64,000 nt of DNA from Haliotis rufescens (Eukaryota). Within the stretch, counting starts at the first letter, position 1. Each line of letters starts with the position of its first letter. The stretch lies in NCBI RefSeq assembly GCF_023055435.1, contig NW_025964001.1, positions 34,534,001-34,598,000 of the forward strand, read 5' to 3'. The notes below the pieces were generated by a model. It ran no database searches. It saw only the letters and a list, made by a program, of their open reading frames with translations, and had not been told where the DNA came from. Made by a program: the position numbers and the translations under genes. Shown here one piece after another: positions 1 through 64,000 of the stretch.

Positions 1-46
1 GGGAAACTAACCCCGGACCTCTACCACTAGCCCGCGGAGGCGGTCC
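1..46 (-). mobile_element. 5' head of family D SINE (runs off window)
   Basis: Reverse complement GGACCGCCTCCGCGGGCTAGTGGTAGAG matches the heads at 11689 and 13773. Confidence 0.55.
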
Positions 47-54
47 GCACAGAA

Positions 55-1320
55 GGTTGAGATTGACATTGTACTGCGGGCTGAGATTGTACAGCAGGCT
101 GAGATTGTAGAGCGGGCTGAGATCGTAGAGCGGGCTGAGATTGTAGAGCGGGCTGAGATTGTACAGAAAGCTGAGATTGTATAGCGGGCTGAGATTGTAC
201 AGCAGGCTGAGATTGTAGAGCGGGCTGAGATTGTAGAGCGGGCTGAGATTGTACCGCGGGCTGAGATTGTATAGCGGGCTGAGATTGTATAGTGGGCTGA
301 GATTGTATACCAGGCTGAGATTGAATAGCGGGCTGAGATTGTATACCAGCCTTGAGATTGAACAGCGGGCTTAGATTGTATAGCGGGCTGAGATTGTATA
401 GCGGGCTGAGATTGTATAGTAGGCTGAGACTGTACTGCGGGATGAGATTGTACTGCTGGCTGAGCTTGTATTGCAGGCTGAGATTGTATAGCAGGCTGAG
501 ATTGTATAGCAGGCTGAGATTGTACCGCGGGCTGAGATTGTACAGCGGGCTGAGATTGTATAGCAGGCTGAGATTGTATAGCAGGCTGATATTATACAGC
601 AAGCTGAGATTGTACAGCGGGCTGAGATTGTACTGCAGGCTGAGATTGTATAACAGGCTGAGATTGTACCGAAAGCTGAGATTGTATAGCAGGCTGAGAT
701 TGTATAGCAGGCTGAGATTGTATAGCAGGCTGAGATTGTATAGCGGGCTGAGATTGTATAGGAGGCTGAGATTGTATAGCAGTCTGAGGTTGTACTGCAG
801 GCTGAGGTTGTACTGCAGGCTGAGGTTGTACTGCAGGCTGAGATTGTATAGCAGGCTGAGATTGTACTGCAGGCTGAGGTTGTACTGCAGGCTGAGGTTG
901 TACAGCAGGCTGAGATTGTATAGCAGGCTGATATTGTTCAGCAAGCTGAGATTGTATAGCAGGCTGAGATTGTATAGCAGTCTGAGGTTGTACTGCAGGC
1001 TGAGATTGTACTGCAGGCTGAGATTGTACTGCAGGCTGAGATTGTACAGCAGGCTGAGATTGTATAGCAGGCTGAGATTGTACTGCAGGCTGAGATTGTA
1101 CAGCAGGCTGAGATTGTACCGCGGGATGAGATTGTACAGCAGGCTGAGATTGTACAGCAGGCTGAGATTATATAGCAGGCTGAGATTGTACAGCTGGCTG
1201 AGGTTGTACTGCAGGCTGAGATTGTATAGCAGGCTGAGATTGTATAGCAGGCTGAGATTGTACTGCAGGCTGAGATTGTATAGCAGGCTGAGATTGTACA
1301 GCGGGTTGAGATCATACTAA
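55..1320. repeat. 18-bp minisatellite (GGCTGAGATTGTAYAGCR), ~70 units
   Basis: Direct tandem repeats. The long ORFs 27..944, 352..1320 and 938..1408 are readings of this unit. Confidence 0.95.
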
Positions 1321-1974
1321 ATGTGGGTTGAGATGGATGGATGTGGGTTGAGATGGATGGGTATTGAAATGGGTGGATTCGGTTTGAGATTGTAATGCTG
1401 AGTTGCAAACTTATTTGATTTTGGTTTTGTCCTGGGATTTTGTATTGAGATCACAAATATTTTTCAGTCGCAGATGCAAAACCATTTTTTAAACATTAAA
1501 ACTAAGAGCCAGTATGTTTTTTCCCCTTAAAAACACAATGAACAATGTTATTTTTGCGGCAGACGATTGCTTTCTTTTTTTCATCAATATGAATCATAAT
1601 TCTAATTTTCAAGAAGTTTCGGGGCCAGTTTTTTTTTTCGATAAAATATCAGTTTCTCTCACACTCCTCTCCCCCAACCCTTAATAAAACCGTAGCGTGT
1701 GTAGATCAACTATTTCAGAATATGCAATAACTGTGTGCCATAAAAAAAATATTAATTGCCTGTGTAAATCAAATCTTCCCATTCATCACTTATTCAAGGT
1801 TGACTTTATTATTTTATAATGAATTTAACCTTTAGAAATGATCAATGGAAAGGCCTAATCCAATTGTAGTCCACAGTACGATCTAGTGCAACAACGGAAC
1901 TCTATGGGCAGCATAGTTGTGAAACGCATTGCCTGTCGACGCACGATGGAAGAACTGGCAGCACTGGCTATCGT

Positions 1975-2070
1975 AAATCCAGAAATTGGCTTCACATCAT
2001 ATGTCCATGTGGGAATCGAACCCTGTTTGGGTGGCAAACGCCAGCCTTACCTACTGGGCTACCCTGCAGC
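1975..2070 (-). mobile_element. diverged family A tRNA-SINE fragment
   Basis: CCAGAAATTGGCTTCACA...GGGAATCGAACCC...GGCTACCC matches family A on the minus strand. Confidence 0.65.
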
Positions 2071-2681
2071 CATACATGCGTATTGTACGCCGGGAGAATG
2101 TGTCCCATTCGGGCAATACGATTCGTACAATTGTACAATCCACCACTGATTATACTTAGCGCCCACTAACCTATGGTACAATAAATACTCAGAACGTCAG
2201 AAATACAACGTATTCGATCAACAGGAAAAATAATTTTCCACAATAACAGAATCTAGGTTGCAGGTGTAAATATCGCGAGTAAGATCTACTAACCTACAAA
2301 TAAGGCCATGTATAGGCGATATACAAAATATGACATCGTTCACTACCAGATGGTAGAACATGAGGTGATATGTCACGCGTAACTCAAGACACGTGGCCGT
2401 CAAAACAACATGGCGGCCTCGGCGGTAATCTTTTACATCCATGTTTGATAATGAAAGTCACAAGTCTCGACCTTCGTTCGTGGAGTTTCTTATTTTAAAC
2501 AGCTTTGTTGTTTATGTATGATGTGAAAAATCAGAACGATATTCCTTTCGTTGTTCTGAATGATTTCAGCGTGTCGTCCCCAGTAGGTCCATCGCGCTAC
2601 TCTATAAATGTAATGCATACAATGGATCGACAAAAACAAGAGCTATTACATATTTATCTGATTAAAAAACGACAAACACAA

Positions 2682-2742
2682 TCGCCTGTTACGGCAAGTA
2701 TGGGTTGCTGAAGACCTATCCTAACCCGGATCTTCAGGGGTC
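2682..2742 (-). mobile_element. family B retroposon, head only
   Basis: Reverse complement GACCCCTGAAGATCCGGGTTAGGATAGGTCTTCAGCAACCCATACTTGCCGTAACAGGCGA. Confidence 0.8.
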
Positions 2743-2952
2743 TGTATGTTAATGATTCAGGAGTAACCAAGTTGTTTGTTTTTACACTCTGAAAAACACA
2801 ATAACACTCAATGAGAACATATCTCCCACCACAGTGTAAAATATAACATAGAAAACCAGAACATGATAGTTCATCTAGATAGTTCAAATAGACAACATCC
2901 ACATCACATTCATCATACACTATGTATATATGCACAGATCTAACCATCATAA

Positions 2953-3122
2953 GGGGCGGTCGGGTAGTCTTGTGGTTAAAGCGTTCGCTCTTCACGCCGA
3001 AGATCCGGGTTCGATTCCCGACATGTGTACAATGTGTGAAGCCAATTTCTGGTGTCCCCCGCCGTGATATTGCTGGAATATTGTTAAAAGCGGCGTAAAA
3101 CCATACTCACTCACTCACTCAC
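2953..3122 (+). mobile_element. family A tRNA-derived SINE, full length, (CACT)n tail
   Basis: A-box-like TAGTCTTGTGG, B box GGTTCGATTCC, and TSD TAACCATCATAA at 2941-2952 and 3123-3134. Confidence 0.92.
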
Positions 3123-3729
3123 TAACCATCATAAGGATATGGTTATTTTCGTACCATTTCCATACAAATATGCATAATTAAATAAATGTTTGCTGCATGT
3201 AAATATAGCACTGGCATTACTACGTGTTAGCTTTAAATAATAGTAATCAAGATCTACACTTAGTACAGATATGGAGGATGCCAAATGATCACACTTCTTA
3301 CTGCGTGTAAAAACGTACTAAACAGATAAACCTACTTATATATTTATTACATGGAATGATGTACACACATACCAGAAGTATGGCCGCATGGCGTAGGTTT
3401 CATGTCAAACGGCTTCTTGGCTAGGGCTAATCAGTGATCAAAATACTTACTAATATGGAAATATGCTAATGATACTAAATGTAAAATACAACTTCCGTAC
3501 ACAATGATCTTACACGTGAGGACAATATTATCACATCAGTGCTACTTAAATACATATTTACAGATCTTAACATAGCAGTATCATAAAACACAATACAATA
3601 CCAAACATCCCAGCACTGTCATAAATGTCCACACATTTATTATACGTTTATCATATGCATGAAGTTTCATAAACATATAATTGCCTTTCTGGGCGAGTCA
3701 TTCATTCACTAAATCTCTCAGACCAGACC

Positions 3730-5633
3730 TACTCATTCACTCACTCTCAAACTCACTCACTCAACCACCCACTCACTCACTCACATACTCACTCACTCAC
3801 TCAACCACCCACTCACTCACTCAGCCAGCCAAACACCCATCCAGCAACCAACCCACCCAGCCACTCACTCACCAACTCACTCACTCAACCACCCACTCAA
3901 CCACTCAATCACTCAGCCAAACACCCACCAAGCAACCAACCCACTCACTCACTCAACCACCCACTCACTCACTCAGCTAGCCAAACACCGATCACGCAAC
4001 CAACCCACTCACTCACTCACTCACTCACTCTCACACTCACTCACTCAACCACCCACTCACTCACTCAGCCAGCCAAACACCGATCCAGCAACCAACCCAC
4101 TCACTCACTCACTCACTCTCACACTCACTCACTCAACCACCCACTCACTCACTCAGCCAGCCAAACACCGATCCAGCAACCAACCCACTCACTCACTCAC
4201 TCACTCTCACACTCACTCACTCACTCACTCACTCAACCACCCACTTACTCACTCAGCCAGCCAAACACCGATCCAGCAACCGACCCACTCACTCACTCAC
4301 TCATTCACTCCCTCACTATCACACTCCCTCACTCAACCACCCATTCACTCACTCACATACTCACTCACTCAACCACCCACCCACTCCCTCAGCCAGCCAA
4401 TCGCCCACCAAGCAACCAACCCACCCAGCCACTCACTCACTCACTCACTCACTCAACCACTCAACCACCCACTCACTCACTCACCCAAACACCAACCCAG
4501 GTAACCAACCCACTCACTCACTCACTCACATACTCACTCACTCAACCAAACACCCAACAAGCAACCAACCCACCCAGCCACTCACTCACTCACTCACTCA
4601 CTCAGCCAAACACCAACCCAGCAACCAACCCAGCCAGCCACCCACTCACTCACTCACTCACTCAACCACTCACTCAACCACTCAATCACTCACTCAGCCA
4701 AACTCCCACCAAGCAACCAACCCACCCAGCCACTCACTCACCAACTCACTCACTCAACCACCCACTCACTCACTCACTCACTCAGCCAAACACCCACCAA
4801 GCAACCAACCCACTCACTCACTCAACCACTCAACCACCCACTCACTCAACACCGATCACGCAACCAACCCACTCACTCACTCGCTCACTCACTCTCACAC
4901 TCACTCACTCAACCACCCACTCACTCACTCAGCCAGCCAAACACCGATCCAGCAACCAACCCACTCACTCACTCACTCACTCACTCACTCACTCTCACAC
5001 TCACTCACTCAACCACTCACTCAACCACCCACTCACTCACTCAGCCAGCCAAACACCGATCCAGCAACCGACCCACTCACTCACTCACTCATTCACTCCC
5101 TCACTCTCACACTCACTCACTCAACCACCCATTCACTCACTCACATACTCACTCACTAAACCACCCACCCACTCACTCAGCCAGCCAATCACCCACCCAG
5201 CAACCAACCCACCCAGCCACTAACTCACTCAGTCACTCACCCACTCAACCAAACAACCACCCACTCATTCACTAACTCACCCAAACACCAACCCAGGTAA
5301 CCAACCCACTCACTCACTCACTCACATACTCACTCACTCAACCAAACACCCAACAAGCAACCAACCCACCCAGCCACTCACTCACTCACTCACTCAGCCA
5401 AACACCAACCCAGCAACCAACCCAGCCAGCCACTCACTCACTCACTCAACCACTCACTCACCCACTCACTCACTCACTCAGCCAGCCAAACACCCACCCA
5501 GCAACCAACCCAGCCACTCACTCACTCAACCACTCACTCAACCACTCACTCACTCAGCCAGCCAAACACCCACCAAGCAACCAACCCAGCCAGCCACTCA
5601 CTCACTCACTCACTCACTCACTCACTCACTCAC
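3730..5633. repeat. compound (ACTC)n/(ACCA)n microsatellite-derived array
   Basis: About 1.9 kb of ACTC, ACCC, AGCC and AACC tetramers with higher-order blocks (CCAAACACCGATCCAGCAACC). Confidence 0.95.
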
Positions 5634-5729
5634 CAGCCAGAACACGCAATACGTCGTCGCTGTGTACCCACCTACGATTTTTTTTGCCGAAAACATACTT
5701 CCCCCTCCCATCCCGGGGATCACACCCAT
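5634..5729 (-). CDS. candidate first coding exon MGVIPGMGGGSMFSAKKIVGGYTATTYCVFWL (possibly a tetraspanin-like membrane protein)
   Basis: ATG follows an in-frame upstream TGA. There are 32 open codons in unique CpG-rich DNA ending at CTG|GTGAGT, a consensus phase-0 donor. The ...VFWL end resembles tetraspanin exon 1. No downstream exon was identified. Confidence 0.33.
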
Positions 5730-7767
5730 CACATTAGCATAGTTTCCCGGCCAGGGGGAAGCATCACCACTATTCTGTTTTTGGTTTCACATTTTCTCAT
5801 CCCACATATTTGTCGAGGACGGGCCGTATTCAGACACGGCAGAGTAACGCCTTGGCGGGGAACCACTTAAATGACGTAACTGCGGCCGCACCACCAAAAC
5901 GCGCACAGCAACTTGAAGAATTATGACTTTGTCGCAGATATGGTTGCGCCATCTCTCGGAATCAGATACTTCAGTAAACAATCATCACATATCTTGTATT
6001 TCACTTTATGCTTTTCAACTATAAGAAACACGCTGAAGAATGTACACTCTGATGACTGAAGGATAGCCAATTTTTCAGAATGTGTCACTTGTTGCCCTGG
6101 CACATTCGTTAAAGGGGCACTCTCAACAACGATTGCCTTAACCGCGGGAGTATAGGAGTGGCAATGGACTGGGTCCCTGTCTACGAACGCTCTAAAACAT
6201 CTTAGCTAGCTGCGTATATCAGAACTGGAAGTGGAAGAGCGGTAATGGATTGAGATCGTGACTATCAATACTTGTAATATTACGGCAGTGGAATCAGTTA
6301 CGACGTATCATTAGACTGGGCACCTCTCTACGTATATCTGTCAAGTGAGTAGCTACCTGCATATAAATGGAACCAGTCTAAAAACGTTTAGCCCCAGAAA
6401 TAAAGTTATCTTATGTAAAATGATATATCTACAAAATACAAAAATATGATTCAAATGAGCCAAGAAAATTTCTTAATTTCAGATCTGAGGCAATCTATTC
6501 TAGACTTGAGTTGGATTTATTTTTTAATATATTCTCTAGGATCTGGAAGACTAGAAAATCGCATATCTAGATTAAAATTGGAGTTTTCATGTACGGCACT
6601 TATACGAGAAACCAGCTGCCAGGACTTTTATCGTAAAATAATACGGGATTATTTGTCAGACGTGTATTTATGCTAGAAGAAGACACGTGTCTATACACGT
6701 GCGCCATCTTGTTCAGCCTGTAGTCTCATGTCCCGTGGGAGATTACGAGATTTCGAGAAGAGACCATTTCGTCTCTTTAAATGTTCCTTGGCCAAAAATG
6801 CCATCTTTAATAATGTGACACTTATGATGTGACACAATACACGATGCCCACGGATCCATGCTGCTTGACCTGGAAAACTTGGCGACGCCACACGAGGCAT
6901 ATATTTAAGGGTTTGAATAACCTTTAGGCACTGAAGTTACCATTCGTATTTTGATACCCATAACAGTATCGAAGTGTTTGTACCCATCAAGCGTTTATTG
7001 TCGCTCGGATAAAAGAAGGACTGGTCGTCTCCGAGTATAATAAAATATGCACTGGTATCAAAGTAGGCTCGCACATAAAACCGGCACACGCACGCACGCA
7101 CGCACGCACGCACACGTACAGTGAAATACTTGACGGTAATGAACATTGCTTAGAAGGGACACATTCTGTTCTATTGTTATAGTCATGGCTTGACAGATTA
7201 CCAATGGTAATATGAAAGAAGCGGGTGGTCCTTAACTTCTTTTGAGTAGTATATTATGAGAATGAGCTTAGTGTTTCATAGAAAGAAAAGAGATTCAAAC
7301 CTTTTCTGAAAATACGAAATAGCCTGGCACGACCTTGTCGACCCAGTGTAGCTACTCCACCACAACAGTAGGTATAACTTGGAACAGTCTGTATTGACAG
7401 AATAATAGTGAAATGCCACATCGTGCTTTTGATATTAACGAGATCATCATCAGTGAATCCTCAGACCGATGGACGTCACCGAGATATTCTGATCTACATT
7501 GTCTGGAGCAGAGATTAACACGAAGCCATCTTTTGGTTATATATACCTATAAGTAATTAAAAAAAATATCCTTTTTTATGTCATTTATTGTCAATGTTGT
7601 CACAGTAGTCGAATAACTAGTGCCATGACATTGTAACAAAATAGGTCTTTACACAAAGGTTTTAGTTTCTGTATTTCAGTATGGGAATGCTACATTGTGA
7701 ATTAAGTCCCTGGCATATTAAAGTATACACTTGAAACTTGGATTTGACTAATAGCAAACGTTATCTA

Positions 7768-8008
7768 TGAGTGAGTGAGTGAGTGAGTTGGGTTTAACGC
7801 CGCTTTTAACAGTATTCCAGTGATATCGCAGCGTGTCAGCTTAATGTGGGAGGAAAGCACGAAGTGTTGCAGGTCTCAGACGTTTACCACTTCGATGAAA
7901 AACTGACAAACCTAGAAACATAATCGGGGCGAACCGGGATTCGAACCCACAATCACAGGTTTCTGGCGTGCCCAAGGGACACAACTCTGCACAGCGAATC
8001 TCGGCGCC
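7768..8008 (-). mobile_element. family C tRNA-derived SINE
   Basis: B box GGTTCGAATCC, body GCTTTCCTCCCAC, shared tail GCGGCGTTAAAC and (CACT)n. Confidence 0.85.
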
Positions 8009-9349
8009 TTAGACCACCCGTGCCCCCCAAACGCTACTAGACTGAAAACGTTCGCCGAAACACTGCAAACTGAAGGTCCAAAACATACATATGAAACCCG
8101 TCTCAAATACAACCCCATCGAATAGATAGTTATTTGATTCATCTTTAGCCACCATCAAAATGGGTGCAATTTATTCATCTTTGTCTTCATCATACTCGAA
8201 CTCGCGGCTTTTCCTCATACCTAAGCTGATAGGCCGTGATATAACTGAAATACAGTTCAAAGCGGCGTTAAACCCAACTCACTCACTCATGATAACACAC
8301 CCAGTCATATATCCTGGTTATGAAATATATGGCAATATATTCAAACTGAAGCTTAATATTTTCTTAAATGTCGTAGAATACGGTTTCGCGACGTATCAGC
8401 CTTCGTATCATTAGCTGGGCAATCTAGCTGAGTTAATTGGCAGGTGTCATCACCGGAGAGAATGTTTTGCTCGAGAACAAAGAAAAACATTATTTTCGCT
8501 GACTGTCATTTCTTTTTTACTTTTCTTCCCTTTTACAATATATAGTACCCTCACTAACCATATCAATCCAATCATGAAATGAACCCCTTCAAACCTGTTC
8601 TAACACAAGCAATAACCACAAGATAAGCCACCTCGACCCAAAAGAACATGTTTAGTTTCATTCCTAATATTAACGAATTTACCTAAAAGCTCGATAGAAT
8701 TGTTTAGATGTATCTCGCTATAACACTAGCAGGTAAATGTCACGAACAATTACGCTTATTTTTTCACGCCTGTAGCGTAGCCCTGTCTCGCACAAGCTCA
8801 TTTCCAAATAGCATTTTTTTTTACCCAAAGACTTGGAGTCGTCGATAAGCTGGTATTTAATTTGACGAGGACGTGGTTGTGACGTAACCGCCAACATTGT
8901 AAGGAATTTCACTTATTTCGCGCTTTTTCACATCGTGGACAAATTAACCGTTGTTTTGGTGTTATCTTCCCTCACACTCAGTGTCTGTTTCCAGGCGATG
9001 TTTTCTTTGAGTCGTGTTTTACTGCAACCTTTGGAACACAGACCTGGCTGGTGCAGTCGCTCTGGGTGCACTGGTGATAAGACAGGGGAAGAGAGCAATA
9101 TTATGGTGGTTACTTTTCAACATATTAGTTTGAAAAATCTGGCCCCGTGACCTACGATAACGTCAGTGTCAAATGTTGTCTTGATTCTGCGGCAAGCTCG
9201 CTTTGAGCTGCTGACGTTTTGTAGACGGTTGTGGTTGTTTCTTCCACAAATCTGTGGAATGCGCTGATTCAGTTGGAGTAAAGAATTTTTGTGTGACACA
9301 AAGATATCATATACTTGTAAATGATGATAATGACTTTTATGAACTTTTT

Positions 9350-9353
<4 letters not shown>

Positions 9354-9423
<70 letters not shown>
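9354..9423. repeat. (GA)n microsatellite at the start of a GA-rich tract extending to ~10580
   Basis: Perfect GA run followed by purine-rich low-complexity sequence. Confidence 0.95.
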
Positions 9424-9424
<1 letters not shown>

Positions 9425-9487
9425 AGAGCGTGAGGGAAAAAAGAGCTAAGAAGAGAACAACAGAGACGGGAAAATGAGAATGGATGA

Positions 9488-9647
9488 GAGTGGGTGAGTA
9501 TGGTTTGACGCCTCTGTTATCAATATTCCAGCAATATCATGGCGGGGGACACCAGAGGCTTCACACATTGTGCCCATGTCGAGAATCGAACCTTGGTCTT
9601 CGGCGTGACGAGCGAACGCTTTAACCACAAGGCTACCCGACCGCCCC
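9488..9647 (-). mobile_element. family A SINE
   Basis: Reverse complement of the 2953-3122 element. Confidence 0.9.
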
Positions 9648-9684
9648 AGAAGAGATGAGAGAGAGAAGAAAAAGACAGAAAGAC

Positions 9685-9736
<52 letters not shown>

Positions 9737-10299
9737 CTGAGTTAAGAGAACAGAAATAGCGAGGAGCAGAGAGAAACGAAGAGCAAAGAAGACATTAACA
9801 GAGAAGAGACGCTTGAAGAGAAACATGAACAGAGAGGATACGATAGAGAAGGAAGTGAGAATAGAGCAGGACAGGGATTAGAGATGATAATAGAGAAGGA
9901 ACAGAAAGAGACGAGACGGGGAAGAACAGCGAGACAAGAGAAGAGAAGAAGAGAAGGGAGAAGAGAACGAGAAGAAAAGAGAGTGAAGAGAAGATACACT
10001 GTTAGTAATTGAAATTCACTGTCCGCTTCCGATAGCCGGATTTCCGGATAAATGAAGCATTTTATGTAGTATATATTTCGTTCCAGGTAAATATCGTTCG
10101 GTAGGCGAGGTTTCAGGGTGTATCGGGTCCGGATAAGCTGGGTTCTACTTTATAAGGAGAGACTCGAGATTGAAGAAAGAGAGATAAAGAGGAGACAGAA
10201 AAAAACGGAAATGAGAGAGGCAGAGAGGGGAGAGACAGAGGAGGCGAGAGGGAAGAGAGAGAGAAAGTAGAGAGGGAAGAACAGATCAGGAAGGGAAGA

Positions 10300-10461
10300 G
10301 TTAGCGAGTATAATTTTACGCCGCTTTTAGAAATATTACAGCAATATCACGGCGGGGGTCACCAGAAATGGGCTTCACACATTGTACCCATGTCTGTAAT
10401 GGAACCCGGTTATTCAGCGTGACGAGCGAACGCTTTAACCACTAGGCTACCCGACCGCCCC
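10300..10461 (-). mobile_element. family A SINE
   Basis: Reverse complement of the 2953-3122 element. Confidence 0.9.
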
Positions 10462-11688
10462 AGGAAGAGAAGAGAGAAGAGCAGAGATATGAGCAGAGAG
10501 AGAATGAGAAGAGGTGTTTTGAAGGAGGAAAAGAGAGAAAGCACCCGGACAGAACACTACAAAAGAGGAGAGAAGACAAACGTACTCGAAGTCATGGATT
10601 TCTCTACATGTTCAGTGTTGTTGAGGTGTGTGTAAATAATAGATAGGTAGGCCTAAAGTACCTACGTATCAGTTATCACGGTGATGGCGTAGGCTGCTTG
10701 GCGGTCGATAACGCTGATACAAAATATTAAACTAGAAAATATGTTTCTATATTGAAATGCGCTCAGGAGTTACTGTACGCCCTGTCACTGACAAACTATT
10801 TGAAATATTCTTCTTTGTCATAATCAGGCACTGCTAACACAGACGTGTTTATTTTCGTACTTCGTGAATTTCATGAAGAGTACTGATGGCGTCTATTCCG
10901 TATATGTCACCATCAGGCCTTCATCACATATGTAATATTAATGTGCAGTAATAGCAGTACAATCTGTATAATATACTTGTGGAATTAATTTACGTTGACA
11001 TTAATCATAGTTATCAATATTGTAACAATTGCTTATGCATAACATTATTTAAGGATTGCTGTCCCTTAATCTGAAAATATGAGACAAAATTATTGATATA
11101 CTGTTCAACATTTGCTGAGGACAACACCTTTAACTAAAGGTGAATACGTTGGTTGTTAGCAAGTGTTGAGTAGTATAATTCAAATCAGCAAATACAATCT
11201 CACGAAATATATTACGACTTGGTCGTATTACATTATACTTTGGCAGATACGTTTTACGTATTTCCTGGATATTGTGGACTTTCGAGATATACATGGTACT
11301 CATCTTCTTTGTTTTTATTGCTGCAGTATAAACATAATTGTATTTCTGTTTTTTAAAATCTAATCTGAGTTATGACCATTGTATTTTATTCATATGAGAT
11401 GACTTTCTGATAAGCCTTAATTCTGAATATTAATTTATACAGTTGGGTTGACTTAATTCACGGTATCATTTTTGTTCATATGTCTTAACATCGAAGTTTG
11501 AAAATCCTCAAAAATATATATCTGTTACCGACGTCATATGCAGACCAGGCATGACCAAAGCCACAATTAAATACCAAATTGTGTGTTACAGAAACCTAGT
11601 TATTGCCTTCCGCACAGAGTTGTTTCAGTAATGCTTAACAATGTTTAGAGAATCTTGATGAAGGCTGTCTAATAAACCCTATCCAGTA

Positions 11689-11872
11689 GGGACCGCCTCC
11701 GTGGTTTCGTGGCCGAGCGTCTGCCCTGCCGCGTCATAACAAAAGACGTTAAAAGATGGTACTTGTTGTTACCATGTCTGACGCTCGGCTAAAACAAGGA
11801 CTGGTCGGCTCGGTGTCAGTATACTGTATCTGAGTGGGCGTATTCATGCTAACCTGTGGCATGGTATCTCAG
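11689..11872 (+). mobile_element. family D tRNA-SINE with Meta-domain-like body
   Basis: GTCATAACAAAAGACGTTAAAAGATGGTACTTGTTG...ACAAGGACTGGTCGGCTCGG. The Meta-domain assignment is from recall of the motif. Confidence 0.7.
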
Positions 11873-12713
11873 TTTTATTGTAATGGCTAGTATATCACCT
11901 ACGTCGCAAACCTATCTGTATAATATATTTTACCCGTCAGAATAACTATTCGTTTGTTAATTTTCTGATGTGATAAACAATATCAGCCTTGGTGATCAAC
12001 TTCAGCTCAGTCATCGTTAGTACTTATCCAGTTCATCCAAAGAAGGTTATTAATATACAAGATATTATTTCCAGATATATCTATCAGTCAGACATATCCT
12101 ACCAACTCAATCATAACTGCATTCCTAATCTTTGTTCACGGTTTAACCTTATCTGTTTATAGTTAATGGAATTGACTTTAAGATGCATGTGATCACACTG
12201 AGCTCTATCACCCCGCAATCCTACTGTTCAATCAGCCAACAATCCTGTGTTCTATCATCCCACAATCTTCCGAAATGTTGTGCGACAGTTCGGCATTGAC
12301 GAAAACTCCCCCGCACAGCCACTAACGCCAATATGATAAGTCGTGTGAATGTTAACGACAGTCTGAACTCCTCACATCGTCGATATGTCTTCATAAAAAT
12401 GTGACGTTATTCCTATGTTGTTTTGATTGCTTTTCAATTTGTCCATTATCATGTTTTACAGCCCTATAGTTTTCTAGCGCCATTTCCCAGTAATCATTTT
12501 AGAGGATCATTTCATTACAATCTGAAAAAGGATATTATCGGAACGATTAGTTTTAATATTTTAAGAACGACCCTGTTTATCGCTGGACTCCCACGTGCTG
12601 TCTATAAATGGTATCTCTGACATTCGAAAACGAGGCACTAAAAAAAGACACAGGTATTTGTAGGTCGCGTCCTACTATTTCACAAGGGCACGACACAGAT
12701 ATCATACTCACCA

Positions 12714-12982
12714 ATTAAGGTCCTGGTTAAAATAGGTCTTCAGCAACCCATGTTTGCTGTAAAAGGCGACTATGCTTGTTGTAAGAGGCGACTAACGGGA
12801 TCGGGTGGTCATGCTCGCTGACTTGTTTGATACATGTCATCATATCCAATTTGCGTGGATCGATACTCATAATATCAATCACTGGATTGTCTGGTCCAGA
12901 CTCTATTATTTACAGACCGCCGTCATATAGATGTAGTATTGCTGAGTGCGGCGTTAAACAACTAACAAACAAAAACAAACAA
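12714..12982 (+). mobile_element. family B retroposon
   Basis: GGTCTTCAGCAACCCATG...GTAAGAGGCGACTAACGGGATC...GCGGCGTTAAAC plus (CAAA)n. Confidence 0.9.
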
Positions 12983-13202
12983 CCACATATTATACTGGTA
13001 TCCGTTGGTTTGAAACTGATTCGCCGAGATTGTGGTCCTTGGTAAGTCAGCACCATACCCCCGTCAATGTTTTCACCGAAGTGGTCAACGTCCAAGTTCT
13101 GTGTCCTTTCGGTTTAAATTCCAGAACTACGATGTAATTTTATGAAAATGCGGTATGAAGCCCACATTCATCACTCACTCAGTTTTTCCCGCATGCAGCA
13201 TT

Positions 13203-13435
13203 GTCCCGTGAAGATTGGGCCATAATTGGTCTTCACTCCCTATGCTTGATGTAAGGACCGAGTAACGAAATCGGGTGGTCAGACTCGCTGACTTGGTTGA
13301 TGAATGACGTCGAATCCCAAATGCGTAATTCGATGCTCAATCACAGGATTATCTCGTCCAGATTCGATTATTTACAGACCGCCGTCATAGAGGTGGAATA
13401 TTGTTGAGTGCGGCGTTAAACAAGAAACAAACAAA
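13203..13435 (+). mobile_element. family B retroposon (older, diverged)
   Basis: Same head, body and tail with more substitutions. Confidence 0.85.
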
Positions 13436-13772
13436 GCCTACAACATTGATATGACACTGGGCACCTGTAAACAAGTATTTGAGAGAGTGAGGAAACATGC
13501 TTGGAACAGATAACAGAAGCTTTCCTGTACATGCCTTGATGGCATCGATCAGCTGGTGAATGCATGCTGCCATGCATCAGGTAAACACAGCCATGTGTAT
13601 GACAACATCCTACAACAGGAACACACGCACGTGTGAAGTCAGGAGGAAGGATGGGGAACATGCCCATAAGACTCCGCCCATCCTCCCTTGATTCATCCGC
13701 ACGGGTCGGTACACAGTAGGAATGACTCCTAACTCGTATCTAGTCAACACATTGCACGTTTCGTTTTTTTAG

Positions 13773-14030
13773 GTAGACCGCCGTGGTGCTGAGGATAGAG
13801 CGTCTTCCCAGAGAGCGGAAGGTCGGTAGTTCGATCCCCGCCCGCGTCATACAAAAAAACCCGTTAAAATATAGTAGTTGTTGTTACCCTGGCTGGTGTT
13901 TGGCATAAAGGGATAAAACAAGGGTGGTAGATCCGGAGGCAGTATATTGTGTCTGAGGTTTAAATGTAAAAAAAATCTGCGGCATGGTATCTCATTTGGC
14001 TAGCACGATAAAATCCTGGACCAATACAAT
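13773..14030 (+). mobile_element. family D SINE
   Basis: tRNA-like head with B box GTTCGATCC and a body homologous to the 11689 copy. Confidence 0.75.
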
Positions 14031-15407
14031 CAGCACCCCCCCCCCCCCCCCCCCCCCCCATCCCACCCCACACCCCACACACACGCACTCCATACACAAA
14101 CACACACACGCGCGCGCACATACACACACACGTTCATGCATGCGCGTGGCTATGTAAACTCTCGTTTGCAGGTTAAGAGAAGGAAACAGCGTTTTGTACA
14201 TACGTTGCCATGGTAAGTGGACGACTGCATGCACGCTCGTTTCAAGGGTATTACATAGGAAAAACTATCTCTATACTCGTTCGAAAGAAAACGCTAACAT
14301 GTATACTTGTTTCCATGGTAACACAATTAAACTACTACATATCTATTTTTATTTCCATCTTATCCCACTCGAACAGTTGCACGTGGACATCATCGTCGTT
14401 ATCATCAACATCACCACCATCATCAGCAGCATCGTCGTCATCATCATCGTCATCATCATCATCATCACAAAACTTTACTCACATACTGTTCTAGGAGAGG
14501 GTTGTATATTGCAAAACATGCTTGTTAATTACACGAGTGTCAATTAGACCTCTTATCACTGCAGCAAGTATATATCACCACTACTGTTGTATATATCTAT
14601 CAGTCAAGTAGAGTGTGATGGAGAGGGGCGCAAAACGCCGACCCAGAGTGCATGGCAGGTAATATTGTCAAGTGGAAGTCTATTATACCAATGTTTTAAA
14701 CACGAAAAAAACAAATGATATATGGCTCTATGATCACGTGTTTTTGCTTTGTGTCTGTGTGTAACTCATAAGGGAGAACAACCTGCACTGACAGTGTTAT
14801 TGTTTATGAATTATGACTTTGCACAAACTGTACCCCATACTGTCCTTGCATTCGAACTAATTGGTTGGGAGACTGTCAGTAATATTCCAGCAACTATAAA
14901 AGCCGTTTCAAGGTCGATAGAAAGCATAAAGCTACACTGTCAGGGTTGTTTGACGCAGATAAACAAGGGTAAGGGAAGGTCGCGACACCATTAAACATGA
15001 TATTGAGTACATTAACCTTCGTGGCCGGTAGCGGTGTTCCTACAGTGTCGCGGTATTGGATTTTAATCACGGAATTGTAGGACATGACATTGTGTGGAAT
15101 CGACCTCGGAAGGTGCGCGACAAGCAAGCGCGCTATCTACTGTGCTACCCAAACAATGCGACAACCAGGTAAATTGTGTTTCATGGATATATTTTCTTCT
15201 GATTAAGGGCTTAATTAGGAGGCAATCATAACGTGTTTTAGAGTATTCTTCCTGTCTTTTCTTCTTCCGATCTCTCTACGGGAACTCTCACATTTTGGTC
15301 ACTCTGGAATGCTATGGCGTCAAATGATATGATTAAGTGATATGACGTCATGATATAATGAATGGCGTGATGTGCTTCTTTACTAACATTTGAACTCGCC
15401 TGGTTAG

Positions 15408-15689
15408 GTTTTGTTTGTTTGTTTGTTTGTTTGTTTGTTGTTTAACGCCGCACTCAGCAATATTCCAGCTATATGACGGCGGTTTGTAAATAGTCAAGTC
15501 TGGACTAGACAATCCAGTGATTGATATCATGAGCATCGATCCACGCAATTGGGATCAATGACATGCATCAACCAAGTCAGCGAGCCTCACCACCCGATCC
15601 CGTTAGTCGCCTCTTATAACAAGCATAGTCGCCTTTTACAGCAGGCATGGGTGGCTGAAGGCCTATTCTACCCCGGATCTTCACGGGTC
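15408..15689 (-). mobile_element. family B retroposon, full length
   Basis: Starts GACCCGTGAAGATCC. Flanks CTGGTTAGG and CTGGCTAGG are a probable TSD. Confidence 0.92.
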
Positions 15690-16436
15690 CGTCTGGCTAG
15701 GAGAATGTGGAGACCAAATGTAAAATTAATGAAACATAGTTATATATAATTAATGCGGAATAAGGCTGATGGCACGTCTTGTTTATATATTTGTTATTGG
15801 GTACACAATGTCCGGAAATTTAATTTGGGGACCAACGTCTTTAGTCATCCATTGCATCATGTCGAGAGTGACGTCATGTGTCACCACTGTGCGAGTTAAC
15901 GTAGGTAGAGGTAAATAGAAGTTGTTCTGATAAATATTGATCGAACATCATATTTTATTTATTTGGTATCCATTCGGATAATGGCACGCTTTCAAATTTG
16001 GAATTGAGAAAAAAATATTCATGCATTCGCAGTGAATAGACCCATCTAACATTTTGCATCAGGTACCAATCGGGTTACAATCGTCTCTACAGATTGTCGC
16101 CCCTTGCCATGCCAGGATTCAAAAGTCGTGAGTATTTATGATCCTTGATTATTATGACCCATGCTCGTAGGCCTCACCAAAGTGGCACGCCTGTATCAGA
16201 GTGGTTGGAGGGGTTTTAAGGTGTGGGGGAGTCCGGTGTCCTATTACTCCCCTAAACACACGTTACCTTTTCCCTCTCCATATCAGTATTTCCAAGCATG
16301 TCAGACAGATTATATGTAACCATTGTGTCATAATTTGAGTAAAAGTAACTACAATATATCAACGGGGACACGGGTGGCCCAATCGTCTAATACACCGAAA
16401 TTCCATATGCGGAGTTGCCTTCCCTGAGCACACCAG

Positions 16437-16543
16437 GGCCCCGTTCCACAAAGCTATCTTAGCGCTAAGTCGGTCGTAACACCCATTCTTTAACCCTGAT
16501 TTACGACAATCGTAGCACTAAGATCGTTGTGTGGAACGGGTCC
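16437..16543. mobile_element. 107-bp MITE, CWG TSD (PIF/Harbinger-like)
   Basis: TIR GGCCCCGTTCCACA/TGTGGAACGGGTCC flanked by CAG on both sides. Confidence 0.9.
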
Positions 16544-16716
16544 CAGAAACCTATGATCGTGGGTTTGAATCCCGGTTCGCCCCGATCATGTTTCTAGGTT
16601 TGTCAGCAACATACCCGTGCTCGTGGGTTTAGAACTAAGTGGTAAACTTCTCAGGCCTGCACCACTTCAGGCTTTCCTCCCACATGAATCTGTCACGCCG
16701 TGATATATAACTGGCA

Positions 16717-17133
16717 TATAGAGAATCTCACCCTCGTGTCTTTTGATATCAAATATATCAACACGAGTTGATAAAAGTGGAAAAACTCCGAGGCATGCCA
16801 AGGAGTTTTCCCACTTTTATCAACGAGTGTTGATATATTTGATATCAAAAGACACGAGGGTGAGATTTTATTTATCATCCAACATCATTCTTCCAATTTT
16901 TTCAGTTTGAAGACAGTAATAAGCAGTGTCTTAAGTGTAAAACTTCAGTAGTAGAGTCATTAGTGATGTCATTTGATTGTGGCGCCATGCTAACCAATGA
17001 CATCACAATGGTCTGCAAAGTATTGTGATGCAATTTCATTGCAGCGATATCTACAGATATCGTGTAGATATGTAGATATTGCTTGATCTCACCCAAGCGA
17101 TATCTCCTGTGGGAGCTAGTTTTGGGTGATAAA
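16717..17133. mobile_element. non-autonomous DNA element with long internal palindrome (Crypton-like architecture)
   Basis: ~145-bp near-perfect hairpin at 16725-16868, TTTATCATCCAA/TTGGGTGATAAA inverted pair, and a second copy at 54290-54640. Confidence 0.75.
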
Positions 17134-19404
17134 TATTGTTAAAAGCGGGTTTTGAATCCAACTCACTCACTCAGTACATAGCAGTATGTAAAATAGGTTA
17201 GATGACCTCATGCATCACAATGTGATCCAGAATAAGTTCAGTTGTCAACGACACCTCAAAAACAAGTTCTCTTCCATTCGAGATCCATTAAAATCGATAA
17301 AACCATCTTGTTGATATTATAATTACTCATATATTTATCTTATTTATTCCAGAAAAGGAGTGTCAAGCCATGTGTTGTAAAGTCTTACCATATGCCCTCC
17401 TGCTTTGTTTTTCATTAACGTAATCTTTGACATGTTCTCACCTTTATCTGACGTCACAAACAGCGCCATCTAGGGAGAGCACGTGACAGACACGTGTGCG
17501 AATGTGTCGTCTGCCCCGCCATTTGTGTTCCGTATGGTGAGAAGGGAGGCCCCCTTGTAACGAACAAAGTGTTTATTTGATGTAAATAAATCCTTGTTGT
17601 TGCTATGCATTAATGTAACGGCAGCTGCTAAATCTTCTACACCATAAACATGGGTAAAGAACAGGCTGAAAACATGACACACTGAAGTAACGGAGCTTGG
17701 TGCAGTCCGCCATATTGTGGCCAGGTTGCATCTGCAGTTCACAGAAAACATGGCTAACTTAGGTACTTTTTTTCAATCAAACTAAAATAAAACATGAGTA
17801 AGATTAAATAATATTTTACTCTAAGATCCAATTACAAGCGATTGTGTTGCATGCTAACCCTAATTTAATATGTCATAATTTGAGTTTATCTCTAACTTGG
17901 AGTTCGTCTCTTACGTGTATTTAAAACCAAATCGAAATAAATTTACATGTACACATGCAACAGATATACCAACATGAACACATTTAATTGTGGTCGATTA
18001 TTATCATAATGATCATAATAATGAAATTATTATTATTATAATTATTATTATTTGTAGTAGTAGTTTCAGTATAGTGGTAGCAGTAGTGATGGTGGTAGTA
18101 GTAGTAACATTATGTTGCTGTGTAATCATCATCATCATCATTTTCATCATCATCATCATCATCATCATCATGTTTTTACAATACAATTGGTATAAAAACA
18201 TGGATGCAAAATTAAACCACCCAGATAACGTCGGAAGAAATTAACACTTTACTAAAGTCCCTCCATATCCACTGAGTTAAAGTACAAATTATGCAACGTA
18301 ATAAAAGTCTAGCTTCATTTGTTCCGAAGGGGCATAACCCTAAACAGTCGGAAGGAAGGGAGGTTCACCATCAACACGTGCCGTGCAGGACCGTGGGGAG
18401 TGGCACGTGAACGCATTGTCGCGGATGGATACACCCACTAGGCGGTTTATTTTCACGGGATAGGCGACAATTGAAGGAGAAAGGGAAGACCTTGTTTATT
18501 AATACATCTTTGTTTCTCGCTTGTCGAATGTCAGGCTGAATATATACAATTAGGTTAAACCATGGCAATGAGTTCCGATACCGAACTGATTCTTTTACTT
18601 GTAACAAGCAGCTTCTTTGATGGTTTGGCACCGCCGGACTGATTTAGTGAGGACGACGGTGGCATTAAGCCGTGGAGACATCTTGATTTATCATGCAGGA
18701 AAAACAGTGTTTATTGTAATTAGGAGACGTAATAAATCTCCTCTCTTTATTCGGCGTATACAGCATTCTGGGGTAATAAAAGAAACATTCTTTCGAAGAT
18801 AATGATTCTGTACATGAACGTATCGCCACGCACTGTCGTACTCTCCAGACCTGGACGTATATCGCTGTGTTCTGCATATCTTTGATAGTGAGCCAGGGCA
18901 CACCGACTAGACCTATTAACAAGACCTCCTGTCGAACAGACATCCAATTATCATTCTGGCTTGGGGGTACATATCACCAGCCTCATGGCCTCTTGACTCT
19001 TGCCGCACCCTACTGTCCACCGGCTGAATTTATACCTGGGATGAAATGAAGTCAGTTGATCCCGGCTAGCCACCCACGGGCATACAATCTAGGCGGTTAT
19101 AAAAGGAGGTTGCACCTTTTACCCATGTTTCGAAGTGAACAGAAACATGTGTGAAAAGAGGCGTGGGGGTGTTGGGGTTATTAAGGGGCGGGTGTTCGCA
19201 CCCTCTCCATCCCTTTCTGGATCAGCCCGTATACACACGTTTTAAACGAATGTACGATTGTAGAATATTTTGTTTCTGAAAAGAAAACATTTTTAGCTTA
19301 AATTTAAAACAAAAGACCATGATGATCCCATCTCCATCCTTAGTCGCCATATAGGCCATGCGCATCAGTACAATCTACCAATTCGGCTAACTGGCACTTT
19401 GGAC

Positions 19405-19700
19405 GAGATCCTGTAACTGGTACTAGGGACTAGATCATGTACCTGGTACGAAGAACTAGATCATATAACTCGTACCAGGAATTAGATCCTGGAACTCGAA
19501 CTAGATCCTGTATCTGGTATACGGAACTATATCCTGTAATTGGTACAAGGGAACAGATCCTCTAGCTGGTACAAGGAATTAGATACTGAGACTGGTACAC
19601 GGAACCAGATCAGGTAACTGATACAAGGAACTCGATTCTGTAACTGGTGCAACCTGCCAGATCCTGTATTTGGTATTAGGAACTAGATCCTGTAACTGGT
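19405..19700. repeat. degenerate ~26-bp minisatellite (ACTAGATCCTGTAACTGGTACAAGGA)
   Basis: Recurring AGATCCTGTAACTGGTAC motif. Confidence 0.8.
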
Positions 19701-20085
19701 TCTGACAGTAAGGTCCATGTGTTAAGTGGGATACCAATTTCAGGTGTATTTCGGCATACAGACATAATGGGAGACATGCCAAATCGAGGAAAAGTACATA
19801 TTTGTTTTAAACGTCTTCCTGGGCAAATGTTCTACTTCGAAAGAATTCGTTCGTTAGCATCCTTGACATATTATCATATATTGCCTGAACGTTTCTGCTA
19901 CACTTTCTCTGAAATCGGATTTATAACAGACATGTTGTAAGGTATGTTAAGGGTTGGTTGTGGCATTTGTAATCTTAAAAACATAACTTTCAGGCATATA
20001 ACTTGGATTTTGATGATGAAGCCAATCCTACCAACGACATTCCAATAATAATAATAAACATAAACATAACTATAATTATAATAAT

Positions 20086-21005
20086 GTCAAGACTCATGAT
20101 GAAAACAAGGCATTCCACAGTTTCCTTAAACGAGCCAAGTATGTGGGACATAATCTCAATGTCAGTGTTGATTTTGTTGATGGTTCTGTACTGCTGGACG
20201 GTACAGATATTAGTGTCAACCAAGCAAAGTGCCATATCAAATTGACCCAGACTCAGTTTTGCAAGGAGAGGCTATCTGAACGACCACTGCATCGAGTTTA
20301 TGTGCAGTGCAACCCTGCAGAGTCCTTCTCTTGCCTGAAGTCGGCTGGCCTGAAAAGTGAAACAGAAGGCTTTCCTTTATGCTGCTCAGGACCAGTCACC
20401 TGCCAGACGAAACCGTCAATGTGTGATTTTGAATCAAAATGTAAATATGAAATGAATTTAATGTCCAACACATTGTCAGTGGATCCCCTTTGGCACAAAC
20501 ACAGCATCTTAAGCCAATATACCTGATCTTGTCCTTTTTGATAAATCCAATGTAATCATTTATATCATTGAATTTTCTGTCCCTTTTGACACTGATGTGA
20601 TTGATAAGATTCAGGAAAAACATGGCAAATATGCGGACCTCGCTTTCGAAATGTCACGCTTGCATCCCAAGTACCAAGTTGTCCGACTCCCCATTGTTCT
20701 TGGTGCCTTAGGTTTGGTACTTCCCAGTCGGTTGACTGACATTTGGAGAGTGCCCGAGTTTGCTGCCAGGAATACAGCCCTTCCGACAATCTGGGTAATG
20801 CAGAAGGCTGCAGTGTTGGGGAGTCACATTCTCCCAAATGTTTTGGGTGGGTTTGACAAGGCAGCGCCTCAAGGGAAAAGTCCCATTCGCTGTCTGGGCT
20901 GCATGTTGAGGGGACAAAGGCCCTGAGCAGATGATGAGCCTAACCAACCTGACTGCCATTATCACCCAAACCTACTTTGCTGCATTTTAAAAATTTTAAT
21001 CTGTA
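20086..21005 (+). mobile_element. 5'-truncated RLE-type non-LTR retrotransposon fragment (R4/Dong-like), pseudogenic
   Basis: Homologous to the 34998-37951 element (VDFVDGSVLLDGT, LKSETE, PDL..IEFSVPFD..EKHGKYADLA). Preceded by a (TAA)-rich tract and carries internal deletions. Confidence 0.88.
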
Positions 21006-22056
21006 CATAATGATGATACTAATGTTTGATTAACATTGTTAATTGAAGACACAGGAATAACATAGGATGTGTTTTACAGCAATGTCAAATCACTATCATA
21101 TAGTTTCCCCAATACCTAACCTTAAGATTATATTAATAACACAGACACGTTATTTTCTCTTCTCAGGTCAATGACCTGATATTTACCACGCACCAGCTCT
21201 TGTTCAGCTGATACTGGCAACTGCATCCCCAAGTGTTCCAGCACCAGCCTAACGATATCCGCACATACCTAGGAGCCCTAACTGACGCCCAGTCTCCGAA
21301 AATATATAATTTTGATAGAAACAAGCAGCTACATTTAAATTAAAAAAGAGCCAATGTGATGCGAGTTGAACCTGTGCTAAAGTCTAGACTTGCTTCAGTT
21401 AGGATTATAACATTACGGTAAGGGCTGGTCGAAAAGGAAAAAAATGTGGTTGAGGAGACTATGCAACAGACTACCAGGAACCCGTGGGATCCTCTTTTTA
21501 CCGGCCCCCTCCCGTAATAGCGCTGGTCTCCCTCGCTCATGGCTCTGGACCCCACATGTAGGGGTGGGGGTCATGCAGCCCTTTGCCCCGGTCCCTGACT
21601 ATATCAAGTGGAGAAGACCCACCCCTACATGATGGATAGGCATTTGTGGAGTCTTGCTGGGGGTTTGACATGAAGATGTGTATGTTATCAACGGGAAACC
21701 GTCGATCTCTGGTAATAGACTCGTAATAGTAAGGCCATAAGAAATATTATCATTTTCGTCGTGGTCTTTTATCATATGCGAGGATCTTTTGTTGTTAGAA
21801 ATGACACATTATTTGAGGACATAGATAAAAATGTATCAAAAAGTAGTTATATTTCCCAACTTATTTCATGCCTTGAACTAATACTCGATACATTTGTATC
21901 TCATTTGCGTGTAATCCAATAATGTACGCATCAATGGATAGATGCTTCATTTGTGTGTATGTGTGTACTGTGTGCGTGCGTACATGCGTGCGTGCGGATG
22001 GAGTTGGTGCTCTCTCTCTCTCTCTCGCTCTCTCTCTCGCTCTCTCTCTCTCTCTC

Positions 22057-22219
22057 GGGGCGGCGAGGAAGCTTAGTCGTTAAAGCGTTGGCTCGTCACG
22101 ACGAAGGCCGGGTTCGATTCCCGACATGGGTACAATGTGTAAAGCCCATTTCTGGTGTCCCCCGCCGTGATATTGCTGGAATATTGCTCAAAGCGGCGAA
22201 AACCATACTCACTCACTCA

Positions 22220-22220
<1 letters not shown>
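22057..22220 (+). mobile_element. family A SINE inserted in (CT)n
   Basis: Full head-to-tail match with (CT)n on both flanks. Confidence 0.92.
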
Positions 22221-22268
<48 letters not shown>

Positions 22269-22659
22269 AGCCTCCATATAAAAACACCACAAGAGAGAAG
22301 AGAAGTACTTCGTTATGATGCCATTATCTCCATGTTGTTGATCTAACTGACTAACTGAGTACCGACGGCCCACACTACCTGAGACGTACGTGGAATGATG
22401 GCATATATTCAGACGCACTGCACGTCAATAGAAGCTATGCCGTGACACAGATTGCACATGGTCAAATCTTATATCGGCTGACATACAGCAGTTAGACTAG
22501 ACATTTAAAAGAACTGTCGTAGAACAAGGACAGCCTGAGATAAGGCTATATAAAAAATAATTTAGGAAGGGCTTCATCGCATTGCCCTATTCTCCCAGAA
22601 ACATAAGAAAATCAGAAGCACTAATATACTCCACACGAGACACTGAAATACAGAATAAG

Positions 22660-22967
22660 GTGAGGTCAGGTGAGGTGAAATGGGGGTTAACGCCGCGTTC
22701 AACATTATTCTACTGATCTAGCGACATGTGTGTGTGTGTGTGTGGTGCGTGATGCTAGTCTGGACTGATACCGATTTTATAGTGCTAGGCACTGAGATTA
22801 ATACGAATACCCCACTATACTGACTCCGAGCCGACCAGTCCTTGTTTTCGCCACTTAATGCCGAGGCAGGGTAACAACACCTACCATCTTTTGACGTATT
22901 TGGGGGATCGAACCCCGGACCTTCCGTTATCCGGGCGGACGCTCTATCCACTACACCTAGGAGGTCC
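22660..22967 (-). mobile_element. family D SINE with (CACCT)n tail
   Basis: Reverse complement head GGACCTCCTAGGTGTAGTGGATAGAGCG, B box, Meta-like body and tail GCGGCGTTAAC. Confidence 0.75.
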
Positions 22968-23049
22968 AGTATATATATGATGAATAGGACTCACGTAATA
23001 TAACAAATAGGTAATAGTGTAGTTAAACAATATAAATTTATATTTTTCA

Positions 23050-23272
23050 TAAAAGGCGTCTGTGCTTGTCGGAAGAGGCGACTAACGGGATCGGGTGGTC
23101 AGGATCGCTGACTTGGTTGATGTATGTCATCGTATCCCAATTGCGTGGATCGATGCCCATGATATCAAACACTGGACTGTCTGGTCCAGACTCGATTATT
23201 ACAGACCGTCGTCATATAACCGGAATATTGCTGAGTGCGGCGTTAAGCAACAAACAAACAAAGAAACAAACA
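23050..23272 (+). mobile_element. family B retroposon, 5'-truncated
   Basis: Body and tail match other family B copies. Confidence 0.9.
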
Positions 23273-23771
23273 CATACAAAGACACGACAACGTTTCCCGT
23301 GGAATCCCATATAGTATTCGACCCTATTACACGAGAATGACACGCATATTTTAAAATAAACATGATTCAATCGATTTTATATCCATGCATTTTGTTTACT
23401 TATGCAGTTGTATACATGCAGATGTCAAGGTAAAACATAATTTAGCCGAAACATTGCAGGAGCGAATCCTGCTCGATCCCGGATACAAGCTATCGAGGAA
23501 TGGTTTGCTGAGCAGGAAGGGACATATGTCAGAATCTCCACCTTAGGCTGACATCCACTTGTGGATGCTGATTTCTATTTTAAGTCGCTGAATCAATAAA
23601 AATAAATCACCATGCACTATTTAAACACTTGCACTTTAAACTACCTGGAACTACGTCATGGATCGATTGGGGATAAAATTATCATTCCTGAAAGTCAGAT
23701 TAGATGATTAGGCCAAATAAACGAAACTAATTGTGTCTCTGAATCATCAAGATAGGAATAGGATGAAGGCG

Positions 23772-24265
23772 GGTGTTCAAGGATAATCATGTGCTAGGTG
23801 TGTGTTCAAGGATAATCATGTGCTATGTGTGTGTTCAAGGATAATCATGTGCTAGGTGTGTGTTCAAGGATAATCATGTGCTATGTGTGTGTTCGAGGAT
23901 AATCATGTGCTAGGTGTATGTTCGAGGATAATCATGTGTTAGGTGTGTGTTCAAGGATAATCATGTGCTAGGTGTGTGTTCAAGGATAATCATGTGCTAG
24001 GTGTGTGTTCAAGGATAATCATGTGCTAGGTGTGTGTTCAAGGATAATCATGTACGTGTGTTCGAGCAAAATTCCGGTAATAAATGGTGTTCGATGTGGA
24101 CTCCGGCAAATGCAGTGTGTTCAAGTGCAAATCGTGACAAAAAGCGCGTGTTCCAGTAGGACTCCGGCATTAGGCGGGTGTTCCAGTAGGACTCCGGCAT
24201 TAGGCGGGTGTTCCAGTAGGACTCCGGCATTAGGTGGGTGTCCCATTAGGACTCCGGCAATAGGG
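23772..24265. repeat. 29-bp minisatellite (~10 units) grading into a 30-bp variant (~4 units)
   Basis: GTGTTCAAGGATAATCATGTGCTAGGTGT followed by GTGTTCCAGTAGGACTCCGGCATTAGGCGG. Confidence 0.93.
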
Positions 24266-24398
24266 GTGATCTTTCAAAGACGAGATTGTGATTAAAAAAT
24301 AACATTCATTCTAAGACTGCACAAACAAATGAGTAAATTAGCCATTACAAACCCCATATAGTCTCTATGAAGACACTCATGCATCATACAAACCAGGT

Positions 24399-24522
24399 GG
24401 ACTGTCGGGTAGCCCAGTGGGTAAAGCGTTCGCTCGTCACACCGAAAACCCGGGTTCAATTCCCCCCGCCGTGATATTGCTGGAATATTGCTACACGCAG
24501 CGATAAAACATACTCACTCACT
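24399..24522 (+). mobile_element. family A SINE with internal deletion
   Basis: Head and tail are present, the middle is missing, and AAACCAGGT flanks both sides. Confidence 0.85.
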
Positions 24523-25031
24523 ATAAACCAGGTAAGCTGAGGAAATTCGTGAAGGTAGCTTTGCATTAGATTAAATAGAATCGGTGATCTCACTGTGCCA
24601 AATTGTCTTCGAAATAGCGCCGTTATTGGTTTCATGTTGTTATGAATATAGCACACGGAATACCTTATCACTCTCACGTGCCATATATTGACTTGGTCTT
24701 ATGACCTCTTTAACCTTTATCAGGGTCATAATTGATAAGATGACGTCATACCTACGAAACGTCGGCTGCGACATCAATATTCATTAAGGTATGGTGACGG
24801 CAACCACTGCAGGAATGTACGATATTGAAATAATTTACATATGTCAATAGTTACATGGGGCGTGTCTATATTTTGAAAACGAATCTCGAAATAACAGAAA
24901 TTATTATTATTTATTTATCTTTATTGTTTTTTAAAGATATTTTTTATCATTTCCTTTATATTTTAAGTAATCCATCAATACTTATAGTGTTTAAATGTGT
25001 ATATGTGGAGGCTGGTGATGCTGATGACAAA

Positions 25032-25063
<32 letters not shown>

Positions 25064-25067
25064 CGAC

Positions 25068-25108
<41 letters not shown>
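25032..25108. repeat. (GAT)n microsatellite within a local ~320-bp tandem duplication (24760-25420)
   Basis: GGGGCGTGTCTATATTTT and GCTGATGACAAAGAT each occur twice. Confidence 0.85.
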
Positions 25109-27904
25109 CACTTTATCGTTTCATTCTATTATGACCTGTTCATCGTCGGCTGCGATATCAATATTCTCGTCGGGGCGTGTCTATATTTTAAAAATGAATC
25201 TTTATTATTTTCTAAAGAATGTTTGAGTTCATTGGTTTTTTTATTCATGAAGAGACTGGGTTTGTCGTTTCAGATATTTTTGATGATATCCTTAATATTT
25301 TAAATAGTCTATAAATACTTATATTTATAGTTTTTTAATGTGTATTTGTGGCGGCTGCTGATGCTGATGACAAAGATAATGATGATGATGATTATGAAAC
25401 TTTTTCATTTCTTTCTATGATGACTTATTTATAATTTATCTATTACAAAAAGAATGACCATCTGTCACAAGGAATCATTATGGTATTAGTTGATGTTAAA
25501 ACCTGACGATTTAAGACACCGAAATCTCACTCAACTCCAGGAAAGACCTATGATTTTGATAAGGTTGACGTTAAAACATGACTAATAGGAAACGATTCTA
25601 GACACCTAACATTCGACGCCAAGAAAGATCTATGAGACCTATGACTCACGGGAGACGATTCAAGACACCTCCACGCCAAGAAAGATCTAAATAGGAATTA
25701 TTTTATATGTATGTAAAAACCCTACACAGGCATAGTAAAGCCATGATCTCCAAATGTATGGCCATGTTTTATAGCACTTTGAATAATCCTTTTAAAGTCT
25801 TTTTTTAAGTTTAAACAATCCGGAAGACACATAAAAATCAACTAAGTAAATGTTAGATCTACGTAGGTCAACTGAAACTCTGCACGCGACAAAGTGTAAT
25901 TTTGCTTGACCTTTACTTTGGAGAAACACAGCAAAGCATTTCTTTATACTTGGTAACAGTATTTGGAGTGGTTTACAGCATTTACTCATGATAAAAGAAA
26001 TCGTGATAAAACGCGATGGATATTCGAACGGGATGGCATTAGTGCTCTTAATATTGATTGCCACCCACACTAAGCATTATGCAACCACACTGGAACAATG
26101 CGACAAACATCAAAAGAAAAATAGCTACCATTCATACATATTCATAACAGTAATCCATTCCCGGGATGAAGTTCCATCCAAATATTCCTTAAATGTATAT
26201 ATGTGCAACGTATAGGTAACAGGATGCATTGAAAATAGCCTCTATTTTTGCGTCTCTCCTGGTAACGAACGTATATGTAACGTTTTAGGTTAGGTGAGGT
26301 GAAATTGGGTTTAACGTCTCGTTGTAACGTTTCAACAGATATAGAACGTTTAATAGATAAGCATGCCCACTGGGCCATTTGTGGCTCAAACTGGATTAAT
26401 ATGAAGATAATTTTGATTGCTTACAACTTTCAGATGATTAATCACTTTTTCACATTCTCCAAATTTCTCAAATATCTTCGGACGTAAGTTTATCTTTCAA
26501 GATTTAATTGGTCTTTAAAAGTCAAATAATCCCAAATTTTATTTTTAATGCTTGATACTCATATTCTTATCAACCTGACCTTTAATTGGCGTGTGTGTGA
26601 TCTGTTGGGGAACGATAACAAATCATATCCTATTTGAATACTCAGCATGTTGTGAAAAAGCGAGATGCAATGATGGGAAATGTTGTTTGTTTATTTGAGC
26701 TAATTGTTTGCTGAAATATAAGGAGAGTCTCAAGGGGCCAGACATCATTCTTGTAGCGCTAATTGCTTCGTTTTCCTCGTTTAGTTCATAGGAGGCTGTA
26801 CGTTATGGTGGTTCGGGTGTGTTTTCTAATTATAGGAATATTGGCCTTGAAGAACCGTTATCTGCATAATACATTCAACACTAACCGTATATATATAGTT
26901 TTTTTTGTTTTCTTTTATTGGGGTGTGTGTTGGGAGGGGGCGCAGACAGTTATCTTGGGGGTTTGTTAGAGCGTCACATTTCAGTTAAACCAAGCCAATT
27001 TTCAGTTTTCACTGGGAGCACAGGGAGAGCCACAAGTCAAGTTCATTGTTAACCCTATTTTGCGAACACCCGTTGTCATCGGTGATTTTCAGTGATTCAT
27101 TCATATAATGCTCCTATTTTGCCTTTTTCGACCAATGGAATCTGTTCGACGGATAATCGAGGTTGCTCTCTGGCGTTGACGCTTTATTTTATATTGAGGT
27201 AAACGACTATCGATGTACTGATGTGATTTTTAAACAGATTTTACTTGATTTAATGGCAACAAATAGTGAGTATACTCATTTATCATCCTCATATATGATA
27301 TCTGGCAACTTATTATGTAGTATACGAAATGGAAAAAATAAGCAGGTGTTGGCTAGTAACAGTAGGGGGAGTGCGCTTACGCCTTGAAGGTCTAAAGTTT
27401 CGCTGAAAACGTATGATGCATGGATCAGTACCGTGCCACTGTTTGAGCGTTTCAGTATTGCCTCAGCAAGTTCTTCAATTTACCTGATTTGATATTTAAT
27501 AAACTATCTTAAAATAAACAACTCCCATGAAGAATGTTTGCTGGCTGCAATACATCAAAGACTAATTACGGATAACATTGCATCTCCACAAAATATCTTA
27601 AATGAAATGTGATGGCTGCGGAGTGACCTTGCGCAAAGTCTTCCCGATGCCATAATGTAGAATGACAAAATAATTGGACTTGTGAAGTCGAATAAATGTC
27701 CTAATAGATACAGTCAACATAGGTGGGGTTTCAGGCAGGATATGACTGACCGTTGTGAACTATATACAAAGAGTGTGGTGGAACCTACTCCTGTGTCACG
27801 TGTCACAAATCAGGCGGAGAGTAGTTGGATGGGTGACCGTTTGACACCTGAGACTTTCTAGGGCTTAGGTCCTGTTCAACTCCGAAGCACATGGTACATG
27901 TGGT

Positions 27905-28095
27905 GATTCCTTAGGCAAGTGAGTTTGTTTGAAATGTGCTTTGGTTCACCCAGCGGTGAATGGGTACCCAGTGGGATGGGATGGACATGTAACTGTTAAC
28001 CTTCTAGCGCCTAAAGGCAGCATGGTGTTGAATATCTTTAGGAGAAGGGCTGTGTTCCAGGCGGCAATACCCGAGTATGATCATATAAGTAAGTG
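27905..28095 (+). mobile_element. CORE-like SINE fragment
   Basis: CCTTAGGCAAGTG...TTCACCCAGCGGTGAATGGGTACC, homologous to 37990-38130 (minus). Confidence 0.55.
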
Positions 28096-28886
28096 CAGTC
28101 AGGTCACTAGTTACGATTCTCATTGATCATGCTGGCTACAAGTATTTGTGAATAATTGAATAATCCCCTCATTAAAATAAAGTCACGAGTTCTTCTTATG
28201 AAGAGTCTGTTGAACTCCAGACCGCACTCAAACCGAAGTACGGCAAACCATGAATTGACTTAGAATTTAGAATGATTCTGAAATCAACTTCTTTAAATCT
28301 ATACTTTAGTTCGCCCTGTCACGTTCAAACGGTATTATCGATTACGGTACCTAAATTTTAGTACAGTCCAAGCAATCCTACCTTTCTACATAAACCCTAA
28401 TGAACTCGTACAGATTGATATCAAGCTGTCAAATCAATTCTTCAACAGAAACACAGAAATGCATCATAAATTAGGCGCACATGTCGTCTTATGCCACGTC
28501 AAAGATTCTTGTTCATCATTCCCGATCGCTACGGACACTAAAGTTTTCGTTATTTATTTCAGTACTAATTCGGTTCCGGGCCACACTTTTAGAATTGTTT
28601 GCAATTCCGAAGTTCCACTTTTTGATGTGACCCGTCCTTTTGAACAGCAATAGTGGGCGATATGCAATGCTATGTCGAGATCCATGGGAAGGCGTTTTAG
28701 TATAATTTTAGTGTTGGACAGCCTTATTAAAAATCGGCTTTAAACCCAATGTTTTTTTAAAATTTGACTAGAAACAAGAAATTGTTTTTTTTATAGGTCC
28801 TCACTCATCCGAGAAATACTGGCGTGACCAAACACTTCATGACTTCATTTTATTACTACGACAGGTAAAATAATTCGACGCTTACG

Positions 28887-29240
28887 AGTCATCATTTAGT
28901 TTATGTATGAAATGTAACCGCTATGAAATAGAAAATGAATACAATTTTTTGTTAATTTGTCCTTTTTATAAAAGTACTAGAGAAAATTTAATTCCAAAAT
29001 GTTACCATGTGCAACCATTTCTCCCAAAATGTATCAGTCTTCTATCTACCAGAAATGATTCTATTATTAAAAACCTGTCTATATATTTAAAAAGACATTT
29101 ACCTATGTAAATACAAATGTCAAAAAAGATAAACGTTGTATAATATGTGCATGTGCATAGTATATATTATTCCTGTAAATGAACTCTGGGCAATGTGGCC
29201 TTCATTCATGAATAAACTTCTTTTTCTTCTTCTTCTTCTT
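28887..29240 (+). mobile_element. 5'-truncated LINE 3' end (L2/CR1-group-like C-terminal IENEYNFLLICPFY..R), (CTT)n tail
   Basis: Perfect 17-bp TSD ATAATTCGACGCTTACG at 28870-28886 and 29241-29257. AATAAA precedes the tail. Confidence 0.85.
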
Positions 29241-30699
29241 ATAATTCGACGCTTACGTTATTTTTAAATGAACAAATTTCCAGGAACGTAGTACAAGAAG
29301 GTTATTGGGCACAAATTCCAGGCATTCACAAGAATAGACACCCCACCATCACGCCTGTCTGGTGTCCTCACTTGAACCCTGACCCCTCCTCGTGTGGGGG
29401 CTATAAACCTATGATCTGGCCAGAAATTTGAAATAAATATTTAGCTCACGCGAGTCTTCCACAACTGATGGCAACATATTGCCTTGGCTTGCTTCGTGGA
29501 GGAAAACGAATCTCGTCTGGCGCTTTCATTGCCAAACAATCGCGTTGGCTTGTGTACAAGGCCAGATTGCCACTAAAAGAGCACTTTACACAGCATGCGA
29601 TCCATGTGTCTATTTTGTGTACGAACTAGTTCTAAATTATCCATTAAAAAAACCCGTATATTTATTAAACGGATATAATTATCTATTAGTGTTAAAGGAT
29701 AAGATTTATTAGGAGCGACGTTGTACTAAAGAAGTTTTTCATCCATATATCTTATCCTTACTAAGTACTCCAACTTCTAAATGTCTCTCAAAGAAGGATT
29801 TAATTATGACATCCTTCCGCACGCAGGAAGATATTCTGCCCTGGAAATGGTGATGCGTTCCACTTCAGCGGTTTGAACTTTTTTTAAGACGAGGCACCCA
29901 CTACTGATATTGCCTGTTGCTCATTTATAGGTCTAGATGTTGAAATACTTGCCTTGTGTGAAACTGAGACGTAGTCTCTATTTGAGATGAGGGCAATCAT
30001 TAATTGTTGGAGTACACTGTATTTATAAGTAATCAACTTAGCCGACAGACGTGTTTATACGGCTTTCATCAAACTTGATGAGACTGCCAATATGTCGGCT
30101 AGCCTTGTCAAATAAGACATTGGGTTGATGCCTCGGAAATGTTGCCCCTGACAAATCTGGAAACCATTTCCTACGACGCATTAATTCTGCTAGTGTTTCT
30201 TTTGAAATGGTATCCTTAGCTTTTTGCAAGTTTTTGTCATCCAAGTAAAAACAACCTAAACAGTTTTGGTCTCTTGGAGTATTTAAAACAGTGTCACCTG
30301 TTTCTGCGACAAATAGAATATATTATTTGAGTGGAGTCGACGGGACATGTGATTCTACAATTGCATTCAATTTACGTGATCGTTTGAAAAAATGATTCTT
30401 GATGATATAATGTCATTTTATTCTGAGGGTAAATCCGTTCAGATGCTGTATGGGATAGATTAACGGAAAATGCGTTTGCTCGTGACAATTAAAACACATC
30501 TGTGAAGTGAGTCTAATGTTTAATCGATCCATTATCTTTCATAAGACCCGTTCCAGTTACTAGTATTCATGCCAACATAAACATGCACCAACATAAACAT
30601 GCACCAACATTTCGATTAATGTACACTTGGAATTAACGGAACATTGTTCTATTTTGAAACTCAAGAGAATTATCTCTCTTGTCGCTTGACGACTTCAAC

Positions 30700-31158
30700 T
30701 CTCTGTTTTCAAACTTGGAATTGTACAGGTATTGCCACTGGTGTGTCTGTCCTATCTTAGATCGTTAGTTAGTGAACACAATATTGATATATGTGGCTTA
30801 AGTGAGCATTGGTTCTTTGATAAGGACCTGGGCCAACTTGCAGAAAGCGATCTTAGCGCTACGACTAGTGTAAGCCTATGTTAAAAAATGGGAGTTACGA
30901 TCATCTTAGCGCTAAGATCGCTTTGTGCAAGTGGGCCCTGGACTTTCTTGATTCTATCGACACAAAACATATTGCGTATGGTATTTGTGATGTTGACAAG
31001 ACACCCTTATCTAGGAAAGTAGGCAGGCAAAGGCGGCGTTGCCATACCTCAGCAACGAAGGTTTGATAACTTTGTTGATATTATTAACTTGACAGACGAT
31101 GGAGTTGTCGGAATTGGCTGGGGTTTGTTTAACAAGAAAAATCATCCAAGTGCATCTT

Positions 31159-31193
<35 letters not shown>

Positions 31194-33100
31194 AGTATTT
31201 TAAAAGGGGAACTGTAATTATTATGGGACATTATCAACAGCAGAATGTGTCAAGAAAGCAGATTTCTTTAAAGAGAACAGTCTACAGGCTATCACTCTCT
31301 TGCAGATATGAAAAGGATGCTATACTACACCGAAGATGGCCTAGAAACCTCATCTGAAACCATACTGTTCTCGGAACCAAAAAAGGTTCACAGTGACATG
31401 TTGAGTCAAGGACTACCAAGGGTCACCGGCAACCTTCTTATGTTACTTATGAAAAACTGAAGAGTATATTCTGATTATTGAGGAACATCGGTTAAGAACA
31501 CTTTATGAAACAGAACATTTGGCTGAAGTTGACACAATTGCCTTCTTGGGAATTATTAACTCCAATCGAAAATTCCCGACTCTCGGCGCTCGATCGTGTA
31601 TTTTATTCGTCCGTATACATATTTGATAGTGTACAACTCTGCATAATCAAAAGGTCATTGCCTCATCTTGGGAACTACGTTAGTGACCTGTACCAGTAGA
31701 TGGTGCATCCTTTAATTTTGAACACAAATGGTCTGTTGACAAGGAAGTATATAAGCTGCAGGGCCCTGAAACGTTTGCAACCAGAACTGTGAAAAAAATG
31801 AGGAATTGCTTGTAAATCTGTACAGCGTGGCATGGCTGCTGGAACTGACATGATCTCAAATGACCACATCATATATATTGGGCCTCAGCTCCTGGACCGG
31901 AGTATTTGACAGTTTGCTTAAATGCCTTGTGCATCTTTCGCACATATCAGCGTCGGTCTAAAGAGAGGTGGTATTGTGACCTTAAACAAAGGAAGTAACA
32001 AGCCCCGTACAAGTCTATGTAGTAACAGAGCCATCACGTTGCTGCCAGCAGTGTATAAGTTGTTTGAAAGGGCTTTGTTAAGTCTTCGCAAAAGGTTATA
32101 TCAACCTTCTCCCTTGCAGCATGGATTTAGAAAGGGTATTGACTCAAAAATGACGTCAGTTCTTGGTAAAAGTGTTTACTATGCACGTGAAAACAATAGC
32201 AAAAAAGATTTCTATGTGTTTTTATGCAGTGAAAGACATTTGATAGACATTCAGTACTCCTTTTTCAAATTAAGGTCCATTGGGATCCCTGTTCAGATCC
32301 TTAGAACTACATTGCCCATGTATTTTGACATGAACAGCTGTGTTTTGAACAAAGGCAATATGAGCAAATGGTTTCCAGTCTTTCAAGGAACAAGACAAGG
32401 TGGGGTTTTATAGCCATGGTTGTATCAAATCTACATTGATGGACTACCTCAAAGGCTTACTGAATGTCCTCATGATCTGAACCGCTCCACCCTGACACAA
32501 GCAAATGTCATCACCCTGTTATCTTTCACAGAGTCGGGTCTCCACCAGATGATGATAGTCTGTCATGAACGTAGTTGTACATGGCGTAACTTGTAAATTG
32601 TCTTTAACTGGACTACATCACAGATGTTAAATGTTCCCACTCATGGGTGCTTGATGATGTTTTAATCTCAGAGCTTGCAGGTCATGTTCGTCTAGGAATA
32701 AAGATCAGTTAAAACATGAACTGCAAACATCTTGTACAAGAAATATGTAGAAAACAAAAAGGTTCCTTCTTTGGATAAATAAACGGAGGTGTTCCCGATG
32801 GTGGTCTTCATCCATTGACTGGCCTCAAAGACTATTGTTCCTCCGAGATCGCTTCAGGGTCTGGAACACTCTACGACACGTCGACAACTCTCGACCTTCA
32901 ACTTGAAAGAGCCCGCAGATTCTGTGTTAAGTTGCCTGCAAGACTACCATCTTGGACGAGGACATAAATAGCACGTCACCTTATTGCTGTTCTTCCAATC
33001 ATGCATCAGAAAGATGAGTCTCTTTGGGAGGAATGTGAACTGCCCCAGCATATGCACAGATAAACAAGCCGAGTTTTTTTTTCATTGTTATGCTAGTTTC
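30700..33100 (+). pseudogene. decayed APE-type non-LTR retrotransposon ORF2 (endonuclease + RT)
   Basis: TWNCTG and NIDICGLSEHW (APE); RAITLLPAVYKLFE, QHGFRKG and QGTRQGGVL (RT); many stops and frameshifts. Ends are approximate. Confidence 0.85.
30831..30937. mobile_element. 107-bp CWG-TSD MITE inserted in the LINE endonuclease
   Basis: GGCC...GGCC ends with CTG on both sides. Excision restores the DKDL|DFLDS frame. Confidence 0.9.
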
Positions 33101-33480
33101 ATGTACAACATGGGTTATTCTGAATTCCTCCCTAAGTCAGACGCATTTGTGATGAGTACAACTTTGATGCTCTTATTAACTCTGCTAATGATGGCGCCTA
33201 CTCCTCGAACCAATCAGGGAGGCACTCAGGTCAAACAGCAATCAATGCAGTTGAAAACACCAAACTAGCAAACAGACCTAATTCTTATTCTGAACGCCTA
33301 ATGTTCTCCAAGCTGCACAATAGCTACTTGCCAGACCGCCTGTGGAAATTCGGCCAAAGTGGCTCAAAGCGCAGTCTTCTCTACAGAAGGAGATTCATCT
33401 CATCACTAGATCTGTCCGGGAAGAGACCTGCTCTCACTATCACATTCTCACGAGAAATACTGTCCATATCTCCGCCTGAT

Positions 33481-33756
33481 GTTTTGTTTTGTTTTGTTTG
33501 TTTGTTGTTTAACGCCGCACTCAGCAATGTTCCTGCTATATGACGGCGGTCTGTAAATAATCAAGTTTGGACCAGACAATCCAGTGATTGACATCATGAG
33601 CATCGATCCACGCAATTTGGAAACGATGACATGCATCAACACAGTCAGCGAGCCTGACCACCCGATCCCGTTAGTCGCCTCTCACGACAAGCATTGACGC
33701 CTGTTACGGCAAGCATGGTTGCTGAAGGCTTATTCTGACCCGTATCTTCACGGGTC
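33481..33756 (-). mobile_element. family B retroposon, full length
   Basis: Starts GACCCGTGAAGAT, with (C)TGATGT on both flanks. Confidence 0.92.
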
Positions 33757-34957
33757 TGATGTGCATGTGTCAACTTCTTGTCAAAAGATGTTGCACAAGC
33801 TGTTGGACACGTTTGATGTGGATAATTAAGTTATGCTAGTAACATGGATCCCGAGGATCAGGCTGCGTGCTTAGTCTGTGGTCACTAGTTGGAACTTGAC
33901 CACACATCACAGGATTTGATTGTTGAGAACTTTTTTTTTATATACATGTAACTTCTAAAACTGATATGTAATACTTCTAAATTAAATGACATTGTTCATT
34001 TTCAGTGATAAAACTAAAATGTTTTAAAAATGGACATGAAGGATAATGAAAATAATTGTAGGCTTATGTTGTTCTATCCATGCTAAGTCCAAAGGTTTTG
34101 CATGTCTACTACATTGTCCATTTTTGTCAATGGGTTCACCCTGCACCCATATATAATGACACACTGTCTGAGTGACTGAGGGAGGGAAAGAGAAGGAGGA
34201 TTACACAACACGTTTAGCAATAGTTTGGCAATATCACGGCGGAGATACACCAACGATTCCAGGTCTTCGGTTAAGGAGAGTATAGGGTAACTTTGGGTTC
34301 GTGAACATTCAACCATTGTGATGACGTTTTTATTTTGTTGCAGTTGATTCTTTGCCAAGAATTCACCGGCCATTCTTAACGTGCACTTTAAACAAGTAAC
34401 TTTAACGCAACTAAAGGTCATTATGTAAAATTTTAAAGAAAGTTTATACCAACCACGTTATTGTTTCAAGTCGGAGAAATCACTCGTATCTCTTGATTCC
34501 AGATTTTTACATTACAGAATGGACGATCCCGGCAGTGGCATTGTTATTCTGTTTCACAAGCCGACACAAAAAAACACATTGCTACTTCAAAACACATCCC
34601 TACTTTCTCAAACTTAAAATACTTTTAGACAAAACATTCTTTTGTGGAATTTTTTTTAAAAATAAACCGGAACTCTTTGTTGCCTGTATTTATACTGTGT
34701 GAGTCGTCTTTGTGTGTGATGCACGTGGAATATATTCCCTGCAGCTCCCGCACGTGCACCAAGCTCCGTCGCAAGTTGATCTTTACAATGCATGATACAA
34801 GGCGCTTTCGAAAAGGCTGTATTAAAACGATTATTTTATTAACGGCTTGCACGTTTTGAAAAGATTCAAATGGTGATAACAGGAAATTTAGAGCCCTGAA
34901 CGAGGACATTTATGTTTATCTGTTGCTTGGTTTTTCTGATCAAGGGTTTTTAATAGA

Positions 34958-34988
<31 letters not shown>

Positions 34989-36296
34989 ATTATTATTTAC
35001 AGATTAAAATACAAAATGCAACAAAGAGAGTTTGGGTGATCCTGACACAGCCAGGCTGGTTAGGCTCATCATCAGCTCAGGGCCCTTGCCCCCTCTACAC
35101 GCAGCCCAGAAAGTGAATGGGACTTCTCCCAGGAAGCGCTGCCTTGTCAAACCCACCCAGAACTTTTCGGATGTGAAGACTCCCCCAAACTGCAGCCTGG
35201 TAGCAAACCCTGGTACTCTCCAAATGTTAGTCAATTGATTGGGAGGTACCAAACCTAAGGCACCGAGAACAATGGGGAGTCGGACAACTTGGTACTTGGG
35301 ATGCAAGCGTGACATTTCAAAAGCGAGGTCCGTATATTTGCCATGTTTTTCCCCAATCTTGTCAATCACATTAGTGTCAAAGGGGACAGAAAATTCAATC
35401 ATATAAATAATTTGATTTATCAAAAAGGAAAAGATCAGGTTTGTTGGCCTGGATACGTCTGAAGCTGTAAATGGGCCTATTCCAAAGAATTTTGCTTTTA
35501 TCATTTTCCATGACGCCCTCTACATATTCCGGGTCGTACCGTGGGTGGACCTCTGTGTCAAAACCACAAGCATGGCGAAGACGGTAATAAAATGATCGAG
35601 CCACCCCATCATGTCGCTTAAGATACTGTGCCAACGCTGGGCATCCATTGACAATGTGTTGGACAGTCTCATTCAATTCATTACATAATCTACATTTCAT
35701 ATTTACATTTTGGTGCAAAATCACACAATGACGGTTTCGAGTGGGAAGTGACTGGTCATGAGCAGTAAACAGAAAGCTTTCTGTTTCAGTTTTCAGGCCT
35801 GACGACTTCATCCAAGCGAAGGACTCTGCAGGATTGCTGATCTTCTCAACAAACTGCACATAAACTCGCTTGATATGGCACTTCGCTTGGTTGACACTCA
35901 TTTCTGTACCGTCCAGCAGTACAGAACCATCAACAAAATCAACACTGACATTGAGATTATGTCCCACATCCTTGGCCCGTTTTAGAACACTGTGGAATGC
36001 CTTGTATTCATCATGAGTCTTGACGTGGTTCACAAGAGGATCATCAGACAAATAAACGTGTTCAAAAGTGCACAAAACAATTCTATCACGAAGAGCCCCA
36101 TTTCTTGTTTCATCCAATCAACAACACCAAAAGAATACGAAAGGACGGGCACAGCATAAGTATTTGTGGCTTTGACTTTGTTGCGAGCCTTCAGCAATGA
36201 ACTCCAGATTGTCTTAAGTCTGCATTTGTGCTGTGTCCGACGTTTTTCCTTGATATGGGCATTCTGGATTTTTTCCCTAATCTGCATCCCTAAGTA

Positions 36297-37700
36297 TACT
36301 GAACCAAATTAAAAACTTCACAATCCTAAAATTTTAACATTTTGACCAGTTATCATTGTGGGCCCTTATTGTGTATTTAAACAGTAATGGCCACGTATTG
36401 TCTTCAGATAACACCCGTTTTTGTGCAGGTGAATCGATCAAAATCATGTGCACAGCACTATAGTGGCAAAAGTGGTTTTTCACGTGCAACTGGTCACGTG
36501 GCCATAATACCGCACGTGTTTTCAGCCATACTTGTTGGCAGTCATTAACAAAAAGAGAAAAACACAAGAAAACAAAAGTCTTTACGGCCATTTGTCATGC
36601 CACGCCTTTCAAATGTGCAACGTGAAGGTGCCATCGGCAAGTTGCAGACGGGAACGTCCGTAGCTGAAGTCACAAGGTCGATGGGTTGTAGTCGACGGAA
36701 TGTTTATGATTTACAGACGCGTCTACAGCAAAATGTACTGTTTAGGGGTAGACTGAGTGCGCAAACTGTTCGAAACCGTCTGGGAACTGCTCATCTTCAA
36801 GCACGACGGTCATACTGCGGGCCGATTCTGACTCAATTACACAGACGTCAACGTCAGTTGTGGGCACAGCGACGCTTACGATGGACTCAGAGGAATTGGA
36901 ATCAAGTCGTCTTCAGTGATGAATCCCGATTTAATCTTCGATTTGCTGATGGTAGGGTGAGGGTGTGGAGGCGCCTTCATGAACGTTACGCCCAGTGTTG
37001 TGTACAGGAAGTTGACAGATTTCGAGGCGGAAGTGTCATGGTGTGGGGTGCTTTCTGTGGCAATGCACGTTCCAGGCTTCTTGTCATCCGTGGCAACCTC
37101 AACCCCGCGACCAGGTACTGGCACCAGAACTTCTGCCTTTTATGGCAGCACATGGACCCGGTTTGATCTTCCAACACGACAATGCCAGACCCCACACAGC
37201 AATTTTGACAAGGAATTTCCTTCAGAATGCGGGAGTCAACGTCATGGACTGGCCGTCAAAGTCTCCCGACCTCAATCCCATCGAACACGTCTGGGATGCT
37301 CTTGGCAGAAGTCTGCGCACTCTCCAGAACCAACCACAGAATTTGCAAGATCTTGGCACCATTTTGCAGCAACAATGGCGTCGTTTTCCCAATCATGTGT
37401 TCACAAGCATGACAAGGTCAACGCGGAGGCGTTGTGTGGAAGTTGTTAACGCACATGGTGGCCATACACGCTACTGAACTTGTGTGCCATCAGATTCTCG
37501 TGCTTTGGACTTATGATTTAAACTGTTGATGTTATTACCGAATACCGTAGGTGCTTGGAACAAATTATGGTTACCACCGTTAATTAAAATGCTTCTTTGG
37601 ACATTAATGATTAAAAATTACCTTCTCTGATACATTTGTCCGTTGTATATCATATATGGGATTACTTTTAAAAATGTGAAGTTTTAAATTTGACTTTGTA
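36297..37700 (+). mobile_element. Tc1/mariner DNA transposon (DD34E)
   Basis: Imperfect 26-bp TIRs TACTGAACCAAATTAAAAACTTCACA / TGTGAAGTTTTAAATTTGACTTTGTA, with TA TSDs at 36295 and 37701. Confidence 0.95.
36597..37477 (+). pseudogene. Tc1-family transposase, frameshifted and internally deleted
   Basis: N-terminal HTH, FSDES, GSVMVWG, QHDNA-34aa-E (WPSKSPDLNPIEH) and GGHTRY end. Frameshift near 37105. Confidence 0.95.
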
Positions 37701-37951
37701 TACGTATAGGCCTTAACTTCCACTAGATGTCAATAACTCCTCCTCCAAGTAAACTGACTGATCCTCCCTCTACTTCCTTGCCACGTTTCAGACGAAGACG
37801 TTGCATTTGTTGAGTCCAAAGGACATGCCGATATCATTAGAAAAGGACTCGGCAAGCAGAATCTGTTGGCAATAAGTTCAAGGTCACCCATGTAAAGGAG
37901 GTGAGTAAGGGGTGTTGGGGATCTGTGCTGAGGAGGTCCAGGATGACCAGG

Positions 37952-37985
<34 letters not shown>

Positions 37986-37989
37986 GTGT

Positions 37990-38130
37990 ATGTGTTAGGC
38001 GCTGTTTTCAAAGCCACCATGTGGTTGCTAAAGCGCACTTAATTAGGTGTGCACTCATCCAACCGGGTACCCACTCATTGCTGGGTAAACAGAGGCACAT
38101 TTCGAACTAAGTCACTTGCCCGAGGTCGTT
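37990..38130 (-). mobile_element. CORE-like SINE fragment
   Basis: Reverse complement GGGCAAGTGACTTAG...TTTACCCAGCAATGAGTGGGTACC. Confidence 0.55.
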
Positions 38131-38253
38131 AGGTGTACATCGTAACACAGCATTATACATATTATTTTCTGAGCTTTAAGGCCGCCTCCGTGGTCTTGTA
38201 GTGGATAGTGCGTCTGGATGAGGTGTTAAAGATGTTCCGAGACGGGTGGATAA

Positions 38254-38493
38254 TGTTTGTTTGTTGTTTAACGCCGCACTCAGTAATATTCCAGCTATAT
38301 GATGTCGGTCTGTACATAATCGAGTCTGGACCAGACAATTCAGTGATTAATATCATGAGCATCGATCCATGCAATTGGGATCGATGACATGCATCAAACA
38401 AGTCAGCGAACCTGACCACCCGATCCCGTTTGTCGCCTTTCACGGCAAGCATGGGTTGCTGAAAACCTATTCTACCCAGGATCTTCACGGGTC
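38254..38493 (-). mobile_element. family B retroposon (single-hairpin head variant)
   Basis: Starts GACCCGTGAAGATCC and has the (CAAA)n tail. Confidence 0.92.
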
Positions 38494-38521
38494 CAAAAAT
38501 GTAAGTGCATGATGCGGACAC

Positions 38522-38905
38522 AATTTAAACATTCAGAATTGAAACAGGTTTAGTGTTTAAACATGTTTAGAATATTAACACGTTTAGAATTTTAAAACGT
38601 TTAAACATGTTCAGAGATTAAACATGTTTAGAATTTAGATAGGTTTAAGTATGGACAAGATATGGATAAGATGCATAATATATATAGAAAATAGATGTGC
38701 AAATCAGATCCACATGCACTTACATAACGCACATACCACTAATGATATGCACTTTATGTAAACATGTTTAGATGATTAGGATAATACGCGATAATATACA
38801 TTTTGTCGTAAACATGTTTAAACATGTCTAAACTTTAAACATGTCTTAACTCTAAACGTGTTTAACGTGTTTAAGTTCTAAACATGTTTAAACTCTGAAT
38901 TTCTA
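38522..38905. repeat. foldback-like AT-rich element with repeated AAACATGTYY decamers
   Basis: Roughly inverted arms (ATTCAGA / TCTGAAT) made of AAACATGTTT-like units. Confidence 0.7.
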
Positions 38906-39035
38906 ATTTCAATATGTATTATTAATATACATATTCGTCTAAGACCTGCATCACTTCAGGCTTTCCTCCCAAATTGATATCGTGACGGGAAATACTGTCC
39001 AAAGAGACGACATTAACACATTTCATTAACTTTGT

Positions 39036-39150
39036 TTACGTCGCTTTAAGCAATATTCTAGCAATATGACAGCGAAAGACACCATGAAATGGCTTCACAG
39101 ATTGTGACCAGATGGGAAATTTAATCCTGGCTTACGGCGTGGCAAACCAA
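39036..39150 (-). mobile_element. family A SINE tail, body and B box, contiguous with the 57-bp array
   Basis: TTTACGTCGCTTTAAGCAATATT...GGCTTCACA...GGGAAATTTAATCC. Confidence 0.75.
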
Positions 39151-42100
39151 CACTTTAAACACAAGGCCAGTCCTACAACTACCCTGTGAAGAGGGGTGAC
39201 CAACCAACACTTTTAACACTAGACCAGTCCTACAACTACTTTGTGAAGAGGGGTTACCAAACAGCACTTTTAACACCAAACCAGTCCTACAACTATCTTG
39301 TGAAGAGGGGTGACCAAACAGCACTTTTAACACTAGGTCCCCCCAACAAATACCTTGTGATGAGGTGTGACAAACCAACACTTTAAACACCAGACCAGTC
39401 CTAAAACTACCTTGTGAAGAGGTGTGACCAACCAACACTTTTAACACTCGACCAGTCCTACAACTACCTTGTGGTGAGGTGTGACCAACCAACACTTTTA
39501 ACACTCGACCAGTCCAACAACTACCTTGTGAAGATGGGTGACCAACCAACACTTTTAACACTAGGTCCCCCCAACAAATACCTTGTGATGAGGTGTGACA
39601 AACCAACACTTTAAACACCAGACCAGTCCTAAAACTACCTTGTGAAGAGGTGTGACCAACCAACACTTTTAACACTCGACCAGTCCTACAACTACCTTGT
39701 GGTGAGGTGTGACAAACCAACGCTTTTAACACTAGGCCAGTCCAACAACTACTTTGTGAAGAGGGGTGACCAACCAACACTTTTAACACTAGACCAGGCC
39801 AACAATTACCTTGTGAAGATGGGTCACAAACCAACACTTTTAACACTAGACCAGTCCTACAACTGCCTTGTGAAGAGGGGTGACCAACCAACACTTTTAA
39901 CACTAGCCCAGGCCAACAACTACTTTGTGAAGAGGGGTGACCAAACAACACTTTAAACACAAGGCCAGTCCAACAACTACCTTGTGAAGAGTGGTGACCA
40001 ACCAACACTTTTAACACTAGACCAGTCCTACAACTACCTTGTGAAGAGGGGTGACCAAACAACACTTTAAACACAAGGCCAGTCCAACAACTACCTTGTG
40101 AAGAGTGGTGACCAACCAACACTTTTAACACTAGACCAGTCCTACAACTAGTTTGTGAAGAGGGGTGACCAACCAACACTTTTAACACTAGACCATTCCT
40201 ACAACTACTTTGTGAAGAGGAGTAACAAACAAACACTTTAAATACAAGGCCAGTCCAACAACTACCTTGTGAAGAGGGGTGACCAACCAACACTTTTAAC
40301 ACTAGACCATTCCTACAACTACTTTGTGAAGAGGAGTAACAAACAAACACTTTAAACACAAGGCCAGTCCAACAACTACCTTGTGAAGAGGGGTGACCAA
40401 CCAACACTTTTAACACTAGACCATTCCTACAACTACTTTGTGAAGAGGAGTAACAAACAAACACTTTAAATACAAGGCCAGTCCAACAACTACCTTGTGA
40501 AGAGGGGTGACCAACCAACACTTTTAACACTAGACCATTCCTACAACTACTTTGTGAAGAGGAGTAACAAACAAACACTTTAAACACAAGGCCAGTCCAA
40601 CAACTACCTTGTGAAGAGGGGTGACCAACCAACACTTTTAACACTAGACCAGTCCTACAACTAGTTTGTGAAGAGGGGTGACCAACCAACACTTTTAACA
40701 CTAGACCAGTCCTACAACTACTTTGTGAAGAGGAGTAACAAACAAACACTTTAACACAGGGCAATTCCAAGACCTACCTGATGACGAAGTGTGACAAACT
40801 AACACTTTTAACACTAGGCCAGTCCCAACCTACCTTTTGAAGGGGTGTGACAAAGCCAGCACTTCAAACATGAGGTCACCCCAACAAATACCTTGTGGTG
40901 AGGTGTGACAAACCAACGCTTTTAGCACTAGGCCAGTCCAACAATTACCTTGTGAAGATGGGTCACAAACCAACACTTTAACACCAGACCAGTCCTACAA
41001 CTACCTTGTGAAGAGGGGTGACCAACCAACACTTTTAACACTAGACCAGTCCAACAACTACTTTGTGAAGAGGCATGACCAACCAACACTTTTAACACTC
41101 AACCAGTCCTACAACTGCCTTGTGAAGAGGGGTGACCAACCAACACTTTTAACACTAGACCAGTCCATCAACTACTTTGTGAAGAGGGGTGACCAACCAA
41201 CACTTTTAACACTAGGCCAATCCAACAACTGCCTTGTGAAGAGGGGTGACCAACCAACACTTTTAACACTCAACCAGTCCTACAACTGCCTTGTGAAGAG
41301 GTGTGACCAACCAACACTTTTAACACTAGACCAGTCCATCAACTACTTTGTGAAGAGGGGTGACCAACCAACACTTTTAACACTCAACCAGTCCTACAAC
41401 TGCCTTGTGAAGAGTGGTGACCAACCAACACCTTTAACACTAGACCAGTCCAACAACTACCTTGTGAAGAGGGGTGACCAACCAACACTTTTAACACTAG
41501 ACCAGTCCTACAACTACTTTGTGAAGAGGGGTGACCAAACAGCACTTTTAACACCAGACCAGTCCAACAACTACCTTGTGAAGAGTGGTGACCAACCAAC
41601 ACTTTTAACACTAGACCAGTCCTACAACTGCCTTGTGAAGAGTGGTGACCAACCAACACTTTTAACACTAGACCAGTCCAACAACTACCTTGTGAAGATG
41701 GGTGACCAACCAACACTTTTAACACTAGACCAGTCCTACAACTACTTTGTGAAGAGGGGTGACCAAACAACACTTTAAACACAAGGCCAGTCCAACAACT
41801 ACCTTGTGAAGAGGGGTGACCAACCAACACTTTTAACACTAGACCAGTCCTACAACTAGTTTGTGAAGTGGGGTGACCAACCAACACTTTTAACACTAGA
41901 CCAGTCCTACAACTACTTTGTGAAGAGGAGTAACAAACAAACACTTTAACACAGGGCCACTCCAAGACCTACCTGATGACGAAGTGTGACAAACTAACAC
42001 TTTTAACACTAGGCCAGTCCCAACCTACCTTTTGAAGGGGTGTGACAAAGCCAGCACTTCAAACATTAGGCCACCTAACACATACCCCATAAAGACGAGT

Positions 42101-42320
42101 GACAAACTAACACTTTTAAGGCTAGACTATTTCAAAACCTTCTTTGAGCAGACGTGACAAACACACACTTTTAACATTAGGGCACTCCAGCACCTACCTG
42201 GTGAAGGGGCGTGTCAAACCAACTCTTCATACATTAGGCCACCCAACAATACCCTATGAAAGGCGTGACAAACTAGTACTTCAAACACTAAAAACACCCC
42301 GTGAAGAGGCGTGATGTGAC
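39146..42320. repeat. 57-bp minisatellite, ~56 units with higher-order duplications
   Basis: Unit GTGACCAACCAACACTTTTAACACTAGACCAGTCCTACAACTACCTTGTGAAGAGGG. Units diverge towards 42320. Confidence 0.97.
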
Positions 42321-43039
42321 AATTAACAAACACGTTCATGGCTTGTCCTATATTCGGTACAGCTTTCATCTAATTGACCGATAAGGCCTTTGTGGTTTTC
42401 ATCTCGACAATTACAAACTGAGAAGTAACAAAAGACGCCAATCAAGGCAACAAACGTTATGTTTTCTTTGATGTTACTGTCCTCATCTTTGGCGTTAATG
42501 CACCAGGGCACATACACTTATCAGAGATAACAGGTCGAAATAGCGAACCATGAGATGTTTTGCAGTGTGTGGTGATGTTTGTATGGGAAGGTGAACATTG
42601 ACGGGTATTTGTTAGAGACATTATAGATTAAGTATGTGGAAGAAGATTATGAACGTGTGTTTGTTAGCGATAGTGTAGATTTAGGTATGTAGAGAGTACG
42701 AAATGTGATGTGACACCTGTTAAGAAGGAAATAGTGGTCGACCGATCGTGACTGTTTATTCAAACACATTCGACGGAGCAGCACCTGGAGATTAACATTC
42801 TCAAAACAGAGCAGTTCACTATTTATCAAGCAGGGGTGGAGAGATAAAACAAGATAACGTTTGGATGTCAGCGCTGTTTTATTTAGGACAAGTGAATAGT
42901 TAAAAATAATAGATTCCATGAGTAACCACATGAATGATAAATGATAAGTGATAAAATCAGCACATAGAAGTCACAAGATAGCACCTGAAAGTTCATAGGT
43001 TCATACATTTCACATTGTGCGTTTTCTCGGTCAGAAGAG

Positions 43040-43890
43040 TACAAATGTGTTTGGGGGCGAGAGAATAGATGTGTGTGTTTGGGAGAAAGAATTGATGTGT
43101 ATGTTTGGGAGAGAGAATAGAGGTGTGTGTGTTTGGGAGAGAGAATAGAGGCGTGTGTGTTTGGGAGAGAGAATAGAGGCGTGTGAGTTTGGGAGAGAGA
43201 ATAGAGGCGTGTGTGTTTGGGGGCGAGAGAACTGATGTGTGTGTTTTGGAGAGAGAAAATATGTGTGTGTTGGAGAGAGAATTGATGTGTGTGTTTGGGA
43301 GAGAGAATAGAGGCGTGTGTGTTTGGAAAAGAGAATAGAGGCGTGTGTGTTTGGGAGAGAGAATAGAGGCGTGTGTGTTTGGGAGAGAGAATAGATGTGT
43401 GTGTGTTTGGGAGAGAGAATAGATGTGTGCGTGTGTTTGGGAGTGAGAATAGATGTGTGTGTGTGTTTGGGAGAGAGAATAGATGTGTGTGTGTGTGTGT
43501 GTGTGTTTGGAAGAGAGAATATGTGTGTGTGTGTTTGGGAGTGAGAATAGATGTGTGTGTGTGTGTTTGGAAGAGAGAATATGTGTGTGTGTGTTTGGAG
43601 GAGAGAATATGTGTGTGTGTGTTTGGGAGAGAGGATAGATGTGTGTGTGTGTGTGTTTGGAAGAGAGAATATGTGTGTGTGTGTTTGGGAGTGAGAATAG
43701 ATGTGTGTGTGTGTGTTTGGAAGAGAATATGTGTGTGTGTGTTTGGGAGTGAGAATAGATGTGTGTGTGTTTGTTTGGGAGAGAGAATAGATGTGTGTGT
43801 GTGTGTTTGGGAAAGAGAATAGATGTGTGTATGTGTGTGTGTGTTTAGGAGAGAGAATAGATGTGTGTGTGTGTGTGTTTGGGAGAGACA
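43040..43890. repeat. compound (GT)n-TTGGGAGAGAGAATAGA minisatellite
   Basis: Variable-length units of about 25-45 bp. Confidence 0.95.
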
Positions 43891-44815
43891 CACACACATG
43901 TGTAATTTCACCCAATCTTCTTACAAACCGACAGCCCAACATCAATGGTAATATGCTCCTTCCGTCATGCTAAACACGCTAAATTGATTTTCGCAATGTT
44001 CTCATAACCTAAACAAATATTAATTGACCGTGTCTTTCCTTTTTGTTTAACTCTGTTATTATTATTCATATTTAGGATAATACGACTTAAAGGGCTGTTA
44101 ACAGGACGTTTATGACGCCATGTTCCAGACGTTTTACGTCAAACAACGTAGTATATTCTACCGTGAGTTATGACACTGCTCATGATAAACACTTATGTCG
44201 GGAACCGGATGTGAGATAATGCATCAATTTTCTGTGATTTATCGTTGTTTTACACAGCTTTGTGGATTGTATGTTTTTCTTGGGTGGTAGAGCACGAGAG
44301 GAAGATACGCTCACGTAGACACTATATGTTTTAGCGTCGAGACCTTCAAAGTAAATTACATGATTCTCTCAGGGCTTCCTCTCAACAACTGTTTATTCGT
44401 TTTCTCCTCAAAATCTGACAACCGTTATTTTCTACGCCCTTTTACGCTAAGCTGCAACAAAAACATATTTACGACACTGGCACTCTTTCTTAAAGAAAAC
44501 AGAAGTATTATGTATTGTCGTTTTTGGCGAAATAGCTGTATTTCTATCACTGAAAACGTGTTTTTTGTCTGGAAGTGTTTTGATGAGAGTTCGGTGGGGG
44601 GCTCAGAGTGCTTACTGCATGCAAGAAGATTTTGTTGCATGTAGCCATAATATGTCGTGTTGACAGTTATTCATCAGTTTAATTCTAGATATTACAACAT
44701 AGATAGACCGTTACACTAATAAAGTCTATATTCTCTCCCATATATATATCTTTTGTTTCTCCTCAATGAAACGTCCACATGGTAACTGAGGCAAATGAAC
44801 CTCTTTAACCATTAA

Positions 44816-44980
44816 GGGGTGGTAGGGTAATTTAGTTGTTAAAGAGTTCGCTTGATGAACTGAAGTCCCGAGTTCGATTCCCCACATGGGTACAATGTGT
44901 AAAGCTCATTTTATGGTGTCCTCCGCCGTTATATTGCTGGAATATTGCCAAAAGCGGCGTGAAAACCACTCACATACACT
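44816..44980 (+). mobile_element. family A SINE (diverged)
   Basis: B box GTTCGATTCC, body and tail. Confidence 0.85.
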
Positions 44981-45251
44981 TTAACCCCCAATGACAATTC
45001 ACAGTAATATCCCATACATATTTTGAATAATATACATATTTAATCATTAATGACAATTCGCTGTAATATCCCAAACTAATTTTGAATAATATACATATTT
45101 AAATACTAATGGCAATTCACTGTTATCCCAAACTAATTTGGAATACAAAATACTCTAGTAGATAAAGTACGCATTTAATCCTCAGTGCCAACTCGTTTCA
45201 AGAACACACTCAGCCAGTCATACTTTCACTTCCATTTCATCCGTAATAACC

Positions 45252-45515
45252 GACCCGTGAAGAGCCGGGGTAGTATAGGTCTTCAGCAACCCATGCTTGC
45301 CATAAAAGGCGACTGTGGTTGTCGTAAGAGGTGACTAACGGGATCGGGTGGTCAGTCTTGCTGACTTGGTTGATGCATGTCATCGATCCCAATTACGTGG
45401 ATGGATGGTCATGATGTCAATCACTGGATTGTCTGGTCCAGACTCGATTATTTACAGACCGCCGTCATATAGCTGGAATATTGCTGAGTGCGGCGTTAAA
45501 CAACAACAAACAAAT
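45252..45515 (+). mobile_element. family B retroposon, full length
   Basis: Starts GACCCGTGAAGA and has the shared tail plus (CAA/CAAA)n. Confidence 0.92.
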
Positions 45516-47261
45516 AAAGCGTGTTGGAGTTCAATATATAGGCATGCTGATATCATATTACTTTAAAAACGTGTCTGAAAATATATAATAGGCCCACTGC
45601 CCAATAAGCAAGACGATCGACAGGTTGGCATTATGAAAAAGTCATTAAACAATGTTTTACGGTATGAGAGATATTTGTGTGTATGCTATGGGTACACAAT
45701 GTGTTTACAGTGTTGCTGTGATATACGAAGATACAGAGAGCGGATCATGGCGACGTAACAATGTAAACAGCACGCGATGTTCTTAACGACTTCAAGATAG
45801 GCGAGCGGTGTTTATGTTATCTTAGAATGTCTAATAACTTTAACTGGCACACTCTCAGAAATGAATGACCTTCACGCTGGCCTTTGCTACGTTTGACGCT
45901 CATCTACCAGCAATGACCTTGAACGACGGCTTAACGTATTCCATTGCAGTTTCAGCAAACAAACAAAACACAGAAGTTTTTCCTGTGGTTAGATTCAAGA
46001 GATGTCATAACAAACCATCTTAGCAACGCTTCATCATGGCGCAGAAGCCCTGGTTCACTACAGGAACCTGGTCTTTGAAATCCATACCACAGGCCCTATT
46101 ATCAACGCGGGGTTACCTTCGAGGATTAACCGACGTTTAGACAAAATAAACGTCAATCTAGCTCCATGTTTCGTTTCCTTTATACGCGTTTGGCTTATGA
46201 AGATGATGTATGTTCAAGCTGAGCTTTCTAGCGCACATGACGTTGCTGTTAATATATAATTATGACCCAGTCGTTAACTCGTGAATCGGTTTTAACACGG
46301 GTTTGAGAGGATTGGCTTGGCGTTGAGGGCCGCTAGTAGGGTATTACTCTGAGTGGAATATGAACAGATGTCAGTCAGGTTTATAAACAATCTCGACGTA
46401 TACCATGTTTTGACATCCCCGACCACCTGTTTAAACCGACTGAGTATGGTCGGGGGAAAAGAAGGTCAACTTTAAACATTTCATATATTTGACCTATTTG
46501 TGCTCTACGAGCCCGGTCATCGTGTTAGTTTAAATATTTCTTGCAAACATCCAGCTGATATTGGATAAAAATGTATTCAGTGTAGCTTTGGGGCACATCT
46601 GGACTTCGTATTATAATTTGAAGGAAATCTTCCAGTTTTCAACTTTTAACAGTAATGCGGTTTCATATTTTATATGAAATATAAAAGTTTTCTTTGAATT
46701 AATTTCCTTCCATACTGACAATTGGCATTACATTTATCTCCGAAATGTGTCAACAAATTCGATGGCAAAGATGTTTAATTTTAATTTTATTCCAAATTCG
46801 CCTAAATGCATGTAAACTAAAAGATTTAAACAAACAAGGCCCGAGTGTTCATTTCACATTTATACAGATTAATTACCTTCTCAGTAATGAAATCGACACG
46901 AAATTGACATGAAATTGACATGCACATATGATCTGAAATATGCATGACGTACATGTATGATAACTAACACATGTGTATATTATGAGCCTAATGAAATTGC
47001 GAAAATAGACATAATGTCATGCAATATGAAGATATTGAAATGAACAATGTTATGCTGTTGACCCGCTTTATGTCATGGATAACCTAGTGTAGCCATGGCA
47101 ACATAGTAACATGCTTTGATGGCATATTGGATGACCCGTGTTAATTGCAGGAAGACACATGCACTTGCAGAATGAGATGATGTCACGTACTTAAACCAGA
47201 CCATCTCGAATCGATCGGGGACTGACCGTATAATTATGGAAAGTGAGAGACAATACAATAC

Positions 47262-47286
47262 AGAGAGAGAGGGGGGGGGGGAGAGC

Positions 47287-47371
<85 letters not shown>
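47262..47371. repeat. (GA)n microsatellite
   Basis: Direct observation. Confidence 0.95.
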
Positions 47372-47374
<3 letters not shown>

Positions 47375-48854
47375 TTTAGGATTGTACAATTTTTTTAAAT
47401 CATATGTGTGGTGAGAGAGTTGTGTAAAGTAATCAACATAAACAACAACAGGAACAGTTCATTCATAATATGAACAATGCATTTTGACAGATTCAGTCAA
47501 TATACATACATACTTGCTTTATCATAATGAATTCTAAATAGTGTTCCCGGAATAAATGGTATTTAGGGCAGATAATAAGGACAATATATTTGTATCTAAT
47601 ATAAATCGTTAGCACAAAATGGGCAAACCCTTCTATTCAACTTTTGGGTCTGACCCAACTGCCCTTTTCTATCATTATAGTGTGAGAAACAAGGCGAAAT
47701 CGTGTCAATTTCACCCCATACTTAATTCTATCGAGCCCTGTCTAATATAACATATAACAGAAGAAAGAAGACTAAATGAAGGTTAATGGATGAACAAATC
47801 GGCGTTAATAATATCCTTGATATACATGTATTCATTCCCCAAATGAATACCCGTATATGAGTATACTTTCCGGAGTATATGGGCTTCACTGTATTGACCT
47901 CAGAAAGGTAATATGAAATATACATGATAAATATACCTTTTATGTAACGGAATATATTTCAGCAGAGACCATCTGATGGTGTCTAATTTCAGAAGTTCCA
48001 TCGTAAGTTCAGCCCACTTGGTGTCGGAGATTTCCCCAAGTCTCGCCGAGGTAACGGGAGCCGGCGGGATTCTCGTTAGTGTGTTATTACATAGAAGCTT
48101 GTGTTTGTATATTGACAAGCTGGACCGGTCTCTAATATCTATAAGAGGGGCAGTGACCCCTGGGTAAATAGCGTAGGCTCTAAGTATACACAGCAAGTCG
48201 CGATGTTTTTATTGTCATAGGAACTATATCTAGGATGGGCCGTAATCACAAATGGTATAGTCGAATTAACACATACATAATAAGTAAGAACGTTTTTAAC
48301 AAACGGTGCAGATGCTTTTTTGGTACCCATGTGGAAATGCGACATTTTAGACCGGAGCGTAATCTGCCGGGAAAAAGAAAGTATACATGTTTGATGGTGG
48401 CTGAAATAAAACAAACAAGAACTGACAACTGGTGATGTCTTTGTATACGGGTATGTCTATGTTAGAGAATGGCCGTTATCACATGGCACAAGCTTAAATG
48501 CCGGGCAAAAGAAAGTATACACCGATGTTTGATGGTGGCTAGAAATGAACCACACAAGAAATGGTGTTGTATTTTATCATGGTTGTGTGTTGTACCTAAA
48601 TCTTGCAGTATTTCGGCGACTGTTTTCAGCCGTTACGATAAAGGTTAGTTCCAATTTTCAAGTGTATACTTTTGTTTACCCGGCAGTTTATACTTAAGAT
48701 GGAATACGACTCCGGTTTGCAGCTGGTACTCATTCTGGTCTCGATCTCGACGTTCTGATTGTTACCATGAGTGAGACCGAGACATCATCTGCAACCAGGG
48801 CTATCGTGTAGTACCAATATTTTCTCTGAGAGGAGGAAAACCTGTCCTCATTAA

Positions 48855-49050
48855 AACGTGGTAAACGTCTGATACCTGCATCACTTCGGTCATCTTCCCG
48901 AGGCAAGGGCGTAAACTGACTTTTATAGTCAAATAATTCCCTTGCCTCGGGAAGATGCACATCGGGCTTTCCTCCCACATTAAGCTGAGACGCCGTGATT
49001 TAAACGGAATACTGTTTAAAGTGGCGTTAAACCCAACTCACTCACTCACT
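48855..49050 (+). mobile_element. family C SINE 3' part carrying a 67-bp TIR insertion (48891-48957)
   Basis: GTGGTAAACGTCTGA..CCTGCATCACTTC | insertion | GCTTTCCTCCCACATTAAGCTG..GGCGTTAAACCCAACTCACT. Confidence 0.85.
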
Positions 49051-50399
49051 CTGAAAGGCGGAGCAGAACACTTCTTTCAAAACAATTTTTTTTCAGGACA
49101 TGAATGTATGTCCAGGGAACAAATGTTTTGTCTGTAAAACCTGACGGATGAATATTAATTTCTGGTATTTTCTGAAACATTTTTTTCCAAAACAACGTCT
49201 AGTCCTAGACTGGAAACGAGCTACAAGTTTGAGCATACGGTCCTAACGAATTAGTAGTGCTATGGATCTCTGCTCTCCAGGCCATCGTAGCAGATGTTGG
49301 CATGAATGGAGCTGGTGTAGTCTCGGTAAACAACGCGAGATGAGAGACAATCAATGCGAGCATCTGCAGGGACCCATGGTCAGCGATATGTATATACTTG
49401 TTCCATTTGTGTTTAAAAGGCTCTCCAGAGATGCCGTCATAAAGCGTTTCTTTGAAGGTCAAGGTCTTCCTACATACCTCGAACAAGGTTAATATCGCAG
49501 CGGAATTTGAAAGAATTCTTGTCAATAACTAAGGGGCCTATCATTTCAATATTCTTGGGGATGAAGGAGAGAACATGAATGTTAGTGAGACAGATTTCAA
49601 AACAATTTTATTCATGTAATCTGGCATGCCTAGTCCAAAAAATATTTTTTCATTGTTTTCGGGAGAAAATTATTTTTTTCAAAAACATACCAGGCCCATC
49701 CGAGAATATCTAATGGTCCCAACAGAGCAAGACGTGATACTGCATAACTTGTTTATTCTATAACCTAATAACAGATGCAGTGACATTGCATGTTTCTTAA
49801 AGTGGAACTTCACAATAGATATGGTTAAAAATATGACTTGTTTTGCCCTTTTCTTTCATTAACTCAACTTCCAAACCCTTACATGGATTGCAGGTAGAGG
49901 ATCAGTATGTACCTAGAGATAACAAGTCATTACAGCTGTACAAAACGTTACCACCGATACCACATATACCAGATACCGAAGGATTCGAACCAAGCAGCAG
50001 GCCAAGAAGACCCAAACCTGTTGAGATCCGGTCTCCCTGTTCCATGGAACCCCTCAGTCTTTTGACCGTTTGACCAGCGGTCACTCCAAGATTACACACA
50101 CTAAGACGCGACTGGAGAGAAATTGTTTGTCCATCGGTCACCTCAACGCCACACAACGCGGTCAGAAAAAAACGATGCCGGTCATTGAAACTGGCACTCC
50201 TGCTGATACACGCAGCCGCCCAGGCGCAAGTAGCTAGGAATTAGAAATTATGGCCTCGGCTCCTGTCTAGTAGCGCCTCGTTGAACAGATTTCGTCGTGA
50301 TTTTATTTGGTCCTTGACCATTCTGACCACCGGTCATTTCAAGTTCCCACAAGTAGCTTCCGTATTTTCTCCGTACCTCTTTAGTCAGCACTGCCTGTG

Positions 50400-50700
50400 A
50401 TAGTAATTACCCACTTACCTTGTTCGGGGAAGAGAGGTTTCTACCATCTGGTGGGGATTAAGGTCTTAATGGATGCCAACACTCCCGCCAGGCGCTCACT
50501 AATTGATTGCTGTACTGCTATGCGTCTGTCCATACAAAACTTAGAAACAAAACTCTTGAGGGGAAACGATGTCTGTGCAATCTGTATACAATGTGTGCAC
50601 ACTGGCAATTTACATCGTAACTGTGTGACCCAAGCATCAGTTCATGTTCCAGAACTTACCAACAATTCTCACCATTCTCCTTTCATATGTCATTCAATGT
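50400..50700 (+). pseudogene. probable BEL/Pao LTR-retrotransposon gag relic
   Basis: SLIDC..MRLSI...LLRGNDVCAIC....LHRNC...HHSPFIC resembles the Pao gag multi-zinc-knuckle layout, but is degenerate. Confidence 0.4.
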
Positions 50701-51292
50701 CATTCACTATATTAGCAAAAGACCATATCCTTGTAATTTTGAAAATAATGGAATAATCTGTTATTTTAATTTAAACTAAAATTCTTTTTGTTCATTTAAT
50801 ATTAAATTGCCGTCATTTATTTCACCTTTGTCTGTTATTAAACAAGGTAATAACTTATAAATTTACATTCCCTGATAACAAAGTAGTCAGTCATGAACAA
50901 AGATATCCGTACCTCCCAAGCAAAGGGTATAACATATTGGCATGTCTAGATTGCTTCATTGTATTAAAAGAAAGTTCACCAATAAAACTTTAAAAATAAT
51001 TTATTTCAGAGAATCGATGTTGCACTATCAAAGAGATAGACGAATTTGATGATCATCTGTTGACATATCTCTCCAGCTGATTAAATTCCAGCTATGGTAT
51101 TTAGTATATTATTATATATGCGATTAAAGCCATATCGCAACAGGTTTGACATCATTGGTAAACTTTACAGCTTGTACTTATGCGGGGAAACGAATACGAG
51201 TCTTCAGTGAGACGATCGAACGCCTTAACGGCTAGGCTACCCCACTCCCCCTTGACACCGACAAGAGTAAGTGTATTTCACATTATTCCCGA

Positions 51293-51420
51293 GTCACGCC
51301 GAAGACCCGGGTTCGATTCCGGACATGGGTGCAATGTGTGAAGCCCATTTCTGGTGTCCTCCGCCTTGATATTGCTGGAATATTGATTAAGCGGCGTAAA
51401 ACCATACTCAAGCACTCACT
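51293..51420 (+). mobile_element. family A SINE, 5'-truncated, inserted into or beside an older minus-strand copy
   Basis: TTATTCCC(C)GAG on both flanks. Diverged minus-strand pieces at 51130-51250 and 51445-51532. Confidence 0.85.
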
Positions 51421-51670
51421 CTCCCAATCACTCTTTATTCCCGAGGGTACACCAAGAATGGGTTTTAAACATTAGACCCACGAGGGAAATCAAACCTGGG
51501 TGACCAGCTAACTCTATAACCACAAGGCTACCTTCCTGAATCCGATCAGCGAAGCCACGTGCACAGAAAACCTACTGATACTTATTGCGCACAGCGAGGG
51601 TATGAATATACACAAGCAGACAGTTGTTGCAGGGGCAAGACCAAAGCTACGAAAATAAACATCTTTTCTG

Positions 51671-51778
51671 GTCCTCTTTTCACAAAGCGATCTTAGCGCT
51701 ATGACTCTCGTAAGTCGATGTTAAACCATGGGAGTTACGATAGTCTTAAGGTTAAGATTTTTTTTGTGGCACTAGGCC
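51671..51778. mobile_element. 107-bp MITE family copy (diverged)
   Basis: CACAAAGCGATCTTAGCGCT...GGGAGTTACGA. Confidence 0.8.
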
Positions 51779-52144
51779 ACGAGATGGAACAAGTGTATAA
51801 ACTGCAAGGTGACTATGTTAGATAATTAAAGCACACGACAGAACTTTAGTTTAGCTCAACATTTTAGGTACCCCCTCGTACATTAAGATAACATAAAGGT
51901 ACAACACAGTTCAGCAGCCACGTGACGTGTTTTCGTCAGGTATCGCTGTTGTCTGGTACACAGGCCATGCTGTTGGTCCTATCAAGTATGTTGTTTATCG
52001 GAGTGCGGCTGCAGCCTGGCAGTGCTGAAACAAGGAGGCTGGTGCTACTGTTTACCTTACTATTTGTATATAATTGTGTTTTGTATATGAAACCTAACAT
52101 GACACCCACAGTGAAACCGCGAAAGTCCGGACCACGGTAATCTG

Positions 52145-52251
52145 GGCCCGCTTTCACAAAACGATCTTAGCTTAAGGGTTGTCAATACTTTATGTTAAAG
52201 TAGGGGAGTTACTGCCGTCGTAGCGCTAAGATGGCTTTGTGTTAGTGGACC
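52145..52251. mobile_element. 107-bp CWG-TSD MITE
   Basis: CTG TSD. A half copy lies at ~52300-52332 and a further copy at ~52494-52612. Confidence 0.85.
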
Positions 52252-52865
52252 CTGGGGACCACTTGATCCTTCATTCTTGCTGTACATATACATACGAACG
52301 TCCTAGCCTAAGATCGCTTTGTGGGAGTGGGTCAATGTCACAGTTAAAGAGTTGGACTTTCAAGTCGATCCCTTGTCTTTTCTCACTCAAGCTTTATCTT
52401 GATTTCGCTAAAAATCATGAGTTATTAAGAATCACCTTAACGCCGACATCACAGCAACAACAGCGATGTATGCAGATACTCTCTGTTCAGCTAGGCCCAG
52501 TTCCACAAAGCGATTATAGCGTTGAGACAGTCTTGAGACAGTCTTGAGAAGTCCATGTTAAAGATGGGGAATTACAACTGTCATACCCCTCAGATTACAT
52601 TGAGGAACCGTGGAGCAAGTTTACGTCAGCCATATAGAATCCTAACAAATAACTATCAACAAACGCCTTCAGACACTCAGATAAGGTAAAACGTCAATAA
52701 GCAAGCTTCAAATCCCAATAAGGGTACAAGGTGTTAAGTCAATTCTTGGTGCCACCGCCGCTATATTTCTTGGTTAAAGACTCGTAACATCAGTTTGTTA
52801 GTTATATCAATTACCCCCTGACAGGTAAAACATGTAGAATCGATGTTGAAATATTATAAACGTAC

Positions 52866-53110
52866 AGATCCTGGATAGAATGGGTCTTCAGCAACCCATG
52901 CTTGCCGTAAAAAAACAACTATGGATGTCTGAAGAGGCGACTAACGGGGCTCGCTGACTTCGATAGTGCATTTCATCGTATCCCAATTGCGTGGATCGAT
53001 GCTTATGATGTAAATCACTGGATTGCGTGGTCCAGACTCGATTATTTACAGACCGCCGTCATATAGCTGGAATATTGCTGAGTATGGCGTTAAACAACAA
53101 CAAACAAACT
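52866..53110 (+). mobile_element. family B retroposon (diverged)
   Basis: Head, body and tail match. Confidence 0.88.
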
Positions 53111-53567
53111 TTAACGTGTAAGCATTCAAGACTTGTTTATTGTTCGTATTTGAAAATTCTTTTCTTATCTTATTCCCTCTTTTCGACAGAACTGAACGCG
53201 AGATTTGCGTGTCATCTCTGCATCGCCCGCTGTTATATACACAGCTTGTGTGTGTGTAACAGAAACAACAATTGTTTTGTTTTTCTGAAATTCCTTACAA
53301 CTAGTTTATCAAAAGTGTTTTCCTCTACTTCTTTCTAATTTCGAAACATTGTTCACATATTTAATACAATGTGAACACACAACGTCGAGATACTGGCTTG
53401 TTCTATCTGAAACTTCCATCTTCAAAGCAAGCCTCTGTGAATTATATTTACTGAAGGAAAGTGGACAAAAAATGTGTTAAAATTTAATACTGCCTCTTAC
53501 AAATAGCTTCAAGGGCAAAGGCGATTCTTGGATCATCGTAAAAAATACATGTAATGTATGTATATTT

Positions 53568-54074
53568 CAATCTCATTAAAATCAGATTTTAGTTCTCGCT
53601 ATCGCTAAACAAAGATCTGAGGACATCCCATTAAGGGTCACGTCAGAACGACCTTTCATCCAACCAATCAGAGCGTCGCTTACCCGATAATGAAAGTGAC
53701 AGTCGGAATGTGTTTTCTAATCATGCAACCACGATATATTTAACACGGGGTAATCCGAACGACAGTTACGGGTTTTATGATTATATCCATACAATCTAGG
53801 CAATCTATAAGCCATTCCAGAATGTTCTTCTTATCAGTTTTAATTTTTTTTAAATCGAGAATACGTCAAAATATGTTTCGAACCGTAGTCGCCAGTTTGA
53901 AACTAGTGTCGTAAAGCTCGAGAAAGCTGCCTTCTGATTGGCTAATGTCGATTTCTTGTCAGTCATTTCATTGGTCGGTCAAAATTCGCGAAATGTCGTT
54001 CTGACCCGTAATGGGATGTCCTCAGATCTTTGTTTAGCGGTAGCGAGAACTAAGATCTGATTTTAATGAGATTG
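53568..54074. mobile_element. ~507-bp MITE with ~90-bp TIRs
   Basis: CAATCTCATTAAAATCAGAT..GCTAAACAAAGATCTGAGGACATCCCATTA is mirrored at 53995-54074. No clear TSD. Confidence 0.88.
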
Positions 54075-54289
54075 GTATTATTTTGGATTGAAAATTCATT
54101 AACTGGAGCTTTTAGTCTTCAACGAAGGGATGGGGTCGTTGGTGGGGAAGTGGGATGGGTTCGCCGTGGTAGTTGAGACCCCCTGTGCCCCACGGATGCG
54201 CCCATGGACGATGCACATTAAACGGTTGGTGTCGGGATTAAGGTGGTTAGATGGATTTTACAGAAGTAGAAGTCTATTTGCTGTATAAA

Positions 54290-54640
54290 TAGAGAATCTC
54301 ACCCGAGTGTCTTTTGATATTAAATATATCAACGAGTGTTGATATATTTGGTATCAAAAGACACGAGGATGAGATTTTATTTATCATCCAACATCATTCT
54401 CCCATTTTTTCAGTTTGTAGGCAGTAATAAGCAGCGTCTTAAGTGTAAAAAGTACTGCTTACAGCTTCAGTAGCAGAGCCATTAGTGATGTCATTTGATT
54501 GTGTCGTCATGTAACCAATGACGTCACAATGGTCTGCAAAGCATTGTGATGTAATTTCATTGCGGCGATATCTACAGTGTAGATATTGCTTGATCTCAAC
54601 CAAGCGATATCTCCCGTGGGAGCCAGTTTTGGACGATAAA
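54290..54640. mobile_element. second copy of the palindrome-bearing element (hairpin partly deleted)
   Basis: Colinear with 16717-17133. Confidence 0.85.
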
Positions 54641-56293
54641 TGTTAGTTATATTATCCATATAAGCGGATTAAAGCCTCGAGACGAAAACAACACTGTATC
54701 ACCCCAATCCGGCCCCACCCGTTCTACAAACACGTTGACAAGATGCAATTCGTGTCGAGCTGTTTAAAAGTTCACATCATGATGATAATAATGATTACAT
54801 TTTTATTGCCTCCCAAATGTCTACACGCAAGTTTGTGAATTTAAATAAGCGTACAAAGCTAAGTGTATGCAATTGTAATATCATAACCACGAGGTTACAA
54901 TTATCCGTCCCTTTTATTGATGTTACCATTAAGTCGAGCCAGCTGCCTTGCACTTCATGCGTAAACAAAGAAACGAAGTAACTCCCGCTTCAATGAAATT
55001 GTAGCGATGTTAAGATTATGAAACATGATATTGTTTGCATACGGCGCTTAACCCATGACCTTTGTGTGTTCTTGCAAAAAGCATTAGCTTGATGCTGTTT
55101 AATTGTCATCAGCTACACAGAGTGTGCTGGGGTACTGCGTCAAAAGACATATGTTCTCGACATGCGTTGTAACAAACTTGTTTTCTTCAGGTTTATTTTC
55201 GAAGTCTCGACATTCGAGTTTTCTCAAATGGCTCAAGTGTGGCTCAAATGACGCGCCGACATATCGACATCACATGCTTGTCAGGGATATCGTTCTACAG
55301 CTATAAAAACCAGAACGTCTTCAAGATGTTGTGCTTGACTGAGTTGAGCCAGCACTCTGCGATAGAGGCGTTTGAAGTGCGCCTTTCACCTTTTGTATAT
55401 TTGAGATTGTAGGTTCGAACTAATTTCTCTTATGCTGTTTACTTTAACGTCGCTTTCGATAATATTCAAGCTCCACCAGTGAGCATGATGAAAGCATGGA
55501 AATTAATAAATGTTTAGTGACGTGTCGTATATCCTTGGGACAGCCGGGCGTTAAAACAAATATTTTTGAAATTAGGGTCGTATCGGAAGTAACCAGATGA
55601 ATCCCTTAATAAAGATCAAATTACCAGTTCTAGTAAGCAGTCACAGAGGTAATACCCTAACGATCTCACAAATCATTGGGACTTTGGGAAACGTTCTGCG
55701 CACACTTCGGCCAGCTTGAATGTATGCGCTAGATTCTTGTTTCCAAACTTTGTCCCATTTCCCCCTGGCCTTTCATTGTCTGTATTGAAATTACTGCTCA
55801 GGGTCTTCTCTTTCCGCAGATACCATACCTTTAGGGGTTTTAGACATATTGGCCTTGAAGTGTAAGAATAACTTTGAAAAATCACCGAAAATTTAGATTT
55901 AACGAACATCCTTCAAACGGCTAAAAAGTCATTAGTTTGGTAGTTTTGATTCATTTTAGGGATACTCTCGAATGCACGTGTGTCAGAGATTTCCATATAT
56001 CTTTAACACATGGTATGGTTTCCAAAGAGGTCACGTGACCAGCCTCCAATGCATTATGGTCGGAAATTACGATTAAACCCGGTATAAACCCCCAGCCTTA
56101 GGCGAATAGACATTCAGCTTTAATTCTTTAGGAACATATACAATCCTTCATCCCGAGATTTATGTAGGTTATTTTAAAATTACTCATTGTCATTTTAAGA
56201 AAGGAACGGAAGAAACAGGCACGATATGTCATCCCTAAAACGACACCATTGTCCACGTAAGCAGAAACCATTGCTGACGTAATACAAGCTCAA

Positions 56294-56678
56294 TGTTTGA
56301 CGTTATGCATGTAGCATGTATGACGTTATGCATGGAGCATGCTTGACGTTATGCATGTAGCATGTTTGACGTTATGCATGTAGCATGTTTGACGTTATGC
56401 ATGTAGCATGTTTGACGTTATGCATGTAGCATGTATGACGTTATGCATGTAGCATGTTTGACGTTATGCATGTAGCATGTTTGACGTTATGCATGTAGCA
56501 TGTTTGGCGTTACGCATGTAGCATGTATCACGTTATGCATGTAGCATGTTTGACGTTATGCATGTAGCATGTATGACGTTATGCATGTAGCATGTTTGAC
56601 GTTATGCAGGTAGCATGTTTGACGTTATGCCGGTAGCATGTTTGACGTTATGCATGTAGCATGTTTGACGTAATGCAG
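56294..56678. repeat. 23-bp minisatellite (TGTTTGACGTTATGCATGTAGCA), ~17 units
   Basis: Direct tandem repeat. Confidence 0.95.
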
Positions 56679-57172
56679 ACACCTTTGATTCTGTAATGCA
56701 GTCATCATTGTTGGCGTAAGCAGGCACCGTTGTTGATGAAACACATTGTCATAATGAAGTAAATAACTTAGTATTCTCTTTTTAGTGGTGACTCTAAATT
56801 AGTTCATCCAAAAGAGTATATTTTCTGACATTTGTTCTTAAATAATCAACTTCTAAATCACCTACAAAGTCCATGTGCGTGTAAGTACGAACCATTCACG
56901 TGAAACATTCAATATCCTCTTTATTTAAGGAACGGAATGACACAAACAATCACCATTTAGTTTAAACATCCAGGCGATAAATACGTCATACTGCACGAAG
57001 TGGACGACTTAAGGTGAGATACACAAAACAGATATTTCGCTCTCATTCTGCGTCAATTATCCAACGAGTAATCAATCAATATATTATGGCCTAGAAATCA
57101 ACATCCTCTACCCATATCCAACAATATCTTCCCATACTCTATCGTCTACCTTCCCATTCTCCTCCCGTCTCT

Positions 57173-57445
57173 GACTCGTGTGAGCCGGGGTAGAATAGCT
57201 CTTCAGCAACCCATGCTTGCCGCAAAAGGCGACTATGCTTGTCGTAAAAGGCGTCTAACGGGATCGGGTTGTCAGGCTCGCTGACTTGGTTGATGCATGT
57301 CATCGATCCCAATTGTGTGGATCGATGCTCATGATATCAATCACTGGATTGTCTGGTCAAGTCTCGATTATTTACAGACCGCCGTCATATAGCTGGAATA
57401 TTGCTGAGTGCGGCGTAAACCAACCAACCAACCAACCAACCAACC
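57173..57445 (+). mobile_element. family B retroposon, full length, (CAAC)n tail
   Basis: TSD CTCCCGTCTCT on both sides. Confidence 0.92.
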
Positions 57446-57610
57446 AGTCTCCCGTCTCTACGCATCCTCTACCCATCTCCATCCATCTACCCATCTCTAC
57501 CCATTTACTATTTATCCTCTACCCATGTCACCCATACCCTATCCATCACATCCATCCCCTGCTTATCGTCTACCCAATTCTTCAACCACCCGCAATCCAT
57601 TATCCACCCC

Positions 57611-57815
57611 GACCCGTGAAGACCCGGTCTTCAACAACCCATACTTGCTGTAAAAGGCGACTATGCTTGTCGTAAGAGGCAACTAACGGGATCGGGTGGT
57701 CAGGCTCGCTGACTTGGTTGATGCATGTTATTGTATGCCAGATTCGATTATTTACAGACCGCCGTCATATAGCTGAGTATTGCTGAGTGCGGCGTTACAC
57801 AACAAACAAACAAAC
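57611..57815 (+). mobile_element. family B retroposon with internal deletions
   Basis: TSD CATTATCCACCC, starts GACCCGTGAAGA. Confidence 0.9.
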
Positions 57816-57829
57816 ATTATCCACCCGTC

Positions 57830-59460
57830 TTTAACCACCTCATCCCTACCCTTTTGCCAACAATCCTATCCCCATCTTATCCCGTTTCTTTTCATCTCGC
57901 CCATTTTGTACCCATCTCTTTCCATTTCGTTCTCATCAACTACCAACTTTTACCATCCTCCACACGTCTCTGGTTTCTCTATCTATCACTTCCCATGCTC
58001 TTGTCATTCCCGTTCTGTGCCTATCTTTACCTGTTCTACACCCATCTCTTCCCATTCTCATGTCATTCCCATTCTCTGCCTGTCTTTACCAATTCTACAC
58101 CCATCTCTTCCCATTCTCTCGTCATTCCCGTTCTCTGCCTTTCTTTACCAATTCTACACACATCTCTTCCCATTCTATTGTCATTCCCGTTCTTCGCCTA
58201 TCTTTACCTATTCTACACCCATCTCTTCCAATCCTGTAGTCATTCCCGTTCTCTGCCTGTATTCTGACCCATTCTACACCCATCTCTTCCCCTTCTCTTT
58301 TCATTCTCTGCCTGTCGCCACCGATCTCTGCTCACCTCTTCCCATTCTCTCCCTGTCGCCACCCATAATCTACTCATTCTCCTCAATCTATCTACCCATT
58401 TTTTTCCATAATCTACCCATTCTAGCCATTCTCTACCAATTTCTTCCCATCTCTCTCTAAACATCTCTTTCCATTCTCTGACCATCTCTTCCCATTCTCT
58501 ATATAACTATTTGTACCCTCTATCCATGTCTTCCCATCCACTACACATCTCTTCCTGTTCTCTATCCAACCTCTACCTATCTACTTCTATCTCTGTCCAT
58601 CTCTACCCACATTCTACCCATCTCTTCCTGTTCTCTTTCCAACCTCTACCCATCTCTTCCCAACCTCTACCCATCTCTTCTCCATTCTCTACCCATCTCT
58701 TCCTGTTCATTATCCAACCTCTACCCATCTCTTCCCATCTCCTCCCCATCTATTCCTGTTCTCTATTCAACCTCTACCAATCACTTTCCATCTCTTCTCA
58801 TCTCCTCGCCCATCTCTTCCTGTTCTTTATCCAACCTCTATCCATCTCTTCCCATCTTCTCCCCATCCATTCCTGTTCTGTATCCAACCTCTACCCATCT
58901 CTTCCCATCTTCTAACCATCTCTTCCTGTTCTCTATTCAACCTCTACCAATCACTTTCCATCTCTTCTCATCTCCTCGCCCATCCCTTCCTGTTCTTTAT
59001 CCAACCTCTATCCATCTCTTCCCATCTTCTCCCCATCCATTCCTGTTCTGTATCCAACCTCTACCCATCTCTTCCCATCTTCTAACCATCTCTTCCTGTT
59101 CTCTATTCAACCTCTACCAATCACTTTCCATCTCTTCTCATCTCCTCGCCCATCTCTTCCTGTTCTGTTTCCAACCTCTACCCATCTCTTCCCATTTTCT
59201 ATCCATCTCTTCCCATCCTCTACCCATCTCTTCCTGTTCTTTATACAACCTCTATCCATCTCTACCCGTCCTCTCAACCCCTCTCTTTCTCTTCTCTTTT
59301 CATCATCTACCCTTTTCTTCCCATAATCCCCAAACCTCTACCCATGTCTCATCCAAATTTCTACTTATCTGTTCCCATCCTATACCGCTTTCTCCACATT
59401 ACTAGTATCTTCCACCCTCTACCCATCTGTTCTACCTATCCTGTGCCTACCCTTTACCCA
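57830..59460. repeat. pyrimidine-rich degenerate tandem repeats (CTCTACCCATCTCTTCC motifs)
   Basis: Strong strand asymmetry and internal duplications. Confidence 0.9.
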
Positions 59461-61199
59461 CCCGCGCGTGCAAGGTATAATTGTGTTAAGTAAACGGACC
59501 ACGCCGACATTCAGCTTTCAGCAACCGTGTTTAGTGATGCTCGTAATGCGATTCCTACTAAAGAGAATATTATGTCTCTACTTTTTGCTGTGGCCGCCCT
59601 TTTCATGCCACTATACATAAAAGCAAAAATATTTAAGTTATGAAAGTTTGATATACAGGCGCTAAACCTCTAAGTATCAAATTGAAAAGAAGTAGTTGTG
59701 ACTATAAATAAGACGTCATGTGACTATAATAAGCTAGCCAGTGTTGTTACCTCTGCGATGCAGACAATTATTTCGCGCAGTACTGAGACAGGATGGGAAA
59801 GGACAAGGGGTCACAATAACGCCAAATCAGCAGATTACAATATTGACGCAAGCTTATTTCACAAGAAAAGATGACTTTTCCAGATTACAACGATATTTAT
59901 AGAAAAAAAACCCATTGAGGGTTAAAATATGTTTGTTCAAAAATAAGTTTTCACATCGCATTCTAATAACGTGTTTGACCCAAATCAATACAGTCCTTGA
60001 TTTAACGTAGCCAGTGCACACACAGTGCCTCCTACAGGTTTAAACTTGACATAGAAATTCTATCACTATATAATTCCGAGTGTCCACTTTCGGCGGACAG
60101 TAAAAACAAAGAACGAATATATGTTACATGCTTGGGGTGAGGGTTGAGGAGGTGGAGAAGGCTGACTTTATTAACGGCAGGGAGTAAGCATGAACTTTTC
60201 GGAATCACTGACACATATTTATATAGGTGGCTGTTTACGTTCAATGCTCTCTAGAAATCACTGACGGTAAACACGCGATCCTTACGCCAGCGTTCAGTGT
60301 GATACCTTTGTAATTAGAAAACAGCACTTTGTAATCAGCAACCAGTGACCCCTATGACGTCATACGTCGTAGATGTAAGTCGTAAAAATGTGTAACCCAA
60401 TACACATTCCTGAGATGGATATAATGATGAAATATCCCGGAGGCCATTATTATAATTAGTTCGAGCAGAGTTATCTCTTCTTGACATGCCCCTAACTCAT
60501 CTTTGCACACGGCACCTCCCCGAATCTTTGCAACATTGAGGAAATGGAAAAGTTGATTGAAAGAAATGAACAAACAATTGTTGATTATTCAACACAAAAT
60601 ACCCAGTCGTTACAAAAAACATCGTTAGAAATGACATAGAAGCCATTAAGGGGAATAATTAAATTCCTTGAAGATGCGGCAATTTGTTTTCTTTTCTCGT
60701 GTTCTTCTGTGAAAGTAAAATTGCATATTAGCTAATTTACGCCACTCCAACCGTTGCGCATGCTCAGTGACGGGTACACTGACGTGTAGAGAGGAAAGTG
60801 TGACGTCAGCATACAGCGTTACATCGCGGTCTAACGAGGAGCAATATACGCTGATTAAAGTGATGACTTCTAGACGAAGCAGTGTCACACCCACTTTGTT
60901 GAGAAGGAGGAATGTGTACACAGATATGCACACCTGTGTTTGTTTGCTCTATCGATCAGCTGACTCGCAGTATGTGGGTTACCGTGATCAATACAAGGCT
61001 ACAACAGTTGTGGGATGGTGTGGACGCCTCGCAGATTAACTGTTCACTCGTCACCCCGAAGGCGTCAATCACTGGATTGTCTGACAGTCTCGATCATTTA
61101 GGTGGAATATTGCGGCGTTAATCAACAAAGAGCCAAAAAAACCCAAAACAACAACAATTGTTTGAGATATAGCGAAACCCCGTTCACAGATAAATCCAG

Positions 61200-61306
61200 G
61201 GTGCCGTTGTACAAAGCGATCTCAGCGCTAAGGTGATCGTAACTCTCATACCTTAACATAGACTTACGGCAGTCGTAGCGTTAAGGTTGTTTTGTACAAC
61301 GGCACC
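61200..61306. mobile_element. 107-bp CWG-TSD MITE (GGTGCC TIR variant)
   Basis: TIR GGTGCCGTTGTACAAA/TTTGTACAACGGCACC with CAG TSD. Confidence 0.92.
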
Positions 61307-61701
61307 CAGATTTACGAACCACGACTACGGCGTCGTTAGATGTGTCACGATTAACTGAACTATCGATGCATTGCAATCATCTATGGTTCGATGGTAATAT
61401 ATCGGTAACAAGATTAAAAATCGGTAGCAAACATCGATACCGCCCTACGTATACACATTGATAGTATCGGTACGCACAAATGGGAAATTTGTTATCGTTC
61501 GTGCCAATTCTAAATACACTAAATAATCGTTTATAACATTATGTGGGTAATAATCAGGGACACTTCCAACTACTGCAGACGAACGTATCATTCTATGGAA
61601 AGGGATTAGACTCTGACACTCAGCGAAGAATCCTTTTTAAATGTTTCTTTTGTTTACAAAAAAAGATATATTGATGCCGTGGACTGTAAAGCACCTTCTG
61701 T

Positions 61702-61705
<4 letters not shown>

Positions 61706-61771
<66 letters not shown>
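61706..61771. repeat. (CT)n microsatellite
   Basis: Direct observation. Confidence 0.95.
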
Positions 61772-61775
<4 letters not shown>

Positions 61776-63882
61776 TGCAAACATCTACTTTTCAAGTGGA
61801 ACGATTATTCTCTTCTGACAAACATGTTATTCAGAACATTCACTATTACAATATATTTCGTAAAGTGACACATAGGTTTGGTTTCGAACAGAACAGGAGA
61901 GGCTTACACTGACGTGTGAATCAACTTCCGAACAATAGATGTCTAACCACATTGCTATGTACCTTCCCAATGGTGACATGTCTGGCGATCATGACTTCAT
62001 TTGGATAGTTCGTTTCGATGGTGCATTCCTCTCAGCCAAGATGATGAACGAACAGAAACATTAACCTGATTATTAATCCTTCTGTATCATTCCTAGCACA
62101 CACGAATCCATTTATACTCACAATCACTATAACAGTTACTTTGATTAACAAATCATTAGGGTCGTCATTACACACACCTATCATTAGTCATTAGGGTAGC
62201 ATCACAACCTTGGAGTAGTAATGCGCCCGAGTCATTTCTGGGCCAGGTTAAATAACCGGTAATCAACACCATCCCATTCGTCTGAACAAATTGACCTAGT
62301 TGTTGCAACTGAATCTGCCAAATTACCGCATCCACAGTTCATTCGGTCTTCTCGACTTATAAACACTCTAAACTTGGCTTCTGTCTACAGATGCGTTGAG
62401 TGCCGTCTGCGCATTCAAGAAAAGGAACCAGTTAATCAACAGACGTGCATTGATACTACTTTCCCAACTACAAGTAACATATGGCTGGTTCATAGTGCAC
62501 GTGGGGTGAAGGTTTAGTGCTGCAAGTGTCAGAGGTGGGTATGTTTGATAAGTGCTAAAGCATAATTCACGGTGGGAAGATAATCTCACTGCAAGGCGTT
62601 GAATATAGAAACATCTAAGAATGTATCTTGAAAAAGAGCAGTGTAAATGTGTTTCTATTTGTTAGGGGTCATTTGACCATTTGATATTCTAAACTATATT
62701 GTCCCCGAAAATTCGTGAAAAAAATAAACATATTGTTGGAATTTTTTTTGTCTGCCACAAAAAATACATTATCGCAATGTGCTTTTTAGAAAAATAATAA
62801 TTTTGGCTTATGGATTTAATTTTAAAAATACCTGGTTTTGCAGCTGTAGCTGAAAAAATATCTGTTCCCAATAAAAAATCACAGACGCCAGAATATAATC
62901 TTGGTCAGACGTGAAGACTATATATGTAGTTAGCCATGACATAAGACTCAAATATTGTTAATTGCCGCAATAAACAACATTCATTCATTCATTCATTCAC
63001 TTACGCAAACGCCCAATCATCCACCCACCCACCCACTTAAATAGGGCCCGATGATACACTAAAACAACCAGACCAAATGAAAGATGTGGTTACTGAGTCA
63101 TGCCCTCTTTATATCGAATCGCCATTAACGTAGGATTTAGGCACTTTGCTCGTCTGTCCCGGAAGGGCCATTGCGTTGTGTACAATTTGAGGAGATGAAC
63201 ATATTGGAGCCTGTCCCAGAGGAGTCAATAAATATCGGTATGGAGGTACCTTCTGTAGACTGTATCATCAACCAGTTCCTTAATAGTTGGCAAAGTAAAC
63301 ACTGATCGTCGCGACATGAAAATAATTTTGCTTACATTGTGTACATAAGAAATGTCAACGGAAGTAAAAGAAATTATCATTCATTCGCGCTCTTAACATC
63401 TGTTTGCGAGCATCTGCATGCATAGTGTGGACCAGACAGCTTGCTTGTTGGCAGCACATCCCCGCAGGTTGGCTCACACTAGTGTAGGCAAGGGGATTAT
63501 ACAGCTTGGTTTTGCCTTCTTTACCTTAAGTCTCATTCTCATCTCCGACTTATTTACTAACAATGATTAGTCATTTCCCCCTAAACTAAACGGGATATCT
63601 TACCATAGCAATGGGATTGAAATACGATTTATGCCTTGGCTATACCCCCCCCCCCCCCCCCAAACACACACACACCTCCCTCCCGCTTCCATCGGATATA
63701 GCAAGGTACCTCATCTTGTTCCTCGTTCGGGCCAGGTTAAAAGGCCTTCAATTTGGATGTTCCCAGGTTCATCTTCTTCCTCTTGGATATAGTCAGATTT
63801 TCCTATCTTCCCATGGTTAAATCAAAGTTAGCATGCCTTCCCTCGGATATATTAGGTTCGCTGTTATTTCCCTCAGTTTTAG

Positions 63883-63914
63883 CAGAGACCATATAATCTA
63901 TTATATGGTCTCTG
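63883..63914. mobile_element. 32-bp TIR-only micro-element with 7-bp TSD
   Basis: CAGAGACCATATAAT-CT-ATTATATGGTCTCTG flanked by GTTTTAG on both sides. Confidence 0.8.
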
Positions 63915-64000
63915 GTTTTAGCTAGGTTCGCCCTTCTTACCCTCGGAAAACGCCAGATTTATTCATATTATTTGGACACAGCTAGGTTCAGTCTTCGTCC

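Follow-up and report, generated by a model that had tools for sequence, protein, structure and literature searches.

Flavivirus exoribonuclease-resistant RNAs (xrRNAs) leave short non-coding 3′ RNAs, HDV-like ribozymes cut at the 5′ ends of the retrotransposons R2, RTE and L1Tc, mouse L1 carries tandem promoter monomers, and in the TSS, the 3′ CITE of turnip crinkle virus, which binds 60S/80S and stimulates translation, psi2 closes 3′ of H5. An xrRNA is characterized by an in vitro block of Xrn1 that leaves a decay intermediate and by a ring of 15-16 nt round its 5′ strand. As reported, xrRNAs occupy the beginning of viral 3′ UTRs, frequently as tandem copies, depend on a pseudoknot and halt Xrn1 at the foot of the first stem (PMC8374639, PMC11702639). 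In the coremin xrRNA, likewise of viral 3′ UTRs, the 5′ pseudoknot is of H-type, its 1-nt L1 is irreplaceable and a further hairpin is required (PMC10321173). According to a 2021 review, xrRNAs have so far been described from viruses, with cellular ones still to be found (PMC8374639).

Among retroposons, 255-bp LP-SINEs with target site duplications (TSDs) have been described from abalones, oysters and Littorina; their first ~70 bp match the 5′ ends of the elements Nimb-17_LMi, I-3_DR and RTE-9_CPB, which carry this LP head together with the pectinoid MESC SINEs (Matetovici et al., 2016, PMC4758252). A promoter was proposed for the LP head and a parallel with the promoter/ribozyme of L1Tc was noted, the available portion of that report containing neither an RNA structure nor viruses (PMC4758252); the available portion of a survey of bivalve SINEs makes no mention of LP-SINEs (PMC11481361).

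Family B of the red abalone Haliotis rufescens, a retroposon of 240-265 nt with TSDs and a head that is not tRNA-derived, was analysed starting from a window of 64,000 nt (contig NW_025964001.1, positions 34,534,001 to 34,598,000, forward strand; window positions count from its first letter). Judged by description, length and head homology, family B is most probably Hdi_LP/Hmi_LP or an orthologue, because the published LP-SINE agrees with it in length (255 bp in Suppl. Table 2), TSDs, terminal short repeats and a tail common with another SINE, and the scallop head (Suppl. Fig. S2) has family B's hairpin word GATCG/GTCG-TAAGAGG-CGAC-TAA, with stems that match by eye (GCAGGTA:TACCTGC; CCC:GGG; CCCAT:ATGGG) (PMC4758252). 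The family-B head also stands on LINE-like loci (L077, with APE and RT, L067, L109 and L299). Both this SINE family and its head's homology to LINEs were known before, without any structure; the double-pseudoknot fold, its covariation and its occurrence in viruses are new, neither fold nor viral occurrence being described, motif letters included, in Rfam 15 and the searchable literature, with subscription journals, Repbase reports and preprint supplements outside reach.

The copy in focus (45252-45515, + strand) is a full family-B copy of the LP-SINE type, belonging to the duplicated-hairpin subfamily. Its head is followed by a body (45343-45458), with a B-box-like word, GATCGATGC, near +150 in 6/10 copies, by a tail of LINE 3′-end type (45459-45501) common to family B and the tRNA-derived SINE family A of the window, and by terminal (CAA/CAAA)n repeats (45502-45515). 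The copy is non-coding, lies among simple repeats and is decayed, with a G-G mismatch in a helix, AGTATA in place of AGAATA and further changes that weaken the fold; a TSD was looked for and none found. With this copy as blastn query the window yields 11 family-B copies, as the initial annotation had counted, and the eight starts listed there are all GACCCG-like. TSDs with 0-2 mismatches flank five of nine window copies examined, which bears out the earlier observation of several: 15422-15689 (−, 12 bp, 2 mismatches), 57173-57435 (+, perfect 11 bp), 33493-33756 (−, 6-7 bp), 12709-12973 (+, 13 bp, 2 mismatches, 5′ end decayed) and 57611-57814 (+, perfect 12 bp, with internal deletions in the copy). 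The others recognized by blastn are single-hairpin forms at 38254-38493 (−) and, diverged, 13203-13435 (+), a 5′-truncated copy at 23048-23266 (+), a copy without its first ~9 nt at 52866-53108 (+) and a head-only fragment at 2669-2742 (−).

In the whole H. rufescens genome the 25-nt head has 9,669 exact matches versus none for its reversed control. TSDs of 9-25 bp were found in 32 of 78 copies holding head and tail, part of these loci being chosen on the head so that full starts are favoured, and in 0/78 mismatched flank pairs; 19 of the 32 TSDs end exactly before the first base, G1, and 25 within 1 nt of it. Of 49 copies not pattern-selected on their first bases, 76% have G1 and 88% have A2, with random-looking positions upstream. 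The absence of tRNA A and B boxes from the head, proposed before, was confirmed for the first 110 nt in 10/10 copies, and ARAGORN calls no tRNA on family B; with Rfam negative as well, membership in the tRNA-, 5S- or 7SL-derived SINEs is not indicated. A search for an autonomous partner LINE, covering 20 of 137 reverse transcriptase matches in the genome with 10 kb each, gave none with the head at its 5′ end and none with the family-B tail.

Family A, with a canonical B box, occupies 2941-3123, 9488-9701, 10254-10509, 22010-22224, 44806-44973 and 51293-51421 of the window. Long tandem arrays extend over 64-1312, 3731-5633, 39145-42127, 43046-43834 and 57985-59274, with periods of 18, 4/16, 57, 28 and 21-170 nt, the last being C/T-rich with two family-B copies at its edge. 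MITE-like short palindromic repeats, self-complementary over 115-160 nt, lie at 16716-16875 and 30827-30941, with related copies at 51678, 52142, 54289-54649 and 61192, and ARAGORN calls a tRNA-Pro(TGG) at 49970-50052 (−), which may be a pseudogene or chance.

None of the runs recorded as RNA is listed as containing the stretch. Three small-RNA runs have 2-103 reads each on the element, a number too small for locating a start, mostly one antisense, U-initial species of ~31 nt in the body (45424-45454; 63 molecules in run X22 and 9 in X23), with no pile-up at G1; this species may reflect piRNA-like silencing of family B.

Based on comparative sequence analysis, the head is predicted to form two stacked H-type pseudoknots with an invariant side hairpin. 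From the 5′ end the layout comprises the first strand of stem S1 (3-6 bp), a single U, the first strand of S2 (7 bp), S1′, a variable insert, the word AGAAU(A/U) and S2′, followed by P3 (3-5 bp, G-C then Y-G) with a loop strand, a U, the hairpin P4 (GUCG-UAAGAGG-CGAC), UAA and a strand pairing with the P3 loop. In the focal copy, on the + strand throughout, the 5′ strand of S1 at 45252-45257 is the element's 5′ end, located by covariation and TSD mapping (CCCG at 45254-45257 has its partner at 45266-45269, and other variants extend S1 to as much as 6 bp), and is followed by L1, the single U at 45258, invariant in 27/27 representatives. The covarying 5′ strand of S2 (45259-45265), of fixed 7-bp length and here with the one G-G mismatch, leads to the covarying S1 3′ strand with its spacer (45266-45271), to the conserved L3 word (45272-45277, AGUAUA here) and to the covarying 3′ strand of S2 (45278-45284), which ends pseudoknot 1. 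The P3 hairpin at 45285-45297 pairs AGC (45285-45287) with GCU (45295-45297), and its loop CCC (45290-45292) is the 5′ strand of pseudoknot 2. A first, variant copy of P4 (45299-45313), belonging to a 22-nt tandem duplication, precedes P4 itself with UAA (45321-45338), which is sequence-invariant with one C>U in this copy, and the covarying strand CGGG (45339-45342) closes pseudoknot 2.

Among 28 representatives, one per family or virus (mean stem identity 48%), S2 forms 165/196 pairs versus 112.8 with swapped partners, S1 126/168 versus 109.2 and P3 78/84 versus 59.6, and pseudoknot 2 scores 300 versus 250.6, each at P<0.001 (5e-5 to 2.5e-4). A 22-member set at <=70% identity still supports all four (P<=0.004). 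A pairing-optimised parse served as the basis for manual assignment of the stem registers, a procedure that favours S1 and S2; given an equal register search for the swapped partners, S2 forms 180/196 pairs versus 147.8. Related families are not fully independent in these statistics, and two mis-registered rows kept in the count lower it. MAFFT-aligned sequences pair to 88.2% in the 3′ half versus 75.9% when shuffled (0/500 shuffles), far above slid controls. Pseudoknot 2 reaches P=0.07 among the six viral copies alone and is weak in family B itself, with 3 bp plus 1-2. P4 and AGAAU were partly fixed by the search patterns, and the pairing of P4 has no covariation support because its sequence never varies; relaxed viral scans for altered P4 stems or loops gave only seven viruses and one diverged tandem copy, the other hits being by eye without upstream stems, and 40 of these other hits, scored with the model, gave only two weak scores. 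Other families accommodate as much as ~60 nt of inserted sequence behind the S1 3′ strand.

Within the H. rufescens genome two pairs of S2 have switched jointly between subfamilies, from G-C in the older to A-U in the present one. GG in S2 occurs in ~37 loci among the first 100 matches listed, 24 of them with CC (collapsed by hand), and AA combined with CC has 25 matches in the entire genome. Because these paired changes separate subfamilies, the structure has been maintained over the SINE's own history.

These results uphold the earlier description of the head as a conserved structured RNA that is not tRNA-derived. The proposed helix (T)GAAGATC:GGTCTTC(A) is present and corresponds to the covarying S2, and so is the GTCG-TAAGAGG-CGAC hairpin, tandemly duplicated in 9/11 window copies. 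The compensatory changes across the 28 families support two stacked pseudoknots, other than the one proposed in the initial annotation: pairing of the loop GGGT with downstream AACCC scores 261 versus 260.1 swapped (P=0.47) and that of the 5′ end with CGGGT 258 versus 258.6 (P=0.54), both in the 28 families. Instead, the loop Gs pair with the 5′-terminal CCCG, and ACCC pairs with the GGG after UAA. The 5′-3′ pairing appears in the focal copy's minimum-energy fold and could compete with the supported fold; single-sequence folding misses the knot and is mostly no better than shuffles (z of -1.15, 0.13, -0.77, -2.87 and -0.14). Rfam, a check recommended in that annotation, matched no known RNA over the module, whether in the window, in the focal region or in 16 loci homologous to it, where the only hits were microsatellite-driven miRNA entries.

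With regard to its boundary, the retroposon starts at the foot of S1, its first base preceding the invariant U by 4-6 nt. Representatives prefer no base at -6/-5 (G6 T7 C7 A7), a first-base G at -6 or -7 occurs in several families, and a metagenome family of 53 copies has none. Five related copies with 17, 19, 30, 30 and 74 nt between the U and AGAATA have an identical start, a boundary defined by homology and not by TSDs. The start tracks the first stem and not the conserved words, because this distance varies from 17 to 74 nt at one start. TSD mapping in other families succeeded for 7/42 heads versus 1/42 in the control. In one family two complete, diverged heads stand in two insertions with different flanks; as both heads were transmitted, the inner one is not efficiently cut off. 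In head duplications of the H. rufescens genome the sequence returns to G1/A2 from numerous positions (~14-70) and no one site stands out, which is consistent with a template that physically ends at G1 and with the absence of one particular internal cut. Head arrays had raised the suspicion of cleavage at the foot of P4; this was rejected, since the junctions are broad with peaks at micro-homology (the first 100, 100 and all 41 matches listed).

Head-only minisatellites are abundant in the genome (loci L402-L413, units of 36-61 nt, up to ~60 copies; for example C46:5983000-5988500, C79:26408500-26412000 and C223:65311500-65317500). They begin at the first base of the element and the rest of one element usually comes after, and one head-duplication junction pattern alone has 424 matches. 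They are likely to stem from re-priming by reverse transcriptase with subsequent expansion at the DNA level.

The module extends well beyond abalones. An 18-nt hairpin word has five matches in 2.9 million viral contigs, all five with the whole upstream architecture, and further viral scans raise the count to six contigs of RNA-virus type plus a single DNA virus contig of 212 kb. An RdRp is present in four viral contigs (L033/L304, L035, L161/L303 and L201/L305) and only an RNA-virus-type capsid in two (L032/L034 and L031/L301), and the capsids include tombus-like ones; L032 and L034 are the same UTR from two independent datasets. In all six the module lies in sense orientation in the 3′ UTR, 14-119 nt short of the contig end and with AGAATA 25-221 nt behind the last stop codon, and L301 and L305 carry a second, diverged copy in tandem. 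The 6.1-kb contig L301, which has no recognised polymerase, also holds a 1,217-codon ORF without Pfam match (255-3905, −) after an S-domain capsid gene. In the DNA virus a lone module without SINE body or tail (L160:2480-2550) sits between two same-strand genes, downstream of a NAD-dependent DNA ligase gene. Metagenomes contain at least 120 stretches with the module, mostly of one family, and it heads many short elements of the TSD/tail type as well as LINE-like loci such as L077 (APE-RT ORF of 1,023 codons), where the first long ORF begins 304-554 nt downstream. In L043, L096, L100 and ~80 related metagenome loci a tRNA-like stretch whose B box is degenerate comes after the module, the arrangement of the pectinoid MESC SINEs; ARAGORN calls no tRNA in 11 loci tried of this family.

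In 596 Gb of prokaryote genomes the seven matches (L294-L300) all resemble pieces of eukaryotic retroposons and are probably contamination from host or soil eukaryotes, given their microsatellite tails, contig-end positions and a zinc-knuckle ORF; 50,697 phage records gave no match. The occurrence in RNA viruses together with the conserved pairing shows that the module acts as RNA, in effect a functional RNA exchanged between retroposons and unrelated viruses. Because identical invariant bases occur with unrelated polymerases, we infer that its function is either self-contained or exerted through a conserved eukaryotic host factor.

On analysis of these data the favoured reading, to which we assign a probability of roughly 0.45, is that the head module (~65-90 nt) is a candidate xrRNA which resists Xrn1/2 and carves a defined 5′ end from read-through transcripts. 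A SINE copy would be transcribed inside a host Pol II transcript, in an intron or beyond the poly(A) site, and Xrn1 or Xrn2 would degrade this transcript from the 5′ side and stall at the knot. Here the loop of the invariant hairpin P4 would dock on AGAAU, closing a ring round the U linker, as suggested by the fixed 7-bp S2 that separates AGAAU from the root of P4. The protected RNA would begin at G1 and could be inserted by target-primed reverse transcription through a LINE reverse transcriptase that recognises the common tail, while viruses would obtain a short non-coding 3′ RNA from the same block. Under this proposal the element would need no promoter of its own, because the exonuclease block on the host transcript would set its start. 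A pseudoknot does lie at the presumed protected 5′ end, with covarying S1 and S2 and the 5′ end at the base of S1; the single start despite the variable distance to AGAATA would fit a physical block rather than a promoter measuring from conserved words; and the near-absence from prokaryotes fits a eukaryote-specific function. Against this reading, plain H-type frameshift pseudoknots fail to stall Xrn1 (PMC10321173), the fold agrees in detail with no xrRNA class and has no Rfam hit, and the first-base G of several families is also explicable by a cap or a ribozyme G+1.

That the head layout matches the ribosome-binding TSS just as well as an xrRNA is the starting point of a rival reading, on balance unlikely, in which the module binds the ribosome or a translation factor, serving cap-independent translation in viruses and LINEs and, in SINEs, keeping the RNA on ribosomes to capture LINE protein, with the 5′ end set otherwise. 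The order of elements is that of the turnip crinkle virus TSS, with two coaxial pseudoknots and a third hairpin (PMC5336357, PMC5712577), the module stands in 3′ UTRs of uncapped-type viruses, some with tombus-like capsids, its invariant loop sequences suggest a conserved host partner, and its absence from prokaryotes is as expected. By itself, however, ribosome binding leaves the exact retroposon start at the first stem unexplained; the module has ~65 nt versus ~100 nt for the TSS and no upstream five-A tract, and in LINE-like loci the first long ORF follows only after 304-554 nt. A direct role with the element's own polymerase, the viral RdRp at the 3′ end and the LINE reverse transcriptase at the 5′ junction, would draw on the binding of RdRp by the TSS (PMC5336357) and on the frequent re-priming of reverse transcriptase inside the head after reaching G1. 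It is highly improbable, as RdRP_3, RdRP_4 and LINE reverse transcriptases are unrelated and hardly likely to call for identical invariant bases, and the module also sits between genes of a large DNA virus.

The fixed start calls for a mechanism, as the initial annotation argued, and its suggestion of self-cleavage is the part that has become less likely, because no boundary base is conserved and complete tandem heads are inherited together. A new ribozyme cutting at or just before the first stem would account for the sharp 5′ end, the compact double pseudoknot with invariant single-stranded bases and the first-position G of several families; the 3′ half may also be seen as resembling the HDV order P1-P2-P4-J4/2 without P3/L3, and linear RNA viruses do carry ribozymes in UTRs (PMC13725137). 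Yet neither a base nor a pair is conserved at the 5′ boundary, where insertions adjoin, efficient cutting would prevent the joint transmission of tandem heads and would sever viral 3′ ends, the junctions of head duplications are spread over ~14-70 without a single site, and no hammerhead, twister or HDV-like pattern (descriptors run without positive control) or Rfam hit was obtained, so that we regard this explanation as improbable. Equally improbable is the published proposal of an internal Pol II (or III) promoter derived from a LINE, perhaps with an additional RNA role like Pr77 of L1Tc (Matetovici et al., 2016, PMC4758252). The LP head replaces or precedes tRNA heads, tandem promoter monomers have a precedent in mouse L1, the first-base G of family B could be a copied cap and the body has its B-box-like word in 6/10 copies. 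What is conserved, however, is base pairing, and RNA viruses without a DNA stage retain the module, which a pure DNA promoter fails to explain; moreover, the distance from start to conserved word is not kept, the head lacks A and B boxes and the 53-copy metagenome family lacks the first-base G.

Returning to exonuclease resistance, an undescribed exoribonuclease-resistant (or self-processing) RNA, mobile among LINEs, SINEs, RNA viruses and a large DNA virus and able to free promoterless retroposons from host read-through transcripts by means of cellular decay enzymes, falls a little short of an even chance. If true, cellular RNA would thereby gain its first xrRNA, and retrotransposons a third means of defining the 5′ end besides promoters and ribozymes, which bears on how SINEs without Pol III boxes and many LINEs obtain a fixed 5′ end. 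Depending on which rival holds, the head would represent an xrRNA class not seen before, a ribosome-binding element of minimal size or a novel ribozyme.

As compared with the described systems, the head was assigned to no known class, because in detail it departs from every xrRNA class, from the TSS and from the ribozyme classes tried. The earlier statement that it fits no known ribozyme core stands upon pattern checks and Rfam: the core words CUGANGA..GAAA of hammerhead, the order UAA..GC..CCC..GC..GGG of twister and AAA..GCG of pistol occur in 0, 0 and 1 of 10 window copies with negative Rfam E-value scans, and a descriptor for the HDV-like nested double pseudoknot with G+1, in the order P1(6-7 bp)-P2-P3-L3-P1.1-P4-J4/2 and run without positive control, has no hit in 12 representatives and the focal copy, again with no Rfam hit. 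With the HDV-like 5′ ribozymes of R2, RTE and L1Tc/ingi (Pr77) the head shares a module of ~70 nt whose conservation among otherwise unrelated LINEs is confined to their 5′ extremity (PMC4758252), as well as a hairpin followed by CUAA and a closing pseudoknot strand; it differs in lacking P3/L3/P1.1 and a fixed G+1, in the pairing of the C of CUAA within P4 and in the survival of tandem copies. The resemblance to the TSS of turnip crinkle virus covers three hairpins and two coaxial H-type pseudoknots in the same order in a viral 3′ UTR (PMC5336357, PMC5712577), whereas the third hairpin of the head is much smaller, its conserved bases differ, it stands at retroposon 5′ ends, and the upstream five-adenylate tract, which stabilises the first pseudoknot of the TSS, is absent at -10 to -5 in 27 representatives.

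Unlike class 1/2 (flavivirus) xrRNAs, which combine a three-way junction with a 5′-end pseudoknot and a base triple, the head has no three-way junction, the supported fold being two H-type pseudoknots without Rfam match, and unlike class 3 xrRNAs (Tombusviridae/Solemoviridae) it has no P1-P2 stem-loop topology, no L2B hairpin in an apical loop and no AGY motif (PMC8374639, PMC11702639). From the coremin xrRNA it deviates in stem lengths of 4-6 and 7 bp versus about 3 and 3, in the hp1 YGAD loop and CUAC spacer, which are absent from its alignment (PMC10321173), and in having a second pseudoknot, a sequence-invariant hairpin and an occurrence in cellular retroposons. In common with the coremin xrRNA (xrRNA-C/xrRNA-WCC) the head possesses a 5′-terminal H-type pseudoknot, a 1-nt L1 and a downstream hairpin (PMC10321173), and on analysis it is an xrRNA that the head would work most like.
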